A DNA stretch of 64,000 nucleotides from a plasmid: assembly GCF_054482595.1 (NCBI RefSeq), contig NZ_JBTHVH010000001.1; one strand, given 5' to 3'. The position numbers and the translations under genes were made by a program. The notes below the pieces were generated by a model. That model worked only from the letters and a program-made list of their open reading frames with translations. It searched no databases and was not told the DNA's origin. This document shows positions 1 through 64,000 of the stretch, piece by piece. Every line of letters starts with the position of its first letter. Positions within the stretch are counted from its first letter, which is position 1.

Positions 1-386
1 AGGTTTTCATTTTTGATTACTTCGAACGCAAGCACCCTGACATCTATGAGCTGTTGCATGCAACGCCTAACGGAGGGAAGCGTTCAAAAGCAACCGCCGG
101 GAAAATGAAGGCTGAAGGGCAGAAAAAAGGTTATCCGGACATGAGTCTCGATAAAGCATGCGGTATTTATCACGGCATGCGAATTGAGCTTAAAGAACCA
201 AATGGTAAAGCCCCGACGAAAGAGCAGATCGCCTGGATGCGCAGGCTTAGAGAGGAAGGCTACTACGTTGTTCTTGCGTATGGTGCAGAACAAGCGATTA
301 CCGCCATCCTGGAATACATAAGTCTTAAAAAGGGTGAGGCTATTGAGCATGTATTGAACGGCGATAAGTGGTTGCATGCTGCTTAA
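1..386 (+). CDS. VRR-NUC-like nuclease domain protein, 5' partial (frame open to window start)
   Basis: ORF 54..386 stays open in frame back to position 3; motif region IELKEPNGKAPTKEQIAWMRRLREEGYYVVLAYG resembles VRR-NUC / PD-(D/E)xK fold. Confidence 0.5.
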   Translation, partial: VFIFDYFERKHPDIYELLHATPNGGKRSKATAGKMKAEGQKKGYPDMSLDKACGIYHGMRIELKEPNGKAPTKEQIAWMRRLREEGYYVVLAYGAEQAITAILEYISLKKGEAIEHVLNGDKWLHAA

Positions 387-549
387 AATAATAAATTAAT
401 TAGTGCATGTACGCTCTTTGTGGTAGTGCACTTTAACATCGGGAGAATAATCGTGTCATCCAAGGTTAATTATGAGTCGCTGGCATCGGTCATGCCGCGT
501 AATGAACAGGAAACAGATGCTGTAGTGGACCCTGTAATCGCTGAAATGA

Positions 550-1212
550 ATGCTCGCCTGGAGGCTGAATTTGCAGCTGAGAATGAACATACCACCCAGG
601 GCGACTAGGACTGTTTTTTGTGTCGGTAGCGGTCCGTCACTCACTCGTGAGGACTGTGCTGCTATAGAAAAAACTGGCTGTTCAATCATCGCGGTTAACA
701 ATTCCTGGCAGATGTTCGATGACATTTATGCCTTATACGCCGGTGATTTGTCATGGTGGAAGCAATACGGATCCACCATACCGGGAGGGAGATTCCGCAA
801 AGTGACAGCCAACCTGGCGGCGGCGAAATCATTTTCGTTGGAGTACAGGCGATATTGTGGACCGGCGGAAGGGGTAAATAGCGGCGCGCAGGCTATCAGT
901 CTGGCTGCTGAATCAGGGGCTGAAGTAGTGGTATTAGTCGGCTATGACTGTTCTCTGCAAAACGGCCTTCATTGGCATGGCGCGCACCCTCAAGCACTAC
1001 GGAATCCAACGCAGGTGTCTATTTCAAAATGGCAACAGCAGTTCCTGGATACCCGCAAAAAACACGCAGATTTACATATTTTGAATGCAAGTAGGAGCAG
1101 TGCAATTCAATGTTTCCCAAGAATAAATTTAGAGGCAGTGATCGCGTTATTATCGTCGGCAGTGGCCCAAGCGCCGCAAACTTTGTTGCGCCGCGCGGAG
1201 TGCCGATTATAG
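550..1212 (+). CDS. hypothetical protein with VGSGPS...IIAVNN motif (paralog of next gene); start uncertain
   Basis: 220-aa ORF; FCVGSGPSLTREDCAAIEKTGCSIIAVNNSW parallels the next ORF; pattern reminiscent of DUF115/MptE-like fold (from memory). Confidence 0.45.
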   Translation: MLAWRLNLQLRMNIPPRATRTVFCVGSGPSLTREDCAAIEKTGCSIIAVNNSWQMFDDIYALYAGDLSWWKQYGSTIPGGRFRKVTANLAAAKSFSLEYRRYCGPAEGVNSGAQAISLAAESGAEVVVLVGYDCSLQNGLHWHGAHPQALRNPTQVSISKWQQQFLDTRKKHADLHILNASRSSAIQCFPRINLEAVIALLSSAVAQAPQTLLRRAECRL

Positions 1213-1736
1213 CGGTCAATGGGGCCATCGACTGGCTTAACCGCGCTTCTTATTTTTTCACCCTTGATCCATCCCCAGACAATATGCGGCGCGTTGGTCG
1301 TGGCCGCCGTCGCCGTGGTGTTTGTTATTGCATGGCACTACCCGATGTTAAAGAACGTGAAGTCAGAGATGGCGTTCTGTGCTTCCGTCGTGTGGCTGAA
1401 CGCGGCATGGAGCCAAAAAATACGAATTCTCCCGAGTGGTGGGCGTGGCGCTGGTCCGCACATTTCGGCCTTTGCGAAGATGAGAATGAAATTGCCAGCG
1501 GCAATAGTGCATATGGTGCTCTGAACCTGGCTTTCCATATCGGATTCAAACATGTAGCTCTGGTGGGCGTTGACGCTACGCAAGAACTACGCGTTCACTC
1601 CGGCGGCACGCCAAAAAATCTAAGTCACCTGCCTTTGTTATTCCAGTCTGCGCGTGAACAGATTGACGTTGTTTCATGCGGGAAAATGGGAGGTATTCCG
1701 CAGATGACTCTTAAAGAATGGCTGAAGAATACATGA
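1110..1736 (+). CDS. hypothetical protein with VGSGPS...IIAVNG motif (paralog of previous gene)
   Basis: 208-aa ORF; [29 protein letters not shown]; overlaps the previous ORF by about 100 bp in another frame. Confidence 0.5.
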
Positions 1737-2410
1737 TGGCACCCACAATTTATCACCGTATCGACGGTACCAAATACAGGAATGTCTGGGTTGTTGGTGA
1801 TCTGCATGGTTGCTACACCAGACTGATGTCCGAACTCCATCGTGTGGATTTTGACCCGGCGCAGGATTTACTGATATCGGTCGGCGACCTTATCGATCGC
1901 GGTACTGAAAATGTCGAATGTCTGGAACTATTGCAGATGCCCTGGTTCAGGGCAGTGATGGGGAACCATGAGCGGCTGATGATTGATGCGTTAAGTCCAG
2001 ATGGCAACGTGAATAACTGGCTAATGAATGGCGGACAATGGTTCTTCATGCTGGACACTGATCAGGAAATATTAGCCTGGGCGCTGGTGGAGCTGGTAAA
2101 GCGTCTGCCCTATATCATTGAGTTGAACACGGGGCAAGAAACTATCGTTATAGCCCATGCCGACTATCCGGATAATGAATACCAATTCGGTAAGGAGGTG
2201 CCGCTTTTCAACGTTGTCTGGGCGCGCGAGCGTATCAGTGATTCGATGGATGATATTGGTGGCGAAATTTCGGGCGCAGATCGTTTTATCTTTGGTCACA
2301 CTCCGGTGAAAAGCCCGAAGACATTCTGGAATCAGCAGTATATCGACACTGGTGCCGTATTTTGCGGAAACCTGACATTGATGAAAGTGAAAGGTGATGG
2401 TGCAGCATGA
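1718..2410 (+). CDS. ppp: Ser/Thr protein phosphatase, lambda-PPase/calcineurin-like
   Basis: Metallophosphatase motifs GDLHG, GDLIDRG, GNHE; position matches P1 ppp as recalled; start could be 1733/1736. Confidence 0.8.
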
Positions 2411-3108
2411 AGATTGCTTTAGTTTTTCGCTCTGGTGGTGACTATAACGCTTCCGATGTGCAGTGGCTGGTTAATCAACTGCCAAAAGACTATGAAATTA
2501 TTTGCCTGACAGACCTGAAGTGTTTACATGTACCTGGCGTCAAAGTTATCCCATTGATCAACCAGTGGCAAAAGTGCCGTGGCTGGTGGGCGAAAATCGA
2601 GTTGTTCCGACCGGATATAACCGATGATCTGTTCTATCTGGATTTGGACACGGTTATTGCCGGTGATATACGCCCAATCCTAGAGCATCCACCAACCAGC
2701 TTCACCATGCTTAGGGATTTTTACCATCCACAATATCGTGGCAGCGGTGCCCTGTGGATACCAAATAGTGTTAAAGCGCATATCTGGAGTTCATTCTGGC
2801 AAGATCCGGAAGGTTGGATTTCTCGTTGTGTCACTACTGAGTGCTGGGGTGACCAGGGGTTCTTACGAAAGGTTATGGGCGATGATACACCAGCATTTCA
2901 GGATCTGTATCCAGGATGGTTTGTAAGTTACAAGGCCGATGTTGTGGAACCTGGTTCAAAATATGCGAGCGCGCGTTACTCCAGGGGGAATGGGGCATTA
3001 CCAAAAGACTGCCGAATAATCTTTTTCCACGGCAAACCGCGACCTCGCGAAGTGTCAGAGGATTGGCTTCCCCTTATCAGCTCATTTTTTGAGCGAGAAT
3101 CAGAATAA
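2407..3108 (+). CDS. hypothetical protein (233 aa)
   Basis: ORF with ATGA start/stop overlap to the phosphatase gene; DLD motif, fold not assigned. Confidence 0.55.
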
Positions 3109-3109
3109 T

Positions 3110-3126
3110 ATTGCTCTAATAATTCC
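3110..3126 (+). promoter_or_regulatory. C1 repressor operator-like site
   Basis: ATTGCTCTAATAATTCC vs P1 C1 operator consensus ATTGCTCTAATAAATTT. Confidence 0.6.
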
Positions 3127-3137
3127 ATATTTTTAAA

Positions 3138-3166
3138 ACGTGATGTACACTCATCACGTTTTTTAT
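3138..3166 (+). terminator. Rho-independent terminator-like hairpin
   Basis: stem acgtgatg / catcacgt with 7-nt loop followed by T-run. Confidence 0.5.
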
Positions 3167-3175
3167 TAGAGCAAT
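3159..3175 (-). promoter_or_regulatory. C1 operator-like site (inverted)
   Basis: ttttttattagagcaat, reverse complement resembles operator consensus; forms inverted pair with 3110..3126. Confidence 0.45.
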
Positions 3176-3189
3176 CTACAAGGTGCACT

Positions 3190-3408
3190 ATGTGGCCATT
3201 CCGACGGAAATATCACTACTGGCTGATCGCCTTTGTTACGCCGACCGGCGGTATCAGGCATGTCATCACCAGGTATCGCAACAAGAGACTCACCTTAGCC
3301 AGAATTTTACAGGCTGCCATAGGTGAGGGACTGGATACAAATTGCGTAGTCCTTCCTCCTTCATACTTAGGAAAAATGACCGAAGCACAAGCTAATACGG
3401 AACTTTGA
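3190..3408 (+). CDS. hypothetical small protein (72 aa)
   Basis: ORF directly downstream of operator pair; weak SD. Confidence 0.4.
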   Translation: MWPFRRKYHYWLIAFVTPTGGIRHVITRYRNKRLTLARILQAAIGEGLDTNCVVLPPSYLGKMTEAQANTEL

Positions 3409-3409
3409 A

Positions 3410-4672
3410 ATGAGCACTTCAGCACAAAACCAATCAATCGAAAATGTATGTATCCCTGATGTCCTGAATGCCGGTATCCCGGCCATTATCCAGAACATCC
3501 GGGCCGCGCAACGCCGCGTTAGTTGTGATGACCTCACAGCACGTTTTTTTGATAATGCGGTTCAGTCAGCGGAGATGCTTCACGCACAGCTTATTGATGT
3601 TTATAACGCAGAAGCTGATAGCCATAACTCCCTGGTAGATGCAGCTGAAAATATGCAGTTGGATCTCGGTCTGAAGGGTAAAGAAATTGAAGAGCTTCAG
3701 CTGCAAATTGAACATTTGAAACGCCAGCAACAGGACGCGATCGACGATGCGACGCATGACGCCAACCAGCGTGCTGATAATGCCGAACGTATAAGCATTG
3801 AGCTGGAAACAAAACTCAATGAAATGACCGCGATGGTTGAACTGCGGAACTCACAGATTTCAACGCTAAAATCTCAATATAAAGAGATCATGAAACTTGA
3901 TCCTTTTAACCTTGAGAAACGCTATAACAAAGCTAAAAGCGAGCGACAGGAACTGCGTAAGCAGGTCGCCGACCTTAACCAACAGCTCAAAAAAACTATT
4001 AAAGATGCAAGCGAAGCGCGCGTGGCATTTGCTAATAAAAAAGCAGAGGTTACCGCGCTGGTTAATGAGAATGCCAAATTTGCGACGCTCAAGAAGGAAA
4101 TGTATGGCATTACTGAGCGCCGTTTCCCTGCAAGCAAACTTCATCCGACGTTAGGGCAAATCTCCTTCTTCCCGCGCCTCCTGGCTTATGGGATCTCATC
4201 GCCTAAAGAGTTCAATAACGAGCGTCCTTATATCGTTTCTAAACTGGACTTTGCTTATCAGTTCTGCTGCGACATGGGCTATGCCATTGATATCCGAATC
4301 AACGAATGGTTGATGCCAAACTTCCAGCCGCTGGCCATTTTCCGCGAGTTCCAGCCGGAAGGTTGGGTAGAGTTCTTCCATGAATTGATCTGTAAAGAGA
4401 TGGAAAGCCGCCGCCCGGAACTGGTCCGCCGTGTCGAGTGGGCGCAAGAGGTTATGTTGGCAGATGCAGAGCTGCCGTTCGAACCGGAATTTATTGATGA
4501 TCTGGCAGCTAAAGGGCTGCATACCCTGTTTGATGTGGTTACCCGCCGTCATGAGCAGTTGGTTGTCGAATTGGGTTTAGAGGAAACAGCGGCAAGAAGA
4601 CTTCTCGATGTTTGCTATGCACGTAGCGATGCATGGGAAAAAGAGAACGGCGGCACTATTTACGTTCGCTGA
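3410..4672 (+). CDS. coiled-coil protein (420 aa)
   Basis: Long ORF, heptad-rich central region (EELQLQIEHLKRQQQ...), followed by terminator. Confidence 0.6.
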   Translation: MSTSAQNQSIENVCIPDVLNAGIPAIIQNIRAAQRRVSCDDLTARFFDNAVQSAEMLHAQLIDVYNAEADSHNSLVDAAENMQLDLGLKGKEIEELQLQIEHLKRQQQDAIDDATHDANQRADNAERISIELETKLNEMTAMVELRNSQISTLKSQYKEIMKLDPFNLEKRYNKAKSERQELRKQVADLNQQLKKTIKDASEARVAFANKKAEVTALVNENAKFATLKKEMYGITERRFPASKLHPTLGQISFFPRLLAYGISSPKEFNNERPYIVSKLDFAYQFCCDMGYAIDIRINEWLMPNFQPLAIFREFQPEGWVEFFHELICKEMESRRPELVRRVEWAQEVMLADAELPFEPEFIDDLAAKGLHTLFDVVTRRHEQLVVELGLEETAARRLLDVCYARSDAWEKENGGTIYVR

Positions 4673-4693
4673 CAGTTACAGTGTCACTTTTAA

Positions 4694-4728
4694 TGCTGGT
4701 GGAGTGCGCCCACCAGCATTTTTTTCGT
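4694..4728 (+). terminator. Rho-independent terminator
   Basis: gctggtgg agtgcgc ccaccagc hairpin followed by attttttt. Confidence 0.55.
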
Positions 4729-4744
4729 CCAATGAGGAGGGCAT

Positions 4745-5251
4745 TTGAGTATTTTCAATAAACACGCACACCAGGAACGTCCGTATATCGTCATAGTTGA
4801 TATTGATGGAACAATATCAGAGGCAACTGAAGACAGACTGCATTTGCTTCCGCCACCAGGTAAAGGTGCATTAACAAAGGACTGGAACGAGTTTAATCTC
4901 GCCTGTGACACCGATACTCCCATCACTCCAGTTATTGATATGGTGCGCCAGTTATTTAACGTTTACACGGTCTGGTTTGTAACCGGGCGCTGTGAGATCG
5001 CAAGGGATAAAACACGAGCCTGGCTGCGGAAGTACGTAACAAACGGGGCTGAGCCTTTGCTATCTATGCGTCCTGCCACCGATGACAGAAATGACGGCCC
5101 AGCAAAGATTGATCTCCTTAAGAAAATTGGTCTAAGTAAAATCGCGTTCGCGCTGGAAGATAAGATTGAAGTGGCGCGTGTTTTCAGGAGGCACGGCGTG
5201 CTTACGTTAATGGTCAGGGAGTATGAAAATGCGCTTCTTCATCAACAATGA
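4745..5251 (+). CDS. HAD-superfamily phosphatase/nucleotidase-like protein
   Basis: TTG start with AGGAGG SD; VDIDGTI (DxDGT) motif near N-terminus. Confidence 0.6.
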   Translation: MSIFNKHAHQERPYIVIVDIDGTISEATEDRLHLLPPPGKGALTKDWNEFNLACDTDTPITPVIDMVRQLFNVYTVWFVTGRCEIARDKTRAWLRKYVTNGAEPLLSMRPATDDRNDGPAKIDLLKKIGLSKIAFALEDKIEVARVFRRHGVLTLMVREYENALLHQQ

Positions 5252-5267
5252 TTGCTCTAATAAATCT
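5251..5267 (+). promoter_or_regulatory. C1 operator-like site
   Basis: ATTGCTCTAATAAATCT, 16/17 match to consensus. Confidence 0.65.
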
Positions 5268-5349
5268 TGATTTTTAAAACGGAGAAAGTGAAAATAAAAA
5301 CATGCCGCAAGGCGCGGCATGTATCCAATCAATCACAGGAGCTGAAAAT

Positions 5350-5436
5350 ATGAACACGGCATTCAAAATCATTATGGCCGCGATCTATTTCTGGCTGTTC
5401 TCTATCACTTTTGGCGGCATCGTCGCACATGGGTAA
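5350..5436 (+). CDS. candidate small hydrophobic peptide (28 aa)
   Basis: AGGAG SD 7 nt upstream of ATG; MNTAFKIIMAAIYFWLFSITFGGIVAHG; below the ORF-track size cutoff. Confidence 0.3.
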   Translation: MNTAFKIIMAAIYFWLFSITFGGIVAHG

Positions 5437-5445
5437 GGGGGATGC

Positions 5446-6174
5446 ATGAAAGGCGAAGTGAAAGAGCGCGGCATGATTTTCAACGATGAGATGGTCCGGG
5501 CCATCCTCGAAGGAAGGAAAACGCAGACGCGGCGGATAATGAAAAATCAGCCTGCGGAAGTTGGTCCAGAAGCACCAGTGATGGTTAGAAAAATTGGTGC
5601 AGGTTTTCAGTGGTACGGGGCTGATGGTGTAAGCAGTGTTTTCAATTGCCCATTTGGTATCGTCGGCGATCGAATTTGGGTTCGTGAAACATGGGCGATA
5701 TTAGGCAATGAGGATGGTTGCAGTGTGGACTGGAACGACAACCTTTGTCGTGGCGATGAGAAGAACGCAGCAAGGATTTATCGGGCCAGTTGCGAGCAAA
5801 AACCTGGTGATTACGGCTTATGGTCGATACCCGATGATGCCGACTGGAAACCTCACACTGTGAATGAAAAGTTTGATGGTGGGTGGCGTCCATCAATTCA
5901 CATGCCGCGATGGGCATCACGCATTCTGTTGGAAATTACCAACGTGCGCGTTGAACGGTTGAACGATATCAGCGAATGCGATGCAAGGGCTGAGGGCGTT
6001 CCGCCTGCTGGAAGTTTGCTTCCTGATCACCCGGGAACATTCCTTACTCCCAAGGGGGATTTCGCAATGGCCAAGGTTGCGTTCCAGCGCCTGTGGGAAT
6101 CCATCTATGGTGAAGAAAGCTGGAACGCTAATCCCTGGGTGTGGGTAATCGAGTTTAAGCGCATTCAGGAATAA
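5446..6174 (+). CDS. ASCH-like domain protein (242 aa)
   Basis: N-terminal FNDEMVRAILEGRKTQTRR resembles ASCH/PUA-like motif; good SD. Confidence 0.5.
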   Translation: MKGEVKERGMIFNDEMVRAILEGRKTQTRRIMKNQPAEVGPEAPVMVRKIGAGFQWYGADGVSSVFNCPFGIVGDRIWVRETWAILGNEDGCSVDWNDNLCRGDEKNAARIYRASCEQKPGDYGLWSIPDDADWKPHTVNEKFDGGWRPSIHMPRWASRILLEITNVRVERLNDISECDARAEGVPPAGSLLPDHPGTFLTPKGDFAMAKVAFQRLWESIYGEESWNANPWVWVIEFKRIQE

Positions 6175-6177
6175 ACC

Positions 6178-7056
6178 GTGAGTATGCATCAAGTCGTCAG
6201 CTTTTCAGGTGGACGAACATCGGCTTATCTCGTTCATCTGATGGAAGCACAGCGAAAAGCTGGCGCTAGCGTCCATTTCATTTTTATGGATACCGGCTGT
6301 GAACATCCTCTGACGTATCGCTTTATTCGTGAGGTTGTGAAGTTCTGGAACGTACCGCTAACGGTGTTGCAGGTCGATATAAATCCAGAACTTGGGCAGC
6401 CAAATGGTTATACGGAATGGGAACCAAAGGATATTCAGACGCGAATGCCGGTGCTTAAACCGTTTATGGACATGGTTAAAAAGTACGGTACGCCATACAT
6501 CGGCGGCGCGTTCTGTACCGACAGGCTAAAACTCACCCCTTTCACGAAATATTGCGATGACCATTTTGGGCGAGGGAATTACATCACATGGCTCGGTATT
6601 CGTGCGGACGAACCCCGTAGGCTGAAACCGAAACCGGGCGTCCGGTATCTTGCCGAACTGTCAGATTTTGATAAGTCGGATGTTATCCGGTGGTGGCGAA
6701 AACAACCTTTTGATTTGCAAATCCCGGAGCACCTCGGGAACTGTGTTTTTTGCATCAAAAAGTCAACGCAAAAGCTGGGGCTTGCATGTAAAGACGAACC
6801 AGGTCTGATGCGGGTTTTTAATGAACTGGTTACAGGCAAACACGTCAGGGATGGTCATCGCAGAACAGGTAAAGACGTTATGTACCGTGGCCACCTGACG
6901 CTTGACGGGATTGCCAGAATGTATGCCGACAGTGACTACAGAAATTTGTATCAGGCGATGGTGCTGGCCAAGCGGTTTGATACTGGTTCGTGTTCCGAAT
7001 CATGTGAAATCTGGGGTGACCAATTGGAGTTGAAATTCGAAGAGGTAGTGGAATGA
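6178..7056 (+). CDS. PAPS reductase-like PP-loop ATPase family protein
   Basis: SGGxxS PP-loop motif VSFSGGRTSAY; 292 aa. Confidence 0.75.
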   Translation: MSMHQVVSFSGGRTSAYLVHLMEAQRKAGASVHFIFMDTGCEHPLTYRFIREVVKFWNVPLTVLQVDINPELGQPNGYTEWEPKDIQTRMPVLKPFMDMVKKYGTPYIGGAFCTDRLKLTPFTKYCDDHFGRGNYITWLGIRADEPRRLKPKPGVRYLAELSDFDKSDVIRWWRKQPFDLQIPEHLGNCVFCIKKSTQKLGLACKDEPGLMRVFNELVTGKHVRDGHRRTGKDVMYRGHLTLDGIARMYADSDYRNLYQAMVLAKRFDTGSCSESCEIWGDQLELKFEEVVE

Positions 7057-7256
7057 CAATCGTAAAAACCCATACCGGTACCGTGATCACCAAAGATGGC
7101 CCGAAGGTAAAAAAACTGCACCAAACAGAGCGGATGTGGGTCGTTGGCAAAAACGAGTTTTACCACAAAGAAACTGGACGCCGCCACTTTGCAGAAAATA
7201 CGCGCCGTCGACTGCTGTTAGACACCATCAAGCCTATCGAGGTGAAGCATGTTTAA
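7053..7256 (+). CDS. hypothetical small protein (67 aa)
   Basis: ATGA overlap with upstream gene suggests translational coupling. Confidence 0.45.
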   Translation: MTIVKTHTGTVITKDGPKVKKLHQTERMWVVGKNEFYHKETGRRHFAENTRRRLLLDTIKPIEVKHV

Positions 7257-7488
7257 ACAGAACGAAAAGGCTATCGCTCAAATTGCTGATTATATCCCGC
7301 GTGCGTGCCGGGGTATGCAGTTGCAGGAAGCCAAAGCGCGCCTGGAGAAAAAAATTGCGCTCTATATTGATGACGGCTGTGATGCTGCTGTTCTTAACGC
7401 AGCGTTCGCGCCAGCTCTTAACAGTCATACGCGGGAGTCTTTTTTTTCGCGCATCGCAGCGCAGATCCGTAAAGGAGGCAACCAGTGA
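7249..7488 (+). CDS. hypothetical small protein (79 aa)
   Basis: ORF overlapping stop of previous gene. Confidence 0.45.
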   Translation: MFKQNEKAIAQIADYIPRACRGMQLQEAKARLEKKIALYIDDGCDAAVLNAAFAPALNSHTRESFFSRIAAQIRKGGNQ

Positions 7489-8132
7489 GCAAGATTGATT
7501 ATCAAAAGCTTCGTGAAATCGCTGAAAAAACAAAAATTGCTGGTGAAGCACCTGTAATGCCTTTCGATCAGCGAATTAATGCGCTTAACGATTTTATGAA
7601 GCACTTTTCGCCAGATATCGCGCTGGCATTGTTGGATGAACGGGAAAGAAACCAGCAATACATCAAACGCCGCGACCAGGAGAACGAGGAAATTGCGCTA
7701 ACGGTAGGGAAGCTGCGTGTTGAGCTGGAAGGCAAAGACAGCAAAATAGCCAATCTTACCGCCGAACGCGATGCTCTTCGTGAAGGTGAGATGGGCGACG
7801 CTAGGCATAGCAACACACGGGCCGCAGCTGATATCTACTTCCAACTGGTCGAGGAGTGCGAAATTCCTGCTGGCGGATCTCTGGTCGAGTACGTTGACGA
7901 TATGCGCGAGAAGCTGGAAGCCGCAGAGAAGCGCATTGCAGAGTTAGAAAGTGGTTCTCAGGCACAAAAGTTAGTTGAAGCAATCATTGTTGCGATAGAA
8001 AACGAACAGGAAAGGCTTTTTGATGAAGATTACCTAATGGATTCGAAAGAATGCATTGACGTAATTCGTGAAGAAGTAAAGCGATGGAATGATTCCCGTG
8101 CCGCTGGCATTCGCATCAACGGAGGTGAGTAG
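7485..8132 (+). CDS. coiled-coil protein (215 aa)
   Basis: GTG start with AGGAGG SD; heptad-rich. Confidence 0.55.
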   Translation: MSKIDYQKLREIAEKTKIAGEAPVMPFDQRINALNDFMKHFSPDIALALLDERERNQQYIKRRDQENEEIALTVGKLRVELEGKDSKIANLTAERDALREGEMGDARHSNTRAAADIYFQLVEECEIPAGGSLVEYVDDMREKLEAAEKRIAELESGSQAQKLVEAIIVAIENEQERLFDEDYLMDSKECIDVIREEVKRWNDSRAAGIRINGGE

Positions 8133-8304
8133 TGCGTGTGGCATGTATCGGCTTGTTACCGTACCCGACTCGTTTTTGGGCTTCTGCGCTAATTGCAAAG
8201 CCACATGTCCTGATGGCTGACAACATCATCCCGGCACCAAAGCGCCGCCATACCGGTATTGCAGCGGCACGACGAGCAGCAAAGAGACGCAGGAGAGCAA
8301 AGCG

Positions 8305-8493
8305 ATGAAAAACCGTAAAGCAAAGATTCTGTTAGTTCGTAGAAACGCTCCTGGCGTCTGGCAGTGGGTGAGACTCAGCAACCGACGGATGGGGTTAATG
8401 AAACATTACGGGATGATGGATTGTGGTTTTTGCAAAAAGCCCAGCGCGGCGCAAAACCGCTGGAAAAACCACTTGCGCACTAAAGGAGAGTGA
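8305..8493 (+). CDS. hypothetical small basic protein (62 aa)
   Basis: AGGAGA SD upstream of ATG. Confidence 0.35.
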   Translation: MKNRKAKILLVRRNAPGVWQWVRLSNRRMGLMKHYGMMDCGFCKKPSAAQNRWKNHLRTKGE

Positions 8494-8495
8494 TA

Positions 8496-9010
8496 TGGCG
8501 TTAACACACCGCGAACTCTGTCAGATTGCGTACAAGTTCCTTAAGCGCAACGGGTTCAAGGTTTGTTTTCATGACCGCTTTATAGCTGTAACCAGTACCG
8601 GAGAACAGCCAGATGCTATGGGATTCAGAAATTCAGCATCATGCCTGATAGAGGCGAAATGTTCTCGTGCTGACTTGTTGGCAGATAGAAAAAAGCGTTT
8701 TCGTAAAAATCCGTCTCTTGGAATGGGCGACTGGCGATTCTTTATTAGTGAGCCGGGAATTATTTCAATTGAGGATTTACCACCTGGCTGGGGATTACTT
8801 CACGTTGTTAACGGAAGAGTACGGAAAGTACATGGGTGGCCCAAGGGTAATTGCTGTTGGGGTAATCCTGACGATAAGCCATTTACTGGAAATAAGCAGG
8901 TTGAATGCGATTACATGTTATCTGCATTAAGGCGCATGGAGTTAAGAGGGCACCTTAATGAAATATATGACGGTGTAATTGTTAATAAGAAAGAAGGAAA
9001 CGCGGCATGA
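8496..9010 (+). CDS. hypothetical protein (171 aa), possible PD-(D/E)xK-like fold
   Basis: ATG with AAGGAGAG SD (ORF-track ORF 8423..9010 trimmed to this start); motif CLIEAKCSRAD. Confidence 0.5.
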
Positions 9011-9915
9011 TCACTATTACCAAAGAGCGACTACTGACAATCAAGCAGTGGCGCGAAACATACGGACCTGGTAGCAACGTTGTACTGCCAGCAGAAGAAG
9101 CGGAAGAACTGGCACGAATTGCTCTGGCATCGCTGGAGCAGAATGTACTATCGGGCAACTCTCCGCTTATTCCTGGTGAAGTGTTGTCCGCAATCCGGGA
9201 GGTTGCCAGGATTCGTGCCGATTTCGATGATTTTGACGGTGACAGGCGAGGTATCGGTGATTGTCTGGATGAGGCCGAGCAAGAGCTTATCGTTACCATT
9301 AACAAATATGCCAGTCAGTTGGCAGCAGAACCGATAGCGACTAATGACGTTCGAGAGCAAACAGCCGTTCCGCCAATACAGGCTGATGTCGCGCAAGCAA
9401 TTGAAAATCTCAAGCAGAAGTTAGTGGAATGCAATCGCTATAACTACTGCGCAGATGCAGTGAAGAACGTAGAGGATGCCTGCCGTGCTGTTAGCTATAG
9501 CCAAGCCGACAATCAGCCAGCATCTGGCAACCAGGCTGCCGAATCCAATCGCGGTAATGAGTGGACTGGCAATCCTGATATTGATAACGCCATCATCATG
9601 CTCGACCGCATAGATACGCTGGAAAATTGCGATGATGACCGTATTGAGGCTGTTAAGGCTGTTTTGCGTAGACTGGCTGGCAACTCTCCGGTAACTCCGG
9701 ATGGTTGGATAAGCTGTAGTGAGCGAATGCCGGATACCAAAACAGCCGTTCTTGTTGCCAGGGAGTTTGACAGGAAAGGTGACTGGCGAATGAAATGGGC
9801 GACTTACATCCCGGGGCATCCTGACGCTAATGATGGGTGGGTAATACCTGGTGCGTCGTGGATTCCATCACACTGGATGCCGCTACCAGAACCGCCGCAG
9901 GAGGTGAATCAATGA
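9007..9915 (+). CDS. hypothetical protein with DUF551-like C-terminus
   Basis: 302 aa; C-terminal DGWISCSERMPD...HWMPLPEPP resembles DUF551. Confidence 0.55.
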   Translation: MITITKERLLTIKQWRETYGPGSNVVLPAEEAEELARIALASLEQNVLSGNSPLIPGEVLSAIREVARIRADFDDFDGDRRGIGDCLDEAEQELIVTINKYASQLAAEPIATNDVREQTAVPPIQADVAQAIENLKQKLVECNRYNYCADAVKNVEDACRAVSYSQADNQPASGNQAAESNRGNEWTGNPDIDNAIIMLDRIDTLENCDDDRIEAVKAVLRRLAGNSPVTPDGWISCSERMPDTKTAVLVAREFDRKGDWRMKWATYIPGHPDANDGWVIPGASWIPSHWMPLPEPPQEVNQ

Positions 9916-9979
9916 GCTGGCCTGAAGCATTCACCACGGTAGGAATTGTGATGGCGGCAGCACTGGGTTTGTATTCAAT

Positions 9980-10231
9980 TTGTCGCTGGTGGTAACGATG
10001 GGAAAAATAACTTTTGTAGTCGAATTTGAGGATGGCAAAGAGCCACCTGTTAGCGCCAATCTTGATGTTGCTGGTGGCAGGCTTGTTTCGGTTCTATTTG
10101 GTGACTACCGAGATGACTTCTTCCAACCAGAAGAAGTTGATGTAGTGCGAGAGGCATTAAACGAGTTAAGTGTTGATAACGATGATGCTCATGCGGAAAT
10201 CATCCAAAAAATGGAACTGCTAACTCACTAA
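9980..10231 (+). CDS. hypothetical small acidic protein
   Basis: ORF only; start uncertain. Confidence 0.35.
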   Translation: MSLVVTMGKITFVVEFEDGKEPPVSANLDVAGGRLVSVLFGDYRDDFFQPEEVDVVREALNELSVDNDDAHAEIIQKMELLTH

Positions 10232-10279
10232 ATTATCAATTATGGTGCTATCACCTACGACACCGAGAGAAAATTTATA

Positions 10280-10402
10280 ATGTCAAAAGTAAATGTTTTG
10301 ATTTTTTCAGCAATTGTTGGCTTTGGTTTTACTGCCGGAGTGCAGATTTATATTACGTGGGAAAAAATCATCAACTACGCATGGAGTTGTTTTATTAAGT
10401 GA
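10280..10402 (+). CDS. candidate small membrane peptide (40 aa)
   Basis: MSKVNVLIFSAIVGFGFTAGVQIYITWEKIINYAWSCFIK; hydrophobic; below ORF-track cutoff. Confidence 0.25.
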   Translation: MSKVNVLIFSAIVGFGFTAGVQIYITWEKIINYAWSCFIK

Positions 10403-10409
10403 GGTAAGT

Positions 10410-10703
10410 ATGTGGAGAGGTAATAGTCATGGCAAAAGCCAGATGATACTTACCGAATATCAGTTTGACCATAAAACCAATAAATCACGTTCAGTATATT
10501 TGCTTCGGCACAATAGCCGCGTAAGGAATACCGTGCTGGAGCAAAATCTGACTGTTGAAATAGATAGTTACGGGGGCTTCAAGCCAACAATTTCGCTTGA
10601 TGATTTTCCTCGTGGTTTAAGCGAAAGAGAAGCAATGCTGAAATTAGCAGAATGGCTACAAAGATTAAGCATTGCTATTGAAGATAACTGGTCTGAACCT
10701 TAA
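10410..10703 (+). CDS. hypothetical protein
   Basis: ATG with GAGGTAAG SD inside ORF-track ORF 10314..10703. Confidence 0.4.
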   Translation: MWRGNSHGKSQMILTEYQFDHKTNKSRSVYLLRHNSRVRNTVLEQNLTVEIDSYGGFKPTISLDDFPRGLSEREAMLKLAEWLQRLSIAIEDNWSEP

Positions 10704-10709
10704 ATTTAT

Positions 10710-11084
10710 ATGATGACACTAAAACATTTTCTTGACCGCCCATTATGGGCGGCAGCCGCAGGCTATGACTTTAATTATATGGATTGCATGTCTTATACCG
10801 CCAATGCATACGACTATTCCTTCAGTCTGCTGCTTAATTCTTTAAGAATATTGCCGCAAACAGAAGTTGGAGAGCTTCATTTATGGCTATTGGGCTTTAT
10901 CGCGGCTGTCGTTGGTATTGCTGTATGGCCTTTTATTTTCTGGCTGGTGGCTGTTGTAGTGTGGTTTAAGTGCAAGACATACCGGAAAAAGTATTTCTTA
11001 GGTGATGGAATGACTGATATTGCCAAAATGAACATTGAAGAATGGACTAAGGAATGTGAAAAGAAATGGCGCAAAAAGAAATGA
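10710..11084 (+). CDS. putative membrane protein (124 aa)
   Basis: hydrophobic segment LWLLGFIAAVVGIAVWPFIFWLVAVVVWF. Confidence 0.5.
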   Translation: MMTLKHFLDRPLWAAAAGYDFNYMDCMSYTANAYDYSFSLLLNSLRILPQTEVGELHLWLLGFIAAVVGIAVWPFIFWLVAVVVWFKCKTYRKKYFLGDGMTDIAKMNIEEWTKECEKKWRKKK

Positions 11085-11923
11085 CCAGAATAACTGAAGA
11101 GCGCATATCAGAGATTATTTCCCGTATCGAAATGTATGGTCACGGTGCTGGATATACGGCAGATGAAGGATTGGAAATAGCCCAGCAGATGCTGGCCTTG
11201 AGACAAAAAGAGCAACATGAAAGTAATACGTGTAGATTGAATTTTGAGCATTGGCTGGAACAGCAACGCGGAAAAATCGATGTGGACTGTGGTTGTGTGT
11301 CCACTGAAACATTCATGCACTGGCTGTGGGTAGCTTACGAGGCTGGCAACTATCCGGATATTCCGGATAGTTCGGTGCCAGCGCCAGGAAAGGGCGTCAC
11401 CGGTGAACGTATCCGCATTAAGCCGCATGTTTATCGCGAACTGGTTAACCGTCTCCACGATACAGCGATCAAGTGTGCTGGCACCCAGCAATTACGAGAA
11501 AGAATTAGCCGTGTTTTGGGCGACGTTATTACACCAGATCATCATAAACAAGCCGAGAAAAGTGACCTGGAAAGGTGTCACCTTGAGGCGGCATTAAACA
11601 TTAAGCCGGGGCATACGCTTGGCATTATTGATGCACTATTGGTTCATAAGATGGCCAGGGCTTTATTGCCGCTGGTGGCTGAAAAAGAGAACGCGAGCCT
11701 CAAAAAAATGCTGTCGCGGGCGGAAAGGGAATTATCAGGCAAATTATTGCCAGAAGAACTGCCACCAGCAGATATACCAGATCGAGTGTCCCAGTGGATG
11801 AAGTCTTTTGGTTTGCCGTGGGAGGCTTTTTGGTGCTACGACCATCGCAGATGGTGTGATGAACTTGATAGCAATTTTCCCTACTTTGCGGAAGGGAACA
11901 CCTGCCCTCAATGCAGGGGATAG
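11066..11923 (+). CDS. hypothetical protein (285 aa)
   Basis: ORF; C-terminal CPQCRG Cys motif. Confidence 0.55.
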   Translation: MAQKEMTRITEERISEIISRIEMYGHGAGYTADEGLEIAQQMLALRQKEQHESNTCRLNFEHWLEQQRGKIDVDCGCVSTETFMHWLWVAYEAGNYPDIPDSSVPAPGKGVTGERIRIKPHVYRELVNRLHDTAIKCAGTQQLRERISRVLGDVITPDHHKQAEKSDLERCHLEAALNIKPGHTLGIIDALLVHKMARALLPLVAEKENASLKKMLSRAERELSGKLLPEELPPADIPDRVSQWMKSFGLPWEAFWCYDHRRWCDELDSNFPYFAEGNTCPQCRG

Positions 11924-12258
11924 CATTTGACGAAATCGATCACCCTATCCTGAACTTCAGAAAGAAGGTCTTTTTCACGCGCCAGGACGTCAGGATATTG
12001 ACGTTCTGGCCTTACCAGATGCCGGAGCTTCCCATTAAGCAGAATGGCCTCAGAAAACACTTTTACGCTGTGCTTTATCCCCTCTGTTTCACTTTTCAGC
12101 GTCAAAATAAAGCGCAATTGCTTATTAGCCTGATTCGGATTCAATACACGAATTTGCAGTTCGTCTATGCTGTTTCGCAATGGGATTGATGCCACCACAC
12201 TGGTGCAGTCTCTGATTGTCTGAATTGAACGGCTAACATTGAGAACGTTATTGTGCAT
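11908..12258 (-). CDS. hypothetical ORF (116 aa), uncertain
   Basis: Only minus-strand ORF in an otherwise plus-strand block; weak SD. Confidence 0.25.
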   Translation of the reverse strand: MHNNVLNVSRSIQTIRDCTSVVASIPLRNSIDELQIRVLNPNQANKQLRFILTLKSETEGIKHSVKVFSEAILLNGKLRHLVRPERQYPDVLAREKDLLSEVQDRVIDFVKCYPLH

Positions 12259-12290
12259 GTGCCTGATCCACTAACTCCTGGAGGTTTCTT

Positions 12291-12542
12291 GTGTCAGATC
12301 GAAATATAGCAGCTAAAAGCCAGGAAGAGCGAGACAAGGTGAACGTAGACCTTGCCGCCAGCGGCGTTGCTTACAAAGAACGGCTGAATATACCTGTGAT
12401 TGCAGAGCAGGTGGCCCGTGAGCAACCGGAAAACCTGCGCGCCTATTTCATGGAACGGCTACGGCACTACCGGCAGTTAAGCCTCCAGTTGCCAAAAGGG
12501 AGCGATCCGGTGTATCAGAACGAGGATGCACCAAAAAAATAA
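12291..12542 (+). CDS. hot: DNA polymerase III theta-subunit homolog
   Basis: [36 protein letters not shown] aligns with E. coli HolE; GTG start with GGAGG SD. Confidence 0.85.
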
Positions 12543-12629
12543 CGGCAAGATGGGGGAGAAATGTGATTAGCCCCCAGCGTGGCGCGCCTACAAACCCCGC
12601 TTTCACAAACTATGCCTTTTCAATGTATA

Positions 12630-12645
12630 CTGTATGAATAAACAG
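12630..12645 (+). promoter_or_regulatory. LexA (SOS) box upstream of humD
   Basis: CTGTATGAATAAACAG matches CTGT-N8-ACAG. Confidence 0.6.
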
Positions 12646-12665
12646 TATCATTGAGGTAAAACGCT

Positions 12666-13055
12666 ATGGGCTTCCCTTCTCCTGCGGCGGATTATGTTGA
12701 AAGCCGAATTTCTCTTGATCAGCAGATAATTAGACATCCTTCAGCGACCTACTTCATGCGGGCAGCTGATAGCCATCACCGTGAGGGAATATTGCAGGGT
12801 GCTTTGCTGGTGGTTGATTCCTCGCTTACTCCGGTTGATGGTTCTCTGCTTGTGTGCGCTATGGAGGGTGAATATCGCATAAAGAGATACAGGAAGTATC
12901 CGCGCCAGCACCTGGAGGACTTAAGCACCGGGAAGAAAGAGGCGTTACCAGTAGATGACGATGGATACACGGGCAGTAATGCTGTTTTTGGTGTGATCAC
13001 TCATGTCATCAATGATGCCCGAAGTGGGGAATTTGATGATTGTCCGGTTATTTAA
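12666..13055 (+). CDS. humD: UmuD'-like S24 peptidase-family SOS mutagenesis protein
   Basis: GFPSPAADYVE...HPSATYF... aligns with UmuD; 129 aa as P1 HumD. Confidence 0.85.
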   Translation: MGFPSPAADYVESRISLDQQIIRHPSATYFMRAADSHHREGILQGALLVVDSSLTPVDGSLLVCAMEGEYRIKRYRKYPRQHLEDLSTGKKEALPVDDDGYTGSNAVFGVITHVINDARSGEFDDCPVI

Positions 13056-13084
13056 GCTGCAAAGTGCTGGTGCTTTATGCCTGT

Positions 13085-13122
13085 GAAGTTTATAATTGTG
13101 TACACATAACGAGTACACGAGG
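13085..13122 (+). promoter_or_regulatory. phd-doc promoter/operator region
   Basis: TATAAT followed by palindromes TGTGTACACA and GAGTACACGAG. Confidence 0.5.
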
Positions 13123-13127
13123 TGTTT

Positions 13128-13349
13128 ATGCAATCCATTAACTTCCGTACCGCGCGTGGCAACCTTTCTGAAGTGCTCAACAATGTTGAAGCCGGGGAAG
13201 AGGTTGAAATCACCCGCAGAGGCCGTGAGCCAGCAGTAATTGTCAGCAAGGCTACTTTCGAAGCCTACAAAAAAGCGGCGCTGGATGCTGAATTTGCATC
13301 CCTGTTTGACACCCTGGACTCCACCAACAAGGAACTGGTTAACCGATAA
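13128..13349 (+). CDS. phd: Phd antitoxin
   Basis: 73-aa [17 protein letters not shown]... matches recalled P1 Phd; 1-nt overlap with doc. Confidence 0.9.
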
Positions 13350-13729
13350 TGAGGCATATATCACCGGAAGAACTTATTGCGCTTCATGATGCGAATATAA
13401 ACCGCTACGGCGGCCTGCCGGGAATGTCAGATCCGGGTAGGGCAGAGGCCATTATCGGGAGAGTTCAGGCCAGAGTTGCCTACGAAGAGATCACCGACCT
13501 TTTCGAAGTCTCCGCCACCTACCTGGTGGCTACAGCGAGAGGGCATATATTCAATGATGCCAATAAGCGTACCGCGCTAAACAGCGCGCTGCTATTTCTA
13601 CGCCGTAACGGGGTGCAGGTATTTGATTCACCTGAACTGGCAGACCTTACTGTAGGCGCTGCGACTGGCGAGATATCTGTATCTTCTGTCGCCGACACGT
13701 TACGTAGATTGTATGGTTCTGCGGAGTAG
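13349..13729 (+). CDS. doc: Doc toxin (Fic-fold kinase)
   Basis: 126 aa; Fic-like motif [11 protein letters not shown]. Confidence 0.9.
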
Positions 13730-13733
13730 ATTA

Positions 13734-13913
13734 ATGGCACGCAAATACAACAAATTGTCCCGTGAAGCGTTAAAGATGCTTCTTGATGGCGTGAGTCGCC
13801 GCAAGGTAAAGCAATACCTGGTTGGTAAGCAAATTGGAGTCAGGACCGCTATTGCTGTGTTATGCCGTCAGGAAATGGTTGTGCTTAAACAGAGAATGCC
13901 GGGCAGCAGATAA
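13734..13913 (+). CDS. hypothetical small protein downstream of doc
   Basis: ATG inside ORF-track ORF 13713..13913. Confidence 0.4.
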   Translation: MARKYNKLSREALKMLLDGVSRRKVKQYLVGKQIGVRTAIAVLCRQEMVVLKQRMPGSR

Positions 13914-13940
13914 AGCCCAATCAGTGATTAAAGGTGTGAT

Positions 13941-14984
13941 GTGAAAGCCGTAATTACTCCCTTTGTACAGAAAGAGCTTGGCCTCGCCACGTTCAAAGTG
14001 GATCAGGAGGTCAGAAAGCTGGTGGAGGCTGGCCGTAAATTTATTATGGAGCCGGTGCCGCGTGAGTTAATCGAGCACATGGAAGACGGCCTCGTTGTTA
14101 CCGAGCAAACCATGGCAACAAATGAGGCGTTGCAGCCGTTTTTTAACAGCGATGAACTGTTTCGCCGTATTGGTGGAATTGACGCGCTGGTGGCGTGGTT
14201 GCGTAGGAAAGAGAGTCAATGCCAGGCCGCAGATCGTAGTTGGTGTGACAACCATATTGTCCACGCTGAACGAGACAATAGCGCGGTGTTGTTGTGCTGG
14301 CATCACGATAACCATTACCGGATGCGTGGTTTTAATGAGCTGAAAGAAACGCTGCACAATAATCGCGTTAACTGGATACTGGATGTCGCCCGTCAGGAAA
14401 TGGGCCTTTCAAATAGCCATGATTTAAGTATTCAGGAGTTGTGCTGGTGGGCTTTCATGCGCAACATGATGCACCTGATGCCGGAAGAAGTCTGCCGCAT
14501 ATCAATAAATAAGATGAAGGCTACTCCGCAGGATAGCGGACCTCTGAAAGAGGCGGATATTCGCCCGTATGACGATCGCGCTACAGCATATGTTCAGATG
14601 ATGGAAGAACGCGCCGCGCCGATGCGTGCAAAAGTATGCCCTGTGGATGTTGACTCCGACCCTGGCATGGCGCATTTCAAAATACCAAAACTGCAATCGC
14701 TAAAATTACCTGAGTACATGGACTTTGTTGCTTCCCGTCCATGCTGTGGGTGTGGAGCGGCGGGAGCTGGCGCTCACATTACGCCTTATATCGTTCGTCA
14801 TAGTCGATTATGCGCGCATGACATTTACGCAATTCCTCTGTGCCAGTCATGCCAGCGTGATATTGAGCGTGACCGCGATAATTGGGAGAAGACGCACGGT
14901 AGGCTGGCGATGCATCAACGATTGTTCTTTGATTACGCGCTTGGAGTCGGCGCTATCACAAGTTACTCGTCGAGTGTTAGATAA
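13941..14984 (+). CDS. hypothetical Cys-rich protein (347 aa)
   Basis: ORF; C-terminal cluster CCGCG...CAHD...CQSCQ. Confidence 0.6.
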
Positions 14985-14985
14985 A

Positions 14986-15002
14986 ATTACTCTAATATAT
15001 TG
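14986..15002 (+). promoter_or_regulatory. C1 operator-like site upstream of lpa
   Basis: ATTACTCTAATATATTG, 14/17 to consensus. Confidence 0.5.
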
Positions 15003-15072
15003 CTATTTCTTTAATCGATGGTATTATATTCCACGTTGATTAGTTGACATGAGCTAATCAGTAGGTGACAGG

Positions 15073-15525
15073 ATGTTACTTAACTGGCAGGGACGCCACT
15101 TCATGGAAATAAATCACTCACGAATAACATCGTACGAGATTGCGGATTACATGATCCGCACTAAATCTCTTCTATCAGCGAAAGAACTCGCAGCAATTCT
15201 TGAAAAGGAATACCCGCATCTGGATGTCGATAAGCGCGATGTTTATCTGCGCTTAAAGGCTATCGCTGTGTCTAAGTATTCGTCTGTTTTGATTGATGAC
15301 AGTACACGCCCACGTAGATTTCAGATCCACTCTCTGAATCCTGAATTCTTTCGCCGTAGCCGCGCTCCGCGCCGGTTTGATGAAAAACTCCAGAACGAAC
15401 TCTATATGACGCAGGACGAAAAGGAACGCCGGGAGCACCAGCCTTGGGTAATGGCGCGTCAACTTTTCAATAAGGTGGCCCGTCAGCACCGTCATTACGG
15501 TAATGCCACATCCGCACGTATCTGA
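15073..15525 (+). CDS. lpa: late promoter activator-like protein
   Basis: 150-aa ORF immediately upstream of pacA, downstream of a C1 operator; assignment by synteny. Confidence 0.6.
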   Translation: MLLNWQGRHFMEINHSRITSYEIADYMIRTKSLLSAKELAAILEKEYPHLDVDKRDVYLRLKAIAVSKYSSVLIDDSTRPRRFQIHSLNPEFFRRSRAPRRFDEKLQNELYMTQDEKERREHQPWVMARQLFNKVARQHRHYGNATSARI

Positions 15526-15610
15526 TTGATTGCTTGCCCGTTCCGGGCCTTTTGACATGTGACTTTCGTTACCCTCGCGTCAAAAAGAGTTTTTACGAAA
15601 GGAAGCATAA

Positions 15611-16804
15611 GTGACCTGGGACGATCACAAGAAGAATTTTGCTCGCCTGGCGCGAGATGGTGGTTACACCATCGCACAGTATGCCGCCGAGTTTAATCTT
15701 AACCCTAATACTGCACGTCGTTATCTCCGTGCCTTCAAAGAAGACACCAGGACAGCGGACAGCCGCAAGCCAAATAAGCCAGTCAGGAAGCCACTAAAAA
15801 GCATGATCATTGATCACTCTAATGATCAACATGCAGGTGATCACATTGCGGCTGAAATAGCGGAAAAACAAAGGGTTAATGCCGTTGTCAGTGCCGCAGT
15901 CGAGAATGCGAAGCGCCAAAATAAGCGCATAAATGATCGTTCTGATGATCATGACGTGATCACCCGCGCCCACCGGACCTTACGTGATCGCCTGGAACGC
16001 GACACCCTGGATGATGATGGTGAACGCTTTGAATTCGAAGCTGGCGATTACCTGATAGATAACGTTGAAGCGCGGAAGGCCGCTCGCGCTATGTTGCGTC
16101 GGTCCGGGGCCGATGTTCTGGAAACCACTCTTCTGGAAAAGTCTCTTTCTCATCTCCTTATGCTGGAGAACGCCAGGGATACGTGTATTCGTCTGGTGCA
16201 GGAAATGCGCGATCAGCAAAAAGACGATGATGAAGGGACTCCGCCTGAATATCGTATCGCGAGCATGCTAAACAGCTGTTCCGCGCAGATAAGCAGCCTG
16301 ATCAACACCATTTACAGCATCCGGAATAACTATCGAAAAGAAAGCCGGGAGGCGGAAAAGCACGCTTTATCTATGGGGCAAGCTGGCATTGTTAAGCTGG
16401 CATACGAACGAAAGCGTGAAAATAACTGGTCAGTGCTGGAAGCAGCTGAATTCATCGAGGCGCATGGCGGAAAAGTGCCGCCCCTGATGCTGGAGCAAAT
16501 CAAAGCCGATCTGCGTGCTCCTAAGACCAATACCGATGATGAGGAAAGGCAAACAGCCGTCGGTGGCCCTTCTCTTGAAGATCTGGACAAAGTTGCGCGA
16601 GAACGGGCCGCCAACCGCCGCGCCGATGCCGCATTGTGGATTGAGCAGCGTAGGGAAGAAATCGCCGATATCGTTGATACAGGCGGTTATGGAGATGTTG
16701 ATACTGAAGGTGCATCAAACGACCCATGGCTGGAACAAGACCTGGACGAAGACGAGGAGGAAGACGAAGAAGTTACCCGCAAGCTATACGGGGATGATGA
16801 TTAA
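15611..16804 (+). CDS. pacA: terminase small subunit / pac recognition protein
   Basis: 397 aa; contains the hexanucleotide pac site; GTG start with AAGGAAG SD. Confidence 0.9.
15804..15962 (+). other. P1-type pac site (packaging cleavage region)
   Basis: Four TGATCA elements (15804, 15811, 15823, 15838) and three TGATCA/G elements (15934, 15946, 15957) flank a ~90-bp core. Confidence 0.8.
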
Positions 16805-18288
16805 TGGCCAGAAGTTGCGTAACGGATCCACGTTGGCGCGAGCTGGTGGCGCTATATCGTTATGACTGGATTGCTGCCGCTGATGTTTTGTTCGGCAAAA
16901 CACCTACCTGGCAGCAGGATCTGATTATTGAGTCTGTGCAGGAACAGGGTAGCAAGACATCTGTTTCGTCTGGTCACGGTACCGGGAAATCAGACATGAC
17001 TTCTATCATGATCATGTTGTTCATAATCATGTATCCCGGTGCCCGCGCCATTATCGTTGCGAACAAAATTCAGCAGGTAATGACCGGTATATTCAAGTAC
17101 ATCAAGATAAACTGGGCTACTGCCACCAGCCGTTTTCCATGGCTTGCTGATTATTTTGTTCTGACAGAAACCGCTTTCTATGAGGTTACTGGTAAAGGTG
17201 TATGGACTGTAGTACCGAAGGGCTTTCGTCTGGGAAGTGAAGAAGCTCTCGCCGGTGAACACGCAGATCATCTTCTGTATATTATCGATGAAGCCTCCGG
17301 TGTCAGTGATAGAGCTTTCGGTATCATCACCGGTGCTCTTACCGGACAGGATAACCGCATCTTATTACTGTCACAGCCTACACGCCCAAGCGGCTATTTC
17401 TACGATACTCATCATAAACTGGCCAAGCGTCCTGGTAACCCTGATGGCGTTTATACGGCGATCACGCTTAACAGTGAGGAATCACCGCTGGTAACGCCAG
17501 CATTTATCAAAATGAAGCTGGCGGAGTACGGCGGGCGCGATAACCCTATGTACATGATTAAGGTACGCGGCCTATTCCCTAAATCACAGGATGGCTTCCT
17601 TCTTGGACGTGATGAGGTTGAACGTGCAACGCGGCGGAAAGTCAAGATTGCCAAAGGATGGGGCTGGCTTGCATGTGTGGACGTTGCTGGTGGTACGGGA
17701 AGGGATAAGTCCGTTATCAATATCATGATGGTGTCCGGCCAGAGAAATAAACGCCGTGTAATCAACTATCGAATGCTGGAATACACAGACGTTACAGAAA
17801 CGCAGCTTGCCGCCAAAATTTTCGCAGAATGTAATCCTGAGCGATTCCCAAATATCACCATAGCGATAGACGGCGATGGGCTGGGTAAAGCAACAGCGGA
17901 TCTGATGTACGAGTATTATGGTATTACCGTACAGCGTATACGCTGGGGTAAAAAGATGCATAGCCGTGAAGATAAGAGCCTGTACTTTGATAAACGTGCT
18001 TATGCCAACGTTCAAGCCGCAGAGGCCGTAAAATCTGGTCGTATGAGACTGGATAAGGGTAATGAAACTATTGAGGAAGCGTCGAAAATCCCTGTAGGGA
18101 TTAACTCCGCAGGTCAATGGAAGGTGATGAGTAAGGAGGATATGAAGAAAAAACTCAACCTGCACTCACCAGACCATTGGGATACATATTGTTTCGCTAT
18201 GCTGGCGGATTATGTTCCCCAGGACGAAGTGCTTAGCGTCGAAGACGAAGCGCAGGTTGATGAAGCTCTGGCATGGCTTAATGAATGA
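16804..18288 (+). CDS. pacB: terminase large subunit
   Basis: 494 aa; ATG overlaps pacA stop. Confidence 0.9.
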
Positions 18289-18291
18289 ACA

Positions 18292-18308
18292 TTTGCTCTA
18301 ATAAATTG
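18292..18308 (+). promoter_or_regulatory. C1 operator-like site upstream of icd/ant module
   Basis: TTTGCTCTAATAAATTG, 15/17 to consensus. Confidence 0.6.
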
Positions 18309-18438
18309 TGTTTTTTAACTACCGATGTTACATTGAACCTGACCTCTTGCGCCTTGAGGCATTTTCGGTTTATGCTTATCAGGCACCTCAGTAAAACGGG
18401 TGCCGGGATTGGCCTCCCGCTTAAGTCTAAGGCGATAC

Positions 18439-18462
18439 AGACGCCGCTCGCGTCTTTTTTTT
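18439..18462 (+). terminator. terminator-like hairpin inside the ant leader
   Basis: agacgc cgctc gcgtct followed by T7 run. Confidence 0.45.
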
Positions 18463-18479
18463 GTATCGGCGTACACGCA

Positions 18480-18600
18480 CACCTCTACAATGGTGGGCTG
18501 TATGGGGCTACCTTCGGGTAGGCTGGTTACCTTGGACGCCAGTAAGGCCAACTCCGTACAGTCCACCGCCAGCAAGATTGGTCTCTTCTGCGGTGGTTAC
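18480..18600 (+). ncRNA. candidate c4-like antisense RNA region (boundaries not resolved)
   Basis: UUCG-loop hairpin ggctaccttcgggtaggc; CCTTGGACG (18530..18538) near-complementary to GTCTAAGG at the icd SD. Confidence 0.25.
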
Positions 18601-18627
18601 ATACCAACGTCTAAGGAGGCTGCCAAT

Positions 18628-18849
18628 ATGGCTACTATCCCTACCCCAACTCATCCTGAATTTATCTGGCGCTTTTACTCCTGCCAAAAACGTCACTATC
18701 ACTTCGTTATTGCACCGACAGAAGATGAGGCACGTTCTCAGCTTCCTGACGCCCCATGTATTTTCTCTGCCCGTTTTTCCACTGATTCACGCAATTCTCT
18801 CAGTTACTGGTGCCTCCCTGTTAACGCTTCTGCTCAGGAGGGACTATGA
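18628..18849 (+). CDS. icd: Icd-like small protein (73 aa)
   Basis: ORF whose stop overlaps ant start (ATGA); AGGAGG SD. Confidence 0.55.
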   Translation: MATIPTPTHPEFIWRFYSCQKRHYHFVIAPTEDEARSQLPDAPCIFSARFSTDSRNSLSYWCLPVNASAQEGL

Positions 18850-19964
18850 GAACATCGTTAGTTACCCGTGAAGAGATGATCGAGGCAATTGAACAGCACA
18901 CTGCCTGTATCAGTACCAGGGATATACCAGGCGTTATTGCCAACTACTTCATGATCACCAAACAACTTTACCGGAGAAAGGACAAGAACGCGGTTCACCG
19001 TATCCTGTTGTCTGATATCCGCGAATACCTGCTCGAACAGGGTCATCTGAATTACGCAACCGTCGCAGCCGAATCACGCAAGGAGGCACACAGAATGAAA
19101 GCAACTAACGTTAAATCAGAAAAAATTCATGCACCTTCAGTTCAGGAATCGGAGCTGGTGGTTGTTCAGAATCAGTCTGATGAAATTCCCGTTCTGGAAT
19201 GGCAGGGAGTGCGTGTAGTGACAACCGAGACTCTTGCTAGAGGGTATGGGACAGAAACAATCCGTATTCGCCAAAATCATCATGAGAACAAAGTACGCTT
19301 TGTTGAAGGGAAGCACTTTTTCAAAGTTGAAGGAGAATCATTGCGCGAGTTGAAGCACAGAGTAGCTTTAAACTACTCTGTAAAAATTGCTCGCAATGTT
19401 CGCTCACTCACCCTCTGGACAGAACGCGGCGCAGCCCGCCACGCTAAAATGCTCGAAACCGATCAGGCATGGGCATTCTTTGAAAAACTGGAAGACAGCT
19501 ACTTCCGACAAAAAGAACAGCAACCGATCGCAATCCCCCAAACATTACCAGAAGCCCTACGCCTGGCTGCCGAACTGGCTGAACAAAAGCAGCTTCTGGA
19601 ACAGAAAGCCCACCAGCTAAATCAGCAGCTGGTGGCCGCCGCTCCTAAGGTCGATTTTGCCGACCGGGTATCAGTAGCTAAAGGGATCCTGATTGGGAAT
19701 TTTGCAAAGGTTGTTGGACTTAAGCAAAACGCGCTGTTTGTCTGGTTACGGGAGAACGGCATCCTGATAGCGTCCGGTGGACGTAAAAATGTGCCGTTCC
19801 AGCAGTACATCAACGCGGGGTATTTCACGGTGAAAGAAGTGGTGCTGGATGATGAAGATGGCTACCAGATACGGTTGACGCCTCAATTAACGGGTAAAGG
19901 CCAGCAGTGGTTGACGCGTAAACTGCTCGATGCTGGCTTGTTAAAACCGGTGGCGGCTGAATAA
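18846..19964 (+). CDS. ant: antirepressor (central Rha/ORF6N-like domain, C-terminal KilAC-like domain)
   Basis: 372 aa; C-terminal FADRVSVAKGILIGNFAKVVGLKQNALF resembles KilAC/Ant C-terminal domain. Confidence 0.75.
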   Translation: MRTSLVTREEMIEAIEQHTACISTRDIPGVIANYFMITKQLYRRKDKNAVHRILLSDIREYLLEQGHLNYATVAAESRKEAHRMKATNVKSEKIHAPSVQESELVVVQNQSDEIPVLEWQGVRVVTTETLARGYGTETIRIRQNHHENKVRFVEGKHFFKVEGESLRELKHRVALNYSVKIARNVRSLTLWTERGAARHAKMLETDQAWAFFEKLEDSYFRQKEQQPIAIPQTLPEALRLAAELAEQKQLLEQKAHQLNQQLVAAAPKVDFADRVSVAKGILIGNFAKVVGLKQNALFVWLRENGILIASGGRKNVPFQQYINAGYFTVKEVVLDDEDGYQIRLTPQLTGKGQQWLTRKLLDAGLLKPVAAE

Positions 19965-19968
19965 TGGA

Positions 19969-19990
19969 AGAATGCCCGGTTGATGCCGGG
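19969..19990. terminator. palindromic hairpin between convergent ant and c1
   Basis: atgcccgg ttgatg ccgggcat perfect inverted repeat. Confidence 0.45.
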
Positions 19991-19996
19991 CATAAT

Positions 19997-20848
19997 TTAT
20001 TGCGCGCTTTCGGGGTTGTCGTTTACTGGCTGCCCCTTCTTGGTTTTACGGCTGCGCGTAACTGATGCGGCTGACTTAACCTTTTTCTCTTCGCGAGTGA
20101 TGGCAATTTGTTTTTTTACATTTTCAATATCTGCCAGGCGATATATTTTTGCTTGCGGCCAGCGGTCGCAGATGATCGGTTCTATGGAGTCATAAAGGCT
20201 AAATTTTGCTTTTTCGAATTCACCGTTGATGATAATTCCATCACGGAGAGTTTCATCGCAGATAAACACGCCACACAGTGGCACATGGTAACTAACTGAT
20301 TTACCATCATTGTAGTTAGGGCTACTGGAAATGTAGTGGACGCGCAGCATTGTTTCGCTAAAGCCGTGTACGCGCATACGGAATTTTTCATCCTCCGGGT
20401 ACTGCCTCATTAGCTCTTTTGTTGCTTCCAGGTTCTCTATGTATTTCGCACTGTGCTCATTGATCCCCGCGCTTTTTTGGATGCGAATGTCCTTATCAAT
20501 CAGATGAATAATGCGGCCAGCGGTCATGTTGACGCTGTTCACAGCTTCTGTCTGATAAGTTGTAACCTTGCGCACACCGCGAAGGATGTTAGGCACTGGA
20601 TATAAAATAGTCTTTGGGATATTGAGGTCTGGGTACTGTTCCAGTTCCCGCGCCATTAAAGTCCATTTATCAATTTCAGCCTGAATGCTGTCTGTTTCTT
20701 TGAACGGTAGAACGACAACCGGGCGTACAGGACGACCGTCGCTGGCGGCATCAACGTGTTGGGCGCGTGCAACAGCTTTTTTTAGAAAGAGATCCCTGAA
20801 GCTGACGAACTCCTGGTACAGTTGTTCGCCGTAGACATAATTTATCAT
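19997..20848 (-). CDS. c1: C1 master repressor
   Basis: 283 aa MINYVYGEQLYQEFVSFRDLF... matches recalled P1 C1. Confidence 0.9.
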   Translation of the reverse strand: MINYVYGEQLYQEFVSFRDLFLKKAVARAQHVDAASDGRPVRPVVVLPFKETDSIQAEIDKWTLMARELEQYPDLNIPKTILYPVPNILRGVRKVTTYQTEAVNSVNMTAGRIIHLIDKDIRIQKSAGINEHSAKYIENLEATKELMRQYPEDEKFRMRVHGFSETMLRVHYISSSPNYNDGKSVSYHVPLCGVFICDETLRDGIIINGEFEKAKFSLYDSIEPIICDRWPQAKIYRLADIENVKKQIAITREEKKVKSAASVTRSRKTKKGQPVNDNPESAQ

Positions 20849-20942
20849 TGATCCTCCTCCAGAATTGACATGGTCAATAACGCCCGGCTGAGAAAACCGG
20901 TCATTACTGACCTATATTATAGAGGGATCAAACAAAAATAAT

Positions 20943-20959
20943 AGATTTATTAGTGCATT
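20943..20959 (-). promoter_or_regulatory. weak C1 operator-like site
   Basis: agatttattagtgcatt, about 13/17 to reverse-complemented consensus. Confidence 0.35.
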
Positions 20960-21168
20960 TATTGTGAGTCTAACTGGTTAGTTGTCATGAGATATTCGAT
21001 TGTGTCAGTGAGGTCATCCAGGTCGTCTTGGGTGATGCGGTACTCCTGATTGGATATCTTTGAGTAGTGTTCAGCAATGGCGCGGGCAGCGTCGGTTTCG
21101 GCAGGGTCTACAGATAAAGCGTTAGAGCAATGTCTAACGTCGTCGATGGTTGGTTGAATGAAAGCCAT
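20959..21168 (-). CDS. coi: C1 inactivator
   Basis: 69-aa ORF directly upstream of c1 on same strand. Confidence 0.8.
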   Translation of the reverse strand: MAFIQPTIDDVRHCSNALSVDPAETDAARAIAEHYSKISNQEYRITQDDLDDLTDTIEYLMTTNQLDSQ

Positions 21169-21406
21169 AATTATGCCTCACTGTATTGACAACACAGAGC
21201 CCGAAGCTCTGACCTACTGTTTCACCCATGATCCATGCTGGGGTAATCTAACAACATTGCGCTGTGTGTAAGATGAGCAATGCATAGCTGTAATGCCGTT
21301 GTATAAGGTTTCCCTGTTTGCTCATTTCCTTCTGAGCCGCTCTACAACGCTGAAGACACATTAAATAGTGAATCCAAAGTCGTATTACGTAACGGCGGCA
21401 AAACTA

Positions 21407-21423
21407 TAATTTATTAGAGCAAT
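21407..21423 (-). promoter_or_regulatory. C1 operator (immC cluster)
   Basis: taatttattagagcaat, near-perfect reverse-complement of consensus. Confidence 0.6.
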
Positions 21424-21489
21424 TGTCAAACAACTATGAAAAACAATCCAGTTTTTAGCTGGTGGAGTGGGATTTTTCTCTCAAAATTT

Positions 21490-21506
21490 ATTGCTCTAAT
21501 AATTCT
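21490..21506 (+). promoter_or_regulatory. C1 operator (immC cluster)
   Basis: ATTGCTCTAATAATTCT. Confidence 0.65.
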
Positions 21507-21549
21507 TGATTTTTATGCGCAGCTGGACGTAAACTCCTCTTCGGATCTA

Positions 21550-21583
21550 ATAACTTCGTATAGCATACATTATACGAAGTTAT
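21550..21583 (+). other. loxP: loxP recombination site
   Basis: Exact ATAACTTCGTATA-GCATACAT-TATACGAAGTTAT. Confidence 0.98.
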
Positions 21584-21772
21584 ATTAAGGGTTATTGAAT
21601 ATGATCAATTTACCTGTAAATCCATACAGTTCAATACTGTAGCAGGTCAAATAGTGACCACTTGATCATTTGATCAAGGTTGCGCTACGTAAAATCTGTG
21701 AAAAATTGGCGGTGTTAGTCCTACAGATTTCGCGTAGCGCACTTAGCACCACCAATCAATCAGAGGTGAAAA

Positions 21773-21994
21773 ATGGGATATTCAACTGCTAAAGTGTCCA
21801 CTCATCTTGAGCTTGAGAAAAACCGTGGTTACTGGCGGGCAAAAGGGTTTGATCGTGATAGTTGCCAACTGTCATTATCGCGCGGTGAAGAGAAAATAGA
21901 ACGCACGCGCGGTCGCTGGCGTTTCTATGACGAGAACCATAAACAGGTAAAGGCAGAGCCGATCCTGTACACTTTACTTAAAACCATTATCTGA
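21773..21994 (+). CDS. hypothetical small ORF between loxP and cre (73 aa)
   Basis: GAGGTG SD upstream of ATG; may be chance ORF in cre promoter region. Confidence 0.3.
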   Translation: MGYSTAKVSTHLELEKNRGYWRAKGFDRDSCQLSLSRGEEKIERTRGRWRFYDENHKQVKAEPILYTLLKTII

Positions 21995-22001
21995 GTGTTA
22001 A

Positions 22002-23033
22002 ATGTCCAATTTACTGACCGTACACCAAAATTTGCCTGCATTACCGGTCGATGCAACGAGTGATGAGGTTCGCAAGAACCTGATGGACATGTTCAGGGAT
22101 CGCCAGGCGTTTTCTGAGCATACCTGGAAAATGCTTCTGTCCGTTTGCCGGTCGTGGGCGGCATGGTGCAAGTTGAATAACCGGAAATGGTTTCCCGCAG
22201 AACCTGAAGATGTTCGCGATTATCTTCTATATCTTCAGGCGCGCGGTCTGGCAGTAAAAACTATCCAGCAACATTTGGGCCAGCTAAACATGCTTCATCG
22301 TCGGTCCGGGCTGCCACGACCAAGTGACAGCAATGCTGTTTCACTGGTTATGCGGCGGATCCGAAAAGAAAACGTTGATGCCGGTGAACGTGCAAAACAG
22401 GCTCTAGCGTTCGAACGCACTGATTTCGACCAGGTTCGTTCACTCATGGAAAATAGCGATCGCTGCCAGGATATACGTAATCTGGCATTTCTGGGGATTG
22501 CTTATAACACCCTGTTACGTATAGCCGAAATTGCCAGGATCAGGGTTAAAGATATCTCACGTACTGACGGTGGGAGAATGTTAATCCATATTGGCAGAAC
22601 GAAAACGCTGGTTAGCACCGCAGGTGTAGAGAAGGCACTTAGCCTGGGGGTAACTAAACTAGTCGAGCGATGGATTTCTGTCTCTGGTGTGGCTGATGAT
22701 CCGAATAACTACTTGTTTTGCCGTGTCAGAAAAAATGGCGTAGCTGCGCCATCTGCCACCAGCCAGCTATCAACTCGCGCCCTGGAAGGGATTTTTGAAG
22801 CAACTCATCGATTGATTTACGGCGCTAAGGATGACTCTGGTCAGAGATACCTGGCCTGGTCTGGACACAGTGCCCGTGTCGGAGCCGCGCGAGATATGGC
22901 CCGCGCCGGAGTTTCAATACCGGAGATCATGCAAGCTGGTGGCTGGACCAACGTAAATATTGTCATGAACTATATCCGTAACCTGGATAGTGAAACAGGG
23001 GCAATGGTGCGCCTGCTGGAAGATGGCGATTAG
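22002..23033 (+). CDS. cre: Cre tyrosine recombinase
   Basis: 343-aa protein recognised as P1 Cre across its length. Confidence 0.98.
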   Translation: MSNLLTVHQNLPALPVDATSDEVRKNLMDMFRDRQAFSEHTWKMLLSVCRSWAAWCKLNNRKWFPAEPEDVRDYLLYLQARGLAVKTIQQHLGQLNMLHRRSGLPRPSDSNAVSLVMRRIRKENVDAGERAKQALAFERTDFDQVRSLMENSDRCQDIRNLAFLGIAYNTLLRIAEIARIRVKDISRTDGGRMLIHIGRTKTLVSTAGVEKALSLGVTKLVERWISVSGVADDPNNYLFCRVRKNGVAAPSATSQLSTRALEGIFEATHRLIYGAKDDSGQRYLAWSGHSARVGAARDMARAGVSIPEIMQAGGWTNVNIVMNYIRNLDSETGAMVRLLEDGD

Positions 23034-23050
23034 CCATTAACGCGTAAATG

Positions 23051-23067
23051 ATTGCTCTAATTCTTTG
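23051..23067 (+). promoter_or_regulatory. C1 operator-like site downstream of cre
   Basis: ATTGCTCTAATTCTTTG. Confidence 0.55.
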
Positions 23068-23083
23068 ATATTTATGGCGACAT

Positions 23084-23395
23084 ATGAGAAAGAATTTCAA
23101 CATCGACGGAAAATATGTAGTGCTGTCAGTGAGCACTAATATTCAGTCGCCAGCCGTCATTGTCACTGTAAAGCTGAGCGATAGAATGCCTGATATTGAC
23201 TCAATATCCGTTGCGTTCCCTGTCAGAAGTATGCGTAGTGCTGAACATTTCGTGATGAATGCCACCGAGGAAGAAGCACGGCGCGGTTTTGCTAAAGTGA
23301 TGTCTGAGTTTGGCGAATTTTTGGGGCACGTTGACAAAGCCCTCTCAATCAGTTCAGCAAGATCCAAAGCATTAACAGCTTCCATGATGAAATAA
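23084..23395 (+). CDS. hypothetical protein (103 aa), cre-adjacent
   Basis: ORF preceded by operator-like site. Confidence 0.5.
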   Translation: MRKNFNIDGKYVVLSVSTNIQSPAVIVTVKLSDRMPDIDSISVAFPVRSMRSAEHFVMNATEEEARRGFAKVMSEFGEFLGHVDKALSISSARSKALTASMMK

Positions 23396-23396
23396 A

Positions 23397-23420
23397 AAAA
23401 GCCTGGCAAGGAGCCAGGCT
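23397..23420 (-). terminator. terminator-like hairpin (minus-strand U-tract)
   Basis: gcctggc aagga gccaggc with A-run on plus strand (T-run on minus). Confidence 0.4.
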
Positions 23421-23526
23421 GCACAAAAGAGCGGGTTTGTATTCCGCATCCAATCAATCAAGAAGGAGTATAGCACACAGGTACTGACGTGAAAAAATAT
23501 GATTCGCGATAAACAAAATACCTATC

Positions 23527-23543
23527 ATTGCTCTAATTGAGCC
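23527..23543 (+). promoter_or_regulatory. C1 operator-like site
   Basis: ATTGCTCTAATTGAGCC. Confidence 0.45.
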
Positions 23544-23623
23544 GCAGTTTTTGTCAACTACGAAGACGTGGCCATTACCTACTCCTTTGAAATCATTGGC
23601 GACCATTAGGCCGCCTTTTTTAA

Positions 23624-24676
23624 TCATTCAGCCGCCACCGGTTTTAACAAGCCAGCATCAAGTAGCTTGCGAGTCAACCACTGCTGGCCTTTACCCGTTA
23701 ATTGGGGCGTCAGCCGTATCTGGTAGCCATTTTCATCATCCAGCACCACTTCTTTCACCGTGAAATACCCGGCGTTGATGTACTGTTGGCGCGGTACGTT
23801 TTTGCGCGCACCAAAAGCCATGAGAATGCCGTTCTGGCGCAACCATGAGAAAAGGGCGTTTTGCTTCAGTCCAACGACCTTTGCAAAGTTCCCGATCAGG
23901 ATTCCATTAGCCACTGATACCCGAACGGCAAAATCGACTTTAGGGGCTGCGGCCACCAGCTGCTGATTTAGCTGGTGGGCTTTCTGTTCCAGAAGTTGCT
24001 TTTGTTCAGCCAGCTCGGCAGCCAGGCGCAGAGCTTCGGGGAGTGTTTGGGGGAGCACTGGAGAAGCAGTGTTAGCCTGCTGCAATTCCTCCAGTTTGTC
24101 GATCAGCGAACGGCGGACCGCTTTTGACTCGCGCGCGGCAACTCGCAGGGCTTGTTTGTAGGTCATGGAGATAGTTTCAGATGTTGTGTTGTTTAATTTT
24201 TGCACTACGAAAATTTCGTAGTACTCACCATCCAGTTCATCCTTAACTCTGGCAATAAAATCATTATTGCGAACTGGTTTTTCGCTGCATAATTTCCGCG
24301 CTTCATTGACCATCTTCAACAATGTTTGGCTGTCTATTGTGTCGCCGCTGTTGGGGATAACATTCACGGCTGGTGCAGTTGTTCCCAAAGACTTCGTAAC
24401 TACAGCGTCTGGTTTGCTTGCTTTCATTCTGTGTGCCTCCTTGCGTGTTTCGGCTGCGACGGTTGCGTAATTCAGATGCCCCTGTTCGAGCAGGTATTCA
24501 CGGATATCGGTTAGCAGAATGCGGTGAACCGCGTGTTTGTCCTTTCTCCGGTAAAGTTGTTTGGTGATCATGAAGTAGTTGGCAATAACGCCTGGTATAT
24601 CCCTGGTACTGATACAGGCAGTGTGCTGTTCAATTGCCTCGATCATCTCTTCACGGGTGACTAATGACGTTCTCAT
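23624..24676 (-). CDS. antirepressor paralog with alternative central domain
   Basis: 350 aa; first ~85 aa and last ~110 aa nearly identical to 18846..19964 product, middle unrelated. Confidence 0.7.
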   Translation of the reverse strand: MRTSLVTREEMIEAIEQHTACISTRDIPGVIANYFMITKQLYRRKDKHAVHRILLTDIREYLLEQGHLNYATVAAETRKEAHRMKASKPDAVVTKSLGTTAPAVNVIPNSGDTIDSQTLLKMVNEARKLCSEKPVRNNDFIARVKDELDGEYYEIFVVQKLNNTTSETISMTYKQALRVAARESKAVRRSLIDKLEELQQANTASPVLPQTLPEALRLAAELAEQKQLLEQKAHQLNQQLVAAAPKVDFAVRVSVANGILIGNFAKVVGLKQNALFSWLRQNGILMAFGARKNVPRQQYINAGYFTVKEVVLDDENGYQIRLTPQLTGKGQQWLTRKLLDAGLLKPVAAE

Positions 24677-24894
24677 AGTCCCTCCTGAGCAGAAGCGTTA
24701 ACAGGGAGGCACCAGTAACTGAGAGAATTGCGCAAATCGGTAGAAAAGCGGGCAGAGAAAATACAGGGAGCATCCGGAAGCTGAGAACGTGCCTCATCTT
24801 CTGTTGGTGCGATAACGAAGTGATAGTGACGTTTCTGGCAGGAGTAAAAGCGCCAGATAAATTCAGGGCGTGCGCAAGGATTGGCATTAACCAT
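24673..24894 (-). CDS. Icd-like small protein, second copy (73 aa)
   Basis: Same architecture as 18628..18849; differs in first ~10 residues. Confidence 0.55.
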   Translation of the reverse strand: MVNANPCARPEFIWRFYSCQKRHYHFVIAPTEDEARSQLPDAPCIFSARFSTDLRNSLSYWCLPVNASAQEGL

Positions 24895-24899
24895 AGTTA

Positions 24900-25205
24900 C
24901 GGCCTCATGTACAGGTTTAACAACCTGCTATCCGCTGCTAAACGGGTGGCAGGACGTGACGGGGTTAGCAGACTGGCGTACATGAAACCAGCAGGCCGAA
25001 GCCTCCCCATCACGCCCCACCATAATTCGGGCGTAACGTGGTTTTACGGACACAAAAATACCGCAATATCGGATATCTGCGGTTGTCCGCATGTACATTC
25101 AGGCTGCTAAACCCGGTCGCAGAATTTGCTACGACGGCGGAACTATAAGCCTGAATGACAGGAAGATCAATAGTCTGGCGTTCAATGGTAGTATTTTTGC
25201 TCCAA
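24900..25205 (-). ncRNA. candidate c4-like antisense RNA region of second module (boundaries not resolved)
   Basis: Leader between operator and icd-like ORF; UUCG-loop hairpin gaggcttcggcct; sequence unrelated to forward-copy leader. Confidence 0.2.
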
Positions 25206-25211
25206 TAAATC

Positions 25212-25228
25212 AAATCTATTAGAGCAAT
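25212..25228 (-). promoter_or_regulatory. C1 operator-like site upstream of second icd/ant module
   Basis: aaatctattagagcaat. Confidence 0.6.
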
Positions 25229-25370
25229 AAATTATTATCCCAAGCTTTACAGTGCGCTGTAAAATTCAAACCTTCGGGTCAGTGGCGGAATCGTATTTCA
25301 CTCACGGAATGAGTATTATTAGTTTTGTCATACATAGCTAGGTAATGAATCACTTGAAGGAACTACGAAC

Positions 25371-26171
25371 ATGTCCGTGACCATTAGCGTCCTGCTGGAA
25401 AACAGACTTAAGCTTGGAGTTAAAAACTCGCTGCGTGCTAAAGCAGGACTTAGTCTGTTGATACAGGATGAAAACGATTCAATCCTGTTTGATACTGGGC
25501 CTGATGATAGCTTCATGTATAACGCAGGTTTAATGGGGGTCGATTTGACAAAACTGACCGCAGTTGTACTTTCCCATGGTCACTATGACCACTGCGGAGG
25601 TGTTCCGTGGATACCAGACACATGCAGGATAATATGCCATCCTATGGTGTCGGATGAGCGCTATTCGGCAATCAGGTTTTTAGGCTATACCGCCAGAATA
25701 AAAAAATTATCATTACATAATGATTTTTCACGTTTCCGCATGGAATACAGCAACACACCATTGCATATCAGTGAGCGTTTTATGTGGTCAGGAGAGATCC
25801 CTGTTGCCAGGCCACGCGCTTACGGTGTTATCGGGTGTAAGAATACGAAAGAAGATTACGTAAAAGATGAGGGGGTTTTAATTTATAAATCAGACTATGG
25901 GTTGATCATTTTTATCGGTTGTGGTCATTGCGGGGTAATTGATATTGTGCGCCACTGCCAAAATATAACCGGGATAAATCATATTCATGCAATTTTTGGT
26001 GGTCTTCATCTGCGCTGTGCGTCCCCTCTTATGCTCTGGAAGGTGAGACAGTTCTTACGCCTTCATAAACCAGATAAGATAATGGGGTGTCATTGTACTG
26101 GCAAATGGGGACGCTTGTGGTTACCGGAATCAACCTCTCCGGCAACAGGTGATGTTTATGTTCTTGGATAG
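25371..26171 (+). CDS. metallo-beta-lactamase-fold hydrolase (266 aa)
   Basis: HxHxDH motif SHGHYDHCGG preceded by ILFDTGPD; lower GC than backbone. Confidence 0.75.
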   Translation: MSVTISVLLENRLKLGVKNSLRAKAGLSLLIQDENDSILFDTGPDDSFMYNAGLMGVDLTKLTAVVLSHGHYDHCGGVPWIPDTCRIICHPMVSDERYSAIRFLGYTARIKKLSLHNDFSRFRMEYSNTPLHISERFMWSGEIPVARPRAYGVIGCKNTKEDYVKDEGVLIYKSDYGLIIFIGCGHCGVIDIVRHCQNITGINHIHAIFGGLHLRCASPLMLWKVRQFLRLHKPDKIMGCHCTGKWGRLWLPESTSPATGDVYVLG

Positions 26172-26488
26172 ACATGGTGCTGTTTCTGTTCATGTCGATT
26201 GTGTGGTTGGGGGCAAGAAAGAATTCACCTTGCTGAATAAGTCAGAGATGGAGTTGCTGGCTGACGCCTATGAGATGGCAAACGTCATGCACTAATAAAT
26301 ATATTATTTTTAATGATAAATGATTGACAACTGACAAGTGACTTCAGCCAGAATCATCACACGCCCGGTACGGATGGATCCCTTTTCAAATATTCCATGG
26401 ACGGCACAGTCTGAGTACCGGGCGCTACCTTCAGTTGTATGTATTGCTAAGCCGCCGCTGGTGGCTTTTCTTTTTTGTAGGGGGCGCT

Positions 26489-27130
26489 ATGGATAAGAAA
26501 ATATGCGTTGTTTCGATGAGCGTCGGCAAACCGGCGTCAATGACTGCTGCATGGATCAATAACGAGCTGATAATGGCTGAGCGGACCAGCTACCCTGAAC
26601 GCCGCCGCGATATGGAACTCCAGCTGCTGCGCGAATTGCGAGAAAAAGAGGAAAAGGGGTTTATCGTGCTGGTGGAAGAGGAAAACAGCTTTATTACTGG
26701 TCGAGTTGGCCAGCGTGTAAGGTTGCGCGATCCCTTCATGAACGGCAGGCCGGTACTAATTGAGGCAATGCAGATTTATAAGGAGTTGGAACGCCAGAAA
26801 GCAATCAAGTTACCGCGCAAGGAATCCGGCAAATACATCCTCCACCAAAGCATCTTCGATTCCGAACACGATAAAAAAGGCGATGAATTTTTCAACATCA
26901 ACTGGAGCGAAATAACGACAGAGCATGTTCTGACGTTACTATGTTGCTTTGCGACGGAATACAACAACGTTGCCAGCGCCGACTACATCAGGGCAATGGC
27001 TGGAGAAGTTGAGGCACGCCAGGAACCATCGTTACTAAGCCCTCTGATTAACATAATTCGCAGAACCCAAACACTGGCGCAAAAACAAGTACCACAAGGG
27101 GAATTGACGGGTAAAGGTAATTATCTCTGA
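26489..27130 (+). CDS. hypothetical protein (213 aa)
   Basis: ATG with AGGGGG SD inside ORF-track ORF 26435..27130; no recognisable motif. Confidence 0.55.
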   Translation: MDKKICVVSMSVGKPASMTAAWINNELIMAERTSYPERRRDMELQLLRELREKEEKGFIVLVEEENSFITGRVGQRVRLRDPFMNGRPVLIEAMQIYKELERQKAIKLPRKESGKYILHQSIFDSEHDKKGDEFFNINWSEITTEHVLTLLCCFATEYNNVASADYIRAMAGEVEARQEPSLLSPLINIIRRTQTLAQKQVPQGELTGKGNYL

Positions 27131-27169
27131 AAGATGCCCGGCGATAGACCGGGCAAAAGGGCGGAAAGT

Positions 27170-27418
27170 TTAATCAGCATTCAGGAGCAATGCGTTATCT
27201 ATGATGATCTGCTCCCATTCTTCGAATGCCCGATCGCGGACGCCCTGGGGAACACTGTTAGTTTTGAAATCGACGACCGTACGCCATTTCCCGTCCGGAC
27301 GGTACATGCGCAGAGCTTTACTTCCCCCTTCCCTGCGCACCTCAACGTTATGCTTGTCAGCAAACTCTTGTAATGCTCGTAACGTCCCATGCTTTACTGT
27401 GTAGTATCGCTTTTTCAA
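27170..27418 (-). CDS. lxc: Lxc/Bof-like C1 co-repressor modulator
   Basis: 82-aa ORF downstream of darB-ulx on same strand; assignment by size and synteny. Confidence 0.5.
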   Translation of the reverse strand: MKKRYYTVKHGTLRALQEFADKHNVEVRREGGSKALRMYRPDGKWRTVVDFKTNSVPQGVRDRAFEEWEQIIIDNALLLNAD

Positions 27419-27855
27419 GTTTTCTCTCCAGCCTGTGCCAAGGCTTCAACTTCCAAATCATAAGACTCAAACTCATAGTCCTGGTCGTCAACTTCTTCAG
27501 GCACTGGCAGTAAATGCCAGGCTGAGTATATCTGACCATTATCAAAACGCTCCTGGCTGTAGAGCGTAGCGGCTATGAGTGTTAGCGCCGGGCGGTCATA
27601 ACGGTAAATTTTGCGAACGTCACGGTCAACGAGACGACCGAAATTACCATAACCGCGCTCCAGTAATAATTTTTTAATTTCCGGCCAGTATGGACCATAG
27701 CTGCGGTACAGGCGGGGATTTTTCAGTAATCGCCCGCGTAGCCCTGACAGGAAGAAATCAACGTATTCGTCTTCTGTCTTTCCTAACAACGCCGTACGCA
27801 GTACCGCCTCAAGATATGTTTTATTCGGTTTTATTGTATCAGATAGTGTGGCCAT
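27415..27855 (-). CDS. ulx: Ulx-like protein (darB operon)
   Basis: 146-aa ORF between darB and lxc; synteny-based. Confidence 0.45.
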   Translation of the reverse strand: MATLSDTIKPNKTYLEAVLRTALLGKTEDEYVDFFLSGLRGRLLKNPRLYRSYGPYWPEIKKLLLERGYGNFGRLVDRDVRKIYRYDRPALTLIAATLYSQERFDNGQIYSAWHLLPVPEEVDDQDYEFESYDLEVEALAQAGEKT

Positions 27856-27888
27856 ATTATGCGACGCCCGGCGAACCGGGCGCTCCTG

Positions 27889-30800
27889 TTATGCGTATTG
27901 TTGGATGACGGCCAGAACGTCCGCCACGTTGTGTTTTGTCTCGATAATCCACCAGTTACCCGGGAAATCGCTGTTCTTTGCCTTCGCTGGCAGCCAGCGA
28001 GCGCCGAATTTCGCCTTGATTGCGTCTTTCGCACGGAAAAGAATGCCTTTCATGCCGGACGCCTCCTGAAGCCCAAATACCTCGCCAGCGGCGAATTTTG
28101 GTGCGTACATCATCTTCAGGTCGGCGGTGGATACGCGATAATTCAGACCAAGAGACTGAGCTATGCTGGTGGCATCACCCTGTATTGATGATAACTCTTC
28201 TTGTTTCTCGTTTCTGGCGGCAATTTCTTCCTCCGTGATGTTGCCAAGGGCCAGGTTTATCCGATCAGCGTCGGCCTGTTTCTCTTCATCGGTGCGCCCG
28301 GCAAGAACCGTGTTAATTCTCTGCAATATCTCCACATGATTCTTGCGCATGCTGAGCAATTCCGGCGTAACCTCGTTAAGATCCACCAGCCCAAGGATGG
28401 CAAGGTCGGAAAACATTGATACCAGGTTGTAGGTCATGCGATAGCTGAGTTGGCCATAGGCTGATGGCAACTGCACCGCATCCATTTTATAGGCATCCAT
28501 AAATTTAGAGCCGTCGTTTACGACATCCGCAATTGCCGGTGTGATTTTCCCTGTGGTGGCGGCCTCCCTGATTGCTGTTACCCACGATTGAGTCAGTGCG
28601 GCGACTGCATGATTCAGATTGGCTTCCCGTTCTGCTGCGATGCGCGCGCTTGCTGCGTCCATTGCCTGCTTGATCTCGGCTTTATTGCTGTAAATGCCAA
28701 TGGTGCCAAACTGTGCTGTGGTGATCTCATAATCTGACGCCCGGAACTCATGGGTACCGAAAATGGCATTGGTGACCTCAAGTTCAGAATCCCCGTTACG
28801 AGTAGCCCCCTGGCTTGTTTTCTCCGGCATTCTGGCGATCGCATCCGCTATTTTCTCCTGAATTGCTTCAGGGGATAGCGTATCTCCATATGACGCGATT
28901 ACATCGCCATAATTGGAGCCAAACAGTTCAGTCAGGAATACTTCTGCCAAACGGACCTGGCGGTTATTCCCTTCAGACATCATACCAAGCACCCATTTTG
29001 CAATTGACGACTTCAGCGCGCCGTCACGGCGATCCGGGTAAACCGCATGCTTCAGTGGGTCCGTATAGGTACCAACAAAATCAATGCTATAGCCTGACTC
29101 TGTAGTCTGAACGCCGTATGAGTCAGTGATTTTGATCATGCCGCGCTGCTGGAAACGGTAGAAATCGTCACAGGAAATGATGTCGTTAATCCCGGCGATG
29201 GAGACGCCACCACTGATTTTCTGCATAACAGCATCTTCATCGGGAGTTACATCCACCTGTTTATCCAGCGTCTTCACATCCCAGTTACCCGATTTGGTGC
29301 CTCTTAAGGTAAAGATGATCTCCACGTCTGCGCGCTGGCTGTCGAAGTCCAGCGACTTAATGCGAACGATATCACCGGCACAATCGTAGTATTGGCCTAC
29401 ACGCCATGAGCGATCGCCGATAACAAGGAACTCATTCGCATGGTTAACCAGATCAGGATCAACATCCAGAATGCCTTTATTTATTGCATCCTCCACCAGC
29501 GGGCGCAGGCGTTTGATATCCGTCGCGGCCTTCTGAGTACGGTTCAATAATTTCTCATAGCGGGAGATGGCCTGAGAGATATTAGCCTTGCGCTGAATGG
29601 CGCTTTTCAACGACGCGCGATACTGTGCTAACAACATACGGTCTGTGTGATGGACACTCCCCCAGCGGGCCTTCCAGTCTGCGTTATCCGCTGCCTTGGC
29701 CATTGCCGCCTGTTTGAATTTAGCTACCTCGGCGGTGGTCTTTTCAAGTTCCGCTTTGCTTCGCTCTAATTCAGCGGTAAGTACCTCCACATCCTCGCCA
29801 GCTGCGTGCTGCGCCTTGATGTAGTTCTGAAGGTCGATAGTAGCCTGTTCTTTCTGGCGAGCGCGTTTCGCAGCTTTCGCCTTATCCATTTGAACCTGCA
29901 TCATTGCCAGACGTTCGCCGTCATCCTTCGCGGTATACATCTGCATTTCGATCATGTCATTGGCGTCGGCGTTCTCCATTTCTGACTTATCTGAACGGAG
30001 GATATCGGAGATCCAGCCTGCTTTACGCTTCAGCGTCTTCAGTCGGTATTCATCGAAAGACCCCTTGCCGCAGTAGTAGTGAACGCGAACGCTTGCACGG
30101 TTGGAACCAACTCGGGCACCGCGACCGTTACGCTGTGCGATACTGGCTGGTGTCCACGGCAACGTCAGGTGGTGGATATCCGTCGTTCCTCGATGCAGGT
30201 TGATACCCACCTCTGCCTTTTTGTTGCAGATGATGATCGGAGTCCGGCCCTCCTGGAAGTCGGCTGCAATCTTTTCCAGACCGCCCAACGACATTTCATT
30301 TTGCTGCGCGATATAGGCGTCATACAGAGCCATTTGCTCGTTGTATTTCGCTATCTGTGCATCTGTTGGTTCATCCGGTAGCTCTTTCGGCGGTTTAACC
30401 GCTTTCAGTTTCTTACCGGTTTTACCTGCCTCGGCAACCGTCTGAGCATTCAGGATCCCCACCTTTGAAGGTTCAAGGTTTAGAGCATTGCAGATAATGC
30501 GCTTGAGCTTCTGGTGCTGCGTTTTTTCATCGGTGAAGATGATTTGCTTACCTTCCGGGAAAAACTCCTTCAGCGTGGCGATCAGCTTCGCGTATTTCGG
30601 CGTAACGGGGTGAGTTACGGTCTGTTCGTCAATGCCAAACCTGGCCAGGCGCTTATTCACTTCCTGCTCGAACGCTTCCGGAACCTGCAACTGAATAAAC
30701 TCGCCCTTATCTATCAGGGAGTATTGCGATTGCTGCGTGATTGAATCATCACTGTCGTCGTCTTCGCTGGTGGCTTGTTTAGGCAAACTGTCCGCCAGCT

Positions 30801-33800
30801 GCTGCACCGCATCGGCGTACTCCGGCAGGAAACGATAGGTGATCCGGCGATAGTACAGGTCCATGTCAGTACATACGCGGTCCATATCCCTGATTATTGA
30901 GAAGATCGGACGGGCTTTCTCGTGCTCAATCACGCCATCTTCATTGACCGAGGTCGTTACGCCATTGTTGGCTTTGGCCGCCGCTTCCGCCTGCTGACGC
31001 AATTCTTCATACGCCGCCAGTTGTTCTTCAGTAAGTGGTGCATCCTGCTGGTGTTCGTCCAGCTCCGGGATCTCCACGGTATCCTTAACGTCTTCCGCCG
31101 TTTTAAGCGTTACCCAGCGATGGAATATACCGCGCAGCGCATCAAGGTTTTCAAAGCCCACCAGCGCCATTTTTTCTTCAACTTCACCGCTAATTTTCTG
31201 TACCGTTTCCAGCCTGGTCTTGCCGAAGAATTTAACGAAGTCATCAGGACCGTAGATCCCCATGTTCTGCCAGTATTCCTTCGGCAGAACATGAGAAAGC
31301 ATGTTGTATGCATCGATCGGGGTGTTAACGACTGGCGTTGCAGTCAGGAGAACCGGCCCGCGCCCGCCATTCTTTTTCATCAGGTACGCGTTTTTAATTG
31401 CCATATCTCGCGCCGATTGCGCCACCGCGCTGGTGGGCAGATAGGCCAGTTGTGACGCTTCGCGACCATTTTTATAGCTATTGCGGTAGTTGTGACCTTC
31501 GTCAGCGATCACACTATCGAAGCCCATATCCTCAAAGTACGGATACTTCTCTGCTTTTTCGGTGCCGGTATCTGAATACTCCGACAATACCCGGCGACGC
31601 GCAGCCTCTTTGCGGTGGGAGTCGGAGTCCATTGCGCTGGCTACGCGCCCGGCGGCAACGAAGTCATAAAGCATATCCTGTGCATGCTCATCTACGGTGT
31701 CATCACGTAGCGGAATGCGGGCGTATTGTTCTTTGGTAAACACGACTGCACGGTAATTTGAGTGCGGGATCGCGTTCATCCGCGCCGTGATAGTGGCTTC
31801 ATCTGCCAGCTTAAGAGCATCGCGCATAACGGGAGTGCCATCTGCACCAACGACAGGTTTACCGTTCTCATCGAGCACCGGCACCAGGCGAATCTGATCG
31901 CCATCCATCAGCACATCAAGACCGACGAACAGGTAGTTACTGAATGCCTCTTCACTCAGAAACTCTTTTGCTTCGTAATACCAGTTTTCCAGCACTGATT
32001 TAGGCACTACATACGCAGTACGGGTGGAACGACCGTTCTCATAGTTGAACGCCTCAAGCGCCAGCGCGGTCGTGGTTTTACCCAGCCCGGTACCGAAGCC
32101 CAGGATGCCGCGCCCATCTTCGGACAGTCGGCGCACCTCGCTATTCTGGTAATCAAATGGCTGTCGCTTACCGCTTAATCCCTTCAACCCAAGCGGATCG
32201 CCAGAGTGTTCATACGGGATATTGCTATTGAACACATCGTTGTATTTGGCAACCAGCTCATCGTAGCGATCGTGCGTCTTGATCCACGTATTGAACTGGT
32301 CCTCAAGCAGTGCCATCTGCTCGCGGTAGCCGTTCGCCGTCGCGCTATCTTTGCCACCGATACGCGCACCATTGAGATACTTTTCCAGCTGTGCCGGGAA
32401 CCCGGTCGCGTTTTCACCTGATTTACGGTCCCACTCGTAGCGGATCTCGCCTGTTTCTTTATCCTTGCGCTGGACGACACCGTATCGGTGCCCGACGAAC
32501 AGACCATCACCACCGTGATAGGTGTCAGAAACCATTTCGTCGCCTTCCAGCTGCACTGACTGCACATAGCGCAGATCCGGATAGCCGTTTTCCTGCAAAA
32601 ATTCCAGAATCACGGAACGGTCGAACCAACGGCTATTGAGCTTAAACCGGATATTCTCTGCTGGCGTCTTGATGCGCTTCTCTTCGATCGCTGCCAGCTG
32701 ATTAAGGACGTTGTTCTTTACTGGACCGTCGGGGAGCGTGGCGAGGAATTCCTGTTTTGGAGCCACTATCTCGTTAATGTCGCCGCTGGTGGCGCGGGCG
32801 AACGGAACAATCCCGCCATACGGTGAAACCGCAATGCCAGGGGTGCTGGCCAATAAATTAAGCAACTCGTCATCACTGGCTGGCAGTTCGCCGGTAAACG
32901 CAAGGCGGAAATCATCGAGCTGGATTGGATCGCGGGTAAGATCGCTATAGAGATAACGCAGGGTGTCCTGATAGCTGGTGGAGTCATAACTGGCGCTGGA
33001 ATCATGCGTAACCAGCTTTCCTGTCAGCTCGTCAGAAATAGTGCCATCCAGCTTAATTGCACCACGGAAAGCAAACCAGGCGCGCGCACCGCTCCCCGAT
33101 AATTTCGCTATCGGACCGCGACCGGGGTTACCAAAACGGTCAATCTCTGCCTGCAAACGGGATACCAGAGAAAGGCGCTGCTGTTCGATTTGTTCAGCAC
33201 TATGCCCGGCGGCCTTCATGTCCTGATATTCAATTAACATCCGGCCAATCATCGCTCCGCGATACAAGCGTTCACGGTATTTTTCAGGCTGGCTGTTAAT
33301 CCAGTCCACCAGCTGCACCATATCGTCGCTGATTGATGTGGTGTACTTATCGCGGACATTTGCCATCTGGGTAAATGTCATACCGAGACGGCCTTCTGTT
33401 GTAGTCAGGTTACGCTGAAGAGCCTCCCAGCTATCCGCACCATAACTGGCAACCTCAATCTTCAGCTCCTTCCCGGCATCAGCTTCAATCCAGCGACCAC
33501 CAGCATATTTTTGCCATACGCCATTAATCAGGCGCATTTCCCCTTCATCAACAACATCTGCGGTCGGTGACGGTTCAGCCATATCGAGCAAAGACCAGTC
33601 GATACGACTTTCGAAACGATGAATCAGCTTCGCTTTAAGAGCCTGGTTATCAATCTGCCCGTCGGCACGAACCTCAATACGCCCCTGGAATCCCTTCTCC
33701 TGAGTGCCATGAACAAACCGGCGGCCGTCCTTTTCAAACCACTTGCCAGAAATAAACGTTGGCCAAAGCACATTTGCCGATTCAAGAGTGTCTTCATCCA

Positions 33801-34656
33801 CCAGGGGGATTTTCTCAGCCATCTCCGCCGGATGTTTGCGCATCAGCACCACGTCAACGACCGTACTGGTCCCGTTTGCGTCAAAAGTACCGGTAGGCAA
33901 GCGGTGGGCACCAAGAAATTCAGCTTTCCGTGATAGGCGCAGGCGTAACCGCTTCATGTTTGAACCTGAAACAATGGACGGCGGCACAATCACGCACATG
34001 AATCCGCCTGGCTTTATCTTGTCCAGCATGCGGAGCATGAAGTAAGAACCCATGTCCGTTTCTTCTGCGTAAGGCTTATCGATGTTGCGTGTGTTATCAC
34101 GACCACCGAACGGAACGTTACCCACAACATGGTCGAATGAATCGTTAGGCGTGCTTACAGCCAGTTGTTCGAACGGGGAAATCTGTACGCTGTCTTCCGG
34201 ATGTAACAGCTGGTTTATACGACCGGAAACACTGCTGATCTCAGTCGCGGTCATCACCGTACCAACCGGTTTTGTCTCATTAAAAACGCCGGTGCCCGCC
34301 GATGGTTCCAGAGTGTTACCTACGTCCGCGCCGTAGAGCTTCATGATCTCCCAGACACCTTCAGCGATCGGCTTTGGTGTGTAATATTCGGAGACGGACC
34401 CGCCAATGCCACCTTCACCGGTGTACCCAGCCAGGATCTGGCGCTGTTCATCTGTCAGTGTCGCGCCGTCCACCAGCGAATTAAGCAAATCTATCGCCTT
34501 CTGATTCGCCTCACGGCGCAGTCGGTCATAGCTTTTGCCTTCCACCTTTTCCACGCCGTATTTAATCGGCGCTCGGTGAGATGTTATTGCCCTAATGTAT
34601 TTCAATATTTCGCTGACACTTGAACAGCGAAACACCCCCATAGATAGCTTGTTCAT
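27889..34656 (-). CDS. darB: DarB antirestriction protein (methyltransferase + helicase domains)
   Basis: 2255-aa ORF; helicase motifs GFGTGLGKT and DEGHNYRN. Confidence 0.85.
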   Translation of the reverse strand: MNKLSMGVFRCSSVSEILKYIRAITSHRAPIKYGVEKVEGKSYDRLRREANQKAIDLLNSLVDGATLTDEQRQILAGYTGEGGIGGSVSEYYTPKPIAEGVWEIMKLYGADVGNTLEPSAGTGVFNETKPVGTVMTATEISSVSGRINQLLHPEDSVQISPFEQLAVSTPNDSFDHVVGNVPFGGRDNTRNIDKPYAEETDMGSYFMLRMLDKIKPGGFMCVIVPPSIVSGSNMKRLRLRLSRKAEFLGAHRLPTGTFDANGTSTVVDVVLMRKHPAEMAEKIPLVDEDTLESANVLWPTFISGKWFEKDGRRFVHGTQEKGFQGRIEVRADGQIDNQALKAKLIHRFESRIDWSLLDMAEPSPTADVVDEGEMRLINGVWQKYAGGRWIEADAGKELKIEVASYGADSWEALQRNLTTTEGRLGMTFTQMANVRDKYTTSISDDMVQLVDWINSQPEKYRERLYRGAMIGRMLIEYQDMKAAGHSAEQIEQQRLSLVSRLQAEIDRFGNPGRGPIAKLSGSGARAWFAFRGAIKLDGTISDELTGKLVTHDSSASYDSTSYQDTLRYLYSDLTRDPIQLDDFRLAFTGELPASDDELLNLLASTPGIAVSPYGGIVPFARATSGDINEIVAPKQEFLATLPDGPVKNNVLNQLAAIEEKRIKTPAENIRFKLNSRWFDRSVILEFLQENGYPDLRYVQSVQLEGDEMVSDTYHGGDGLFVGHRYGVVQRKDKETGEIRYEWDRKSGENATGFPAQLEKYLNGARIGGKDSATANGYREQMALLEDQFNTWIKTHDRYDELVAKYNDVFNSNIPYEHSGDPLGLKGLSGKRQPFDYQNSEVRRLSEDGRGILGFGTGLGKTTTALALEAFNYENGRSTRTAYVVPKSVLENWYYEAKEFLSEEAFSNYLFVGLDVLMDGDQIRLVPVLDENGKPVVGADGTPVMRDALKLADEATITARMNAIPHSNYRAVVFTKEQYARIPLRDDTVDEHAQDMLYDFVAAGRVASAMDSDSHRKEAARRRVLSEYSDTGTEKAEKYPYFEDMGFDSVIADEGHNYRNSYKNGREASQLAYLPTSAVAQSARDMAIKNAYLMKKNGGRGPVLLTATPVVNTPIDAYNMLSHVLPKEYWQNMGIYGPDDFVKFFGKTRLETVQKISGEVEEKMALVGFENLDALRGIFHRWVTLKTAEDVKDTVEIPELDEHQQDAPLTEEQLAAYEELRQQAEAAAKANNGVTTSVNEDGVIEHEKARPIFSIIRDMDRVCTDMDLYYRRITYRFLPEYADAVQQLADSLPKQATSEDDDSDDSITQQSQYSLIDKGEFIQLQVPEAFEQEVNKRLARFGIDEQTVTHPVTPKYAKLIATLKEFFPEGKQIIFTDEKTQHQKLKRIICNALNLEPSKVGILNAQTVAEAGKTGKKLKAVKPPKELPDEPTDAQIAKYNEQMALYDAYIAQQNEMSLGGLEKIAADFQEGRTPIIICNKKAEVGINLHRGTTDIHHLTLPWTPASIAQRNGRGARVGSNRASVRVHYYCGKGSFDEYRLKTLKRKAGWISDILRSDKSEMENADANDMIEMQMYTAKDDGERLAMMQVQMDKAKAAKRARQKEQATIDLQNYIKAQHAAGEDVEVLTAELERSKAELEKTTAEVAKFKQAAMAKAADNADWKARWGSVHHTDRMLLAQYRASLKSAIQRKANISQAISRYEKLLNRTQKAATDIKRLRPLVEDAINKGILDVDPDLVNHANEFLVIGDRSWRVGQYYDCAGDIVRIKSLDFDSQRADVEIIFTLRGTKSGNWDVKTLDKQVDVTPDEDAVMQKISGGVSIAGINDIISCDDFYRFQQRGMIKITDSYGVQTTESGYSIDFVGTYTDPLKHAVYPDRRDGALKSSIAKWVLGMMSEGNNRQVRLAEVFLTELFGSNYGDVIASYGDTLSPEAIQEKIADAIARMPEKTSQGATRNGDSELEVTNAIFGTHEFRASDYEITTAQFGTIGIYSNKAEIKQAMDAASARIAAEREANLNHAVAALTQSWVTAIREAATTGKITPAIADVVNDGSKFMDAYKMDAVQLPSAYGQLSYRMTYNLVSMFSDLAILGLVDLNEVTPELLSMRKNHVEILQRINTVLAGRTDEEKQADADRINLALGNITEEEIAARNEKQEELSSIQGDATSIAQSLGLNYRVSTADLKMMYAPKFAAGEVFGLQEASGMKGILFRAKDAIKAKFGARWLPAKAKNSDFPGNWWIIETKHNVADVLAVIQQYA

Positions 34657-34723
34657 TGGTAATCCTTAACAAGTGACTAGTGTTAAATTTCCGTTCAAAC
34701 ACGATGCGAATTATTCTAATTAA

Positions 34724-37454
<2,731 letters not shown>

Positions 37455-37498
37455 CCACCAAAAATAACCCCGGCGAGTGCCGGGGTTCTCGTTAACTA

Positions 37499-37753
37499 TT
37501 ATCGACTTCGCCTGCGTGCCATATATTTGCGCACCGCGCGGCGTGGACAATCTGAAGCGGTTTCTTTCTGCTGCATCAATCTCGCGGCCATGCTCAAAAA
37601 TGTCAGGCACAGCCGAAGCCCGGCATACAATAGCGGTTCCAGTGGCCACGTTTCATTAAGCACATATACCGCCATGAAAATCGAGTCGAAAACTATCGCT
37701 GCCAGCGATAACTTCATTGTCGAAAGTCTGCGGAGCTGCCGGAGTTTATTCAT
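37499..37753 (-). CDS. hypothetical membrane protein downstream of lyz
   Basis: 84-aa ORF with start overlapping lyz stop. Confidence 0.3.
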   Translation of the reverse strand: MNKLRQLRRLSTMKLSLAAIVFDSIFMAVYVLNETWPLEPLLYAGLRLCLTFLSMAARLMQQKETASDCPRRAVRKYMARRRSR

Positions 37754-38303
37754 TGACCAGTCCCGTCAGGCAAAGCTGGCGTTCTTTTTCACGGCGAATC
37801 TTTAAACCTCGCAGGGGCACGCCGTTACTGTTCACAAAATCAGGGAGATGGTTACACATATTCACCCATTCCCCTTTCTGCGCCCACTTGTGGATGGACG
37901 TTTCGACTCGCATGCCTCGCGCTTTGCTGTAGTAGGTCCGTAAGCTATTGCATCCCATATTGAATGCCGCGCTTGTCATTGCACTAAAGGCATTATCGGG
38001 CATGTCTTTGCCCCGGAAGTGCTGATTAATACAGCGTTCAGCGATCAGGATATTCTTTTCCCAATCAGCGGCGATTTGCTGGTCGGTTTTTCGCACACCC
38101 GGCGTTACCCCGTGTGTATTACCGATCCCGTCAGTCCATACCCCCGCCGGGCACATGTATGGATCACGTCGGCAACCTTCAGCGTTACCAATCAGCTCAA
38201 GCCCCGCCTGGTTGGTTCGCACATTGCCATTACCCATTACGATGGTAATCATCACCGCGATAGCGCAAATTGCACCGCCTCCTGCGGCTGTTTTTCCCTT
38301 CAT
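37746..38303 (-). CDS. lyz: SAR endolysin (T4-lysozyme family)
   Basis: 185 aa; N-terminal Gly/Ala-rich SAR segment AAGGGAICAIAVMITIVMG. Confidence 0.9.
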   Translation of the reverse strand: MKGKTAAGGGAICAIAVMITIVMGNGNVRTNQAGLELIGNAEGCRRDPYMCPAGVWTDGIGNTHGVTPGVRKTDQQIAADWEKNILIAERCINQHFRGKDMPDNAFSAMTSAAFNMGCNSLRTYYSKARGMRVETSIHKWAQKGEWVNMCNHLPDFVNSNGVPLRGLKIRREKERQLCLTGLVNE

Positions 38304-38435
38304 AAAGACCTCATAAGCGAATTTTTACGCTCCAGGACAAACACCCATTCACAGCCAATACCGACTGACTCGATCCCTTTAGAAGGCACAGGATAATGCA
38401 AATCACTTGTTAGCTACGTTTCAAAGATATACATT

Positions 38436-38452
38436 ATTGCTCTAATCATTTT
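38436..38452 (+). promoter_or_regulatory. C1 operator-like site upstream of ssb
   Basis: ATTGCTCTAATCATTTT. Confidence 0.55.
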
Positions 38453-38471
38453 ATTTTATTAGGTAAGATAA

Positions 38472-38960
38472 GTGGCACAACGCGGTGTAAACAAAGTCAT
38501 CCTGATTGGTACCCTGGGGCAAGACCCGGAGATCAGGTATATACCAAATGGCGGAGCGGTCGGAAGACTAAGCATCGCAACAAATGAATCATGGCGCGAC
38601 AAGCAAACGGGCCAACAGAAAGAGCAAACAGAATGGCATAGAGTCGTTTTGTTCGGGAAACTTGCTGAAATTGCGAGTGAGTATTTACGAAAAGGTTCTC
38701 AGGTCTACATCGAAGGGAAACTTAAAACCCGTAAGTGGACAGATGACGCCGGTGTAGAACGTTACACGACGGAAATTATCGTCAACCAGGGCGGCACCAT
38801 GCAAATGATCGGCGCTCGCCGTGACGATTCACAGTCCTCAAATGGCTGGGGGCAATCGAACCAACCTCAAAACCACCAGCAATACAGTGGTGGCGGTAAA
38901 CCTCAGAGCAACGCCAATAACGAACCTCCAATGGACTTTGACGACGATATTCCGTTTTAG
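38472..38960 (+). CDS. ssb: single-stranded DNA-binding protein
   Basis: [22 protein letters not shown]... OB-fold; C-terminal DFDDDIPF tail. Confidence 0.9.
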
Positions 38961-39162
38961 AGTTTATGAGTAAAAAACGACTGAAAGAAAAGCGGTGGTC
39001 AAGACGCCGACAAAAGCACGAACTCGCAAACAAACGCCAAAGTTGGCAATGGCACGCGCTTTTAACGAATAGAACACCCCGAGATATTGCTTTCGCTGGT
39101 GGGAAAACATTCCTAACCAACCTGAAGGCGCAATACATCAGTTTTTAAGCAGAGAAAAGACT

Positions 39163-39957
39163 ATGACAGCACAAAATACTAAAACCATTCAATACCGCCT
39201 GCGTAATGGCCAGAGTGTAGAAGTGACCATCAATAATGATGGTGTACCTGGCGAAAAGGTTTCGATCTCTGATCTGGCTATCGAAAAAACCATCATGTGC
39301 CACCTTGGCTTTACTGAAGAAGTGAGCAAAAAGCATGGTGTAGCTATCTGGCGCACAATGGATACTGGCATGCGCAGATTCATTACTGCTCGTACCCCTG
39401 GTATGACCATGATGGACCTCATACAGATTGCGCCGCTGTTTGAGTGTGAACCTTTGGATGTATTCAGCAATCCAGCTATCTGCCAGCAGTTATATGGTGA
39501 GATGAAACTCGCGGTTACCCCCATTGTGCTGCATGAAGGATCGCTTGCTGGCGTATGGAAAGTAGAGCGAATTTCAAGCTACATGCCATTCCACATCCAT
39601 GTCAACGGCGTAATCGCAGGTGAAAATCAACCTGTTTCCGTTATAAAGTCAGACCTCAATCGCGCAATTCTTGAAGCAAGTTGTCGAGTTATCGGCCTGG
39701 GCAAACAGTCTTATGTTTCCTTCCCGGCTGGTCCTGAAGGCCCGGCAGAAATTCTGATTATGGATGCTGATCTGCTCTGGCAAATACAGTTTCTGATTGG
39801 CAAAAGCATCATCCGTGCTGAAGAACTCGATCAGTACATTACCTGCACGATGACGGATGAAGTCAAAAGTGTGGCTATAGCCAATGCCCGGAACCTGTGT
39901 CGTGCTGCATTAACAGAACCGCAAGAAAACATTCCAGAAGAAACAGAAAGTGACTAA
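39163..39957 (+). CDS. hypothetical protein (264 aa)
   Basis: ORF with SD; followed by hairpin. Confidence 0.55.
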   Translation: MTAQNTKTIQYRLRNGQSVEVTINNDGVPGEKVSISDLAIEKTIMCHLGFTEEVSKKHGVAIWRTMDTGMRRFITARTPGMTMMDLIQIAPLFECEPLDVFSNPAICQQLYGEMKLAVTPIVLHEGSLAGVWKVERISSYMPFHIHVNGVIAGENQPVSVIKSDLNRAILEASCRVIGLGKQSYVSFPAGPEGPAEILIMDADLLWQIQFLIGKSIIRAEELDQYITCTMTDEVKSVAIANARNLCRAALTEPQENIPEETESD

Positions 39958-40154
39958 TAAAAACCCCGTCAGTTGGCGGGGAACTCCACGTCAAATGGCC
40001 AATTGTTATGTCAGCTAGCAGTTAAAGCGCCTAGTCATCATCTTTTAAAGAAGTCTTTTTAACTTACCTAAATTAGTGACACCTCCCGTTTTGCTTGCTA
40101 TTGTACGCATTCATGAATCTATTCATTAATCTATTCACAATAGTAATTAAAACT

Positions 40155-41459
40155 ATGGCTATACATGCAACAACAATCCGTAATTTGCTCAATCAAGGTC
40201 CTATGACACCAAGACAATTGGTTGAAAGACTAGGTGTTAGCCAACCAACGATATCTAGAGCATTAAGAGATCTTGGTGATGAAATCGTTAGGATCGGAAA
40301 TGGAAGATCTATTCAATATGCTTTACGAGACTCTTTTAGAGGATTCGAATCAGTCCCCATTTATCGTATAACTGAAGAGGGGTGTATTTGCGTTCTTGGT
40401 ACTCTCATTCCGGTGAGGCCAGAAGGCTATGTTATGGTTGAGGAAGGGAAAAATAACAGGCATAGCGATGGGTTACCTTGGTGGTTATTTGATATGCGTC
40501 CACAAGGCTTCCTTGGAAGAGCATATGCATCAGCATATGCTCTTGAACTTAACCTTCCCTCAAATCCAGAGCAATGGTCAGATACTGACGTGATCAAAGC
40601 CTTACTTAAGCATGGGCATGATGTTGTTGGTAATTTGTTAATTGGAGAGCAAGCACGCACGCATTTTTTAGAGATGCAGCCTCCTGTTCCTGTTAATCGT
40701 GAAAGTGAATATCCTGTATTAGCTTTAGCTGCTGGTGAAGGTGATGTGCCCGGTTCATCTGCTGGAGGTGAACAACCCAAATTTTGTACTTTCACAGAGC
40801 GTGGACATGTATTAGTGAAATTCTCTGCGCCTAACGACACCCCTATAAGTGAGCGTTGGAGAGATCTCTTGTTTGCTGAACATCTCGCATTAAAAGTTCT
40901 GGGGGTAGAAACAGAAGTTTTTGATTATAACGGTCAGAGATTCTTGGAAATTCCCCGATTTGATCGTGTTGGTCAACTAGGTCGGGTAGGTGTATTCTCA
41001 CTTCGTGCACTTGATGCAGAATTTGTTGGGAATGCAAGAGCAACATGGCCCTTGCTGGTTAAAGAGTTGGTAAAAAATAAGTGCGTCCATCCTGATGCGA
41101 TTATTATAGCAACAAGGCTATGGTCTTTTGGTTTGCTAATAGGCAATACCGATATGCATAATGGTAACCTATCGTTTATTAGTAGCCACGGACGCCCATA
41201 TCATATTGCTCCAGCCTATGACATGTTACCTATGGGTTTTGCTCCACGCTCTGGGGGAGCAATATCTAATGAGCTTAGAAAAACAGCACTACCAGACTTT
41301 GTAAGTCGAAAAATATGGGATGAATCTCTTGAATTGGCTGAAAAATTTTATGCATTGGCCTGTGAGTCCGACAAATTCTCAGCTAACTTTACTCCATGTT
41401 TAGAAGCGCTACGCATCCACCTAGATGATTGTAAGATACGCATAGCCCGCCTGGCATAA
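40155..41459 (+). CDS. HipA-family Ser/Thr kinase with N-terminal HTH (YjjJ/HipH-like architecture)
   Basis: HTH MTPRQLVERLGVSQPTISRALRDLG; catalytic-loop GNTDMHNGNLS; AT-rich; start could be 40095/40113. Confidence 0.7.
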   Translation: MAIHATTIRNLLNQGPMTPRQLVERLGVSQPTISRALRDLGDEIVRIGNGRSIQYALRDSFRGFESVPIYRITEEGCICVLGTLIPVRPEGYVMVEEGKNNRHSDGLPWWLFDMRPQGFLGRAYASAYALELNLPSNPEQWSDTDVIKALLKHGHDVVGNLLIGEQARTHFLEMQPPVPVNRESEYPVLALAAGEGDVPGSSAGGEQPKFCTFTERGHVLVKFSAPNDTPISERWRDLLFAEHLALKVLGVETEVFDYNGQRFLEIPRFDRVGQLGRVGVFSLRALDAEFVGNARATWPLLVKELVKNKCVHPDAIIIATRLWSFGLLIGNTDMHNGNLSFISSHGRPYHIAPAYDMLPMGFAPRSGGAISNELRKTALPDFVSRKIWDESLELAEKFYALACESDKFSANFTPCLEALRIHLDDCKIRIARLA

Positions 41460-41490
41460 ACAACAAATCCCGCCGATTGGCGGGATTTCT

Positions 41491-41799
41491 TCAATATACG
41501 ATCTGGTCTGCATGATCACCAAAATCATCGTCGTCGTCCTCATCGCCACCATCTACTGCTGGCCAATCAACAAACCAGCCAGCGTAAAGATGCAGCGTTC
41601 GGAGAACATCACTTGCGGGAGCATCAAGGGTGTTAACGAATCCCATATAGCTATTGGGATTTGCCCCAGCTATGGCTTCAGCGATCATGTCCTCGGTAAT
41701 GTCACCGGAGATAATGCTTAAACGCCCGGAAACTTCTTCATTATCATCAAATTCGATAATGGCATCTCCGCCTAATGGCGCTGCGATTTTAATCTGCAT
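41491..41799 (-). CDS. hypothetical acidic protein (102 aa), distal gene of dar operon
   Basis: ORF overlapping ddrB stop; poly-Asp C-terminus. Confidence 0.5.
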   Translation of the reverse strand: MQIKIAAPLGGDAIIEFDDNEEVSGRLSIISGDITEDMIAEAIAGANPNSYMGFVNTLDAPASDVLRTLHLYAGWFVDWPAVDGGDEDDDDDFGDHADQIVY

Positions 41800-44776
41800 T
41801 ATTTAGCTCCTTTGCCACACCTAATAACAGTTCCAGCAATCCGTCACCATTCATCAGTGATGCGGCAGCGGCCTCTTTGTCATGATACAACTGAAGAGCC
41901 ATAGAGAATACTTCCGTTGCTGACGTTTTGGAAATAGTCGGTGATTTCTGCCGAATTTTCCCGGTGTTACTTACTGAGGCTGGCGGGTATACCTTCGCCA
42001 TATAAATATTACTCAATCGAGATCTGAAGCACCATTCAGGCTTGCCACGCCCACCGATATTAACGAAAGATGGCTTATCCCCTTCAACATTGGCCTTCAG
42101 GAATGACCGGGCTTTCTCTAACAAACCAGGGTTACTGTACTCAAGATGATGACCCAGCTCGTGCCACAGTGCACTTGCATTTTCATCGTTCAAATTGACA
42201 GCAACAACACCATTAAGATTTGCATATGCCCTTCCCTGGTGGTGAACCACCTTTGATAAGGTCGATATTTTCCCGCCGGTCAGGCGATAAATATCAGCAA
42301 GTTCCTTGCGCAGGTCTATCCCACCACTCTGTCCAGCGCGGGCTTCTTCCACTTCTTCCGTGATAAAAGAGTCGGCCCACTCAAGAGCTTTTTCTTCAGA
42401 TACGGATGAGTTGGCTATCGCACTATTCATGGCAGATAACACTTTCTCGTGGACCGAACCCATACTTCGCTGATTCATTTGCCAGCGTGTCTGCGGGTTA
42501 TATGAGAATCGCTTAAGTAGTTGGTCAAGATGCTCAAGTTCTTCTTCGCTGACATACTTTTTAGCCTCACCAATAATGCCGGGGAGAATATTGCCGTTAG
42601 GATTAAACGCTCGCGAAAGGAAGAGTTTCAGCGCCCCCATGCCCTCCGATGCTTCAATATCACCAATAACACGGTTAACAATGGCCGCACTCTTCGGATT
42701 AGCATCCGCCAACGCTCTGGCTACGATTTGCAGGGACGATACGACCTCACGCTGCATATCAGTCCTGATCTCATCAATAAACTCTGGCGTTATGCCGTGC
42801 TCTTTAAGGATATCCCTGCCTTCCGCCGTTACCCCATCGATATCACCGACATGTTTATTAACCTGACTTTGCAATGCCTTAAATGCCTTCAGAATTCCAC
42901 GGGCATCATCAGCTTTACTAACGGCCTTCCTGAATGCTGGCAAGAAGTCAGAGTTAACCTCATTTTGTTGATCGGCCCACTGAATGGAGGCTTCTTTCAT
43001 CTCGTCCAGAGTCAGATCACCCAACGCGGTATGGTCTGTGAATATGAGCGACAACCTCTGAACCATTTCTGCCAATGGTGATGCCGAATGCGCCGCGCTA
43101 AGGAATGCTTTCACCCTGGTTGGGCGAATGGAAAACCAGTCAATAGCTGGTGGCATATCTCCGTTTTTTATCGCCTGCGCTATCTCGTCAAAGCCATCGC
43201 GCCCAAGGGAGGATGCGTGATTTAACAAGCCGCGAAGTAACGAATTGCTGATACCGAATAATCGGCACCATTTTTTCACGTCGGCAACAGGCATTCGAAC
43301 AAAATGCGCAAGCACTTGTACAAGCTGTTCATCCTGGGGATCTGTGCGGGAAAGCAGCCTGATCAGATGAATAATGTCTTTGATGCCGGATGCCCGATGT
43401 AATAGCAAACTGGTATACGGAGCAACACCGTTGTAACTACCGCCGGAAACGGACTCGAAAAGACCGCCGGATATCCCTTGCATGCCTTCGTTTTCCAGTT
43501 CCTGAGACACCTGGCGAAGGATATCCTGTAACGACACATCACCACCGCCAAACATATCCCCCAGCGCCTGGCCCTGGTGCTGTAACTCATCATTGATACG
43601 TTGAGCCATCAATTTAAAGGCGGTGGCCATACGCTTCGCGCTACGGTTATTCGCGACGATGAACAACGCGAGCGCTTTCACTTCCGGGGCTGTTTCGCTG
43701 AACATATCCCCCTGAGCAATAACATCGATAATATGTTGGCCTGACTCCTTCGATTGCCTTACCAGGTCTACCGCATCTTTCAATGCCGCCAGCGCCTTTT
43801 TATCGAGACTATCCGCTGTCTCAATACCATCAACAATAGTTGTCACAGCCTGCTTGTGCGCTTCTCCTGATAAAGCCTGCATCTGGACAAAATCATTGGC
43901 TGCCGCATTAAGCGCCGTCAGAACATTACGCATATCCGGATCAGGTTCTTCTGCAACCATCCTTACCAGGCGCGCATCCTTATATGCCTTGGCAAAGATC
44001 GCGTTTTGTATACGGTCTACAAGTTGCCGTGTTGGTCGCCCATCTTCCGTTACAAGGCCAGCAGCCTGTGTGGCACCAACTTGCGTCATGAATCCGCGAA
44101 TAAACGCGTCATTACTGCGGCTAAGCAGATCTCCGCTTTCTGATGGGTTAAACAGCGTCATCATCGCCGGAGTTATGCTGTCAGCATCAACAAAAGCCTT
44201 TTCACTGGCTGCCATTTCCTGAAGATCAGAAATATTTGAGTCCTTGGCAAACTGAACGCGGTCAACCTTAGTTAACCGGCGGCGCACCAGTACCGGAGCC
44301 GCCATTGATTCAACCTTTTCAGGTCGTATGCCGAATTCGGTCGCATGATCAATCAGGTACTCACGATACCGATCCGCATTGCCGTCCTGATAGGCTTTGA
44401 TGATCCCCATGGTCCGTCCATTACCTGACTCAACGGCATTGTCCTCACCAATTATCGGCGCGCCATGGCTGGATAAACCGGAATCGGTAAGCTGGGCAGG
44501 ACGCAAATCCTTGGATATCTGGTTGACCTGAAGAAGACTGGATGCGCGGGTCCGGTCGCGCGGCTGAAGTTCCTGGGGATAGTCAGGGTTAATTTTCCCG
44601 TCCAGAGTATTGGATACCAAAAGAGCTGAGGCATCGACGATATCAAACGCTGTTTTTACCTCGTCTCCCTTCGCTGTCACCACATACGAAACCCGCCCGT
44701 AATTGGGCAGGTTTTTTAGCAGCTCGATCAGCGTTTCTATGCTGGTGGCCATTACCACCTGATCGCTTAAGCTCAT
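41789..44776 (-). CDS. ddrB: DdrB-like capsid antirestriction component (995 aa)
   Basis: Large ORF downstream of darA-ddrA; contains HExxH-like WHELGHHLE motif; synteny-based. Confidence 0.5.
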   Translation of the reverse strand: MSLSDQVVMATSIETLIELLKNLPNYGRVSYVVTAKGDEVKTAFDIVDASALLVSNTLDGKINPDYPQELQPRDRTRASSLLQVNQISKDLRPAQLTDSGLSSHGAPIIGEDNAVESGNGRTMGIIKAYQDGNADRYREYLIDHATEFGIRPEKVESMAAPVLVRRRLTKVDRVQFAKDSNISDLQEMAASEKAFVDADSITPAMMTLFNPSESGDLLSRSNDAFIRGFMTQVGATQAAGLVTEDGRPTRQLVDRIQNAIFAKAYKDARLVRMVAEEPDPDMRNVLTALNAAANDFVQMQALSGEAHKQAVTTIVDGIETADSLDKKALAALKDAVDLVRQSKESGQHIIDVIAQGDMFSETAPEVKALALFIVANNRSAKRMATAFKLMAQRINDELQHQGQALGDMFGGGDVSLQDILRQVSQELENEGMQGISGGLFESVSGGSYNGVAPYTSLLLHRASGIKDIIHLIRLLSRTDPQDEQLVQVLAHFVRMPVADVKKWCRLFGISNSLLRGLLNHASSLGRDGFDEIAQAIKNGDMPPAIDWFSIRPTRVKAFLSAAHSASPLAEMVQRLSLIFTDHTALGDLTLDEMKEASIQWADQQNEVNSDFLPAFRKAVSKADDARGILKAFKALQSQVNKHVGDIDGVTAEGRDILKEHGITPEFIDEIRTDMQREVVSSLQIVARALADANPKSAAIVNRVIGDIEASEGMGALKLFLSRAFNPNGNILPGIIGEAKKYVSEEELEHLDQLLKRFSYNPQTRWQMNQRSMGSVHEKVLSAMNSAIANSSVSEEKALEWADSFITEEVEEARAGQSGGIDLRKELADIYRLTGGKISTLSKVVHHQGRAYANLNGVVAVNLNDENASALWHELGHHLEYSNPGLLEKARSFLKANVEGDKPSFVNIGGRGKPEWCFRSRLSNIYMAKVYPPASVSNTGKIRQKSPTISKTSATEVFSMALQLYHDKEAAAASLMNGDGLLELLLGVAKELNNAD

Positions 44777-44788
44777 CCCTGTTACGCC

Positions 44789-45154
44789 TTACTCTGCCTC
44801 TTTAATGTTGGCGGCTATCCATGCCGCCGTGTGCTGTTTAACCTGGTCCAGATCGATGTATGTGCCAACATATTGACTCAAGTCCTGCAACGTACCGATA
44901 AATGCATCGGTGCTCTGATCGACGAATTTATCAGCCAGGAAATCAGCAACCAGTTTTGGCACACCATCATGTACCGAAGGTTGTTTTTCCTCGCCACTAC
45001 TGCCGCCGGACACACCGTACCCCATCTGTTGCATGATCTGGTCAATTTCATCGCTGATATCCAGCAACTCCATGCCACTCGCGGTAGCCGCTTTGGACAT
45101 CAGAGCATCCAACTTATCGCTGAGATCCATTAACTCAATAGCTGATAGTGTCAT
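44789..45154 (-). CDS. ddrA: DdrA-like protein
   Basis: 121-aa ORF between darA and ddrB. Confidence 0.45.
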   Translation of the reverse strand: MTLSAIELMDLSDKLDALMSKAATASGMELLDISDEIDQIMQQMGYGVSGGSSGEEKQPSVHDGVPKLVADFLADKFVDQSTDAFIGTLQDLSQYVGTYIDLDQVKQHTAAWIAANIKEAE

Positions 45155-47070
45155 GCCGCTACCCCCGCTTTCTGGATTGCTACCAACAGATCAGCCAGGT
45201 GGCGAGCTGCGCCGTTAACCAGCTCTTCGTTTTCCTCAAAACGTCCGGCAGCCTGAAGGGCTGCAATCGCTTCCCGGACATTGCCCCGGGCGTTACGGAT
45301 CTCCGCCATGTCAGTGCTTTGTATATCCATCACGTTATTGAGATATTCAATGGCTTTATTAGCCTCTGCATCTGCTTCGCTAACCGTTTCATCAGGCTGT
45401 GCCGGGGCCGGTTCTGGCTGAGTAATCTCACCGACTTCGGCCTGCAATGCATTGATCATGCTCTGCACCATTTTCTCGGTGCCAGCGCCCCCAGGAAACG
45501 CAATATTGGGGAAAGTTTTTTGAAACTGAGTTTTCAGCATTACGCGGAACTCGTCTGGTGAGCTGGTGGCCAGCTCCAGAGCTTTTTGTGCATATTTGCC
45601 AAACGGACCATTAGTAAGTGTCTTCGCCAGGAAGTCGAAAGAATCCTCGCGAGGCAATAACTTCAGGTCGTACTCACTCATTTGCTGATCAGAAAGCGGG
45701 GTATCGTAAGTAGCAATGCCGTAGCGTGCATATTCATAATACGGGTCACCTTCATCAGGGCGCGGCAGAATTGCTTTGTTACCTTCAGGTATTGCGCCAG
45801 GGGCCGCCGGACGCATTTGCAAGGCATATCGATATGCACCTACAGAGACTTCTGGTTCAGGCGAAGAGCTACCGGTATCCTCCGCTGGTTCAGGTTCGAC
45901 GTTTTCCGGTTTATGTTCTTCTGGTTGGACCAGATATTCCGATACATTACCCGCTTTGTAGGCTTTAAACAGCTTGCCGATCGCATCTGCCATGTCCACA
46001 CCCTGTATGGATTTAGCCTTGATCATGTACACGCTGCCATCCGAATCGGTTAACTGGATATACCCTTCGCCGTCCTCAATGAATTGCTTCATTGATGCTC
46101 CATTACTGAGCGTCACTTCCCCGTTCATATGCATACGATTTTTGATACTGGCAAGGCGATCCGTCAGCGCGCGCGAGTGCCCACCAGTCATCCCCGCTGG
46201 ATCAATGGTATCGCGCCCACCTGTGCGATTGAGCTGATCAATCTCCGTCTGCAAACGCTCATTCTCTTCATAAAGAGAATCCGCTTCCGATGCAACAGCG
46301 TTAATTTTCTGCTCCAGATCTACCTTCTGCCCTTCTACCGCTGCCACCTGATCCGCGAGGTCGCTCATGGCATCCTCTTTCTGGTCACTGTCAGCCTGTA
46401 GTTGGGTTATTTCATCAACCAGGGCTTTTTTCTTCTTCTGCGCACGCTGGAATTTTGCCGAGTTTTTCTCTGCAAGGTTGGCAAGTTTCATGGTGACCTG
46501 CGCCAGCGTCATATCACGTCCACTCATCGGAGCAACGGTGTGAGTAACGTCTTTTTTATTCAGTAAGAACTGGAAAGCAACCAGCGTATCGCTATTGGTG
46601 ATCCGGTTTTCCGCTGTCGGGCTATGAAACAGAATGCTGATAGTCTGACCATCACTGAGCGGAATAATGGCTGGCAGGACCGGCAGCCCGTTAACGTTAC
46701 GTGCCCGGCCAATTTCAGCACCGCCGATCGCGCGCGCGCCGCTCTGGGCCACCTCCCCCGTTTTATCACTCCCCGCAGAGATTCCGGTACCATTCAGCTT
46801 CTGGTTCAATGCCCGGACAAATGCCTGCATGGTCCGGTGTAACTGCAAACGAGTAGAACTAATCGCCTCCAGTAAATCCGTAGCACACCAGTGGATCGGC
46901 GTGTCATAGAAGAACGTAGCCTCGATTTCCTCCAGGGTGTTGGATTCCGTCATCAGATAGCGGTCCTCACCGGCCATTAATGCGCGATATTCATCATCAG
47001 TCACTGGCGGGGGAAGCACGTCAAGCCCAGGCTTGATCGTCACCCCTTTATTGATATTTAACTGTTCCAT
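45151..47070 (-). CDS. darA: DarA-like antirestriction/head protein
   Basis: 639-aa ORF; assignment by size and operon context. Confidence 0.55.
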   Translation of the reverse strand: MEQLNINKGVTIKPGLDVLPPPVTDDEYRALMAGEDRYLMTESNTLEEIEATFFYDTPIHWCATDLLEAISSTRLQLHRTMQAFVRALNQKLNGTGISAGSDKTGEVAQSGARAIGGAEIGRARNVNGLPVLPAIIPLSDGQTISILFHSPTAENRITNSDTLVAFQFLLNKKDVTHTVAPMSGRDMTLAQVTMKLANLAEKNSAKFQRAQKKKKALVDEITQLQADSDQKEDAMSDLADQVAAVEGQKVDLEQKINAVASEADSLYEENERLQTEIDQLNRTGGRDTIDPAGMTGGHSRALTDRLASIKNRMHMNGEVTLSNGASMKQFIEDGEGYIQLTDSDGSVYMIKAKSIQGVDMADAIGKLFKAYKAGNVSEYLVQPEEHKPENVEPEPAEDTGSSSPEPEVSVGAYRYALQMRPAAPGAIPEGNKAILPRPDEGDPYYEYARYGIATYDTPLSDQQMSEYDLKLLPREDSFDFLAKTLTNGPFGKYAQKALELATSSPDEFRVMLKTQFQKTFPNIAFPGGAGTEKMVQSMINALQAEVGEITQPEPAPAQPDETVSEADAEANKAIEYLNNVMDIQSTDMAEIRNARGNVREAIAALQAAGRFEENEELVNGAARHLADLLVAIQKAGVAA

Positions 47071-47071
47071 G

Positions 47072-47683
47072 TTAATTTCCTGCTTTCAGTTGCTTAAGAC
47101 GACGTTTGAGTTCGCCATTCCGTGCCTTTTCGTTATTGAGTCGGCCCGTCTCCTTATCCAGCTTCGCCCGCAAATCAGTGATCTGCTGTTGATTGAAAGA
47201 CACCGAATTCTGCGCGGACTTATAAGCGGCAACCACCTGAGCATTCCGCTGTTTTGCTTCTTGCAGGCGCTGAAAGTTGGATTTAACTGCCGGTTTCTTG
47301 TCTACCGGATTGGCAACACGCTTCGCTTTGGCGATCAGTGATTTCTGGAATTTTGCGGAGTTTTTGCGGGCCGCCTGTCCCATGACGGTACCAAGCGTCT
47401 TGATATCCGGCGACTGAGCGTTAGGAATAGCTTTTCCATTCAGTTTCACAGACGATATATCGCCAGTATCGTTTACCTGTATGGCAAGAATTTGTCCGTC
47501 GTTAAGAACCAGCTTTGCGGTTTTAACTTTAACGCCATCTTTCGTTGTTGCGCGGTTGCTGGAGTCAACCTCAATTACCGTAACACCGGTTTTATTGATC
47601 GCCGCGATAAGGGATTTCAGCCCCTTTTCATTAACCTGGTCAAAATCGACCGTTGCATACTTATTTTTCGTCATCTGACACAT
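47072..47683 (-). CDS. hdf: Hdf-like protein (first gene of darA operon)
   Basis: 203-aa ORF immediately upstream of darA. Confidence 0.45.
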   Translation of the reverse strand: MCQMTKNKYATVDFDQVNEKGLKSLIAAINKTGVTVIEVDSSNRATTKDGVKVKTAKLVLNDGQILAIQVNDTGDISSVKLNGKAIPNAQSPDIKTLGTVMGQAARKNSAKFQKSLIAKAKRVANPVDKKPAVKSNFQRLQEAKQRNAQVVAAYKSAQNSVSFNQQQITDLRAKLDKETGRLNNEKARNGELKRRLKQLKAGN

Positions 47684-48104
47684 CCTGTGCGAGATTTATT
47701 ACGTAACTTCTGCGGATTTGCTGAGTAACAGGGAAAATCCGATACAACGGGTTAATGAACGAGTCGCCATGCGTAACCATGATGTTGAAATGCCACAGTC
47801 GCTCTCCTTTACCCATATATTCAGTGGGTATGTACAACCATTCACTGTTTTCGCCCTGTTCAGCCGACGTCAGACAACGTTGTTCACCTTCAATCACTGT
47901 CGTCGGCTTCTGAACATCGCGGATCCAATATCTGACCGTTGCGCCGCGCAAAAACGGGAATTTAGACCGGTACTTGAACGGCACCCGGATGAAACCCGGT
48001 TTAATTTCCACATCACCAAGTTCTAAATGCGTGATGTCCTTGCGTTTTAGCAAATAGCGATCGGCTAAGGCTAACGCAAGAACGCATACACCCCAGCCAA
48101 TCAT
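47661..48104 (-). CDS. lydB: antiholin-like protein
   Basis: 147-aa ORF downstream of holin; synteny-based. Confidence 0.4.
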   Translation of the reverse strand: MIGWGVCVLALALADRYLLKRKDITHLELGDVEIKPGFIRVPFKYRSKFPFLRGATVRYWIRDVQKPTTVIEGEQRCLTSAEQGENSEWLYIPTEYMGKGERLWHFNIMVTHGDSFINPLYRIFPVTQQIRRSYVINLAQDVSDDEK

Positions 48105-48430
48105 TTCCCGCCTCCCTTTTTCACCAAACTTGTAAGAACATTCAGAATGCTATCGATATTCACTCGTTTCATCCCTGAAATCACCTCATGACCGTTATTG
48201 CTGGCTATCGTTACCATTAAGTACGTAATTGATAACTCCCAGCCCTCGTGTTGCCCCAATAGGTACGCCACCGCGCCAGCTGTCACTGCAACAAAGATCT
48301 CCGTAACCAATCCCAACAAATTGCCAGACTGGCGACCGTCTCGGACATCCATCAGGAACGTGCCTATCCCACCAATTACTGAAAGCAGGAGCGCAATAGC
48401 AACTGGAGCTAATTCCTGTGTGTCAAGCAC
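48101..48430 (-). CDS. lydA: holin
   Basis: 109 aa with hydrophobic helices (VAIALLLSVIGGIGTFLM, IFVAVTAGAVAYLLG). Confidence 0.55.
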   Translation of the reverse strand: MLDTQELAPVAIALLLSVIGGIGTFLMDVRDGRQSGNLLGLVTEIFVAVTAGAVAYLLGQHEGWELSITYLMVTIASNNGHEVISGMKRVNIDSILNVLTSLVKKGGGK

Positions 48431-48497
48431 AAGTTCCCTCCTACGTTGTCAGGAGGTAATGGTATGCAAAGTAACTTCTCAACCGGTCATTTGTTGC

Positions 48498-48779
48498 TTA
48501 AGAGGCATTTCTATTGAGGTACGAATCGATAATCCTTTGTAACTTTTCAAGAATGAGCCTGTTATTGATGCTGCAAATAATAGTCACGCAATTCTGAAGA
48601 CTTTCATCCATACCCTTATATTCCGCGAAATACATGCCTATAAAGCCTGCAAGTACGGCAGCAATACACTCGGCCATCAATTGCCTGTATGACGCTTCGT
48701 AACGTTTTTCACGAACCCCATTCAGAAACGAATGCACCCCGCCAAGGATGGAGAGGAGCATTATTGTGAAATCACACAT
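48498..48779 (-). CDS. holin-like small membrane protein
   Basis: 93 aa with two hydrophobic segments. Confidence 0.45.
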   Translation of the reverse strand: MCDFTIMLLSILGGVHSFLNGVREKRYEASYRQLMAECIAAVLAGFIGMYFAEYKGMDESLQNCVTIICSINNRLILEKLQRIIDSYLNRNAS

Positions 48780-48906
48780 AACTATTTCCTTAATAGTGAA
48801 TTAAATATCATTGGGAAACGGTATGTACTTTGTGATTTCCACACATACTGGTTTTTGTTAATTAAAATCCGCAGCTTGCTATAAATAACGATAGTGAGCA
48901 GAAAAT

Positions 48907-49041
48907 ATGCTAATAGGCTATGTACGCGTATCAACAAATGAACAAAACACTGCTTTACAACGAAACGCTCTTGAAAGCGCAGGATGTGAGCTAATTTTTG
49001 AGGACAAGGCGAGTGGAAAAAAGGCTGAACGACCAGAGTGA
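48907..49041 (+). pseudogene. cin: truncated cin-like serine invertase (first ~44 codons only)
   Basis: [44 protein letters not shown]-stop matches Hin/Gin/Cin N-terminus with catalytic Ser; no resolvase core or HTH follows. Confidence 0.7.
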
Positions 49042-49214
49042 AAAAGGCTTTTGATAGGTAAACTCTGGTCGTATGAAAGTTAAATTTGCGTGGGTGCAGC
49101 ATGCGCTCACTCTTGAGGCATGAACGGTAATCATCTGATAACTTGTAGCTCGATTATCCGGACGCACTGGAACCAGTCGATGCTTCCAGCGATCCAGATA
49201 TTTCATTAAATGGA

Positions 49215-49625
49215 CTACGCCTCCGGGAACGCTGGCCAATTGACATCTGGTGCAGTGCTGGTATCCGTTGCGGTCACCGCATCGATATAATCCAGCACAG
49301 CGTTAAGACGGGTGGTTTCAGCCTGCGTAAGATTCCGCCCGGCCTGTAATTTCAGTTGAATAAGACTAATGGAAGCCATTGCGGTATCAATCAGCGACTG
49401 TTTTTTCTGTTCAGCGTCAGCTACCAGTTCATCATGAGAACGTTCCGGAGTGGGTGGCGCAGTAAATCCCCCGTCTGAATACACCCAGCCGATTCCGGGC
49501 TGCTCACTGATATCAGAAATATTAATGAGCTGCTGATTATCCGGCACTGTGAATTCAGCCTCGCCATCCCAGACAATGACATTCACAACCATCCCATTTT
49601 CAATAACTGCATATGATGTATTCAT
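49215..49625 (-). CDS. tail fibre assembly chaperone (U/Tfa-like)
   Basis: 136-aa ORF with TAATG overlap to tail fibre stop. Confidence 0.65.
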   Translation of the reverse strand: MNTSYAVIENGMVVNVIVWDGEAEFTVPDNQQLINISDISEQPGIGWVYSDGGFTAPPTPERSHDELVADAEQKKQSLIDTAMASISLIQLKLQAGRNLTQAETTRLNAVLDYIDAVTATDTSTAPDVNWPAFPEA

Positions 49626-52600
49626 TATGCAAACTCCTCGATAATACAAATCCCTGCAGCGCCTTTCCCGCCCGTCATACTGGTTCCGCTATAACCGGCA
49701 TCGTATGCACCACCGCCGCCCGAACCATATGCCCGACCGATAACGCCACCGCCAGCGCCTGCGCGACCACCGCCCCCCCAGAACGATGATCCTCCTTCAC
49801 CACTGACGCTGATATTTCCGGACTGACCGTCACCTCCATGCCCACCAATAATGCGGACATCACCAGTATTCGGCGCGCCTCCATTACCACCGTTCGTGTT
49901 TGTGACTCCTACTTTCCCGCCGCCTTCACCGCCAGGGGCTATTACCGTTCCGAACGAGCTATCACCGCCCTTGAGGCCGTTCGTCGCACCAACACCGCCG
50001 CCCCCACCTGCGCCGATAGTGACTGGATAACTATTCTGTGTCGGGGTCATTATTGAAATTATTGTCCCACCGGCCCCACCGCCAGCACCGAAAAACGTCT
50101 CGTTATTGGATGTAGCCTGGCAGCCACCACCTCCGCCACCGCCGCCCGTAATTGTGACCCTGATTCGTTTTGTTCCTGGCGTCGGGGTATACGTACCTGA
50201 TGAAGTGAAAACCCGGGTATTCACCAAACGCCCAACATATCCGCTTGAATCGCTCAGGCCAAGGTTAGCAGCAGTTAAAGTAATATTTGCAGAACCATCA
50301 AACTTAACACCGTTGATAGTGCGTGCAGTCTGTAGTTTCGTTGCGGTTGCGGCATTACCGGTAGTGCTCTGATTACCTGCTTTATTCACGCCCGGCAGGT
50401 CGATATTGGCACTACCATCGAATGACACTCCGCCTATTGTGCGTGCTGTTTGCAGTTTTGTTGCAGTTGCAGCATTGCCGGTAGTGCTCTGATTACCTGT
50501 TTTATTCACGCCCGGCAGGTCGATATTGGCACTACCATCAAATGACACCCCGCCGATTGTGCGTACTGTTTGCAGTTTCGTAGCGGTTGCAGCATTGCCG
50601 TTCAAACTACCATTGATGCCGCCAGTAACATTGAGTCCATTACCGATCGTAACAGTACCATTGGCATTGTTAATGATAAGCGGCCTTAAATTATTATAGG
50701 TTCCCAGGCTGTTACCCGAATTGGTCAACATGAAATATGTGTTTGAACCATCGTTTCGGATAAAGAATCCGTAGTTTCCGTAGGCAATGCGCAGACCATT
50801 CGCCGATTTTGAAATGATCTCACCAGTAGCCGTTAAACCGCCGTTGAGATTTCCTCCGGTTATTGGTAATGCGCCGACATCCGTGGCGGTCGGTTTAATG
50901 TGCGAACTGTAAATTACATATACAGTTCCATCTGTCAGGCCTGTTGGTTTATTCGCTGTATAAGATGGTGATGTATGAATCGTTACGCTGGCGTTACTGG
51001 TATAATCCCACTGAATATTAACACGTGTGGTGTAATTACCTATTTCAACATAAACATCATAGGTATCACCGGATGTATTCACCCATGCAAAATTAGTAAA
51101 TCCAACCGATGTCCGTCGCCATAACGCACCAGTAAGACCTTTTGGATTCCCATTTCCCGCACGAAGAACAAGTTCAGATATACCAGCCTGCATAGGGGAG
51201 TTAACATTATATCCAGAACCACCAATCAGGCTTATGTAAACCACGGAACTGGACTGTGGCATGGTTACAGTTGCCAGCTTGAACCATCCAGTACCACCAC
51301 TAAAAGACATTGTTGTTGAGTTGATCGTGCCTATAGACCTTGGAGTTAGCTCAATGTTTTTAGAACCGTCAAACAACACCCCATTTATAGTTCTAGCGGT
51401 TTGTAACTTGGTCGCTGTCGCTGCATTACCGGATGTATTCTGATTACCCGCAACGTTAACACCAGGTAAATTAATATTCGCAGTACCATCAAAGCTAACT
51501 CCGCCGATAGTTCTTGCCGTCTGTAGTTTTGTAGCAGTTGCCGCATTGCCAGTTGTATTCTGATTGCCAGTGGCATTCACACCAGGAATGGAGTCCCTTG
51601 ATGTATATACCTGCGCCCACGCTGACCATGCCGCATCAGTGTGATCTCTTCGGGAGCGAATGAAAACCGGCGCATGTGCACCGCTCGTACCACTCCAGCC
51701 AATAAGCAACTCGCCCTCACCAGCAGCACTCGCACCTTTCATGTGCAATACGTTGCCATACGCGGTCGGGTAGCTATTGTTGTACGCCTCATACATCTGC
51801 AATCCAGTAGAAGCACCTTGTGTTGTATCGGTGAGCGCAGTAACACGCCCTCTGGACGCAATTGTTGGTATCGAAATGTTCGCAGAACCATCAAACTTAA
51901 CACCGTTGATTGTGCGTGCTGTTTGCAGTTTTGTTGCAGTTGCGGCATTACCGGTAGTGCTCTGATTACCTGCTTTATTCACGCCCGGCAGGTCGATATT
52001 GGCACTACCATCAAATGACACCCCGCCGATTGTGCGTACTGTTTGCAGTTTCGTAGCGGTTGCAGCATTGCCGGTAGTGCTCTGATTACCTGCTTTATTC
52101 ACGCCCGGCAGGTCGATATTGGCACTACCATCGAACGACACTCCGCCGATTGTGCGTGCTGTTTGCAGTTTTGTGGCGGTGGATGCATTACCTGTCAAAG
52201 ATCCACTAAGAGCCACGGCACTAAGAGACTTAACACTTACATCCTGACCCCATCCGGAAACAACAACCTGACTCCACGCTGTCCAGTTTCCATTAACAAC
52301 AAAGCGAACGTATATACGTTTTGTGTCGCTGTTAATCAGCGTTTGCATGTTCGCATAATCTGATCCCGTAGTCTTACGAATCGACTCTACACGAACCAAA
52401 AAGTTACCGCTTACGCCGTCAGGCTTATTGGTAATATTTGCACCACCTGCGACAGTTTTGCATTGATAGTATTTAACGGATCCAGCTTCTGTATTAGCAA
52501 TAATCAAGTCGTTTAAATCAATAGCCCGGCCGTCAATGGCTTCCGGCTCGATGGCTCCTGCTATCCCGGCACTGAATGTAGCAGCGGCTGAAAACGCTGT

Positions 52601-54139
52601 CTTACCTTTGAAAGTCTGTTGAGAACTCCAGGTATTAGCTGTGCTCAACAGGGGGATCTTTTCGCCGCTGGTTCCGATTTCTCTTAAACCAAGGTATTGG
52701 ATAACAGCCAGTGTGCTTGTTTTAGCCAGGATATCGCGACCGACTGACGTTAAATCAGTCTGGGAAACAGTGTCTGTACCGGTAAAGTACGGCAATTTAT
52801 TTGCGCCTGTCGCAAGACCAGCAAGCGCGGTTAAAGTTGCATCCAGAGGCTGTTTGCCTGCCAGCGCATTTGTCATTGTTGTCGCAAAGTTCGGGTCATT
52901 GCCCAGTGCTGCTGCAAGCTCATTCAGGGTATCAAGAGCTTCAGGTGATGAGCCGACCAATGCAGAGATAGCAGCTCTTACATAAGCGGTCGTAGCAATC
53001 TGCGTGTTATTCGTACCCTGTGCAGCGGTAGGCGCAGTAGGTATTCCCGTTAATGCAGGACTTGCTAAAGGAGCTTTAAGAGCCAGAGCATTGTTGATAG
53101 TTGTGCTGAAATTCGGGTCGTTATTGATCGCAGCAGCTATTTCTTTAAGCGTATCCAGTGTGCCAGGTGCACCGTTGATAAGTGCCGTTACAGCTGCCTT
53201 AACAAAGGCTGTATTTGCGATCTGCGTGCTGTTTGTACCTTGCGCTGCCGTCGGCGCGGTTGGCGTTCCTGTCAGACTCGGGCTTTCTATTGGCGCTTTG
53301 GTATCAGCCAGCTCTTTTACAGACTTAACGGCTTTAGGGGTAGCCGCCATTGTTTCGCTGTCGCTGTTAGTTGCGCTACTGAGCTGAACTAATCCCTTTT
53401 GTGTTGTGCTTGCATCCTGCGCCGTATACTTGCTTTTAGCCAGATCGTAGGCTTTTTTAACCGCCAGCGAACTTGCAGCGACATCACTTCTGGTACTGGT
53501 TACAGAGTCGGAAATTTCAATGCCTATCGCGAGATCGATGCGGTCGGATACATCTATCATTTCCTTAGTAATAGCAGATACGCCAGCAGGGATATTCACC
53601 GTACAAACAAGCAGTTCCCCATCTCCTAACTGATATGAATCGGTATAGGTTCTGGCAACAAATTCAGCCGCATGAATATGTGACGCGGTATTAACCTGAT
53701 AAGAATCTTCTCCAAGGAGGTATCTTCCCTTCAGCACAATTGCATATTTCTTACCTGCGCTAAGTGCAAGAGAAATATCCTTACGCTGCTGAATAGTTAC
53801 CTGGTAGAATTCACCAATATTCACTGACGCCGCGCCAGCGGTTTTATCACCATCCACTGAGGTGATTAACAGGTTCATCCCACCGCCAGGCTTAGGAAAA
53901 AAACCGGCATAAAATCCAGGGTCAACAATTCCCCTGAATTTTCGGTTTAGCGCGGCTGACAGATATGGTTCGTGGTATTGCACATCAGCCACCAGAGCCA
54001 ACGACTCGGGTGATGGGTAAGTAACCGATGTGACAACTGTAACGTCATTCATCAAGCATATCCTTATGCTGTAGTCGTGTTTATGGCCATAACTGCGGTA
54101 TATGTTTTGCCCACATACAGCGAGTCTTCCTGGACACAA
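49625..54139 (-). CDS. tail fibre protein (S-like), repeat-rich shaft and Gly-rich C-terminal domain
   Basis: 1504 aa; ~38-aa repeats GNQSTTGNAATATKLQTARTIGGVSFDGSANIDLPGVN; followed by Tfa gene. Confidence 0.8.
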   Translation of the reverse strand: MCPGRLAVCGQNIYRSYGHKHDYSIRICLMNDVTVVTSVTYPSPESLALVADVQYHEPYLSAALNRKFRGIVDPGFYAGFFPKPGGGMNLLITSVDGDKTAGAASVNIGEFYQVTIQQRKDISLALSAGKKYAIVLKGRYLLGEDSYQVNTASHIHAAEFVARTYTDSYQLGDGELLVCTVNIPAGVSAITKEMIDVSDRIDLAIGIEISDSVTSTRSDVAASSLAVKKAYDLAKSKYTAQDASTTQKGLVQLSSATNSDSETMAATPKAVKSVKELADTKAPIESPSLTGTPTAPTAAQGTNSTQIANTAFVKAAVTALINGAPGTLDTLKEIAAAINNDPNFSTTINNALALKAPLASPALTGIPTAPTAAQGTNNTQIATTAYVRAAISALVGSSPEALDTLNELAAALGNDPNFATTMTNALAGKQPLDATLTALAGLATGANKLPYFTGTDTVSQTDLTSVGRDILAKTSTLAVIQYLGLREIGTSGEKIPLLSTANTWSSQQTFKGKTAFSAAATFSAGIAGAIEPEAIDGRAIDLNDLIIANTEAGSVKYYQCKTVAGGANITNKPDGVSGNFLVRVESIRKTTGSDYANMQTLINSDTKRIYVRFVVNGNWTAWSQVVVSGWGQDVSVKSLSAVALSGSLTGNASTATKLQTARTIGGVSFDGSANIDLPGVNKAGNQSTTGNAATATKLQTVRTIGGVSFDGSANIDLPGVNKAGNQSTTGNAATATKLQTARTINGVKFDGSANISIPTIASRGRVTALTDTTQGASTGLQMYEAYNNSYPTAYGNVLHMKGASAAGEGELLIGWSGTSGAHAPVFIRSRRDHTDAAWSAWAQVYTSRDSIPGVNATGNQNTTGNAATATKLQTARTIGGVSFDGTANINLPGVNVAGNQNTSGNAATATKLQTARTINGVLFDGSKNIELTPRSIGTINSTTMSFSGGTGWFKLATVTMPQSSSVVYISLIGGSGYNVNSPMQAGISELVLRAGNGNPKGLTGALWRRTSVGFTNFAWVNTSGDTYDVYVEIGNYTTRVNIQWDYTSNASVTIHTSPSYTANKPTGLTDGTVYVIYSSHIKPTATDVGALPITGGNLNGGLTATGEIISKSANGLRIAYGNYGFFIRNDGSNTYFMLTNSGNSLGTYNNLRPLIINNANGTVTIGNGLNVTGGINGSLNGNAATATKLQTVRTIGGVSFDGSANIDLPGVNKTGNQSTTGNAATATKLQTARTIGGVSFDGSANIDLPGVNKAGNQSTTGNAATATKLQTARTINGVKFDGSANITLTAANLGLSDSSGYVGRLVNTRVFTSSGTYTPTPGTKRIRVTITGGGGGGGGCQATSNNETFFGAGGGAGGTIISIMTPTQNSYPVTIGAGGGGGVGATNGLKGGDSSFGTVIAPGGEGGGKVGVTNTNGGNGGAPNTGDVRIIGGHGGDGQSGNISVSGEGGSSFWGGGGRAGAGGGVIGRAYGSGGGGAYDAGYSGTSMTGGKGAAGICIIEEFA
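50240..52200. repeat. three clusters of ~114-bp near-identical direct repeats inside the tail fibre gene
   Basis: gcattaccggtagtgctctgattacctgctttattcacgcccggcaggtcgatattggcactaccatc recurs around 50350, 50470, 51940, 52060, variant around 51420. Confidence 0.6.
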
Positions 54140-54498
54140 ATAATGGCGATTGGCTTGTTCTCGTTATCCAGAACAACCAGAGTGTTGAATGGGTAGTTTT
54201 TCCCTTTCTGCAACTGGCTTTGATCAAGGTCCATTCGGACAGTAATTATCCCGCCTGAGTAGGTTGGGACGAGGTTGATGGTGCAAAATTTACTGGTCAG
54301 TTCTGCCAGATCGAAAGCCTTTGGCAGTTCTCCAATCTCATAAGTGCCATCTCCTTTCTTAGTAACCAGTGAACTGGTACCGAAAACGGCCTTGCTGATT
54401 AAAAATCGAGAGCCTTTGTTAATGGACGATTCAGCGCGCCGCTGATAGTAATAGTCCAACAACTGACTCTTATAGAGGTTTGTTGAGACGTCAGACAT
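54064..54498 (-). CDS. tail fibre-associated structural protein (R-like)
   Basis: 144-aa ORF immediately upstream of tail fibre gene. Confidence 0.4.
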   Translation of the reverse strand: MSDVSTNLYKSQLLDYYYQRRAESSINKGSRFLISKAVFGTSSLVTKKGDGTYEIGELPKAFDLAELTSKFCTINLVPTYSGGIITVRMDLDQSQLQKGKNYPFNTLVVLDNENKPIAIICVQEDSLYVGKTYTAVMAINTTTA

Positions 54499-54576
54499 GA
54501 TTTTCCCTAATCAATGTTGTGAAGCCTCATTGTAAGAAAAGTAACTTGTCACCCCGCCCTGCGGACGGGGTGATTG

Positions 54577-55416
54577 TCAGGCGTCGCTATCCAGCAACAA
54601 ATCATCTGCGCGTGTGCGATCAAACGTAGGTGTCGCTTTCACAATAGTGCCACCAGGCGTTGCGGTGATCGGGGCGCTAATCGACGTAACTCCAGTAAGC
54701 GAAGTTGTATCCGAAGTTTCAAACCAGCAGTACGCTTTTTCGGTATCAGAAATCTCGTTCAAAGTGATCATGTCGGCCTGTTCATTCACAACAACCGACA
54801 AATAGAGCGTAAGCCCATCAAACACTATATGCAGTGGCAGTAGAGGCTTTACGAACTGATTAAACTTTCTGAGAATTTCTTCTGTAATTGCGGACTGATC
54901 TATCGTGCCAGTAATACCCATTGTCCGGGCCAGGTCGTTTATGGGAATACTGATCATCCCTCTGGAAGTCAGAAACATCTCACCGAATGTGCCGCCGGTA
55001 GTTTCCAGTGTGCTTTCTGGTATTAGAACTGTGCCATAGGGATGACGTTCAAGGTCCACCGGTGCATATATCGGATCCCATAAAACAGAAATACCATTAA
55101 ATTCGCGGTAAATTGTCTGGTTTATAGGGCGTTCAGTCCCCTTAAAGTGAATCTCATCAAGCCGCTGTTGTAACAACATCGGAACGGAAGATGAGTTTGA
55201 GGTTCTGATAGTAAAGAACTGGCCAAGTTCATTTGTCCTGGTCTCCAGATCCTCCTTGCTCATGGAAAAAATAGACTTCCGGTTGGTAATTCGCTCCAAC
55301 CATGGGTCAACAAAGGTGTCCATCATTGACTGAACCAAATCAGCCAATGATTTATAGAGCAATGACTTTTGCTTAGCTGATGTAAGCCGATTATTAAACC
55401 AGGAACGTTGCATCAC
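54577..55416 (-). CDS. baseplate protein
   Basis: 279-aa ORF in baseplate/tail-fibre cluster. Confidence 0.45.
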   Translation of the reverse strand: MMQRSWFNNRLTSAKQKSLLYKSLADLVQSMMDTFVDPWLERITNRKSIFSMSKEDLETRTNELGQFFTIRTSNSSSVPMLLQQRLDEIHFKGTERPINQTIYREFNGISVLWDPIYAPVDLERHPYGTVLIPESTLETTGGTFGEMFLTSRGMISIPINDLARTMGITGTIDQSAITEEILRKFNQFVKPLLPLHIVFDGLTLYLSVVVNEQADMITLNEISDTEKAYCWFETSDTTSLTGVTSISAPITATPGGTIVKATPTFDRTRADDLLLDSDA

Positions 55417-56846
55417 TCCTCCTCATACGAAATATTAAAGGTGGAGTTTTCTGTATCCAGATAAACGAAATCGTAAAAGCCGTTGGACTCATTCCACTCG
55501 ACAAATTCCAGATAAAAGTCGCGGAAATAACCCAGCGTTTCGATAAATGCCCAAACGTCTTTTTTCTTGATCAGGATGTACTTGCCGACACCGTTCGGAT
55601 CAAAGAAATTTGAGTCGCGCCCAAATTTTGTTTCCAGTGCCGACTTCAACTCATCAGTCACGTTCTCAATAGTCAGGCTTGCCGATATCCGCCCGGTGAT
55701 GGTTATCTTAAATGGTAGTTTTCTGACCTCTTTATAAGAGAATTTCTTGTTCAGTTCATTCGGTACCTTCTTAAAGGCAGTCAGGATCATTTCTTCAAGC
55801 TCTGACTGGCTTTTATTTGGATGCCATCCTGAAATAAATATCTTATTGATATTCTGAACATTATAAGCACCATCTAATTTCTCTTGCTGGCCTTCGCCCC
55901 ATGCCTTTACCCAGGACAGCCCCGGGATGTTACGAACCAGAAAATACGTATAGTCCCCGCCCCATACGACCTGATCATCATAGGCAAGGTAATATTGTGC
56001 ACGGTTACGTGTGATCTCCGTTGTTTCAGCATCGGTACCTGCGGTTATAGGTGTCGTTGTCTTAACTGAAATCAAATTAGCTAAATTAGCCGCAGAATCG
56101 ACAGGCGTCAGGTTTTGGCCAGCAACCAGGGTTATATCGCCGTTGGTGCACCATACCTTAAGCGTAATTGTCGAACCTTCTGGCGGTATTTGCCCAATTA
56201 GCCCATCGCCGAATCGAACCCCCAACTGCTCGGATGGTTTATAAAACTCAACGTAGACCTGGCTTTTACTACCGGCTAACCGGAACATAGTGCTGGAAGA
56301 CCACTGCGTGGTCTTACCATCGGTCGTCACGAATACTTCCAGCTTATAGCAGACAGCAGTAAGAGCCTTTGATAACACGACTTCCAGAAATTCTTTGGCT
56401 GCCGTAACGGTATATGTCACCTCCTGGATTTCCAACTGTGCCACTTCTACCGTACCGGTGCCGTCAACCAACCTGCATACATCCATAGTCATGTAAGGGT
56501 ACTGGTCGTCAGATATTAAAGGCATGTTTTTGGGGATTACCGCTGGGGCATCTTCACTTGTGGCGGTGATCTCAATCATCCCCGATGACGGTGTTGGCTT
56601 GGTACCAACGTAACTATTCGTTTCTGCCGCTGCCAGGATAGAGGAACGCCGCGTCGCGGTCGATATAAAGCCTTCAGCCAGCGCCGCATCGGCATACTGA
56701 AAGCACCTGTAGACAATCTGGGTAATAAACAATGTCAGCATCGAGACAAATTGAGAGCCGACAAACTTCGACCAGAATGAATCTTTCTCGACAAGCTCTT
56801 CAAACTCTGCACGAATACTGTCTTTAGTCGGTGTTGTTTTACTCAT
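55413..56846 (-). CDS. baseplate J-like protein
   Basis: 477-aa ORF; size and position typical of baseplate J family. Confidence 0.5.
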   Translation of the reverse strand: MSKTTPTKDSIRAEFEELVEKDSFWSKFVGSQFVSMLTLFITQIVYRCFQYADAALAEGFISTATRRSSILAAAETNSYVGTKPTPSSGMIEITATSEDAPAVIPKNMPLISDDQYPYMTMDVCRLVDGTGTVEVAQLEIQEVTYTVTAAKEFLEVVLSKALTAVCYKLEVFVTTDGKTTQWSSSTMFRLAGSKSQVYVEFYKPSEQLGVRFGDGLIGQIPPEGSTITLKVWCTNGDITLVAGQNLTPVDSAANLANLISVKTTTPITAGTDAETTEITRNRAQYYLAYDDQVVWGGDYTYFLVRNIPGLSWVKAWGEGQQEKLDGAYNVQNINKIFISGWHPNKSQSELEEMILTAFKKVPNELNKKFSYKEVRKLPFKITITGRISASLTIENVTDELKSALETKFGRDSNFFDPNGVGKYILIKKKDVWAFIETLGYFRDFYLEFVEWNESNGFYDFVYLDTENSTFNISYEEE

Positions 56847-57202
56847 AGCACCACGTCCTGTGTGATAGTTATATCCCTGATACGAATGGATATTTTCAAC
56901 TTATCAAAAGCATCTCCCTCGGCTACTGACAAGCCAGAAATCGGTATGTCAGGTAAATCTACCGTCAGTTTTTGCAACAGCATTGCCTCAACCGCAATTT
57001 GAACATGCGACAAGTTGGTCGGTTCGTGTTTAAACTGCGGTAAAACATTGCCCCATGACGGATCTCCGTATACCTCACCCTGATAAGTGTTTAGCCACTC
57101 ATATAAACGAGCGCCCCAGGCCTCCTCCTGGGACTCATACGTTTTTACGCCGGATAACTCCAGCGTCAGCAAAGGATCAATTTCGTTATTGTTGGCCATC
57201 AA
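56843..57202 (-). CDS. baseplate wedge (gp25/W-like) protein
   Basis: 119-aa ORF between sit and baseplate J-like gene. Confidence 0.4.
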   Translation of the reverse strand: MMANNNEIDPLLTLELSGVKTYESQEEAWGARLYEWLNTYQGEVYGDPSWGNVLPQFKHEPTNLSHVQIAVEAMLLQKLTVDLPDIPISGLSVAEGDAFDKLKISIRIRDITITQDVVL

Positions 57203-60200
57203 TCAACTCTCGCGTAGTCATTCATCAACGGATCATCAATTGACAGTGGTACCGTGCGCATAACGCCCGGCTGAGGCGTGCTGACCTTTACGACAGTTCC
57301 CTGGCCTTTCGCCGAGTCTTTGGTGTGCTCTTCAATCCTGGCAAGCAATGAGGTCATCTGCGCAAACAGCCGCTTCGTTTCACCATCAAGTGAAACGGTA
57401 TTATCAGCCAACTGCATTGTCGGCTTGGCACCGGAACCGCCAAGGTCACTAATAACCTGCCCGTCTATCTGCATACGACCGGTTGGTTGCTGCAAATCGT
57501 TGGCGGCAGTCGTCACCTTGGACGTGGAGGCTGGTTCAGGCGCATTATTTTTCCGCATCCCCGGCGAGTTGCGGAGTTTATCGAATAGTCCATCAATCCC
57601 CATTTGTGCGCCGAGTTGGTCAAAGTAACTTGAGTTGCTGGCCACCGGACGCGCCTCTTCAACTGGCATCGGAATATCAACATACACATTGCCAGCTGCT
57701 GTTGCGGTCCCCTTCCCTCGTGCACGTTCTTCGAGCGTTCCCTGAACGACTTCCCGACGCATACCCCGGCCATTCATGAATTTGTTGACCAGATCGTTAA
57801 CGCCAACAGCATTGCCGATTTTGTCTACCAGACCGCCTTTCTCAAACGGGCTATCACCAGGGGTAAACGCCAGGCCAGTAGACTGATCGATAACAGCGTT
57901 ATCAGGCAGTGGTCCCCTCACTCCATATTGCGCCCCACCCTGTGCTCCTGCTCCAGGTGTATAGATTTCACCACCTAAATAGCGAGCACGATGAGTATTG
58001 ACCTTGATCGCGTACTCACGGTTTTCTTTCGATAAGTCACCTGTGCCTTTTTTCCACTTATTGATAGTGCCAAACCCAGCGTTATATGCAGTGATGGCCT
58101 CGTTTAAGTCTCCATTGGCTTGCTTCAGATACTTGCTCATGAGAAGAGCCGCAGCTTCTGCCGATTTCACAGGATCAAACGATTCACCTTCAGCTAAGCC
58201 AGTCTCTTCACGAGCAATCCCCGTGAACTGAAACATTCCCAGAGCACCGGTTTGGGATTTTGCATACGGATTACCACCAGATTCAGTTGCAGCAATCGCG
58301 TAAAGAGTGCCTTCTGGAAGACCATATTTATTCTCTAGTTCAGCAAAATACGGAGCCAACTTATCGAGATTTGCCTTACCTTCAGATCCAAGACTTCCGA
58401 CTTTTACATCCAAGCGGCCATTGTTGTAGGTATCCGCAGCTTTCTGAATGTCACTCCTGGTGCCAGTGGTATTAAGCGACGATGATGACGAGCTATTTTG
58501 ACCAATAGCTTTATCAATTTTCTGCAACGCGCTATTGCCCGTTTCTACGGCATTTGCATTGATAATCTGATTCGCAGTTTCTTTAACTGTTTTATTGCTA
58601 TCTTTCGCCGTGTCCAGTGCCGCATTTATCACGCGGGTAACAATATTAGTCTGTTTGGCATCGGATTCAGTTTTAGAATCAGATGTCTCCTGGTGGCTAT
58701 TAACCGGAGCTTTTAACTCTGGAGTGATTTCTTTGGCATTAGCCTCGCTATTAACCGGAGCTTTTAACTGTGGAGCGATTTCTTTCGCATTAGCCTCGCT
58801 ATTAACCGGAGCTTTTAACTCTGGAGTGATTTCTTTCGCATTAGCCTCGCCGATCGGATTGGGTATTTTTGATACAATCATTGCCGCAGGGGTATTTTTA
58901 ACGGCATCAACCGCTGCATCTAATGCTTTACCAGGTAAATTTTTAACCCCATCCCAAATATTACCAGCCGCCTCTTTAATGTGTTTCCCTGGGTTCTTAA
59001 TGAAATCAATTGCACTATCAATTGCATCACTGAAAACCTGTTTCAGGTTATCAACAGTAAAGAAGTCTTTGATGGCATCCAGCTTTTCAAGCAGCTTATT
59101 AGATGTATCGCTAAACCATGCTGAAACAGCATCACCAATCTTTGCTGTGTAATCTTCGAACTTGGTAGAAATGGTGTCGCCAAGGTTAGAAATATATGTT
59201 TCTAAGTTGGTAATCCCACTATCAATGGCCTGGGCAATACTTTCCGTCGAAAATGATTGCAACATATTGCCGATATCCTCAAATCCAAGTGATTTGAGAA
59301 CCTCACCAATGGCGCTGCTAATACCAGATACCAGTCCCCCCATATCAAGAACATTGGCTAACGTATAAGCGGCTTTTTGCTGGAATGATGGATCTTGTCC
59401 TGATTTAAGCCCAAACGCTCGACGTTGCGCTTCTGTATCATTCCAACCGGTTACCGCATCATAAATACCTCCAGCCACTGTGCCGACTAAGGGAATTGCG
59501 CGTAACGCCCCTTTACCAACTGCCTTTAATCCAAGTTTACCTGCTGCCCGGGCAGCCAAATCTCCACCTTCATGGGCGATAGTCTTCTTGCCACCACCGC
59601 GTAGCATTCCTACAAGTTTCTTTGCCCCCAGAGCGCCAAAAGCGAGTGCTCCAGCTTTTTTCAGCATGCCACGCCCCATTAACAACGACGCGACGCCACC
59701 GGCCCCCTTCCCTAACAGGCTAAATAGTTTGGACAGCAAGCCGCCCTTCTTTTTCCCGGTGTTTTTGGCTATCTGATCAAGGGCGCTGAGAATCTTGTCA
59801 TTGCCCTCTTTAATTTCGCTGGTCTGCTCCTGAAGTTCCTGAACTGTCCGTTTTTGGGTGTTAACCTGAACGACATCGGCACTATTTTGCGATTTACGCC
59901 TAAAAAAACCTTTTCTACGGCTGTTATCGTCATTGCCACGAATCACATCGGCAATAGACTTTCTGGCACCATTAAGCGATCCACCAACTTCTTTTGATAT
60001 CCCGCCAAGCTCCTTCCCTGCTGCCCACAATGGACCAGCAACGGCATAACCTAACGCATCAACGGCACGAGTCTCTGAAGGGTTACCTATGCCTTCAGCT
60101 ACTTTTGACAGTTTTTTTAATAAACCTGATTCAGCATTTAGACGCTCATCATCCTCTTTACGCCTGGCCTTTTCAGCACGTTCAGCACGGGCATCTTCCG

Positions 60201-60990
60201 CTGCGGCCTTACTCCCTGACTTTCCAATAAAACGACCACGCGCATCGCGTTGGTTTTGGCTTTTTTGCGCACCGCCTTTTTGATCGAACATTTCGCGAGC
60301 GTGTTCGGCTGCTTCGGTCCGTTGTGCCTTTATATCCTCTGGTATAGCCTTCCTGCGTCGTTTTTTACCCTTTGGTGTAGTTGATTTGGCCTGCTGTTCC
60401 TGTTGAGCAATGCCCTCCTGAACTACACGAGAAACGTCCCCTAAATTAAGCCGTTTCATTGCGTCAACAATAGGGTCTACTGATGGCGCATTGGCCACAA
60501 AGTCTGGCCGGGAATTTTCGATTGTTCGATTTAATGCCGACACACTGCGAGATACTGGGTCAACCGTTGCAACGCGTTCCCCTTTCAAATCACGAGCGAG
60601 TTTAACCGTTTCTAACCGCTGTGCTTTAACATCCTCTGTTATTGCCTCTCTTCGTCTATTTGGGGGATTGTGCGCTGTTGGTGCAGCCTGCTGTGCACGG
60701 TTAGTGACTTTGTCCTCCCGTATACGAGAAACGTCCCCTAAATTAAGCCGTTTTATTGCGTCAACAATAGGGTCCACTGATGGCGCATTGGTCACAAAGT
60801 CAGGACGTGAATTTTCGATTGTGCGATTTAATGCCGACACACTGCGAGAGACAGGATCAACAGTTGCAACTCGTTCCCCTTTCAAATCTTCAACAGCTTC
60901 CCGAATACCTGCAAGCTCTTCCAGCTCTTTCGCGCTGGCGGTTTCAACTGTCCTTATAACATCGTCAATATTGGCGTTTTTTCTTTCCAT
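57199..60990 (-). CDS. sit: injection transglycosylase / tape-measure-like protein with SLT domain
   Basis: 1263 aa; lytic transglycosylase motif YAIAATESGGNPYAKSQTGALGMFQFT; internal tandem repeats. Confidence 0.7.
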   Translation of the reverse strand: MERKNANIDDVIRTVETASAKELEELAGIREAVEDLKGERVATVDPVSRSVSALNRTIENSRPDFVTNAPSVDPIVDAIKRLNLGDVSRIREDKVTNRAQQAAPTAHNPPNRRREAITEDVKAQRLETVKLARDLKGERVATVDPVSRSVSALNRTIENSRPDFVANAPSVDPIVDAMKRLNLGDVSRVVQEGIAQQEQQAKSTTPKGKKRRRKAIPEDIKAQRTEAAEHAREMFDQKGGAQKSQNQRDARGRFIGKSGSKAAAEDARAERAEKARRKEDDERLNAESGLLKKLSKVAEGIGNPSETRAVDALGYAVAGPLWAAGKELGGISKEVGGSLNGARKSIADVIRGNDDNSRRKGFFRRKSQNSADVVQVNTQKRTVQELQEQTSEIKEGNDKILSALDQIAKNTGKKKGGLLSKLFSLLGKGAGGVASLLMGRGMLKKAGALAFGALGAKKLVGMLRGGGKKTIAHEGGDLAARAAGKLGLKAVGKGALRAIPLVGTVAGGIYDAVTGWNDTEAQRRAFGLKSGQDPSFQQKAAYTLANVLDMGGLVSGISSAIGEVLKSLGFEDIGNMLQSFSTESIAQAIDSGITNLETYISNLGDTISTKFEDYTAKIGDAVSAWFSDTSNKLLEKLDAIKDFFTVDNLKQVFSDAIDSAIDFIKNPGKHIKEAAGNIWDGVKNLPGKALDAAVDAVKNTPAAMIVSKIPNPIGEANAKEITPELKAPVNSEANAKEIAPQLKAPVNSEANAKEITPELKAPVNSHQETSDSKTESDAKQTNIVTRVINAALDTAKDSNKTVKETANQIINANAVETGNSALQKIDKAIGQNSSSSSSLNTTGTRSDIQKAADTYNNGRLDVKVGSLGSEGKANLDKLAPYFAELENKYGLPEGTLYAIAATESGGNPYAKSQTGALGMFQFTGIAREETGLAEGESFDPVKSAEAAALLMSKYLKQANGDLNEAITAYNAGFGTINKWKKGTGDLSKENREYAIKVNTHRARYLGGEIYTPGAGAQGGAQYGVRGPLPDNAVIDQSTGLAFTPGDSPFEKGGLVDKIGNAVGVNDLVNKFMNGRGMRREVVQGTLEERARGKGTATAAGNVYVDIPMPVEEARPVASNSSYFDQLGAQMGIDGLFDKLRNSPGMRKNNAPEPASTSKVTTAANDLQQPTGRMQIDGQVISDLGGSGAKPTMQLADNTVSLDGETKRLFAQMTSLLARIEEHTKDSAKGQGTVVKVSTPQPGVMRTVPLSIDDPLMNDYARVD

Positions 60991-61071
60991 GATCTTATCG
61001 CCTACCGTTTCGGTTTAAGTTTTTCTTCCAGTTTCTCCAACAGGAAAAACGCATAGGATTCAGTAAGCCTT

Positions 61072-61953
61072 TCAGCGTCCTGAATCGGTATACCCCCATA
61101 CAAAACCAGGTTGGACACTAAGGTCTGATAGCTTTTCAATCCCCACCTGTGGAATGAAGTCGGTAGCCCGAAAGGGCACCCACAGACGGGTATATGCACC
61201 CTCTGTGGACTCCTTTTTATCCTGATTTGGGCATTTATGCGGCGGGAGACGAAGACGCATTTCACCTTTATCGATGTAGCACGGTAAACCATGTTCGAGC
61301 TTTTCATGAGCCAGTCGGATGTGTGCCGCCAGCTTCATAAATTCAGTATCAATGGCCATCCGTTTAATCGTTTCATAACGACGCTCAGCCTGATCTTCAC
61401 GAGTACCGCTAACATCGTTATAAAGCTCACACTGATAAGCGAATTCCCAAAAACGCAAATCAACGATCGCTTCTTTGAATTCCGCGTCGTCTTCAGCTGG
61501 CAATGCTGCACGGCGCATCTCCAGCATTTCCATTGCCCAACCATCAAGCGGCACGATACGCCATTGATAAGGTACTCCCTCTACAGACACCTCAATATCG
61601 TCAATGAAAGGTTCCACTTCCAGGACCTGGATATCTTCAGCCAGAGCATTCATATCGCAATCGTAATAATGCTCTTTACCGCAATGTTTACAGGTGTAGG
61701 TGAATGTCTCGACCGGTGTTTCACGGGAGCCGGTAAATATCCACCATAACGCGGTAATCCGGTCCTGCGCCGTCCATGTCAGGGGATCATGTTTCGCGGG
61801 TTCAGCCAGCAAGGCTTTTAAATACGCCGTTGTCTGTTGTTCTTGTTCCTCCGGTGTTATCGAGTTGAAACGCATCGCATCAGCAATATTTGGCTGACGG
61901 AACTGGATCAATTCAGTTGGCCGCGATGGTAGCGGGAAAAGGGGTAAAAGCAT
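61072..61953 (-). CDS. hypothetical tail-module protein (293 aa), full-length copy
   Basis: ORF downstream of tail-tube-like gene. Confidence 0.5.
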   Translation of the reverse strand: MLLPLFPLPSRPTELIQFRQPNIADAMRFNSITPEEQEQQTTAYLKALLAEPAKHDPLTWTAQDRITALWWIFTGSRETPVETFTYTCKHCGKEHYYDCDMNALAEDIQVLEVEPFIDDIEVSVEGVPYQWRIVPLDGWAMEMLEMRRAALPAEDDAEFKEAIVDLRFWEFAYQCELYNDVSGTREDQAERRYETIKRMAIDTEFMKLAAHIRLAHEKLEHGLPCYIDKGEMRLRLPPHKCPNQDKKESTEGAYTRLWVPFRATDFIPQVGIEKLSDLSVQPGFVWGYTDSGR

Positions 61954-61967
61954 CCTTGCTCCTTAAT

Positions 61968-62579
61968 TCAAAGAGAAAAACTAAAGCCCAGAAGGGAAGC
62001 CAAAGAACTTGAGGATTGGTTAAACGTGCTGTGCAATGCGAAGGTCATTGGGAATGACTTAAATTCCGTAACCTGATCCCGCGCATAGGTGACATCGCCG
62101 GTAGTGACCGGGAATACCGTCATCTCATTTTCCAGTTTGGTTAAGCCGGAAGACAGCAACCGATAAATACGCACATTGAGCAAATATTTAGACGGTATAT
62201 TCCCGGTACCGTCCGGATTGATCACCCGACTTTTTGCCGTCTTAAACCAGTCTAAAACGAGGCCATCAACGGTATCCCTGACCATCATTGTTATCTGCCC
62301 AGGCGAACGCTCCGTTGGTTGAAGGATATTCCCTCCGCCGATTTTAATCGTTTCATATTCGATGCTGTAATCGTGGTAGGTAATGTCTTTGGCAAAGAAG
62401 TCTGCCCCCTCCAGTCCATCAACTTCGACAGAGAACTGCCATCCTTGCGCGAACAGCATTTTGTTCATGATGATTGACGTCAGCTTACCAACTTCCCGCT
62501 CACCAACGCCGGAGCCAAATAATGTCGTCGTTAATGCCGAAGATACATAAGACTTTACTGAAGCAACATTAAGCCCCAT
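61968..62579 (-). CDS. tail tube-like protein (203 aa), copy 1
   Basis: ORF with GAGGGGG SD. Confidence 0.5.
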   Translation of the reverse strand: MGLNVASVKSYVSSALTTTLFGSGVGEREVGKLTSIIMNKMLFAQGWQFSVEVDGLEGADFFAKDITYHDYSIEYETIKIGGGNILQPTERSPGQITMMVRDTVDGLVLDWFKTAKSRVINPDGTGNIPSKYLLNVRIYRLLSSGLTKLENEMTVFPVTTGDVTYARDQVTEFKSFPMTFALHSTFNQSSSSLASLLGFSFSL

Positions 62580-62589
62580 ATCAGCCCCC

Positions 62590-63294
62590 TCACTTCAACA
62601 TGGATGAGAAAAGAACAATCCCCGGGATAATTGCCCTTGTTGCGCTCATTTTCTCTTCCATGTGTGCCGCCAGCTTCATAAATTCAGTATCAATGGCCAT
62701 CCGTTTAATCGTTTCATAACGACGCTCAGCCTGATCTTCACGAGTACCGCTAACATCGTTATAAAGCTCACACTGATAAGCGAATTCCCAAAAACGCAAA
62801 TCAACGATCGCTTCTTTGAATTCCGCGTCGTCTTCAGCTGGCAATGCTGCACGGCGCATCTCCAGCATTTCCATTGCCCAACCATCAAGCGGCACGATAC
62901 GCCATTGATAAGGTACTCCCTCTACAGACACCTCAATATCGTCAATGAAAGGTTCCACTTCCAGGACCTGGATATCTTCAGCCAGAGCATTCATATCGCA
63001 ATCGTAATAATGCTCTTTACCGCAATGTTTACAGGTGTAGGTGAATGTCTCGACCGGTGTTTCACGGGAGCCGGTAAATATCCACCATAACGCGGTAATC
63101 CGGTCCTGCGCCGTCCATGTCAGGGGATCATGTTTCGCGGGTTCAGCCAGCAAGGCTTTTAAATACGCCGTTGTCTGTTGTTCTTGTTCCTCCGGTGTTA
63201 TCGAGTTGAAACGCATCGCATCAGCAATATTTGGCTGACGGAACTGGATCAATTCAGTTGGCCGCGATGGTAGCGGGAAAAGGGGTAAAAGCAT
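62590..63294 (-). pseudogene. chimeric truncated duplicate of 61072..61953 gene created at duplication junction
   Basis: First ~212 codons identical to the 293-aa gene, then 22 unrelated codons read from the repeat-unit end. Confidence 0.5.
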
Positions 63295-63308
63295 CCTTGC
63301 TCCTTAAT

Positions 63309-63920
63309 TCAAAGAGAAAAACTAAAGCCCAGAAGGGAAGCCAAAGAACTTGAGGATTGGTTAAACGTGCTGTGCAATGCGAAGGTCATTGGGAATGACT
63401 TAAATTCCGTAACCTGATCCCGCGCATAGGTGACATCGCCGGTAGTGACCGGGAATACCGTCATCTCATTTTCCAGTTTGGTTAAGCCGGAAGACAGCAA
63501 CCGATAAATACGCACATTGAGCAAATATTTAGACGGTATATTCCCGGTACCGTCCGGATTGATCACCCGACTTTTTGCCGTCTTAAACCAGTCTAAAACG
63601 AGGCCATCAACGGTATCCCTGACCATCATTGTTATCTGCCCAGGCGAACGCTCCGTTGGTTGAAGGATATTCCCTCCGCCGATTTTAATCGTTTCATATT
63701 CGATGCTGTAATCGTGGTAGGTAATGTCTTTGGCAAAGAAGTCTGCCCCCTCCAGTCCATCAACTTCGACAGAGAACTGCCATCCTTGCGCGAACAGCAT
63801 TTTGTTCATGATGATTGACGTCAGCTTACCAACTTCCCGCTCACCAACGCCGGAGCCAAATAATGTCGTCGTTAATGCCGAAGATACATAAGACTTTACT
63901 GAAGCAACATTAAGCCCCAT
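63309..63920 (-). CDS. tail tube-like protein (203 aa), copy 2
   Basis: Identical to 61968..62579. Confidence 0.5.
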   Translation of the reverse strand: MGLNVASVKSYVSSALTTTLFGSGVGEREVGKLTSIIMNKMLFAQGWQFSVEVDGLEGADFFAKDITYHDYSIEYETIKIGGGNILQPTERSPGQITMMVRDTVDGLVLDWFKTAKSRVINPDGTGNIPSKYLLNVRIYRLLSSGLTKLENEMTVFPVTTGDVTYARDQVTEFKSFPMTFALHSTFNQSSSSLASLLGFSFSL

Positions 63921-64000
63921 ATCAGCCCCCTCACTTCAACATGGATGAGAAAAGAACAATCCCCGGGATAATTGCCCTTGTTGCGCTCATTTTCTCTTCC

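Follow-up and report, generated by a model that had tools for sequence, protein, structure and literature searches.

The reading of this region that we consider probable, if by no means assured, is that its 47-codon open reading frame (ORF) is left over from the P1 gene ref, and that the leader of the adjoining gene mat acts in cis as an attenuator and insulator, giving a short terminated RNA. The window, i.e. the whole stretch of 64,000 nucleotides that was analysed, belongs to a P1-type phage-plasmid: from 26186 onward it is 95–97% identical to P1, RCS47, P7 and SJ46, and positions 26186–27130 align with P1 2528–3423 at 95% identity. Coordinates were converted as window = P1 + 23658, which is valid as far as a 4-bp insertion. 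Cre and C8 provide P1 backbone context (Table 1), and Lxc, Ulx and DarB lie to the right. An earlier note on this DNA had placed the small ORF and the inverted repeats that follow it between two cargo genes. The upstream gene, encoding an MBL-fold hydrolase, is indeed cargo, but the downstream one is mat, a gene of the P1 backbone.

Among phages, P1 serves as a reference, and a very common family of phage-plasmids has it as prototype; of 5426 complete E. coli genomes, about 690 contain this mat region. The Mat protein has no Pfam match. Its AF2 model matches the large-terminase nuclease fold, and Mat is predicted on this basis to be an RNase H-fold, terminase-like nuclease.

Leader and terminator upstream of mat

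With mat starting at 26489 (see below), positions 26355–26488 constitute its 5' leader. The C1 operator, the -35 and -10 elements and the -22 box are identical, or nearly so, to those of the P1 ref-mat region (NC_005856 / AF234172), from which the window differs by its cargo-truncated ref and by a duplicated GTAT within the linker. LPpro (AAGTGACTA) and LPlyz (AAGTGATTT) have -22 boxes that agree with the mat one, AAGTGACTT, which is conserved in JK004, L099-L102 and L086. A putative promoter, called from annotation and consensus, thus precedes the terminator, and the gene that would be regulated follows directly downstream of it. Judging by the position of the -10 element, transcription would start at about 26361. 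The leader of about 115 nt consists of a closing helix with two small hairpins inside, a variable linker and an intrinsic terminator.

Table 1. Positions of the features discussed, in window coordinates
Feature	Position	Strand	Remarks
Cre	22002-23033		P1 backbone context
C8	23084-23395		P1 backbone context
MBL-fold hydrolase gene (cargo)	25371-26171	+	Pfam Lactamase_B, E 2.6e-15; 3' end overlaps the 47-codon ORF
47-codon ORF, chimeric	26152-26295	+	Codons 1-7 from MBL cassette, about 4 from junction, remainder from ref 3' end
ref pseudogene remnant	26182-26295	+	C-terminal about 36-37 codons of the 186-aa RecA-dependent nuclease Ref
C1 repressor operator Omat	26286-26303	-	Transferred from P1 annotation (2628-2645); sequence identical to P1; overlaps ref stop codon
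Promoter region (putative)	26324-26354	+	P1 annotation (NC_005856 / AF234172)
Pmat -35, TTGACA	26324-26329	+	P1 annotation
Late-promoter (LPmat) -22 box, AAGTGACTT	26336-26344	+	P1 annotation
-10, CAGAAT	26349-26354	+	P1 annotation; common to Pmat and LPmat
5' domain of mat leader RNA	26362-26424	+	
Hairpin 1	ATGGA 26374-26378 / TCCAT 26394-26398	+	Loop UCCCUUUUCAAAUAU
ATG used as mat start in P1 reference	26374-26376	+	250-aa form; not the real start; frame stops at 26496 in the window
Hairpin 2	GGC 26403-26405 / GUC 26409-26411	+	
Variable linker	26425-26448	+	GTAT tandem duplication (26437-26440) relative to P1
Intrinsic (Rho-independent) terminator	26449-26476	+	Stem AAGCCGCC/GGTGGCTT, loop GCT, U-tract TTTTCTTTTTT
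Shine-Dalgarno (SD) G-run and true mat start	26480-26491	+	GGGGG 26480-26484; ATG 26489-26491
mat (maturation control)	26489-27130	+	213 aa, 95% identical (aa) to P1 Mat; belongs to the P1 backbone and not to the cargo

The terminator stem (26449–26467) has 8 bp, five of them GC pairs, and a 3-nt loop; it is followed by TTCTTTTTT and is also recognized under a stricter rule. The mat ATG follows the end of the stem by 22 nt, and the SD and ATG lie 13–22 nt after the terminator. The background frequency of such terminators was 1.25e-4 per nt per strand, and 2 of the 73 long ORFs in the window had one similarly placed. The terminator is the strongest feature of the region; it lies just beyond the end of the segment marked in the earlier note and was missed there.

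Conservation of the terminator was assessed in 14 mat loci (P1 type, JK004, D6 type and metagenomic or genomic contigs), whose Mat proteins are mutually about 25–75% identical. A strict intrinsic terminator was present in 13 of these 14 divergent loci, with the stem end at -19 to -35 from the mat ATG, and the stems themselves varied (AAGCCGC, AGGCCGC, ATGCCACC, AACCGCC, AGACCGC, AGGCTGCC). In D6, L096 and L097 the upstream gene is divergent and the mat terminator persists, and JK004 has a separate, additional terminator upstream of the promoter; for these reasons, we rejected the explanation that the terminator simply belongs to the upstream gene. In each of the compared loci the leader is long, contains no gene and folds with long-range helices. 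The layout of promoter, leader and terminator is ancient, the particular 5' domain being subgroup-specific. Both the terminator motif and its position are conserved throughout the family, and transcription would probably terminate here in vivo. An RfaH ops-like motif, GCGGTAG, occurs in the D6 leader; it is not conserved in L093 or in the P1 type and was discarded as a candidate.

The P1 reference annotation lists no leader RNA. Since the P1 record contains no terminator features at all between positions 1 and 30000, the missing terminator at mat is uninformative. In the literature searched, the main P1 genome paper lying outside that search, no mat leader, terminator or sRNA was described, and no transcription-start, termination or Northern evidence for the mat leader was found; the P1vir RNA-seq paper mentions neither mat nor ref. 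The leader is thus apparently an undescribed promoter-proximal terminator leader.

In the closing helix of the 5' domain, CGCCCGGTAC (26362–26371) pairs with GTACCGGGCG (26415–26424) at 10 of 10 positions, with 43 nt between the arms. The earlier note had listed this outer repeat in a shorter form; it is real and longer than claimed. Dinucleotide shuffles of positions 26296–26488 contained a perfect inverted repeat of 10 nt or more in 0.85% of cases. An inner helix also exists (hairpin 1), but not as the proposed ccatgga/tccatgg pair: the 'ccatgga' 5' arm is absent, and 'tccatgga' is a self-palindrome. Neither the length nor the sequence of the linker is conserved among P1-type leaders, and the GTAT duplication was found in only 2 of 695 E. 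coli records.

RNA folding had been named in the earlier note as a check on a structured RNA element. The folding energy of the single sequence is ordinary (z = -0.66 and -1.6); the evidence for structure is comparative, drawn from relatives, rather than energetic. For this comparison, 17 distinct P1-type leaders, with Mat identity down to 57%, were aligned. RNAalifold and the hand-drawn structure concur on four helices, namely the 10-bp closing helix, the two small hairpins and the terminator. The closing helix was 98% paired, compared to 35–43% in a control with slid partners. Four of its 10 pairs were altered on both sides (CG/UA/AU; GC/AU; UA/CG; AU/GC), and G-U intermediates were present. 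None of 500 shuffles reached the observed covariation score, which derives from few lineages, the effective sequence number being about 2. Covariation among the compared sequences demonstrates the RNA helices of the leader. A structured RNA had therefore been suspected correctly, but it belongs to mat and not to an MBL 'module', and it reaches further downstream, to the terminator.

Among 80 P1-like loci, pi was 0.007 in the 5' domain and 0.006 in the terminator, compared to 0.029 and 0.14 at codon positions 2 and 3 of mat. Locally, conservation peaks in the 5' domain. Its loops UCCCUUUUCAAAU and GGACGGCACA, single-stranded motifs, do not vary among P1-type leaders. The covariance model built from the 5' domain of this type gave one match in the window, with 88 bits; on D6-type and more distant leaders its best matches had E values of at least 1 and lay in the wrong places. 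The 5' domain hence appears to be specific to the P1 subgroup, with only the layout shared family-wide. In Rfam 15, searched over 24600–27600 at E ≤ 1, no family matched the leader.

Possible roles of the leader RNA

In the proposed mechanism, transcripts from the C1-repressed Pmat and the Lpa-dependent LPmat, which have a common -10, would start at about 26361, at the foot of the closing helix. The RNA would run through the 5' domain and the linker and then into the strong intrinsic terminator ahead of the mat ATG. Most polymerases would stop there, whether they came from Pmat/LPmat or had entered from ref or from cargo, the MBL gene for instance, and an RNA of about 105–115 nt would be released, which its base-paired 5' end would stabilise. 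Mat would be expressed from read-through transcripts only. Gating of mat by the leader is what we infer from this arrangement; the leader could be a constant 'dimmer' rather than a switch. mat directly adjoins the ref cargo hotspot, an insertion site of defence, resistance and other accessory genes. As no terminator occurs between the MBL gene and 26449, the mat terminator is the first one downstream of that gene and would shield mat from cargo transcription. This suggests a concrete form of control and insulation, accessible to testing, of a gene whose product resembles terminase-type nucleases.

A close parallel lies in the lambdoid late units, PR' followed by a short RNA (lambda 6S / StxS) and tR', in which a phage late promoter is likewise followed by a strong terminator within about 110 nt and then by lytic genes (PMC7547250). 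These units yield a short structured RNA as by-product, as is predicted for the mat leader. In the lambdoid case read-through is brought about by Q antitermination, whereas P1 late promoters are Lpa-activated at many sites; the other annotated ones that were checked, LPpro and LPlyz, have short leaders. A promoter-proximal terminator before lytic genes is common to Q antitermination units and mat, but the predicted fold of Mat is not Q-like. In P1 the mat unit controls mat alone; in D6-like relatives, baseplate or tail genes come under it as well. As in leader attenuators and riboswitch platforms, a long structured leader ends in a terminator just before the SD and start codon. The mat leader differs from them in its variable linker and in that neither the MFE and centroid structures nor that of RNAalifold contain a conserved antiterminator pairing that competes with the terminator. 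A riboswitch-type antiterminator was rejected on these two grounds.

The released RNA might itself be the functional product. Positions 26361 to about 26476 would then primarily be a stand-alone gene for a trans-acting sRNA that pairs with host or phage mRNAs in the manner of StxS, read-through into mat being secondary. The anatomy is that of an enterobacterial sRNA, with a 5' stem at +1, conserved single-stranded loops, and a terminator hairpin with a long U-tail, and the invariance of the loops among P1-type leaders implies that the sequence is constrained, not the structure alone. Early termination after a phage late promoter also has a precedent in yielding a regulatory sRNA, StxS being released from the PR'-tR' unit of a Shiga-toxin phage (PMC7547250). 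However, a search of the 64-kb window for the complements of both conserved loops turned up no target: the matches did not exceed chance and lay on the non-transcribed strand or, in a 1263-aa ORF, within coding repeats of the minus strand, and those with one mismatch, also in coding repeats, were on the wrong strand and within chance. Moreover, the unit is directly joined to the mat SD in 13 of the 14 divergent loci, which points to a role in cis, and the loop motifs are not conserved beyond the P1 subgroup. We therefore regard a primarily trans-acting RNA as unlikely.

A different role in cis would be that of the HK022 put RNA, a factor-independent antiterminator in which a promoter-proximal domain rich in stem-loops is followed by terminators with no competing antiterminator hairpin; for the mat leader, such a function is entirely hypothetical. 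If the 5' domain were a put-type cis antiterminator, polymerases from Pmat/LPmat would pass the terminator and those arriving from upstream without the domain would stop, such that the terminator would insulate mat from the cargo hotspot and leave its own promoter unblocked. In its favour, no other stretch is as constrained as this domain, whose loops share the constraint and which begins at the predicted +1; the terminator has no rival hairpin, variation in the linker is tolerated, and directly upstream is the cargo hotspot. Mat is, by its predicted fold, a nuclease and not a Q- or N-like factor, and we know of no P1 antiterminator protein. Against this, the resemblance would be one of pure analogy, with no similarity to any Rfam family, and the 5' domains of distant relatives are unrelated, although the terminator is retained in them. 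In D6, L096 and L097, where the upstream gene is divergent, there would also be little to insulate against. We consider a put-type function quite unlikely. Both this function and a trans-acting one could coexist with the attenuator reading that we favour.

A wider proposal, which we put forward as doubtful, is that mat of P1-family phage-plasmids is preceded by an overlooked class of promoter-proximal RNA switch, in which the invariant 5' domain, as a put-like cis signal or a factor-binding one, would let only Pmat/LPmat transcripts pass a terminator that stops everything arriving from the cargo hotspot, and the product of about 110 nt may also be an sRNA. If true, control of terminator read-through would join the lytic regulation of P1, for which only repression by C1 and activation by Lpa are now described, and the silence of a terminase-like nuclease beside a site that repeatedly receives foreign genes equipped with promoters of their own would be explained.

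The start of mat and the nature of the leader

In NC_005856 and AF234172, mat is annotated from an ATG equivalent to 26374, and gene callers give forms of 247–262 aa in some relatives (P0001, P0009, P0012, P0016, P0037). If this start were used, 26374–26488 would be protein-coding, specifying a 37-aa N-terminal extension of a 250-aa Mat, and mat in the window would be frameshifted. The distance from the upstream ATG to the ATG of MDKK was, however, 109, 110, 111, 112 or 115 nt in 83 P1-like loci, and the two were in frame in only 36 of them. The indels lie in the SD G-run, whose length among relatives is 3 to 5, and alignment of the P1-type leaders requires indels of 1–2 nt; in the window, the GTAT duplication breaks the long-Mat frame. 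The PGAP, JK004 and D6 annotations all have the short form of about 213 aa. An exhaustive profile search returned 157 Mat clusters, nearly all of 200–225 aa and aligned from residue 1, so that the family aligns from MDKK at about 213 aa. A good SD precedes 26489 and none precedes 26374, and the substitutions in the RNA helices are compensatory. A coding extension is very improbable, and the upstream ATG is wrong as the start of mat in view of the GTAT duplication, the 36 of 83 in-frame loci, the short-form annotations and the lengths within the Mat family.

Hence, as judged from sequence comparison, the P1 annotation starts mat 111 nt too early, the protein having 213 and not 250 aa, and the mat leader is non-coding. 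This corrects the reference annotation of mat, in which a conserved leader RNA and a terminator had been hidden inside the coding sequence.

The repeats might also act as DNA, forming a palindromic protein-binding site or a cruciform, since a perfect 10-bp palindrome-type repeat lies near the promoter and the C1 operator. A site bound by a dimer would, however, keep its sequence, whereas the arms change in a compensatory manner, and the UG/GU pairs at alignment columns 12/62, 13/61 and 5/69 fit RNA of the + strand only. The annotated C1 operator is elsewhere (Table 1), and for a protein site, arms 43 nt apart are widely spaced. A function at the DNA level is accordingly very unlikely.

The 47-codon ORF and the cargo junction

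The ORF extends, as reported earlier, from the ATG at 26152 to the TAA at 26293–26295 and overlaps the 3' end of the MBL gene. It encodes 47 aa, or 48 aa if counted from a GTG at 26149. The Pfam family RecA_dep_nuc (PF16786, Ref family) was matched with an E value of 2e-9, ORF residues 8–43 covering only model positions 67–102 of 103. The DNA of the ORF aligns with the 3' end of ref, a gene that occupies 2077–2637 in P1, the two stop codons coincide, and from VHVDC on 32 of 35 residues are identical to P1 Ref. The ORF hence shares the C-terminal end of the family, but some 150 residues of the N-terminus, the conserved Cys/His-rich core among them, are missing; the full-length N-terminal, catalytic part and promoters of its own are absent. 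PGAP (CP086223) annotates 26182–26295 as a Ref pseudogene, 'incomplete... missing N-terminus'.

Homology to P1 begins at about 26179–26186, equivalent to ref codon ~150, and homology to the MBL cassette ends at 26171, which makes the ORF a chimera across an insertion scar. An ATG within the 3' end of the MBL gene fortuitously opens the leftover ref frame. By this comparison, the ORF is a non-functional leftover of ref, cut when a c4/icd/ant/MBL block replaced the 5' part of the gene. It marks the insertion scar and is otherwise inconsequential, and its pseudogene status was already annotated.

The earlier note had suggested that the ORF could encode a small regulator of the MBL 'module', which we consider extremely improbable: although the frame is open, has an ATG and is 100% identical in the 12 complete E. 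coli genomes that carry this junction, its body is the non-catalytic C-terminal tail of Ref, flagged as a pseudogene by PGAP, the window holds 232 ATG-initiated ORFs of at least 47 codons, such that size alone is unremarkable, and free-standing MBL homologues in other genera lack it. Conservation in homologous loci, which had been proposed as a check, does not favour the ORF either. The 12 copies represent one recent lineage (100% nucleotide identity), for which reason their identity is no evidence of selection. For the MBL homologues, found on Enterobacter, Citrobacter and Edwardsiella plasmids, the alignment stops at about 26171, i.e. at the MBL stop codon.

The cargo block of about 2.8 kb (~23396–26185) is composed of an ant-like gene, icd, the C4 RNA with its targets and the MBL gene, and it stands in place of P1 1830–2527, which holds the ref promoters and the 5' two-thirds of ref. 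PADLOC, run on the MBL protein, the small ORF and Mat, gave as its sole match a non-significant one of MBL to RTasMBL (E 0.006). The Rfam scan of 24600–27600 at E ≤ 1 gave matches to C4, c4-a1b1, isrK and a chance miRNA, all within 24942–25148 on the minus strand. The same junction was present, in identical form, in the 12 complete E. coli genomes and in eight PLSDB plasmids. In relatives, cargo junctions that arose independently are located from ~26179 to ~26320, every one of them to the left of the -35 element, and the promoter and everything to its right have therefore been retained as one unit.

Insertion of cargo at the ref locus

The ref locus (~26179-26320 in the window, with its counterparts in relatives) is a cargo hotspot. 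Across the window and its relatives, among them P7, SJ46, Ro157c2, E. albertii plasmids and the homologous loci L008, L012 and L059, several independent junction classes were found. In one ref is intact, in another the junction lies at the edge of the ref stop or Omat, and in another it falls immediately upstream of the -35 element. The mat promoter, leader and terminator were left intact by all classes. In relatives, the cargo includes RelA/SpoT-family and DUF4145 genes.

In the window, the block that substitutes for the 5' part of ref includes an immI-type module, which is flanked by c8 and the MBL-fold gene. The MBL-fold gene itself moves between replicons, because homologs with 83-87% nucleotide identity were present on Enterobacter, Citrobacter and Edwardsiella plasmids. 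Against the defence library, its sole signal was a non-significant match to RTasMBL (E 0.006).

Positions of the features discussed in the window
Feature	Position	Strand	Remark
immI-type module	23624-25148	minus
icd-like gene	within 23624-25148	minus	component of the module
KilAC/ANT antirepressor gene	within 23624-25148	minus	350 aa; component of the module
C4 antisense RNA	24942-25027	minus	71.7 bits
a1/b1 targets of C4	25096-25148	minus	overlap a sub-threshold isrK match
MBL-fold gene	25371-26171
GTAT tandem duplication	26437-26440		mat leader linker
mat Shine-Dalgarno G-run	26480-26484
1263-aa ORF	57199-60990	minus
Direct repeat	60578-60590 / 60875-60887		within the 1263-aa ORF; spacing ~297 bp

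Variation in the mat leader linker and Shine-Dalgarno sequence

Among 695 matching E. coli records, the GTAT duplication in the leader linker was confined to two, a chromosome (CP093011) and a plasmid (CP060930). It occurred in none of the 12 records that share the MBL/ref junction, and the window therefore combines two rare features. Further downstream, the G-run in the Shine-Dalgarno sequence of mat comprised 3, 4 or 5 G at homologous positions in loci L006-L085, with G4 in about half, and its length differed between otherwise near-identical P1-like elements. These differences could be sequencing errors in the homopolymer, or genuine variation by which translation is tuned.

Genes downstream of mat in distant relatives

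Directly after mat, the distant loci L004 (D6), L091, L093, L095 and L098 carry a ~110-aa gene and a ~400-aa gene, which in D6 are homologs of P1 genes 26 and 25 (baseplate and tail). In these relatives, the leader and terminator stand at the front of a morphogenesis operon. Between mat and genes 26/25, P1 and the window carry res/mod or other cargo plus lxc-darB.

The direct repeat in the 1263-aa ORF was detected solely through a 12/13 match to a leader loop motif inside the repeat, and looks like an internal coding repeat.

Follow-up and report, generated by a model that had tools for sequence, protein, structure and literature searches.

Among described systems, the one closest to the locus analysed here is hipH (yjjJ) of Escherichia coli K-12 (b4385, P39410; clade X in Gerdes et al. 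2021, PMC8262856), which encodes a winged helix-turn-helix (wHTH) and a HipA-type kinase in one chain. Overproduction of the K-12 protein is toxic, and Ser/Thr kinase activity and substrates have been described (PMC9948734). Deletion of its HTH abolishes toxicity while deletion of the catalytic motif does not, the protein localises to the nucleoid and cleaves DNA in vitro in a reaction inhibited by c-di-GMP, and c-di-GMP is an inducer at the level of the hipH promoter (PMC11452175). The published mechanisms conflict, one being that of a kinase (PMC9948734) and the other that of a DNase (PMC11452175). Control of HipH is itself an acknowledged open question, with no antitoxin gene and an HTH of unknown role (PMC8262856).

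The window, which here means the whole stretch of 64,000 nucleotides of plasmid DNA that was analysed (NCBI RefSeq assembly GCF_054482595.1, contig NZ_JBTHVH010000001.1), carries another hipH. Like its K-12 counterpart, this gene is solitary and encodes a wHTH joined to a HipA-type kinase, with the four kinase motifs and the helix residues S-Q-x-T-x-S-R; K-12 hipH likewise has ATCTATTCA boxes in 12-bp tandem between the -10 element and the ATG. The plasmid protein differs in length (434 against 443 aa), is 35% identical to the K-12 protein and falls in a separate subclade, and its gene resides on a phage-plasmid rather than at the syntenic deoD-lplA locus.

Comparison with HipBA brings out a common HipA kinase fold, HipA structures being the best PDB matches of a Foldseek search with the AF2 model (E 4e-9, TM 0.56), and, as a candidate feature of hipH, an HTH operator array over the promoter, which suggests autoregulation of hipH. 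In HipBA the HTH is a separate Xre-type protein, HipB, whereas in hipH a winged helix is fused in cis. HipBA operators are palindromic (TATCC-N8-GGATA), while the candidate operators of hipH are direct, 12-bp-phased repeats. The HipA_N/Couple_hipA region of HipBA kinases was not detected in the hipH product by Pfam. Within HipBST, the solved HipT(Lp) structures are the nearest in sequence to the hipH kinase core (8ezr, E 7.5e-6), and HipT and the hipH product alike have two serines in the Gly-rich loop (PMC8262856); the hipH locus differs in having neither HipS nor HipB genes, and its product adds an N-terminal region that includes the wHTH.

The gene lies in an islet of a P1-like phage-plasmid with the order lyz-ssb-isaA-like, then the islet, then hxr-ddrB (Table 1). 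An earlier note on this DNA had described the islet as AT-richer than its flanks, and this holds: the GC content is 0.419 at 39969-41456, 0.484 over the whole window and 0.50 in each flank, and a value this low is reached by only 0.5% of windows of the same size. In phage SJ46 the site is empty, with the isaA stop, a single hairpin and the hxr stop in succession, and the left hairpin of the islet is a diverged copy of this single isaA/hxr terminator, with a T-tract on the minus strand only. Other cargo occupies the isaA/hxr junction in P1, P7, JL22, 673R5 and RCS47, including nmpC/prt/odaA in P7, a dGTPase-like gene in 673R5 and IS1 with isaB in P1, as also given in the earlier note. The islet is a moron, a putative separate transcription unit inserted where isaA and hxr of a P1-like (IncY) phage-plasmid meet, a junction of variable content: the islet lies between genes that are adjacent in SJ46, has a predicted promoter and hairpins of its own and deviates in GC. 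It resembles the other morons of this site in lying between conserved phage genes and in being hairpin-flanked, and differs from them in its cargo, a HipH kinase. By composition and synteny, the islet is horizontally acquired foreign DNA. No donor was identified, the best protein relatives being at most 72% identical.

Table 1. Features of the hipH islet and its flanks, with positions in the window.
Feature	Position	Strand	Basis or remark
isaA-like gene, 264 aa, left flank	39163..39957	+	94-97% DNA identity to isaA of SJ46 and P1; phrog_2326
Left boundary hairpin, CCCCG-N8-CGGGG	39964..39981		alignment with SJ46 empty site; terminator scan
Low-GC insert, 1.49 kb (1,488 bases)	39969..41456		blastn junctions and three-way alignment against SJ46
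Predicted sigma-70 promoter	40076..40104	+	promoter scan; same consensus in 76 homologous loci
Box 1, degenerate ACGCATTCA	40105..40113	+	12-bp register with boxes 2 and 3
Box 2, ATCTATTCA	40117..40125	+	family consensus TATCTATTCA; repeat 1 of the earlier note
Box 3, ATCTATTCA	40129..40137	+	family consensus TATCTATTCA; repeat 2 of the earlier note
hipH (yjjJ) CDS	40155..41459	+	434 aa and stop; no Shine-Dalgarno upstream
Winged HTH domain, residues 1-60	40155..40334	+	Pfam, AF2 model, ArsR/CzrA-type fold matches
Second synonymous-constraint patch, codons 21-25, CAAyTnnnTGAAA	40215..40229	+	synonymous-site analysis
Recognition helix SQPTISRAL, residues 29-37	40239-40265	+	part of hipH wHTH
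Intragenic box ATCTATTCA, codons 51-54 (R-S-I-Q)	40307..40315	+	178 bp downstream of box 3
Gly-rich (P-) loop GSSAGGEQPKF, two serines, residues 200-210	40752..40784	+	invariant, 58 homologues
Catalytic loop GNTDMHNGNLSF, residues 330-341, D333 and N338	41142..41177	+	homologue alignment
Mg-binding motif YDMLPM, D356	41217..41234	+	homologue alignment
Bidirectional terminator hairpin, common to hipH and convergent hxr	41465..41488		homologous to SJ46 hairpin
hxr, 102 aa, right flank	41491..41799	-	in P1-like phages with or without insert

The fusion of an HTH and a HipA-type kinase, read earlier from the letters, was confirmed by several lines of analysis. The product matches the NCBIfam YjjJ equivalog NF007297 over residues 4-434 (533.6 bits, cut-off 401), and its similarity to K-12 HipH extends over the full length (E 6e-90) and is reciprocal. 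Of the families proposed for an HMM check, HipA_C (4e-15) and the YjjJ/HipH equivalog were found, while HipA_N, like Couple_hipA, was absent from the 22 Pfam domain matches obtained with E up to 10; residues 4-43 match the wHTH families HTH_5 and MarR_2. The AF2 model (pLDDT 91.4, pTM 0.88) has a wHTH part that matches ArsR/CzrA-type folds in Foldseek, with helices at residues 2-12, 19-26 and 30-43 and strands at 44-47 and 54-58 forming a two-strand wing by DSSP. Homologues number 7,800 or more; all named proteins among the best 120 database relatives are called YjjJ, and the nearest relatives are chromosomal genes of Pantoea, Hafnia, Serratia and Enterobacter. The catalytic loop that had been pointed out was located, and the residues D333, N338 and D356, together with the Gly-rich loop, do not vary among 58 homologues. 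The pLDDT is low at residues 201-205 of the Gly-rich loop, which is modelled as a flexible loop. The hipH product is thus predicted to be a one-chain winged-HTH and HipA-fold Ser/Thr kinase with all of its catalytic motifs intact.

The size of about 435 aa first given was corrected to 434 aa, with the start at 40155. Two longer forms were rejected, one from TTG 40095 (ORF 40095..41459) and one from ATG 40113 (the 448-aa form in phrog_30447): homologue N-termini align at ATG 40155 and PGAP places the start there too. The longer forms are also unlikely because their translation would run through the boxes.

According to an alternative reading, HipH would act mainly as an HTH-dependent genotoxic DNase checked by c-di-GMP, the kinase core being secondary. 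The reported toxicity through the HTH and not the catalytic motif, the nucleoid localisation and the c-di-GMP-inhibited cleavage of DNA (PMC11452175) speak for it, and induction of the promoter by c-di-GMP would fit the release of an autorepressor. We consider this unlikely for the plasmid protein, however: the invariance of the kinase motifs argues that catalysis is selected, kinase activity and substrates have been reported (PMC9948734), no nuclease fold or motif was seen in the structural model, and the plasmid allele is only 35% identical to the protein assayed.

The earlier observation that no separate HipB-like antitoxin gene is evident was upheld both in the islet and at homologous loci. 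No candidate antitoxin ORF of at least 20 aa is present in the islet, the upstream hipB gene for an Xre-type HTH antitoxin that characterises HipBA was not found there, and no neighbour gene recurs around 64 hipH homologues, the largest cluster covering 5 loci. The flanking gene hxr was rejected as a hidden HipB-like partner, as it is kept in all P1-like relatives regardless of the islet; it has no match to an HTH family in NCBIfam. By its predicted gene content, hipH is a solitary, monocistronic gene without an adjoining antitoxin.

A role as a plasmid-stabilising (post-segregational killing) toxin could be suspected on a low-copy plasmid prophage, and PGAP labels the product a type II TA toxin, but with no antitoxin gene no mechanism of differential stability is evident. 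Besides, P1-type elements already carry phd-doc. A neutral passenger would not be expected to keep an intact ORF in 29 plasmids, on which RefSeq already gives hipH the name yjjJ, nor conserved boxes. Two plasmid alleles differ at 14 synonymous and 10 non-synonymous codons, with the ATTCA cores kept; synonymous changes outnumber non-synonymous ones in spite of roughly threefold fewer synonymous sites, a rough dN/dS of about 0.24. Either role, stabilising toxin or passenger, seems very unlikely.

The new part of the locus is its repeats. The two 10-bp direct repeats AATCTATTCA described earlier lie exactly at 40116-40125 and 40128-40137, just upstream of the gene as claimed, but they make up part of a larger arrangement of three boxes and an additional intragenic one. 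The three boxes stand head-to-tail with a 12-bp period, from the predicted transcription start toward the ATG. The predicted promoter has a -35 element GTGACA (40076-81), a 17-nt spacer and an extended -10 element TGcTATTGT (hexamer 40099-40104), and box 1, whose ATTCA core is kept in the second plasmid allele, overlaps the predicted transcription start. A search of both strands of the 64 kb finds the exact 9-mer ATCTATTCA at three places only, 40117, 40129 and 40307, which fall within 200 bp of one another, and besides the hipH boxes there is one further place in the window where a 10-mer is repeated at an offset of 12. Matches with one mismatch are at chance level (17 observed, 15 expected), and in the 64 kb scanned nothing pointed to a HipH regulon of the phage-plasmid.

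A survey of homologous loci revealed that such arrays accompany hipH in Gamma- and Betaproteobacteria, on plasmids and on a phage-plasmid. At least two ATTCA were found in the 60 nt before the start at 77 of 79 loci, and at least three at 60 loci, with a mean of 3.0 per 60 nt compared with 0.00-0.14 in control windows. The exceptions are an Aeromonas plasmid copy with one ATTCA and a Diaphorobacter copy with none at the annotated start. Every box of the upstream survey is on the gene's own strand, and the spacing is exactly 12 bp in 136 cases, the next commonest value occurring 5 times. Between the end of the last box and the ATG, which lacks a Shine-Dalgarno sequence, there are 4-5 or 15-17 nt. 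Alignment of 76 loci on the first box yields a -35 element TGAC, 17 nt and a -10 element TAnAAT that overlaps the box, so that the start site falls inside box 1. In the K-12 clade, three proximal boxes are combined with a distal box 85-95 nt upstream, and in Salmonella this distal box lies beyond a good TTGACA-17-TTAAAT promoter.

The sequence of the boxes also follows that of the recognition helix. The helix SQPT(V/A)TR is paired with TATRATTCA boxes, (T/N)RxTLSR with ATTCG boxes, SRATLMR with ATCGTTTCA and SVATLHR with ATCTTCTCA, and position 30 of the helix is Gln where boxes end in ATTCA and Arg where they end in ATTCG; this covariation amounts to about five clade-level events, without correction for phylogeny. 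The guess that the repeats form an autoregulatory operator thereby gains strong comparative support, since the boxes, their 12-bp register and their placement with respect to promoter and start codon are the same in 77 of 79 loci and in the K-12 clade. The array is conserved across the family and is very probably the operator of HipH itself. No description of a HipH operator was found in the literature.

The boxes might instead be bound by a host transcription factor, perhaps a response regulator that recognises direct repeats, such as TorR, whose boxes are CTGTTCATAT. Direct repeats are typical of OmpR/PhoB-type regulators, and c-di-GMP controls the K-12 hipH promoter by a route still to be identified (PMC11452175). 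Yet the array moves with hipH across the two proteobacterial classes and mobile elements, the boxes change when the recognition helix of HipH does, the period is 12 bp instead of 10-11, and within the window the exact box is found at hipH alone, all of which makes a host factor highly improbable.

The intragenic box is conserved at synonymous positions. All 71 aligned genes, and all 73 in a larger tabulation, use ATT for Ile53, including genes of 65-72% GC, and the invariance of this codon ranks first of 215 conserved columns. The box falls in the segment that encodes the wing of the HTH. Auxiliary operators inside coding regions are familiar from lac O2 in lacZ and gal OI in galE. As there, a promoter-proximal candidate operator is combined with a distal copy in coding sequence, which in hipH is kept at synonymous positions; the putative distal site of hipH differs in lying within the gene of the presumed repressor itself. 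This auxiliary box is intragenic (about +153) in plasmid hipH and upstream (about -90) in K-12. From these observations we lean towards the view that a conserved and so far undescribed operator code, co-varying with the recognition helix, is common to the HipH family: boxes in head-to-tail order and 12-bp phase, two to four in number and TATCTATTCA in most clades, from the transcription start to the SD-less ATG, and a distal box, intragenic at synonymous sites in the 434-aa clade and about 90 bp upstream in the K-12 clade.

Boxes of this kind could also act on the mRNA, as AUUCA repeats in an SD-less leader and early coding region to which HipH or a host factor would bind, with a translational control or enhancer function. 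In the 434-aa clade all boxes, the intragenic one too, are on the sense strand and downstream of the -10 element, inside or at the edge of the transcript, which leaves room for a role at the RNA level; the last box stands at its short distance from an ATG without a Shine-Dalgarno sequence, and UUCA might base-pair with the ...TGAAA of the second synonymous-constraint patch. On the other hand, the 5' end of box 1 is shared with the -10 hexamer, so that a transcript would carry only a shortened first box, and the distal box of the K-12 clade would not be transcribed from the Salmonella promoter. The domain available as reader is a wHTH of the DNA-binding type, and the hipH leader has neither structure (z = 0.39) nor a match to an Rfam family. 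An action on mRNA is, on this evidence, quite unlikely.

A solitary hipH moron with putative autorepression through its own HTH at the boxes is the best explanation of the locus, and we regard it as likely. HipH molecules would bind through their HTH, each occupying one of the boxes in head-to-tail order, and may loop to the distal box. Binding would repress transcription of hipH and keep a potentially toxic kinase low and self-limited in the lysogen. HipH that accumulates or leaves the DNA would phosphorylate host proteins and/or act on the nucleoid, as may be supposed from the K-12 homologue, and might then arrest growth and division, again by analogy with K-12. The toxicity and kinase activity of plasmid HipH are extrapolated from a 35%-identical homologue. 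Two features do not sit well with autorepression: a period of 12 bp does not match the helical repeat, and ArsR/MarR-type wHTH proteins usually bind palindromes, as dimers.

For the phage-plasmid, the benefit of hipH may lie in abortive-infection defence, in the tolerance or biofilm physiology of the host, or in stabilisation. In the case of defence, infection would release or activate HipH, which would then arrest the cell. The gene forms a moron complete in itself, at a hot spot for cargo where another P1-like phage carries the dGTPase-like gene, dGTPases being a known type of defence. The existence of HipA-family kinases that have phage-linked regulators has been proposed (PMC8262856), and the K-12 homologue is toxic (PMC9948734). 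Defence is nevertheless possible rather than probable, for matches in PADLOC-DB 2.0 are marginal (E 2e-4 or weaker) and span a mere 30-50 residues, neither a trigger nor a sensor could be made out, and the closest relatives are ordinary chromosomal genes. The gene was found in none of the INPHARED phage records, by DNA or by tblastn.

The conserved box array offers a concrete and cheap experimental handle on the control of HipH. If HipH reads the boxes, it would be an autorepressor with sequence specificity that forms a directional array, and the reported effect of c-di-GMP on the promoter could be read as release of this autorepressor. Since the base-contacting helix residues and the boxes are the same, plasmid and chromosomal HipH are expected to cross-regulate; HipH of the phage-plasmid would share its specificity with the host hipH promoter and with orphan arrays, and a mobile element would connect a toxin-regulator to a host circuit for which a response to c-di-GMP has been reported. 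A second, plasmid-borne HipH thus probably cross-talks with the host copy and could bear on growth arrest, tolerance and phage exclusion. The hipH ORF has been lost in about 59% of complete E. coli genomes, with the box arrays left behind. A scan of IMG/VR with TCTATTCA-N4-TCTATTCA returned at least 120 matches, 5 of them adjoining hipH, a two-box pattern of this length having too little specificity in so large a database. P1-like plasmids number 378, and 24 complete E. coli genomes carry the plasmid gene. Among sequenced P1-like E. coli plasmids, many of them from clinical or livestock isolates, about 8% carry hipH, which is therefore dispensable for the element.

The low-GC islet flagged in the earlier note is real and its reading was essentially right. 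Since HipH/YjjJ is a known family already recognised by automated annotation, the presence of hipH (yjjJ) is by itself only modestly new; what the present analysis adds is a conserved architecture of putative operators, apparently undescribed, which makes HipH regulation directly testable.

The islet protein almost certainly belongs to the HipH/YjjJ family (Gerdes et al., PMC8262856), as every family feature open to testing was found. A HipA-like kinase with a fused N-terminal HTH had been proposed, and database searches recovered both parts: Pfam matched HipA_C (4e-15) and several winged-HTH families, HTH_5 and MarR_2 among them, at residues 4-43, and the YjjJ equivalog of NCBIfam was matched over residues 4-434 (533.6 bits, cut-off 401). 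HipA_N, also suggested for the HMM check, gave no match in the Pfam search. The catalytic-loop peptide GNTDMHNGNLSF quoted in the earlier note occupies residues 330-341. K-12 HipH (b4385) aligns end to end at 35% identity (E 6e-90), and D333, N338, D356 and the Gly-rich loop SAGGEQPKF, with two serines before it, are invariant in alignments of 12 and 58 homologues. A confident AlphaFold2 model built from the 58-sequence alignment (pLDDT 91.4, pTM 0.88) predicts a wHTH of three helices and two strands (residues 2-58) and places a flexible loop at 201-205. Full-length HipA structures head the PDB matches of the model (E 4e-9, TM 0.56), HipT and CtkA come next, and the model's N-terminus matched ArsR/CzrA-type repressors; no solved HipH structure was found, the nearest by sequence being Legionella HipT. 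Window HipH belongs to a subclade (the 434-aa clade) separate from that of the K-12 protein; the nearest sequences to it, at no more than 72% identity, are chromosomal YjjJ from Pantoea, Hafnia, Serratia, Gibbsiella, Dickeya and Enterobacter.

The ORF listing of the window gives a single long ORF at the locus, 40095..41459, initiated by TTG; alignment of homologue N-termini and the PGAP start in identical plasmids place the true start at ATG 40155, yielding 434 aa. The PHROGs entry for the same protein, phrog_30447 (annotated function unknown), has a 448-aa form starting 14 codons upstream at ATG 40113. This form was rejected: it would translate through the upstream repeats (MNLFINLFTIVIKT...) and its start was probably mis-called in the source annotation. 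The earlier remark that no separate HipB-like gene is evident agrees with the absence of any other plausible ORF in the islet and of any recurrent family of flanking ORFs of at least 70 aa among 64 homologous loci of different genera, where the largest cluster comprised 5 loci. The neighbouring hxr was discarded as a partner because P1-like phages keep it with or without the islet. As hipH is solitary, PGAP's "type II toxin-antitoxin system HipA family toxin" labels a family and does not denote a two-gene module.

Features of the hipH islet and its surroundings
Feature	Window position	Strand	Remark
lyz	37746..38303	-	P1-like gene order
ssb	38472..38960		P1-like gene order
isaA-like gene	39163..39957		P1-like gene order, left of islet
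Left hairpin	39964-39981		brackets insert
Box 1	40105-40113		degenerate, ACGCATTCA
Box 2	40117-40125
Box 3	40129-40137
hipH	40155..41459	+	wHTH and HipA-type kinase in one chain
Intragenic box	40307-40315		exact ATCTATTCA
Right hairpin	41465-41488		brackets insert
hxr	41491..41799	-	convergent with hipH, right of islet
ddrB	41789..44776	-	P1-like gene order

The AT-richness noticed earlier was borne out, with a GC of 0.419 in the insert against 0.484 in the window and 0.50 in each flank; just 0.5% of windows of this size reach so low a value. Homology to Salmonella phage SJ46 runs on the left up to 39968 and on the right from 41457. The empty site of SJ46 joins the isaA stop codon, one hairpin terminator and the hxr stop codon without a gap, so that the window is longer there by 1,488 bases, which two related hairpins enclose. 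At this site P1 carries the end of isaA, IS1 and isaB, in line with the earlier note; P7 carries nmpC/prt/odaA, JL22 an ompD porin, vB_EcoM-673R5 a dGTPase-like gene and RCS47 an IS. The isaA/hxr junction is a hot spot for cargo, and the islet is built like a moron: on sequence grounds, it is a foreign insert carrying a solitary hipH with intact kinase motifs and its own predicted promoter and terminator. The left hairpin is the diverged copy, with 12 of 18 stem-loop bases shared, and its T-tract lies on the minus strand only, so that read-through from isaA into hipH is possible; it may be a recombination site for cargo exchange. The isaA region (38966-39957) is 96% identical to P1 isaA (320 aa in P1) and reads as a 60-aa ORF (38966..39148) followed by one of 264 aa, the only one annotated by PGAP; with two ORFs of 281 and 260 aa there in SJ46, it looks like a frameshifted or variable gene. 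The sole other stretch of the window as low in GC (0.417-0.425 in 1.5-kb windows), at ~9700-11700, contains several small ORFs (124-129 aa) and is possibly a further acquired module.

Of 378 flank-matching PLSDB plasmids (about 90-100 kb, non-mobilizable, IncY where checked), 29 carry the whole islet at 97-100% identity, as do 24 of 365 complete E. coli genomes with a match; in these records PGAP names the gene yjjJ. It was found in no INPHARED phage record, and IMG/VR holds six P1-like copies plus more distant homologues on other viral contigs. An identical copy on the 5.18-Mb chromosome record of E. coli PK-F-10122 (NZ_CM148631.1, 4437424-4439084) reflects either an integrated P1-like element or a scaffolding artefact. 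Two plasmid alleles, 97.3% identical in DNA, are separated by 14 synonymous and 10 non-synonymous codon differences; the dN/dS of ~0.24, a rough estimate from these counts, indicates purifying selection on plasmid hipH.

Two 10-mers AATCTATTCA, located exactly where the earlier note had put them, form boxes 2 and 3 of a head-to-tail array with a 12-bp period. K-12 hipH is preceded by three tandem copies of the same 9-mer ATCTATTCA, with a 12-bp period and directly against the ATG, and by a fourth ~90 nt upstream. From 80 homologous loci at 48-71% identity, drawn from Enterobacterales, Rhodocyclales, Nitrosomonadales, Burkholderiales and other groups, we obtained 79 distinct upstream regions. 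In the last 60 nt ahead of the start, 77 of them carry two or more ATTCA and 60 carry three or more; the average is 3.0 per 60 nt, compared with 0.00-0.14 in six control windows taken from these loci. Across these regions neighbouring cores are spaced by exactly 12 bp in 136 cases (5 for the runner-up value), and the reverse-strand motif stays at background level. The unit, of consensus T-A-T-C-T-A-T-T-C-A with two further free bases, occurs in chains of three (49 loci), four (14) or two (12). Apart from these counts, exceptions to the array rule are a Diaphorobacter copy with no box at the annotated start and the one Aeromonas copy read, on pKAM330_1 (L233), with a single upstream ATTCA box. 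This A. hydrophila plasmid is one of five from Aeromonas, the other four measuring 111-135 kb, that encode HipH homologues of 54-56% identity with the standard SQPTLSR helix. A homologue in Pantoea dispersa DSM 30073 (L031:2501-3799) retains the array and has an internal stop codon, being either a pseudogene or a sequencing error. The only other 10-mer of the window repeated at offset 12 lies at 59005-59026 (ATCAATTGCA ct ATCAATTGCA).

Six more K-12-clade loci, syntenic from deoD to lplA/smp (Salmonella, Citrobacter, Cedecea, Erwinia, Kosakonia and Pantoea), all carry proximal boxes in 12-bp register right up to the ATG. Most of these loci have three perfect copies, one or two being degenerate in Citrobacter and Pantoea; a distal box lies 85-95 nt upstream in all six. 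This synteny spans Escherichia to Erwinia (L106-L111, L003), 434-aa-type genes stand in varied contexts, and the two paralogues coexist, with identical box sequence, in some genera (Enterobacter, Pantoea, Scandinavium, Erwinia).

When 76 loci were aligned on the first box, TGAC emerged as the -35 (-32..-29) and TAnAAT as the -10 (-10..-5), with a spacer of 17 nt between the two elements; the last -10 base is the first box base. The predicted window promoter is GTGACA (40076-81), 17 nt, TGcTATTGT (40096-40104), and an independent consensus promoter scan recovered the same site. Because of this overlap, transcription is predicted to start inside box 1, and relative to that predicted start the array spans ~+1 to +30, the classical position for a repressor. 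The comparison thus establishes a conserved phased array at the predicted start site, together with the distal box. From the last box to the ATG there are 4-5 nt in 48 loci and 15-17 nt in 25 (17 in the window). No Shine-Dalgarno sequence precedes the ATG, and the leader has no stable structure (z = 0.39) and matched no Rfam family.

The boxes are probably HipH's own operators, since they change when the recognition helix (window residues 29-35) changes, as predicted for a cognate protein-operator pair. The helix is S-Q-P-T-x-S-R in the 434-aa clade and S-Q-A-T-F-S-R in the K-12 clade, both with ATCTATTCA; S-Q-P-T-(V/A)-T-R in a Burkholderiales subclade, with TTAT(A/G)ATTCA; (T/N)-R-x-T-L-S-R in an IMG/VR clade of ~38% identity, with ATTCG boxes 12 bp apart; S-R-A-T-L-M-R in Polaromonas pPNAP03, with ATCGTTTCA; and S-V-A-T-L-H-R in Vitreoscilla pVF1, with AATCTTCTCA. 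These co-changes represent a few clade-level events and not a corrected statistic, and the Aeromonas and Diaphorobacter copies are exceptions. The array travels with hipH through two proteobacterial classes, plasmids and the window phage-plasmid. Together, the family-wide phasing and the helix/box co-change lend support to the autoregulatory operator guessed at from the two repeats. Three points favour a reading of the boxes at the DNA level over one at the RNA level: box 1 straddles the predicted start site; in the K-12 clade a good promoter (TTGACA-17-TTAAAT in Salmonella) is situated downstream of the distal box; and the presumed reader is a wHTH.

A third exact box lies within the gene, 178 bp (~17 helical turns) from box 3, in codons 51-54 of the HTH wing (AGA TCT ATT CAA, R-S-I-Q). 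Ile53 is ATT in 73/73 genes of the per-locus table and 71/71 in a 77-gene codon alignment, even in genes of 65-72% GC, where ATT makes up 0-30% of other Ile codons; other conserved Ile columns prefer ATC. The naive log10 P of -35.6, computed from each gene's own codon usage, is an upper bound on significance because the homologues are related. This column ranks first in codon invariance of 215 conserved-amino-acid columns, and the adjacent codons favour NNA, TCT/GCT and CAA, which together spell the box. The intragenic box is absent from one Burkholderiales subclade and from the K-12 clade, which instead has the upstream distal box. A second patch of synonymous constraint in the 434-aa clade covers codons 21-25 (CAAyTnnnTGAAA, 40215-40229), with T as third base of codon 23 in ~90% of genes whatever the amino acid; it contains no HipH box in either orientation and is absent from the same Burkholderiales subclade.

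Overproduced K-12 YjjJ is toxic and acts as a Ser/Thr kinase on CsrA and RpmE, and HipB in trans rescues (PMC9948734). An alternative account holds that K-12 HipH is a nucleoid-associated DNase inhibited by c-di-GMP, that its toxicity needs the HTH and not the catalytic motif, and that c-di-GMP induces hipH via its native promoter (PMC11452175). The HipH papers found make no mention of an operator, repeats or autoregulation, and no paper linking yjjJ/hipH with P1-like elements was found. We propose that HipH would bind the boxes head to tail via its wHTH and repress its own transcription, that the SD-less start would limit synthesis further, and that excess or released HipH may, by extrapolation from the K-12 homologue only, arrest growth by phosphorylation and/or action on DNA. 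An autorepressor released by a ligand would explain the promoter-level induction reported for c-di-GMP. Any specific role in the phage-plasmid is doubtful; the gene might benefit it through abortive-infection defence, through host tolerance or biofilm physiology, or through stabilisation, and HipH matched no defence-system model.

Full K-12-type hipH is present in 1,347 of 5,426 complete E. coli genomes, and 3,189 keep only a 123-nt upstream segment that still has an intact distal box and three intact tandem ATCTATTCA boxes, the hipH ORF being replaced; these are predicted orphan operator arrays. In E. coli WP5-S17-ESBL-10 (L232:2519-2622, deoD-lplA interval) ~290 bp with an opposite-strand HTH pseudogene replaces hipH. 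Since plasmid and K-12 HipH have conserved helix residues and identical boxes in common, and arrays occur in most genomes, plasmid HipH would meet cognate sites on most host chromosomes.

Follow-up and report, generated by a model that had tools for sequence, protein, structure and literature searches.

A probable relic of the Cin tail-fibre inversion switch in a P1-like phage-plasmid

An invertase gene that stops after 44 codons and lies beside a single pair of tail-fibre genes raises the question of whether the fibre of this element can still be switched, or whether the locus is the relic of a switch with its fibre held in one orientation. The DNA analysed, termed the window, is a stretch of 64,000 nucleotides from a plasmid (RefSeq assembly GCF_054482595.1, contig NZ_JBTHVH010000001.1). 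The reading favoured here, with a probability of about 0.9, is that the locus is a fossil of the Cin/C-segment tail-fibre inversion switch in a P1-like phage-plasmid. Loss of cin and a locked fibre are already known in this group and are an ordinary pseudogenisation of a phase-variation switch; a "partial invertase orf" has been described in pSvP1 and other P1-like phage-plasmids, with the tail-tip switch presumably lost (Venturini et al. 2019, PMC6906374). The RefSeq annotation made by PGAP records the cin feature as "recombinase family protein; incomplete; missing C-terminus."

The cin pseudogene and its setting

The region covers lydB, lydA, lydC, cin and the tail-fibre genes of a P1-like phage-plasmid, and phage P1 is matched in both gene order and sequence from ddrB to lydC and again from Sc onward. 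Positions 32372..60888 of the window are 99.7% identical to the Escherichia coli plasmid pEC15-3 (NZ_CP060921.1). The cin region of P1 likewise sits between lydC and the S-R tail-fibre operon, and directly to the right of lydC the correspondence is exact, where window positions 48780..49013 equal P1 31533..31766 base for base over a segment spanning the promoters, the ribosome-binding site, the enhancer and nucleotides 1-107 of cin. The features of the locus are collected in Table 1. A perfect 9-nt inverted repeat (GAAATCACA / TGTGATTTC, positions 48768..48776 and 48831..48839) joins the start of lydC to the cin promoter region and is the same in P1. In the record of phage P7 the cin start codon is directly preceded by a C1 repressor operator, "Op(lydC)," annotated as "predicted to regulate expression of lydC." This annotation indicates that the cin leader and the control signals of lydC overlap; neither P1 nor the window conserves the sequence of the P7 operator.

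Table 1. Coordinates of features at the cin and tail-fibre locus, numbered from the first letter of the window
Feature	Position	Strand	Basis or remark
lydC, putative holin	48498..48779	-	ORF; 98.9% identical to P1 lydC; lies left of cin in P1 also
cin promoter and leader, unchanged	48785..48898	+	Feature positions from the P1 record
P2cin equivalent	48785..48811	+	P1 annotation
P1cin equivalent	48836..48868	+	P1 annotation
cin RBS equivalent	48896..48898	+	P1 annotation
44-codon ORF: Cin residues 1-43 (with Ser9), an altered 44th codon and a TGA stop	48907..49041	+	tblastn, PHROG
cin pseudogene, full extent, ~206 nt (cin nt 1 to ~212)	48907..49112	+	Alignments to cin of P1, JL22 and pSBF45b
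sis recombinational enhancer, FIS-dependent in P1	48925..48996	+	100% identical to P1 31678..31749
Perfect 11-bp inverted repeat ACGACCAGAGT / ACTCTGGTCGT, 22-nt spacer	49029..49039 / 49062..49072		Within the cin pseudogene
Deletion or replacement junction, ~24-30 nt	49113..49136		Local alignment
tfa' (U' equivalent), a second, convergent tail-fibre-assembly gene; decayed 3' end only	49137..49245	+	Alignments, translation
Tfa, tail-fibre assembly protein, 136 aa, intact	49215..49625	-	Start codon overlaps the stop of S (TAATG)
S tail-fibre gene, 1475 aa, intact, uninterrupted across cixR	49625..54052	-	ORF
Orphan cixR TTCTCTTAAACCAAGGTATTGGATAA, identical to P1 cixR	52679..52704		Sc/Sv boundary, ~codon 454 of S

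The sequence-only reading of this DNA had taken the plus-strand frame for the N terminus of a Hin/Gin/Cin-type invertase complete with its catalytic serine, and the alignments confirm this. Residues 1-43 match P1 Cin (92% identity over 49 amino acids, E=6e-25 by tblastn), and the catalytic serine is present as Ser9 in YVRVS, the N-terminal catalytic motif (YxRVS) of the Hin/Gin/Cin/Pin invertases. The translated frame also matches PHROG "DNA invertase" families with E values of 8e-33 and 2e-20, and it covers PHROG 8275, a "DNA invertase" family of 51 positions, from end to end. The frame ends at codon 44, short of the complete resolvase-type catalytic domain of ~135 amino acids with its long E helix, and for the C-terminal helix-turn-helix domain no tblastn match to Cin residues 75-186 is present in the window or in pEC15-3. 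The judgement that the ~170 bp remaining up to the stop codon of Tfa (49215) are unable to encode the rest of Cin is likewise upheld.

The remnant is less tidy than a gene cut cleanly after 44 codons, as it had been described. Homology to Cin codons 45 to ~71 continues frameshifted and with stops, and nothing further on is recognisable; the local alignment with cin reaches CATGCG(C)TCACT at ~49112. Two deletions, of 12 nt and 1 nt, disrupt the gene, and in-frame stops interrupt what was once ...GDTLVVWKLDRLGRSMR, now translated as ...DR*TLVV*KLNLRGCSMR. With these lesions cin is a decayed and non-functional pseudogene. Depending on the lineage the leftover frame has 16, 44 or 50 codons (codon 17 is a stop in p91 and AR437, and the 50-codon frame is that of pSvP1), which argues that the frame is without constraint. 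The unchanged cin promoters may still drive the 44-codon frame, which would then yield an inert peptide.

Surviving switch parts, the fibre genes and the deletion junction

A C-segment switch has two inverted 26-bp crossover sites and two opposed cassettes, each with a fibre tip and a chaperone. Candidate crossover sites were located with a half-site consensus of the cix/gix/hix sites, scored out of 20, and those scoring at least 15/20 were counted. By this measure cixR is the only site in the 64-kb window, the next best match scoring 14, at the level of background, and the same scan recovers both cixL and cixR in P1, JL22 and pSBF45b. The cixR sequence is identical in all junction carriers examined, and the sis enhancer, which lies early in the invertase gene, is also retained in sequence. 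The window holds no cixL, no Sv' and no usable U'; one cassette (Sv with Tfa) is intact, and the second is represented by ~105 nt of a tfa without Sv'.

The N-terminal constant part of the intact S gene is that of P1 Sc (94% nucleotide identity), and the C-terminal variable part is non-P1, repeat-rich and glycine-rich. This variable part (49625..52678, minus strand) is about twice the length of its P1 equivalent and ends in a glycine-rich domain. Several direct repeats of ~160-325 nt with 87-98% identity, for example 50282..50606 and 51875..52199, encode repeated GNAATATKLQTARTIGGVSFDGSANI motifs. In several RefSeq and PLSDB copies S is annotated only as fragments, which may reflect trouble with assembly or annotation in the repeats. 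Residues 1-135 of Tfa align to profile positions 43-182 of the 207 in PHROG 188, "tail fiber assembly protein" (8e-31), and Tfa is probably a short functional chaperone with a different N-terminal part. PGAP calls the gene a pseudogene in RefSeq copies ("incomplete; missing N-terminus"), the annotated feature corresponding to 49215..49565 of the window.

An intact cin elsewhere in the genome, together with inverted Sv'/U' segments, had been named as the finding that would overturn a locked fibre, and it was sought in the window and in pEC15-3 without being found. A tblastn search with P1 Cin returned no second Cin homologue in the 64-kb window or in the complete pEC15-3, and a further cix-like site was found in neither. 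Among the DNA-rearrangement enzymes annotated in pEC15-3 there is no second serine recombinase, the remainder being a site-specific integrase and IS100 transposase proteins. Since the recombinase and one of the crossover sites are missing, no inversion should be possible and the tail fibre would be locked, as the sequence-only reading had suggested; a dead cin, the absence of cixL, Sv' and a usable U', and an intact S-Tfa pair all support this prediction.

Between the end of cin homology and the fibre genes lies the short junction segment, whose source was sought in cin, Sv' and U' of P1, JL22 and pSBF45b and in tfa genes, with scores no higher than those of shuffled sequences. To its right the tfa' remnant of ~105 nt overlaps the 3' end of the live Tfa gene and reads DNL*LDYPDALEPVDASSDPDISLNG..., compared with ...YNLWLDYLDALELVDTSSAPDIEWPTPP in the intact form; the intact ET474 prophage tfa ends ...YNLWLDYLDALELVDTSSAPDIEWPTPPAVQAR. 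The same overlap of an intact tfa with a convergent tfa, placed inside an invertible fibre segment, is found in phage SKA5 and in the prophage of E. coli ET474. Both edges of the lost material thereby appear recognisable from the alignments. The view that no alternative copy of Sv'/U' is present holds for any usable copy and needs amendment for the decayed tfa' at 49137..49245. A 3' fragment of tfa' is also present beside Tfa in pSBF45b, and part of the remnant in the window may have arrived with the imported cassette, in which case the right-hand endpoint of the deletion would be uncertain by tens of nucleotides.

Relatives, distribution and proposed history

Compared with the C segment of P1 (cin, the sis enhancer, cixL and cixR, with Sv'/U' set against U/Sv), the window is identical in the promoters, the ribosome-binding site, the enhancer, cin nucleotides 1-107 and cixR. 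It differs from P1 in a Cin that is truncated and decayed after codon 43, in having no cixL, Sv' or U', and in its Sv, which is longer and glycine-rich and belongs to a different cassette with a different Tfa. The plasmid pSvP1 (NZ_MN510446) resembles the window in the 12-nt deletion, the cin/tfa' junction, the orphan cixR and the Tfa, whereas the remnant differs by ~15%, the window retains 18 nt more of tfa', and the frame measures 44 codons in the window compared with 50 in pSvP1. In contrast, pSBF45b (NZ_CP067234) carries a full-length cin, cixL, P1-type Sv' and U', and cixR, which together form a complete and unlocked switch, and yet it shares with the window the same Tfa and glycine-rich S C terminus (93-94%) and the same cixR. 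This combination indicates that the fibre cassette has existed inside a C segment of working format.

A further likeness is to phage SKA5 and the ET474 chromosome, of the Mu-like/e14-like prophage type, which have a glycine-rich fibre end, a tfa and a convergent overlapping tfa'; nucleotide identity to 49138..49640 is 84-87%. On this similarity the invertible segments of Mu-like and e14-like E. coli prophages would be the source type of the window cassette. Unlike the window, those segments have both cassettes and two crossover sites. The chromosomal prophage of ET474, which carries the closest intact tfa'/tfa/glycine-rich cassette, has an invertase cut to ~41 codons ("missing C-terminus"), which suggests that switch decay also occurs in elements of the donor type; its glycine-rich cassette is annotated as incomplete.

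A 1-kb query running from lydC to Tfa finds an end-to-end match in 34 PLSDB plasmids at 90.7-100% identity, all in the same arrangement. A 271-nt junction query matches 70 of 5426 complete E. coli genomes, the match lying on a plasmid in 68, and every one of these matches is single and unbroken. Several carriers in the family come from clinical urine isolates. The window shows the shared derived characters of the pSvP1-type cin-pseudogene lineage, namely the 12-nt deletion, the junction of cin (~nt 212) with tfa', the orphan cixR, and the Tfa with a glycine-rich S. Both the 12-nt deletion and the junction are common to p91, pSvP1, AR437, p1606e and JS316, which argues that the loss occurred once, in a common ancestor.

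Between lineages the remnant is 85-86% identical, compared with 98-99% for Tfa and 99-100% for lydA. Measured over window positions 49014..49214, junction carriers differ by 13-15%, with differences of 0.5-2% in Tfa and 0-0.6% in lydA. A divergent remnant between near-identical flanks fits relaxed constraint combined with mosaic recombination of the flanks; the pattern would reflect either mosaic recombination that homogenises the flanks or locally elevated change. The persistence of the remnant through ~15% divergence could also hint at constraint or at mosaic recombination.

Truncation of cin is not confined to this lineage. At least three further independent classes, each inspected individually, occur in P1-like plasmids, and all keep the cin 5' end beside lydC. 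In p853EC1 the breakpoint lies at ~cin nt 170 and is followed by an oppositely oriented full-length recombinase gene (a working-length invertase), in pHNCF11W it lies at ~nt 236, and in pKFS-B20_2 it lies at ~nt 307 of a heavily decayed gene. These classes differ from the window in having the imperfect repeat arms of the P1 type and no 12-nt deletion. In two of the three a full-length recombinase gene is found on the opposite strand just past the remnant. For p15B the GenBank record of P1 gives 89% identity to the cin promoter and 5' region. A count of truncated cin genes from megablast coverage classes was dropped, as divergent intact alleles, for example that of P7, also match over a short length. 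Loss or replacement of cin with the 5' end kept is, on these comparisons, recurrent in the P1-like phage group.

The history proposed for the locus begins with an ancestor in which cin, cixL and an alternative cassette (Sv' and tfa') would have been followed by Tfa, Sv and cixR in the opposite orientation and then by Sc, an arrangement still present in pSBF45b with the same Tfa and glycine-rich S cassette. A single deletion or illegitimate recombination would then have fused cin, broken at ~nt 212, to the last ~105 nt of the convergent tfa'. In this event cixL and the alternative cassette would have been lost together with the 3' two-thirds of cin, which encode the DNA-binding domain and the remaining part of the catalytic domain. 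Decay of the 5' leftover of cin would have followed through the 12-nt deletion, the 1-nt deletion and the nonsense codons. The element would now always make a single fibre composed of Sc and the glycine-rich Sv with its own Tfa chaperone, transcribed presumably from a P1-type late promoter upstream of R and S. A direct ancestor was not found among the relatives compared, the U' of pSBF45b being of the P1 type and not the SKA5-type tfa'.

The inverted repeat, alternative readings and significance

The short inverted repeat remarked on in the sequence-only reading is real and exact, although it had been placed one position off. Its 10-bp core is CGACCAGAGT at 49030..49039 with the complement at 49062..49071, and the expected number of occurrences of the repeat 10-mer in the whole window is 0.09. 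Both arms lie in cin-homologous sequence, the left corresponding to R-P-G codons and the right to T-L-V-V codons, and in P1-type cin alleles the same two codon stretches are already complementary at 8 of 10 positions. The repeat would therefore derive from complementarity that these two coding stretches of cin already had, and would not be a recombination scar. The 12-nt deletion, defined relative to every intact cin, falls exactly in the spacer between the arms, and a hairpin formed by the arms may have promoted this secondary deletion. A second small hairpin at 49090..49110 (GTGGGTGCA / TGCGCTCAC), with nine pairs including two G-U pairs, straddles the end of cin homology at the junction and adds to the strong plus-strand folding score described below.

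The repeat had been proposed to flank the truncation point and to mark a deletion or a residual crossover site, that is, to record the event that destroyed cin, either as a former site of crossover or as the endpoints of a hairpin-mediated deletion. Its local improbability and the position of the 12-nt deletion in its spacer, compatible with slippage or processing at a hairpin, lend this idea something, but it is improbable as an account of the main event. The homology to cin lies on both sides of the repeat and extends ~40 nt past the right arm, the junction of the large deletion (49112..49137) is found 40-65 nt further right, and neither the repeat nor the junction resembles the 26-bp cix site; the repeat would at most have promoted the small 12-nt deletion. 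The least credible explanation of all, and one that can be regarded as refuted, is that cin is intact and only seems truncated through an error of sequencing or assembly: ~350 nt of cin are missing along with cixL and more than 2 kb of cassette, and the junction recurs, with substitutions particular to each lineage, in 70 complete genomes that were assembled independently. Scarcely more credible is a switch that still works in trans, with a Pin/Gin-type invertase from the host or a co-resident element acting on the sis enhancer, cixR and a cryptic site. Invertases of the Hin/Gin/Cin/Pin family are known to cross-complement, the enhancer and cixR are sequence-perfect, and weak cix-like matches (14/20) occur in the cin promoter at 48836 and 48859, as they do in P1. 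Matches of this score, however, are the random background of the window, inversion without an alternative Sv'/tfa' cassette would merely break S, and the 70 genome and 34 PLSDB copies all have the same unbroken arrangement.

Co-option of the cin remnant as a cis element is also improbable, a little less likely than a role for the repeat in the loss of cin and more likely than action in trans. The remnant would then serve as a hairpin that terminates S-Tfa transcription or stabilises its 3' end, with a T-rich run on the minus strand, or its leader and 5' end would carry the promoter or operator of the divergent lydC gene. The region folds better than shuffled sequences (z=-4.4 for the plus strand, -2.3 for the minus strand), and the arms are invariant in the six junction carriers examined while the spacer and flanks vary. 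At one position the two arms differ together from P1-type cin, with G replaced by A in the left arm and C by T in the right, and they still pair. The retention of the cin 5' end by several independent truncation classes, the annotation of the P7 C1 operator immediately upstream of cin and a promoter-like minus-strand site at 48934..48907 also point in this direction. Set against these observations, a loop of 22 nt is atypical of an intrinsic terminator, and a terminator scan called none at the 49029..49072 hairpin. The carriers represent approximately two sequence types here, and the invariance of 20 arm positions has a probability of ~0.09 under neutrality, which is not significant. The T-run and the complementarity of the arms are inherited from the cin coding sequence, promoter-like matches are no more numerous than in shuffles, and the P7 operator lacks sequence conservation in P1 or the window. 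If co-option were nevertheless true, the hairpin at 49029..49072, perfect in this lineage only, would separate the late S-Tfa operon from lydC as a terminator or insulator, and the cin leader could hold lydC signals. Such a role would explain why the 5' end has been spared in every independent loss of cin in P1-like plasmids.

The reading of the locus as a fossil of the Cin switch thus stands well ahead of these alternatives, and to the description already available it adds that both edges of the deletion are identifiable, that an orphan enhancer and a single orphan crossover site remain, and that cin is truncated at several different points in different P1-like lineages. Particles of these E. 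coli phage-plasmids should show one type of tail fibre only and, unlike those of P1, would be unable to switch host range. In practice little follows from this, beyond a modest use in predicting which hosts can be reached by infection or transduction. In more general terms, the locus would be one more case of a phase-variation switch that decays after one cassette has become fixed.

Follow-up and report, generated by a model that had tools for sequence, protein, structure and literature searches.

Otherwise identical S-like tail fibre genes in other E. coli strains differ from one another only in the number of 40-aa modules that they carry. The gene analysed here, which belongs to a P1-like phage-plasmid and lies in the window (the whole 64-kb stretch of DNA under study), has eight such units in three arrays. 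The explanation that we favour, with a probability of about 80%, is that these arrays let misaligned pairing add or remove whole 40-aa units, the cores of the units doubling as crossover points.

The S-like gene and its repeat units

The features of the region are as follows (positions are those of the window):

52682..52701, plus strand: orphan cixR site, 20/20 identical to P1 cixR
49625..54052, minus strand: S-like tail fibre gene, intact, 1475 aa from its ATG (MNDVTVV...), defined from the ORF and its homologues
52605..54052, minus strand: constant N-terminal part of the gene (Sc), DNA 94-96% identical to P1/P7 S
51833..52192, minus strand: array A, three units (A1 52073-52192, A2 51953-52072, A3 51833-51952)
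51587..51871, minus strand: globular knob domain, which splits the third unit of array A after FDGSANIS
51551-51586, minus strand: displaced unit tail, PGVNATGNQNTT, directly after the knob
51311..51550, minus strand: array B, two units (B1 51431-51550, B2 51311-51430)
50672..50920, minus strand: Gp34_trimer-like domain (Pfam PF21446, 2.5e-28; PDB matches to the Mu tail fiber protein S, 5yvq, and T4 gp34)
50240..50599, minus strand: array C, three units (C1 50480-50599, C2 50360-50479, C3 50240-50359)
49637..50203, minus strand: glycine-rich C-terminal domain (Pfam PF21722 Gly_rich_2, 1.9e-10)
49215..49625, minus strand: tail fibre assembly gene, 136 aa from its ATG (Pfam Caudo_TAP, 3.3e-22; gene calls)
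48907..49053, plus strand: what is left of the cin invertase gene, covering residues 1-49 only (92% identity to P1 Cin)

An earlier note on this DNA had called the gene S-like, which is borne out by the identity of its first ~1535 nt to P1 and P7 S (93.9-95%) and by the R-S-assembly gene synteny. The P1 homology of the gene stops at 52605. P1 matches the window colinearly from S through bplA (95.8%), and the order bplA - 16 - R - S - assembly gene - lyd/dar is that of the P1 annotation and of the annotation of a near-identical plasmid. Upstream of the ATG, the mechanical ORF continues as far as a TTG at 54139. Public data include proteins identical to the 1475-aa product, under the name tail fiber protein. 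The whole protein has Pfam matches to Phage_fiber_2, Gp34_trimer and Gly_rich_2, and its glycine-rich C-terminal domain is presumed to be the receptor-binding tip. The assembly gene overlaps the S stop codon by 1 nt and its product is 28-30% identical to P1 U and U' over their C-terminal halves; RefSeq marks its homologues as partial, with the N-terminus missing.

In protein register, the eight units are each exactly 120 nt (40 aa) long and are arranged in arrays of 3+2+3, head-to-tail, the period being exactly 120 nt, a multiple of 3, in A, B and C. Their consensus is GNAATATKLQTARTIGGVSFDGSANIxLPGVNxxGNQxTT. A repeat search of the DNA grouped the copies into a single family, their starts lying 120, 120, 951, 402, 120 and 120 nt apart; the repetition is far in excess of chance. 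Tandem Repeats Finder reported arrays at 50315-50600 (period 120, 2.4 copies, 89% matches, score 474) and 51887-52192 (period 120, 2.5 copies, 87%, score 479), array B being absent from its output for the window. DNA identity reaches 91-99% only among A1, A2, C1 and C2, with A2 and C1 identical at 119/120 nt, and the units of array B are 54-72% identical to the others in DNA and 83-88% in protein. In the last units, A3, B2 and C3, only the first ~27 aa (81 nt) are unit-like, after which a different domain follows: in A3 the unit-like part is 51872-51952, and C3 leads into the tip after its first ~81 nt.

These results refine the earlier description. It had recognized three clusters with at least seven copies, within a span (50240-52200) that agrees almost exactly with the outer limits of the arrays, and eight units were found; the unit itself, then put at ~114 bp or ~38 aa, is slightly longer. 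The very high nucleotide identity that had been noted holds for A1, A2, C1 and C2 and fails for array B. It had also been proposed that the repeats explain the antisense ORFs of the region, an idea that we do not retain: antisense stops occur in every frame within the arrays, and the longest antisense open stretches (<=399 nt) are found within the arrays as well as outside them.

Searched alone against Pfam and NCBIfam, the array gave no significant match. The possibility that the unit is the PF03406 Phage_fiber_2 repeat was rejected; the PF03406 matches of the protein sit in Sc (best at residues 215-254). Run against the PDB with phmmer, the C-terminal 991 aa matched only at the Gp34_trimer-like domain (Mu S, T4 gp34) and not in the arrays, and a profile of the unit found a sole PDB match, the C-terminus of phage L Dec (6e3c, residues 98-134, E 1.5e-5). 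As a monomer this part of Dec lacks a fold, and in the trimer it makes up a three-stranded spike, which was modelled as a beta-helix on T4 gp34 and not experimentally resolved (PMC6449081). Most likely the unit would contribute to the distal fibre shaft a beta-structured stretch of three intertwined chains, a role that we infer from a distant match to a modelled, unresolved part of Dec. An AlphaFold monomer of array A, knob and array B had a mean pLDDT of 51 (arrays below 50, knob 70-83), and Foldseek with this model gave weak matches, via the knob, to the R1/R2 pyocin fibre and T4 gp34 (E 0.02-0.1), a hint that the insert after array A may be a pyocin/gp34-type knob. The Gp34_trimer-like domain sits in the 237-aa segment that separates arrays B and C. 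In allele P0118 the knob is missing and arrays A and B are fused, and in other proteins different globular domains are inserted at the same point of the unit.

The unit is widespread. The repeat region matches 5154 clusters at 50% identity, and the unit occurs from coliphages to cyanophages in thousands of protein clusters; among the best 150 of the 5154 clusters, 121 of 133 spacings between units are 40 aa and arrays reach six units. Our literature searches on the motif and on tail fibre repeat copy number found neither the unit nor the polymorphism described.

Copy-number variation among relatives

The best 120 homologues fall on a ladder of 40-aa steps, with lengths of 1394/5, 1434/5, 1474/5, 1514/5 and 1555 aa. 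In the 118 of them that have three arrays, array A contains 1-4 units, array B 2 (3 in one protein) and array C 2-5, and at least 14 copy-number changes separate proteins whose non-repeat sequence is identical. Writing each allele as (a,b,c), the unit counts in arrays A, B and C, we obtained two allelic series:

Series 1: L009 (2,2,2), L005 (3,2,3), L008 (4,2,3), L010 (4,2,2)
Series 2: L013 (3,2,3), L012 (3,2,4), L011 = L014 (3,2,5)

Some of the smaller alleles, such as L012 and L013, may undercount units, because short-read drafts can collapse identical ones. In both series there were 0 mismatches over the remaining 4.2-4.7-kb gene plus 1.4 kb on each side, and the gaps between alleles were exactly 120, 240 or 360 nt. 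Added units were 120/120 identical to the neighbouring unit; older expansions, with diverged units, are found in L015-L017. Both series include complete assemblies, the RefSeq complete-genome set comprising among others NZ_CP116167.1, CP103706.1 and NZ_JBSWBB010000003.1. Complete plasmids or assemblies displayed six architectures in all: (3,2,3) in L001, L005 and L006, (3,2,2) in L002, (2,2,3) in L003, (4,2,3) in L008, (3,2,5) in L014 and (3,2,4) in L015-L017. Several architectures were present on many independent contigs.

The earlier note had proposed that the repeats are substrates for recombination that changes fibre length, and the 40-aa ladder and the 120-nt indels on mismatch-free backbones agree with it. 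It had also named invariance of the repeat number across relatives as grounds for abandoning the idea; the number varies, and the reading survives. As deduced from the genes, fibre length should vary naturally through gain and loss of repeats. The pace of the process is another matter. The p1_020032 type is represented by 29 complete plasmids that all gave one identical match span, which shows stable arrays in at least one clonal lineage, and 0 SNPs in ~7 kb fits decades or more of separation, which leaves a very high rate unproven. Many of the backbone differences among alleles are probably recombinational.

The arrays are not equally variable. The longest exact run shared by adjacent units is 60 nt in A (A1/A2), 39 nt in C (C1/C2) and 8 nt in B (B1/B2), and array B has two units in 117 of the 118 proteins while A and C vary. 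Judged from these alignments, copy-number instability tracks exact DNA homology between neighbouring units. Units are shared between arrays too: window C1 differs from A2 by 1 nt, whereas the unit at this position in L005 is 10 nt away, and the second unit of array A is of the C type in other alleles. Homology to many relatives ends within C3 or C2 (query 3701-3858, window 50282-50439) or starts at A1 (query 407-426, window 52180-52199). The cassette A-knob-B-Gp34-like-C is found with different tips in L003 and L018, and in L018 also with a different N-terminal part.

We propose that the 120-nt unit, with its long exact runs between neighbours in A and C, would permit misaligned homologous pairing, whether through unequal exchange between sisters or plasmids or through slippage during replication. 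Whole units would be gained or lost in frame, each step changing the length of the fibre allele by 40 aa per chain. In every array the last unit takes up its globular domain (knob, Gp34-like, glycine-rich tip) at a single fixed position, and the conserved unit cores probably serve as crossover points both between arrays and between different fibre genes. Such crossovers would account for the exchange of units between A and C, for the deletion of the knob, and for the different tips and upstream parts.

Alternative readings and the lost inversion switch

The idea that the copy-number differences are assembly artefacts, in which near-identical units were collapsed or expanded, is highly improbable. 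The new units are 120/120 identical, three identical units in a row exceed short-read k-mer lengths and several alleles come from draft contigs, all of which could favour such errors. However, the six architectures occur among complete plasmids or complete-genome assemblies, several of them recur on many independent contigs, and the loss of A2 from between A1 and A3 is no collapse of identical sequence, A1 and A2 differing at 10 sites. Collapse was rejected as a full explanation because complete assemblies differ and because larger alleles cannot be created in this way. A stronger competitor, which we consider possible although we would not bet on it, is that the units act mainly as recombination linkers for the swapping of fibre modules, their gain and loss being incidental and largely neutral. 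The homology breakpoints inside array C units or at A1, the reuse of one cassette with different ends, the loss of the knob in P0118 and the varied globular inserts that other proteins carry at this position of the unit all speak for it, and exchange at conserved motifs is, according to the account of T-even fibres in PMC3157838, an established model. This proposal is compatible with the preferred reading, misaligned pairing within the arrays, and differs from it only in which consequence matters; but one unit per junction would suffice for linking, and the arrays have 2-5.

Another alternative concerns the inversion switch of P1. The earlier note was right that the cin switch had been lost: cin is cut to residues 1-49, the colinear P1 homology at the cin end stops at 49111, and the single cixR site has no partner, no second cix-like site (<=4 mismatches) being found in the 64-kb window. 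The relatives carry at this position the RefSeq label 'recombinase family protein, incomplete'. Beside the fibre genes, a search for an intact serine invertase gene found the 49-codon cin stub only, and no Sv'/U' cassette was found downstream of S. The further suggestion that the repeats replace the switch is unsupported, since the P1-like phage MH422554.1 combines tandem unit pairs in S with an invertible segment and an intact invertase gene of 561 nt. P1 itself has two solitary units each in S and S'.

With cin truncated and one cix site left, there is no inversion-based fibre switching in the lineage, and one could suppose that the arrays are a selected host-range device, in which a change of length retunes adsorption in place of the Cin switch. 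Copy number has changed repeatedly on identical backbones, the arrays have not shrunk to single units and old, diverged expansions are still present, which hints at maintenance, and duplications in T4 gene 37 reportedly widen the host range (Tetart et al. 1996, in PMC3157838). We nevertheless think this unlikely: the units lie in the shaft and not in the glycine-rich tip, unit pairs coexist with the intact switch of MH422554.1, unit arrays occur in many unrelated fibres without an inversion system, and there was no variation among the 29 complete genomes of one clonal lineage. A more specific version, that in Cin-less P1-like phage-plasmids the arrays are a selected length rheostat, also seems doubtful to us. 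On this view units (6-10 per chain) would often be gained and lost in frame, and the resulting standing variation in reach would carry the glycine-rich tip past O-antigen or capsule layers that differ in thickness, unit number being tuned to the host surface. Were it true, unit number would shape which E. coli lineages these resistance-carrying elements enter. It is very unlikely, finally, that each unit is a weak glycan-binding site and that copy number sets polysaccharide avidity rather than fibre length. The unit sequence is conserved across very different phages and the authors of the Dec study raise the possibility of carbohydrate binding by its C-terminal beta-helix (PMC6449081), but that suggestion is itself speculative and strong conservation would fit a structural trimerisation motif equally well.

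P1-like phage-plasmids, which carry resistance genes, are common in E. coli, and the factors that restrict their host range are poorly understood. Allelic series with identical sequence over ~7 kb (gene and flanks) that differ only by 1-3 shaft units are unusually clean natural material, suited to testing fibre length against adsorption through O-antigen or capsule. The S gene is also a spot where short-read assembly and automatic annotation are unreliable, and describing a widespread 40-aa unit that lacks a Pfam or NCBIfam model and a resolved structure should aid the annotation and engineering of fibres.

Comparison with known systems

The locus is a natural new example of known tail fibre plasticity. 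Its closest parallels are in T4 and the T-even phages, where, from the work cited in PMC3157838, tandem duplications in gene 37 expand host range (Tetart, Repoila, Monod, Krisch 1996) and fibre genes recombine at conserved motifs (Tetart, Desplats, Krisch 1998). Short segments of a fibre gene are in both cases duplicated in frame, by misaligned recombination, and conserved motifs shuffle modules. As that source presents them, the T4 duplications were obtained by laboratory selection, are situated in the receptor-binding tip and have been shown to affect host range, whereas the window represents a natural allelic ladder in the shaft of a P1-like fibre, built from a different sequence motif. The Dec protein of phage L (6e3c; PMC6449081) shares one copy of the unit motif, NAETADKLSTARTI...SFDGSANV, folded only in the trimer, but there the single copy is on a capsid protein and here an array is in a fibre.

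The Cin/C-segment system of P1, with Gin/G-segment of Mu and Min of p15B, has the same context of S, assembly gene and cin and likewise yields alternative fibres from one genome. In those systems a serine invertase acts on paired cix sites and swaps two C-terminal halves at a programmed rate, while the repeat variation of the window would be driven by homology and alter length, not the identity of the tip. Variable-number tandem repeats of bacterial surface proteins, of which Legionella offers an example in the account of PMC2639597, also have units that are multiples of 3, copy numbers that vary among strains and changes driven by homology. Set against that account, the gene concerned encodes here a structural protein of the virion, on a phage-plasmid, and contains three separate arrays that exchange units. 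The adenovirus fibre is trimeric, as predicted for the S-like fibre, and its length is set by the number of short pseudo-repeats in the shaft, which differs among types. The adenovirus repeat is a 15-residue triple beta-spiral, unrelated in sequence and fold to the unit described here, and its number is fixed within each serotype and differs between them, whereas the differences among the S-like genes are recent indels on identical backbones.

The S-like gene and its three repeat arrays

The window derives from a P1-like E. coli phage-plasmid, whose top matches (NZ_CP097097.1 and NZ_CP073955.1) each reach 99.9% across the S-like tail fibre gene, and its gene order is that of P1: bplA, 16, R, S, the assembly gene and then lydC/lydA/lydB/hdf/darA. 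One long ORF contains all the arrays:

49625-54139, minus strand: S-like ORF, open from a TTG
51833-52192: array A, 3 units
51311-51550: array B, 2 units
50240-50599: array C, 3 units
49215-49625, downstream of the S-like gene: assembly protein gene (Pfam Caudo_TAP)

Translation of the S-like gene truly starts at the ATG at 54052 (MNDVTVV...) and yields a product of 1475 aa, and identical proteins have already been deposited under the name 'tail fiber protein'. The Pfam matches are Phage_fiber_2 in its constant part, a Gp34_trimer-like domain in the segment separating array B from array C, and a glycine-rich domain at the C-terminus. At 136 aa the assembly gene is short, and it shares 1 nt with the stop codon of S; its product is only 28-30% identical to P1 U and U' over their C-terminal halves, and in RefSeq its homologues are labelled partial, with the N-terminus missing. 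In the PLSDB gene table, the S gene of the homologous records L001 and L003-L005 appears only as a C-terminal fragment ('glycine-rich domain-containing protein') though the ORF is intact; this gene, rich in repeats, is not reliably annotated. Close S-like copies are also found in chromosome-sized records of 4.8-5.2 Mb (L010, VDAV01000001.1; NZ_CM148631.1; NZ_CP168949.1), suggesting integrated P1-like elements or assembly joins.

Tandem Repeats Finder reported two period-120 arrays (50315-50600 and 51887-52192; 87-89% matches; scores 474 and 479), and a repeat search returned a single family with spacings of 120, 120, 951, 402, 120 and 120. When the units were placed in register on the protein sequence, eight were obtained, each of exactly 40 aa or 120 nt, spanning 50240-52192. 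The earlier note was right about the span (50240-52200) and about three clusters holding seven copies or more, and wrong about the unit size, which it gave as 114 nt or 38 aa. The very high nucleotide identity that it described applies to half of the units, A1, A2, C1 and C2 (91-99% DNA identity; 119/120 between A2 and C1), and not to the remainder: in array B, for example, the protein is kept (83-88%) while the DNA is only 54-72% identical. The terminal unit of each array is unit-like only over its first ~27 aa and then passes into another domain. The suggestion that the repeats explain the spurious antisense ORFs here does not hold.

Length alleles of the fibre gene

The best 120 homologues form a length ladder (1394/5, 1434/5, 1474/5, 1514/5 and 1555 aa). 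Among the 118 of them with three arrays, array A has 1-4 units and array C 2-5, while array B has 2 in 117 and 3 in one. Removal of the internal units defined 99 distinct backbones, 8 of which occur in two to four different architectures each, so at least 14 separate changes have taken place on identical protein backbones. Two allelic series were compared at the DNA level.

Allelic series among the homologous DNA records (units in arrays A, B, C)
Series 1: L009 (2,2,2), L005 (3,2,3), L008 (4,2,3), L010 (4,2,2)
Series 2: L013 (3,2,3), L012 (3,2,4), L011 and L014, identical (3,2,5)

Both show zero mismatches in the remainder of the gene and in 1.4 kb on either side, with gaps only of 120 nt or its multiples. 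Each gained unit exactly copies the one beside it (A2 twice in array A, three identical units in array C), and losses affect internal units. Zero SNPs in ~7 kb are no proof of a high rate, and 29 complete plasmids of one clonal type gave a single identical match span. In records L015-L017 the units of four-unit C arrays have diverged since expansion, indicating that expansions can persist. Six architectures are present among records catalogued as complete plasmids or genomes; in draft assemblies the unit count of an allele may be too low, because short-read assemblers can collapse runs of identical units. Assembly collapse is ruled out for the larger alleles, which it cannot yield, and the complete records vary too.

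The ladder and the 120-nt allelic indels support the proposal of the earlier note that unequal recombination makes the fibre protein longer or shorter. We infer a change in the length of the fibre itself, and the role in host range that the note suggests would be a further, putative consequence. Neighbouring units share exact runs of up to 60 nt in A, up to 39 nt in C and no more than 8 nt in B, the array without variation (that one homologue of 118 apart). Judged from these sequences, variation tracks DNA homology, not protein similarity, the pattern expected of misaligned homologous pairing between direct repeats. Such pairing, via unequal exchange or slippage, would add or remove units, and the 120-nt period keeps all products in frame. 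The main value of the locus lies in allelic series that are alike except in unit number, suited to asking whether fibre length matters.

The lost inversion switch and other repeats in the window

The S genes of P1 and P7 are 94-95% identical to the window gene across its first ~1535 nt. The C-segment replacement starts at 52605 and ends near 49111, where P1 homology ends. Two elements of the switch are present:

52682-52701, inside the S-like gene: cixR, identical to P1 cixR
48907-49053, downstream of the S-like gene: cin remnant, a 49-codon stub (Cin residues 1-49 only)

No partner site for cixR was found in the whole 64-kb window. The orphan cixR and the stub are relics of the inversion system, confirming that the cin switch is lost; truncated cin and missing C-segments have been described before in P1-like plasmids (PMC6906374). 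Two observations weaken the proposal of the note that the arrays took over from the switch. MH422554.1 carries tandem unit pairs even though its invertase and invertible segment are intact, and unit arrays also occur in many fibres without an inversion system.

Further repeats lie elsewhere, among them those of region 18400-24900:

18846-19964 (plus) and 23624-24676 (minus): divergent ANT/KilAC antirepressor paralogues, within the inverted repeats
18655-19104 / 24418-24867: inverted repeat pair 1, 94%
19534-19975 / 23613-24054: inverted repeat pair 2, 87%
22002-23033, between the paralogues: tyrosine recombinase gene (Phage_integrase 8.9e-33)

This may be an immunity region, either invertible or duplicated. 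A sit-like transglycosylase gene (ORF 57199-60990, minus strand) carries a 51-nt (17-aa) in-frame tandem repeat (58696-58850; 3.0 copies, 95% matches). The corresponding part of MH422554.1 (L019 1-3000) showed no such array, and the gene may therefore be a second length-variable structural gene. The same gene holds a 212-nt direct repeat (60380-60591 / 60677-60888, 84%), and a 300-nt direct repeat (61319-61618 / 62660-62959) has 100% identity between copies 1341 nt apart.

A widespread unit, probably a shaft module, and recombination at its cores

The unit consensus is GNAATATKLQTARTIGGVSFDGSANIxLPGVNxxGNQxTT, and Pfam-A and NCBIfam scans gave no model covering it. The unit is present in 26 PHROG families, nearly all of tail proteins, and in 96 phage records ranging over coliphages, cyanophages and Acinetobacter T4-like phages. 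The unit-containing region matches 5154 protein clusters built at 50% identity, in the best 150 of which unit spacing is 40 aa in 121/133 cases and arrays reach six units. Globular domains, different from protein to protein, enter the unit at one fixed point, which lies between FDGSxNI and PGVN..GNQ..TT. In the window the knob (a globular domain) follows A3 at this point, the Gp34-like segment B2 and the tip (the glycine-rich, presumably receptor-binding domain) C3; this layout recurs in P1 S and S', where the same knob stands between two solitary units.

There is no resolved structure for the unit. Its profile had a sole sequence match in the PDB (E 1.5e-5), to the C-terminus of Dec, the decoration protein of phage L. 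This part of Dec has no fold as a monomer; in the trimer it makes up a three-stranded spike, for which the model is a beta-helix based on T4 gp34 (PMC6449081). An AlphaFold monomer model of A, knob and B gave pLDDT below 50 for the arrays and 70-83 for the knob, with fold matches, all weak, to R1/R2 pyocin fibres and T4 gp34; the model would agree with the trimer-spike picture but proves nothing. By inference, the unit is a shaft module dependent on trimer formation. Literature searches returned no description of the 40-aa unit or of its polymorphism in P1-like elements, and the main value of the locus also includes the pointer to this uncatalogued, widespread module.

Unit cores also recombine over longer distances, through inter-array exchange, knob loss and tip swaps. 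C1 of the window is 1 nt apart from A2, the L005 unit at the C1 position is 10 nt apart from A2, and some other alleles have a C-type unit in the second position of array A. In the homologous protein P0118 the knob is lost and A is fused to B. The A-knob-B-Gp34-like-C cassette bears different tips in L003 and L018, and in many relatives homology stops within C3 or C2, or starts at A1. This recombination at unit cores matches the established picture of fibre-gene shuffling at conserved motifs (PMC3157838). T-even phages already provide examples of both repeat-mediated fibre-gene duplication and motif-mediated shuffling.
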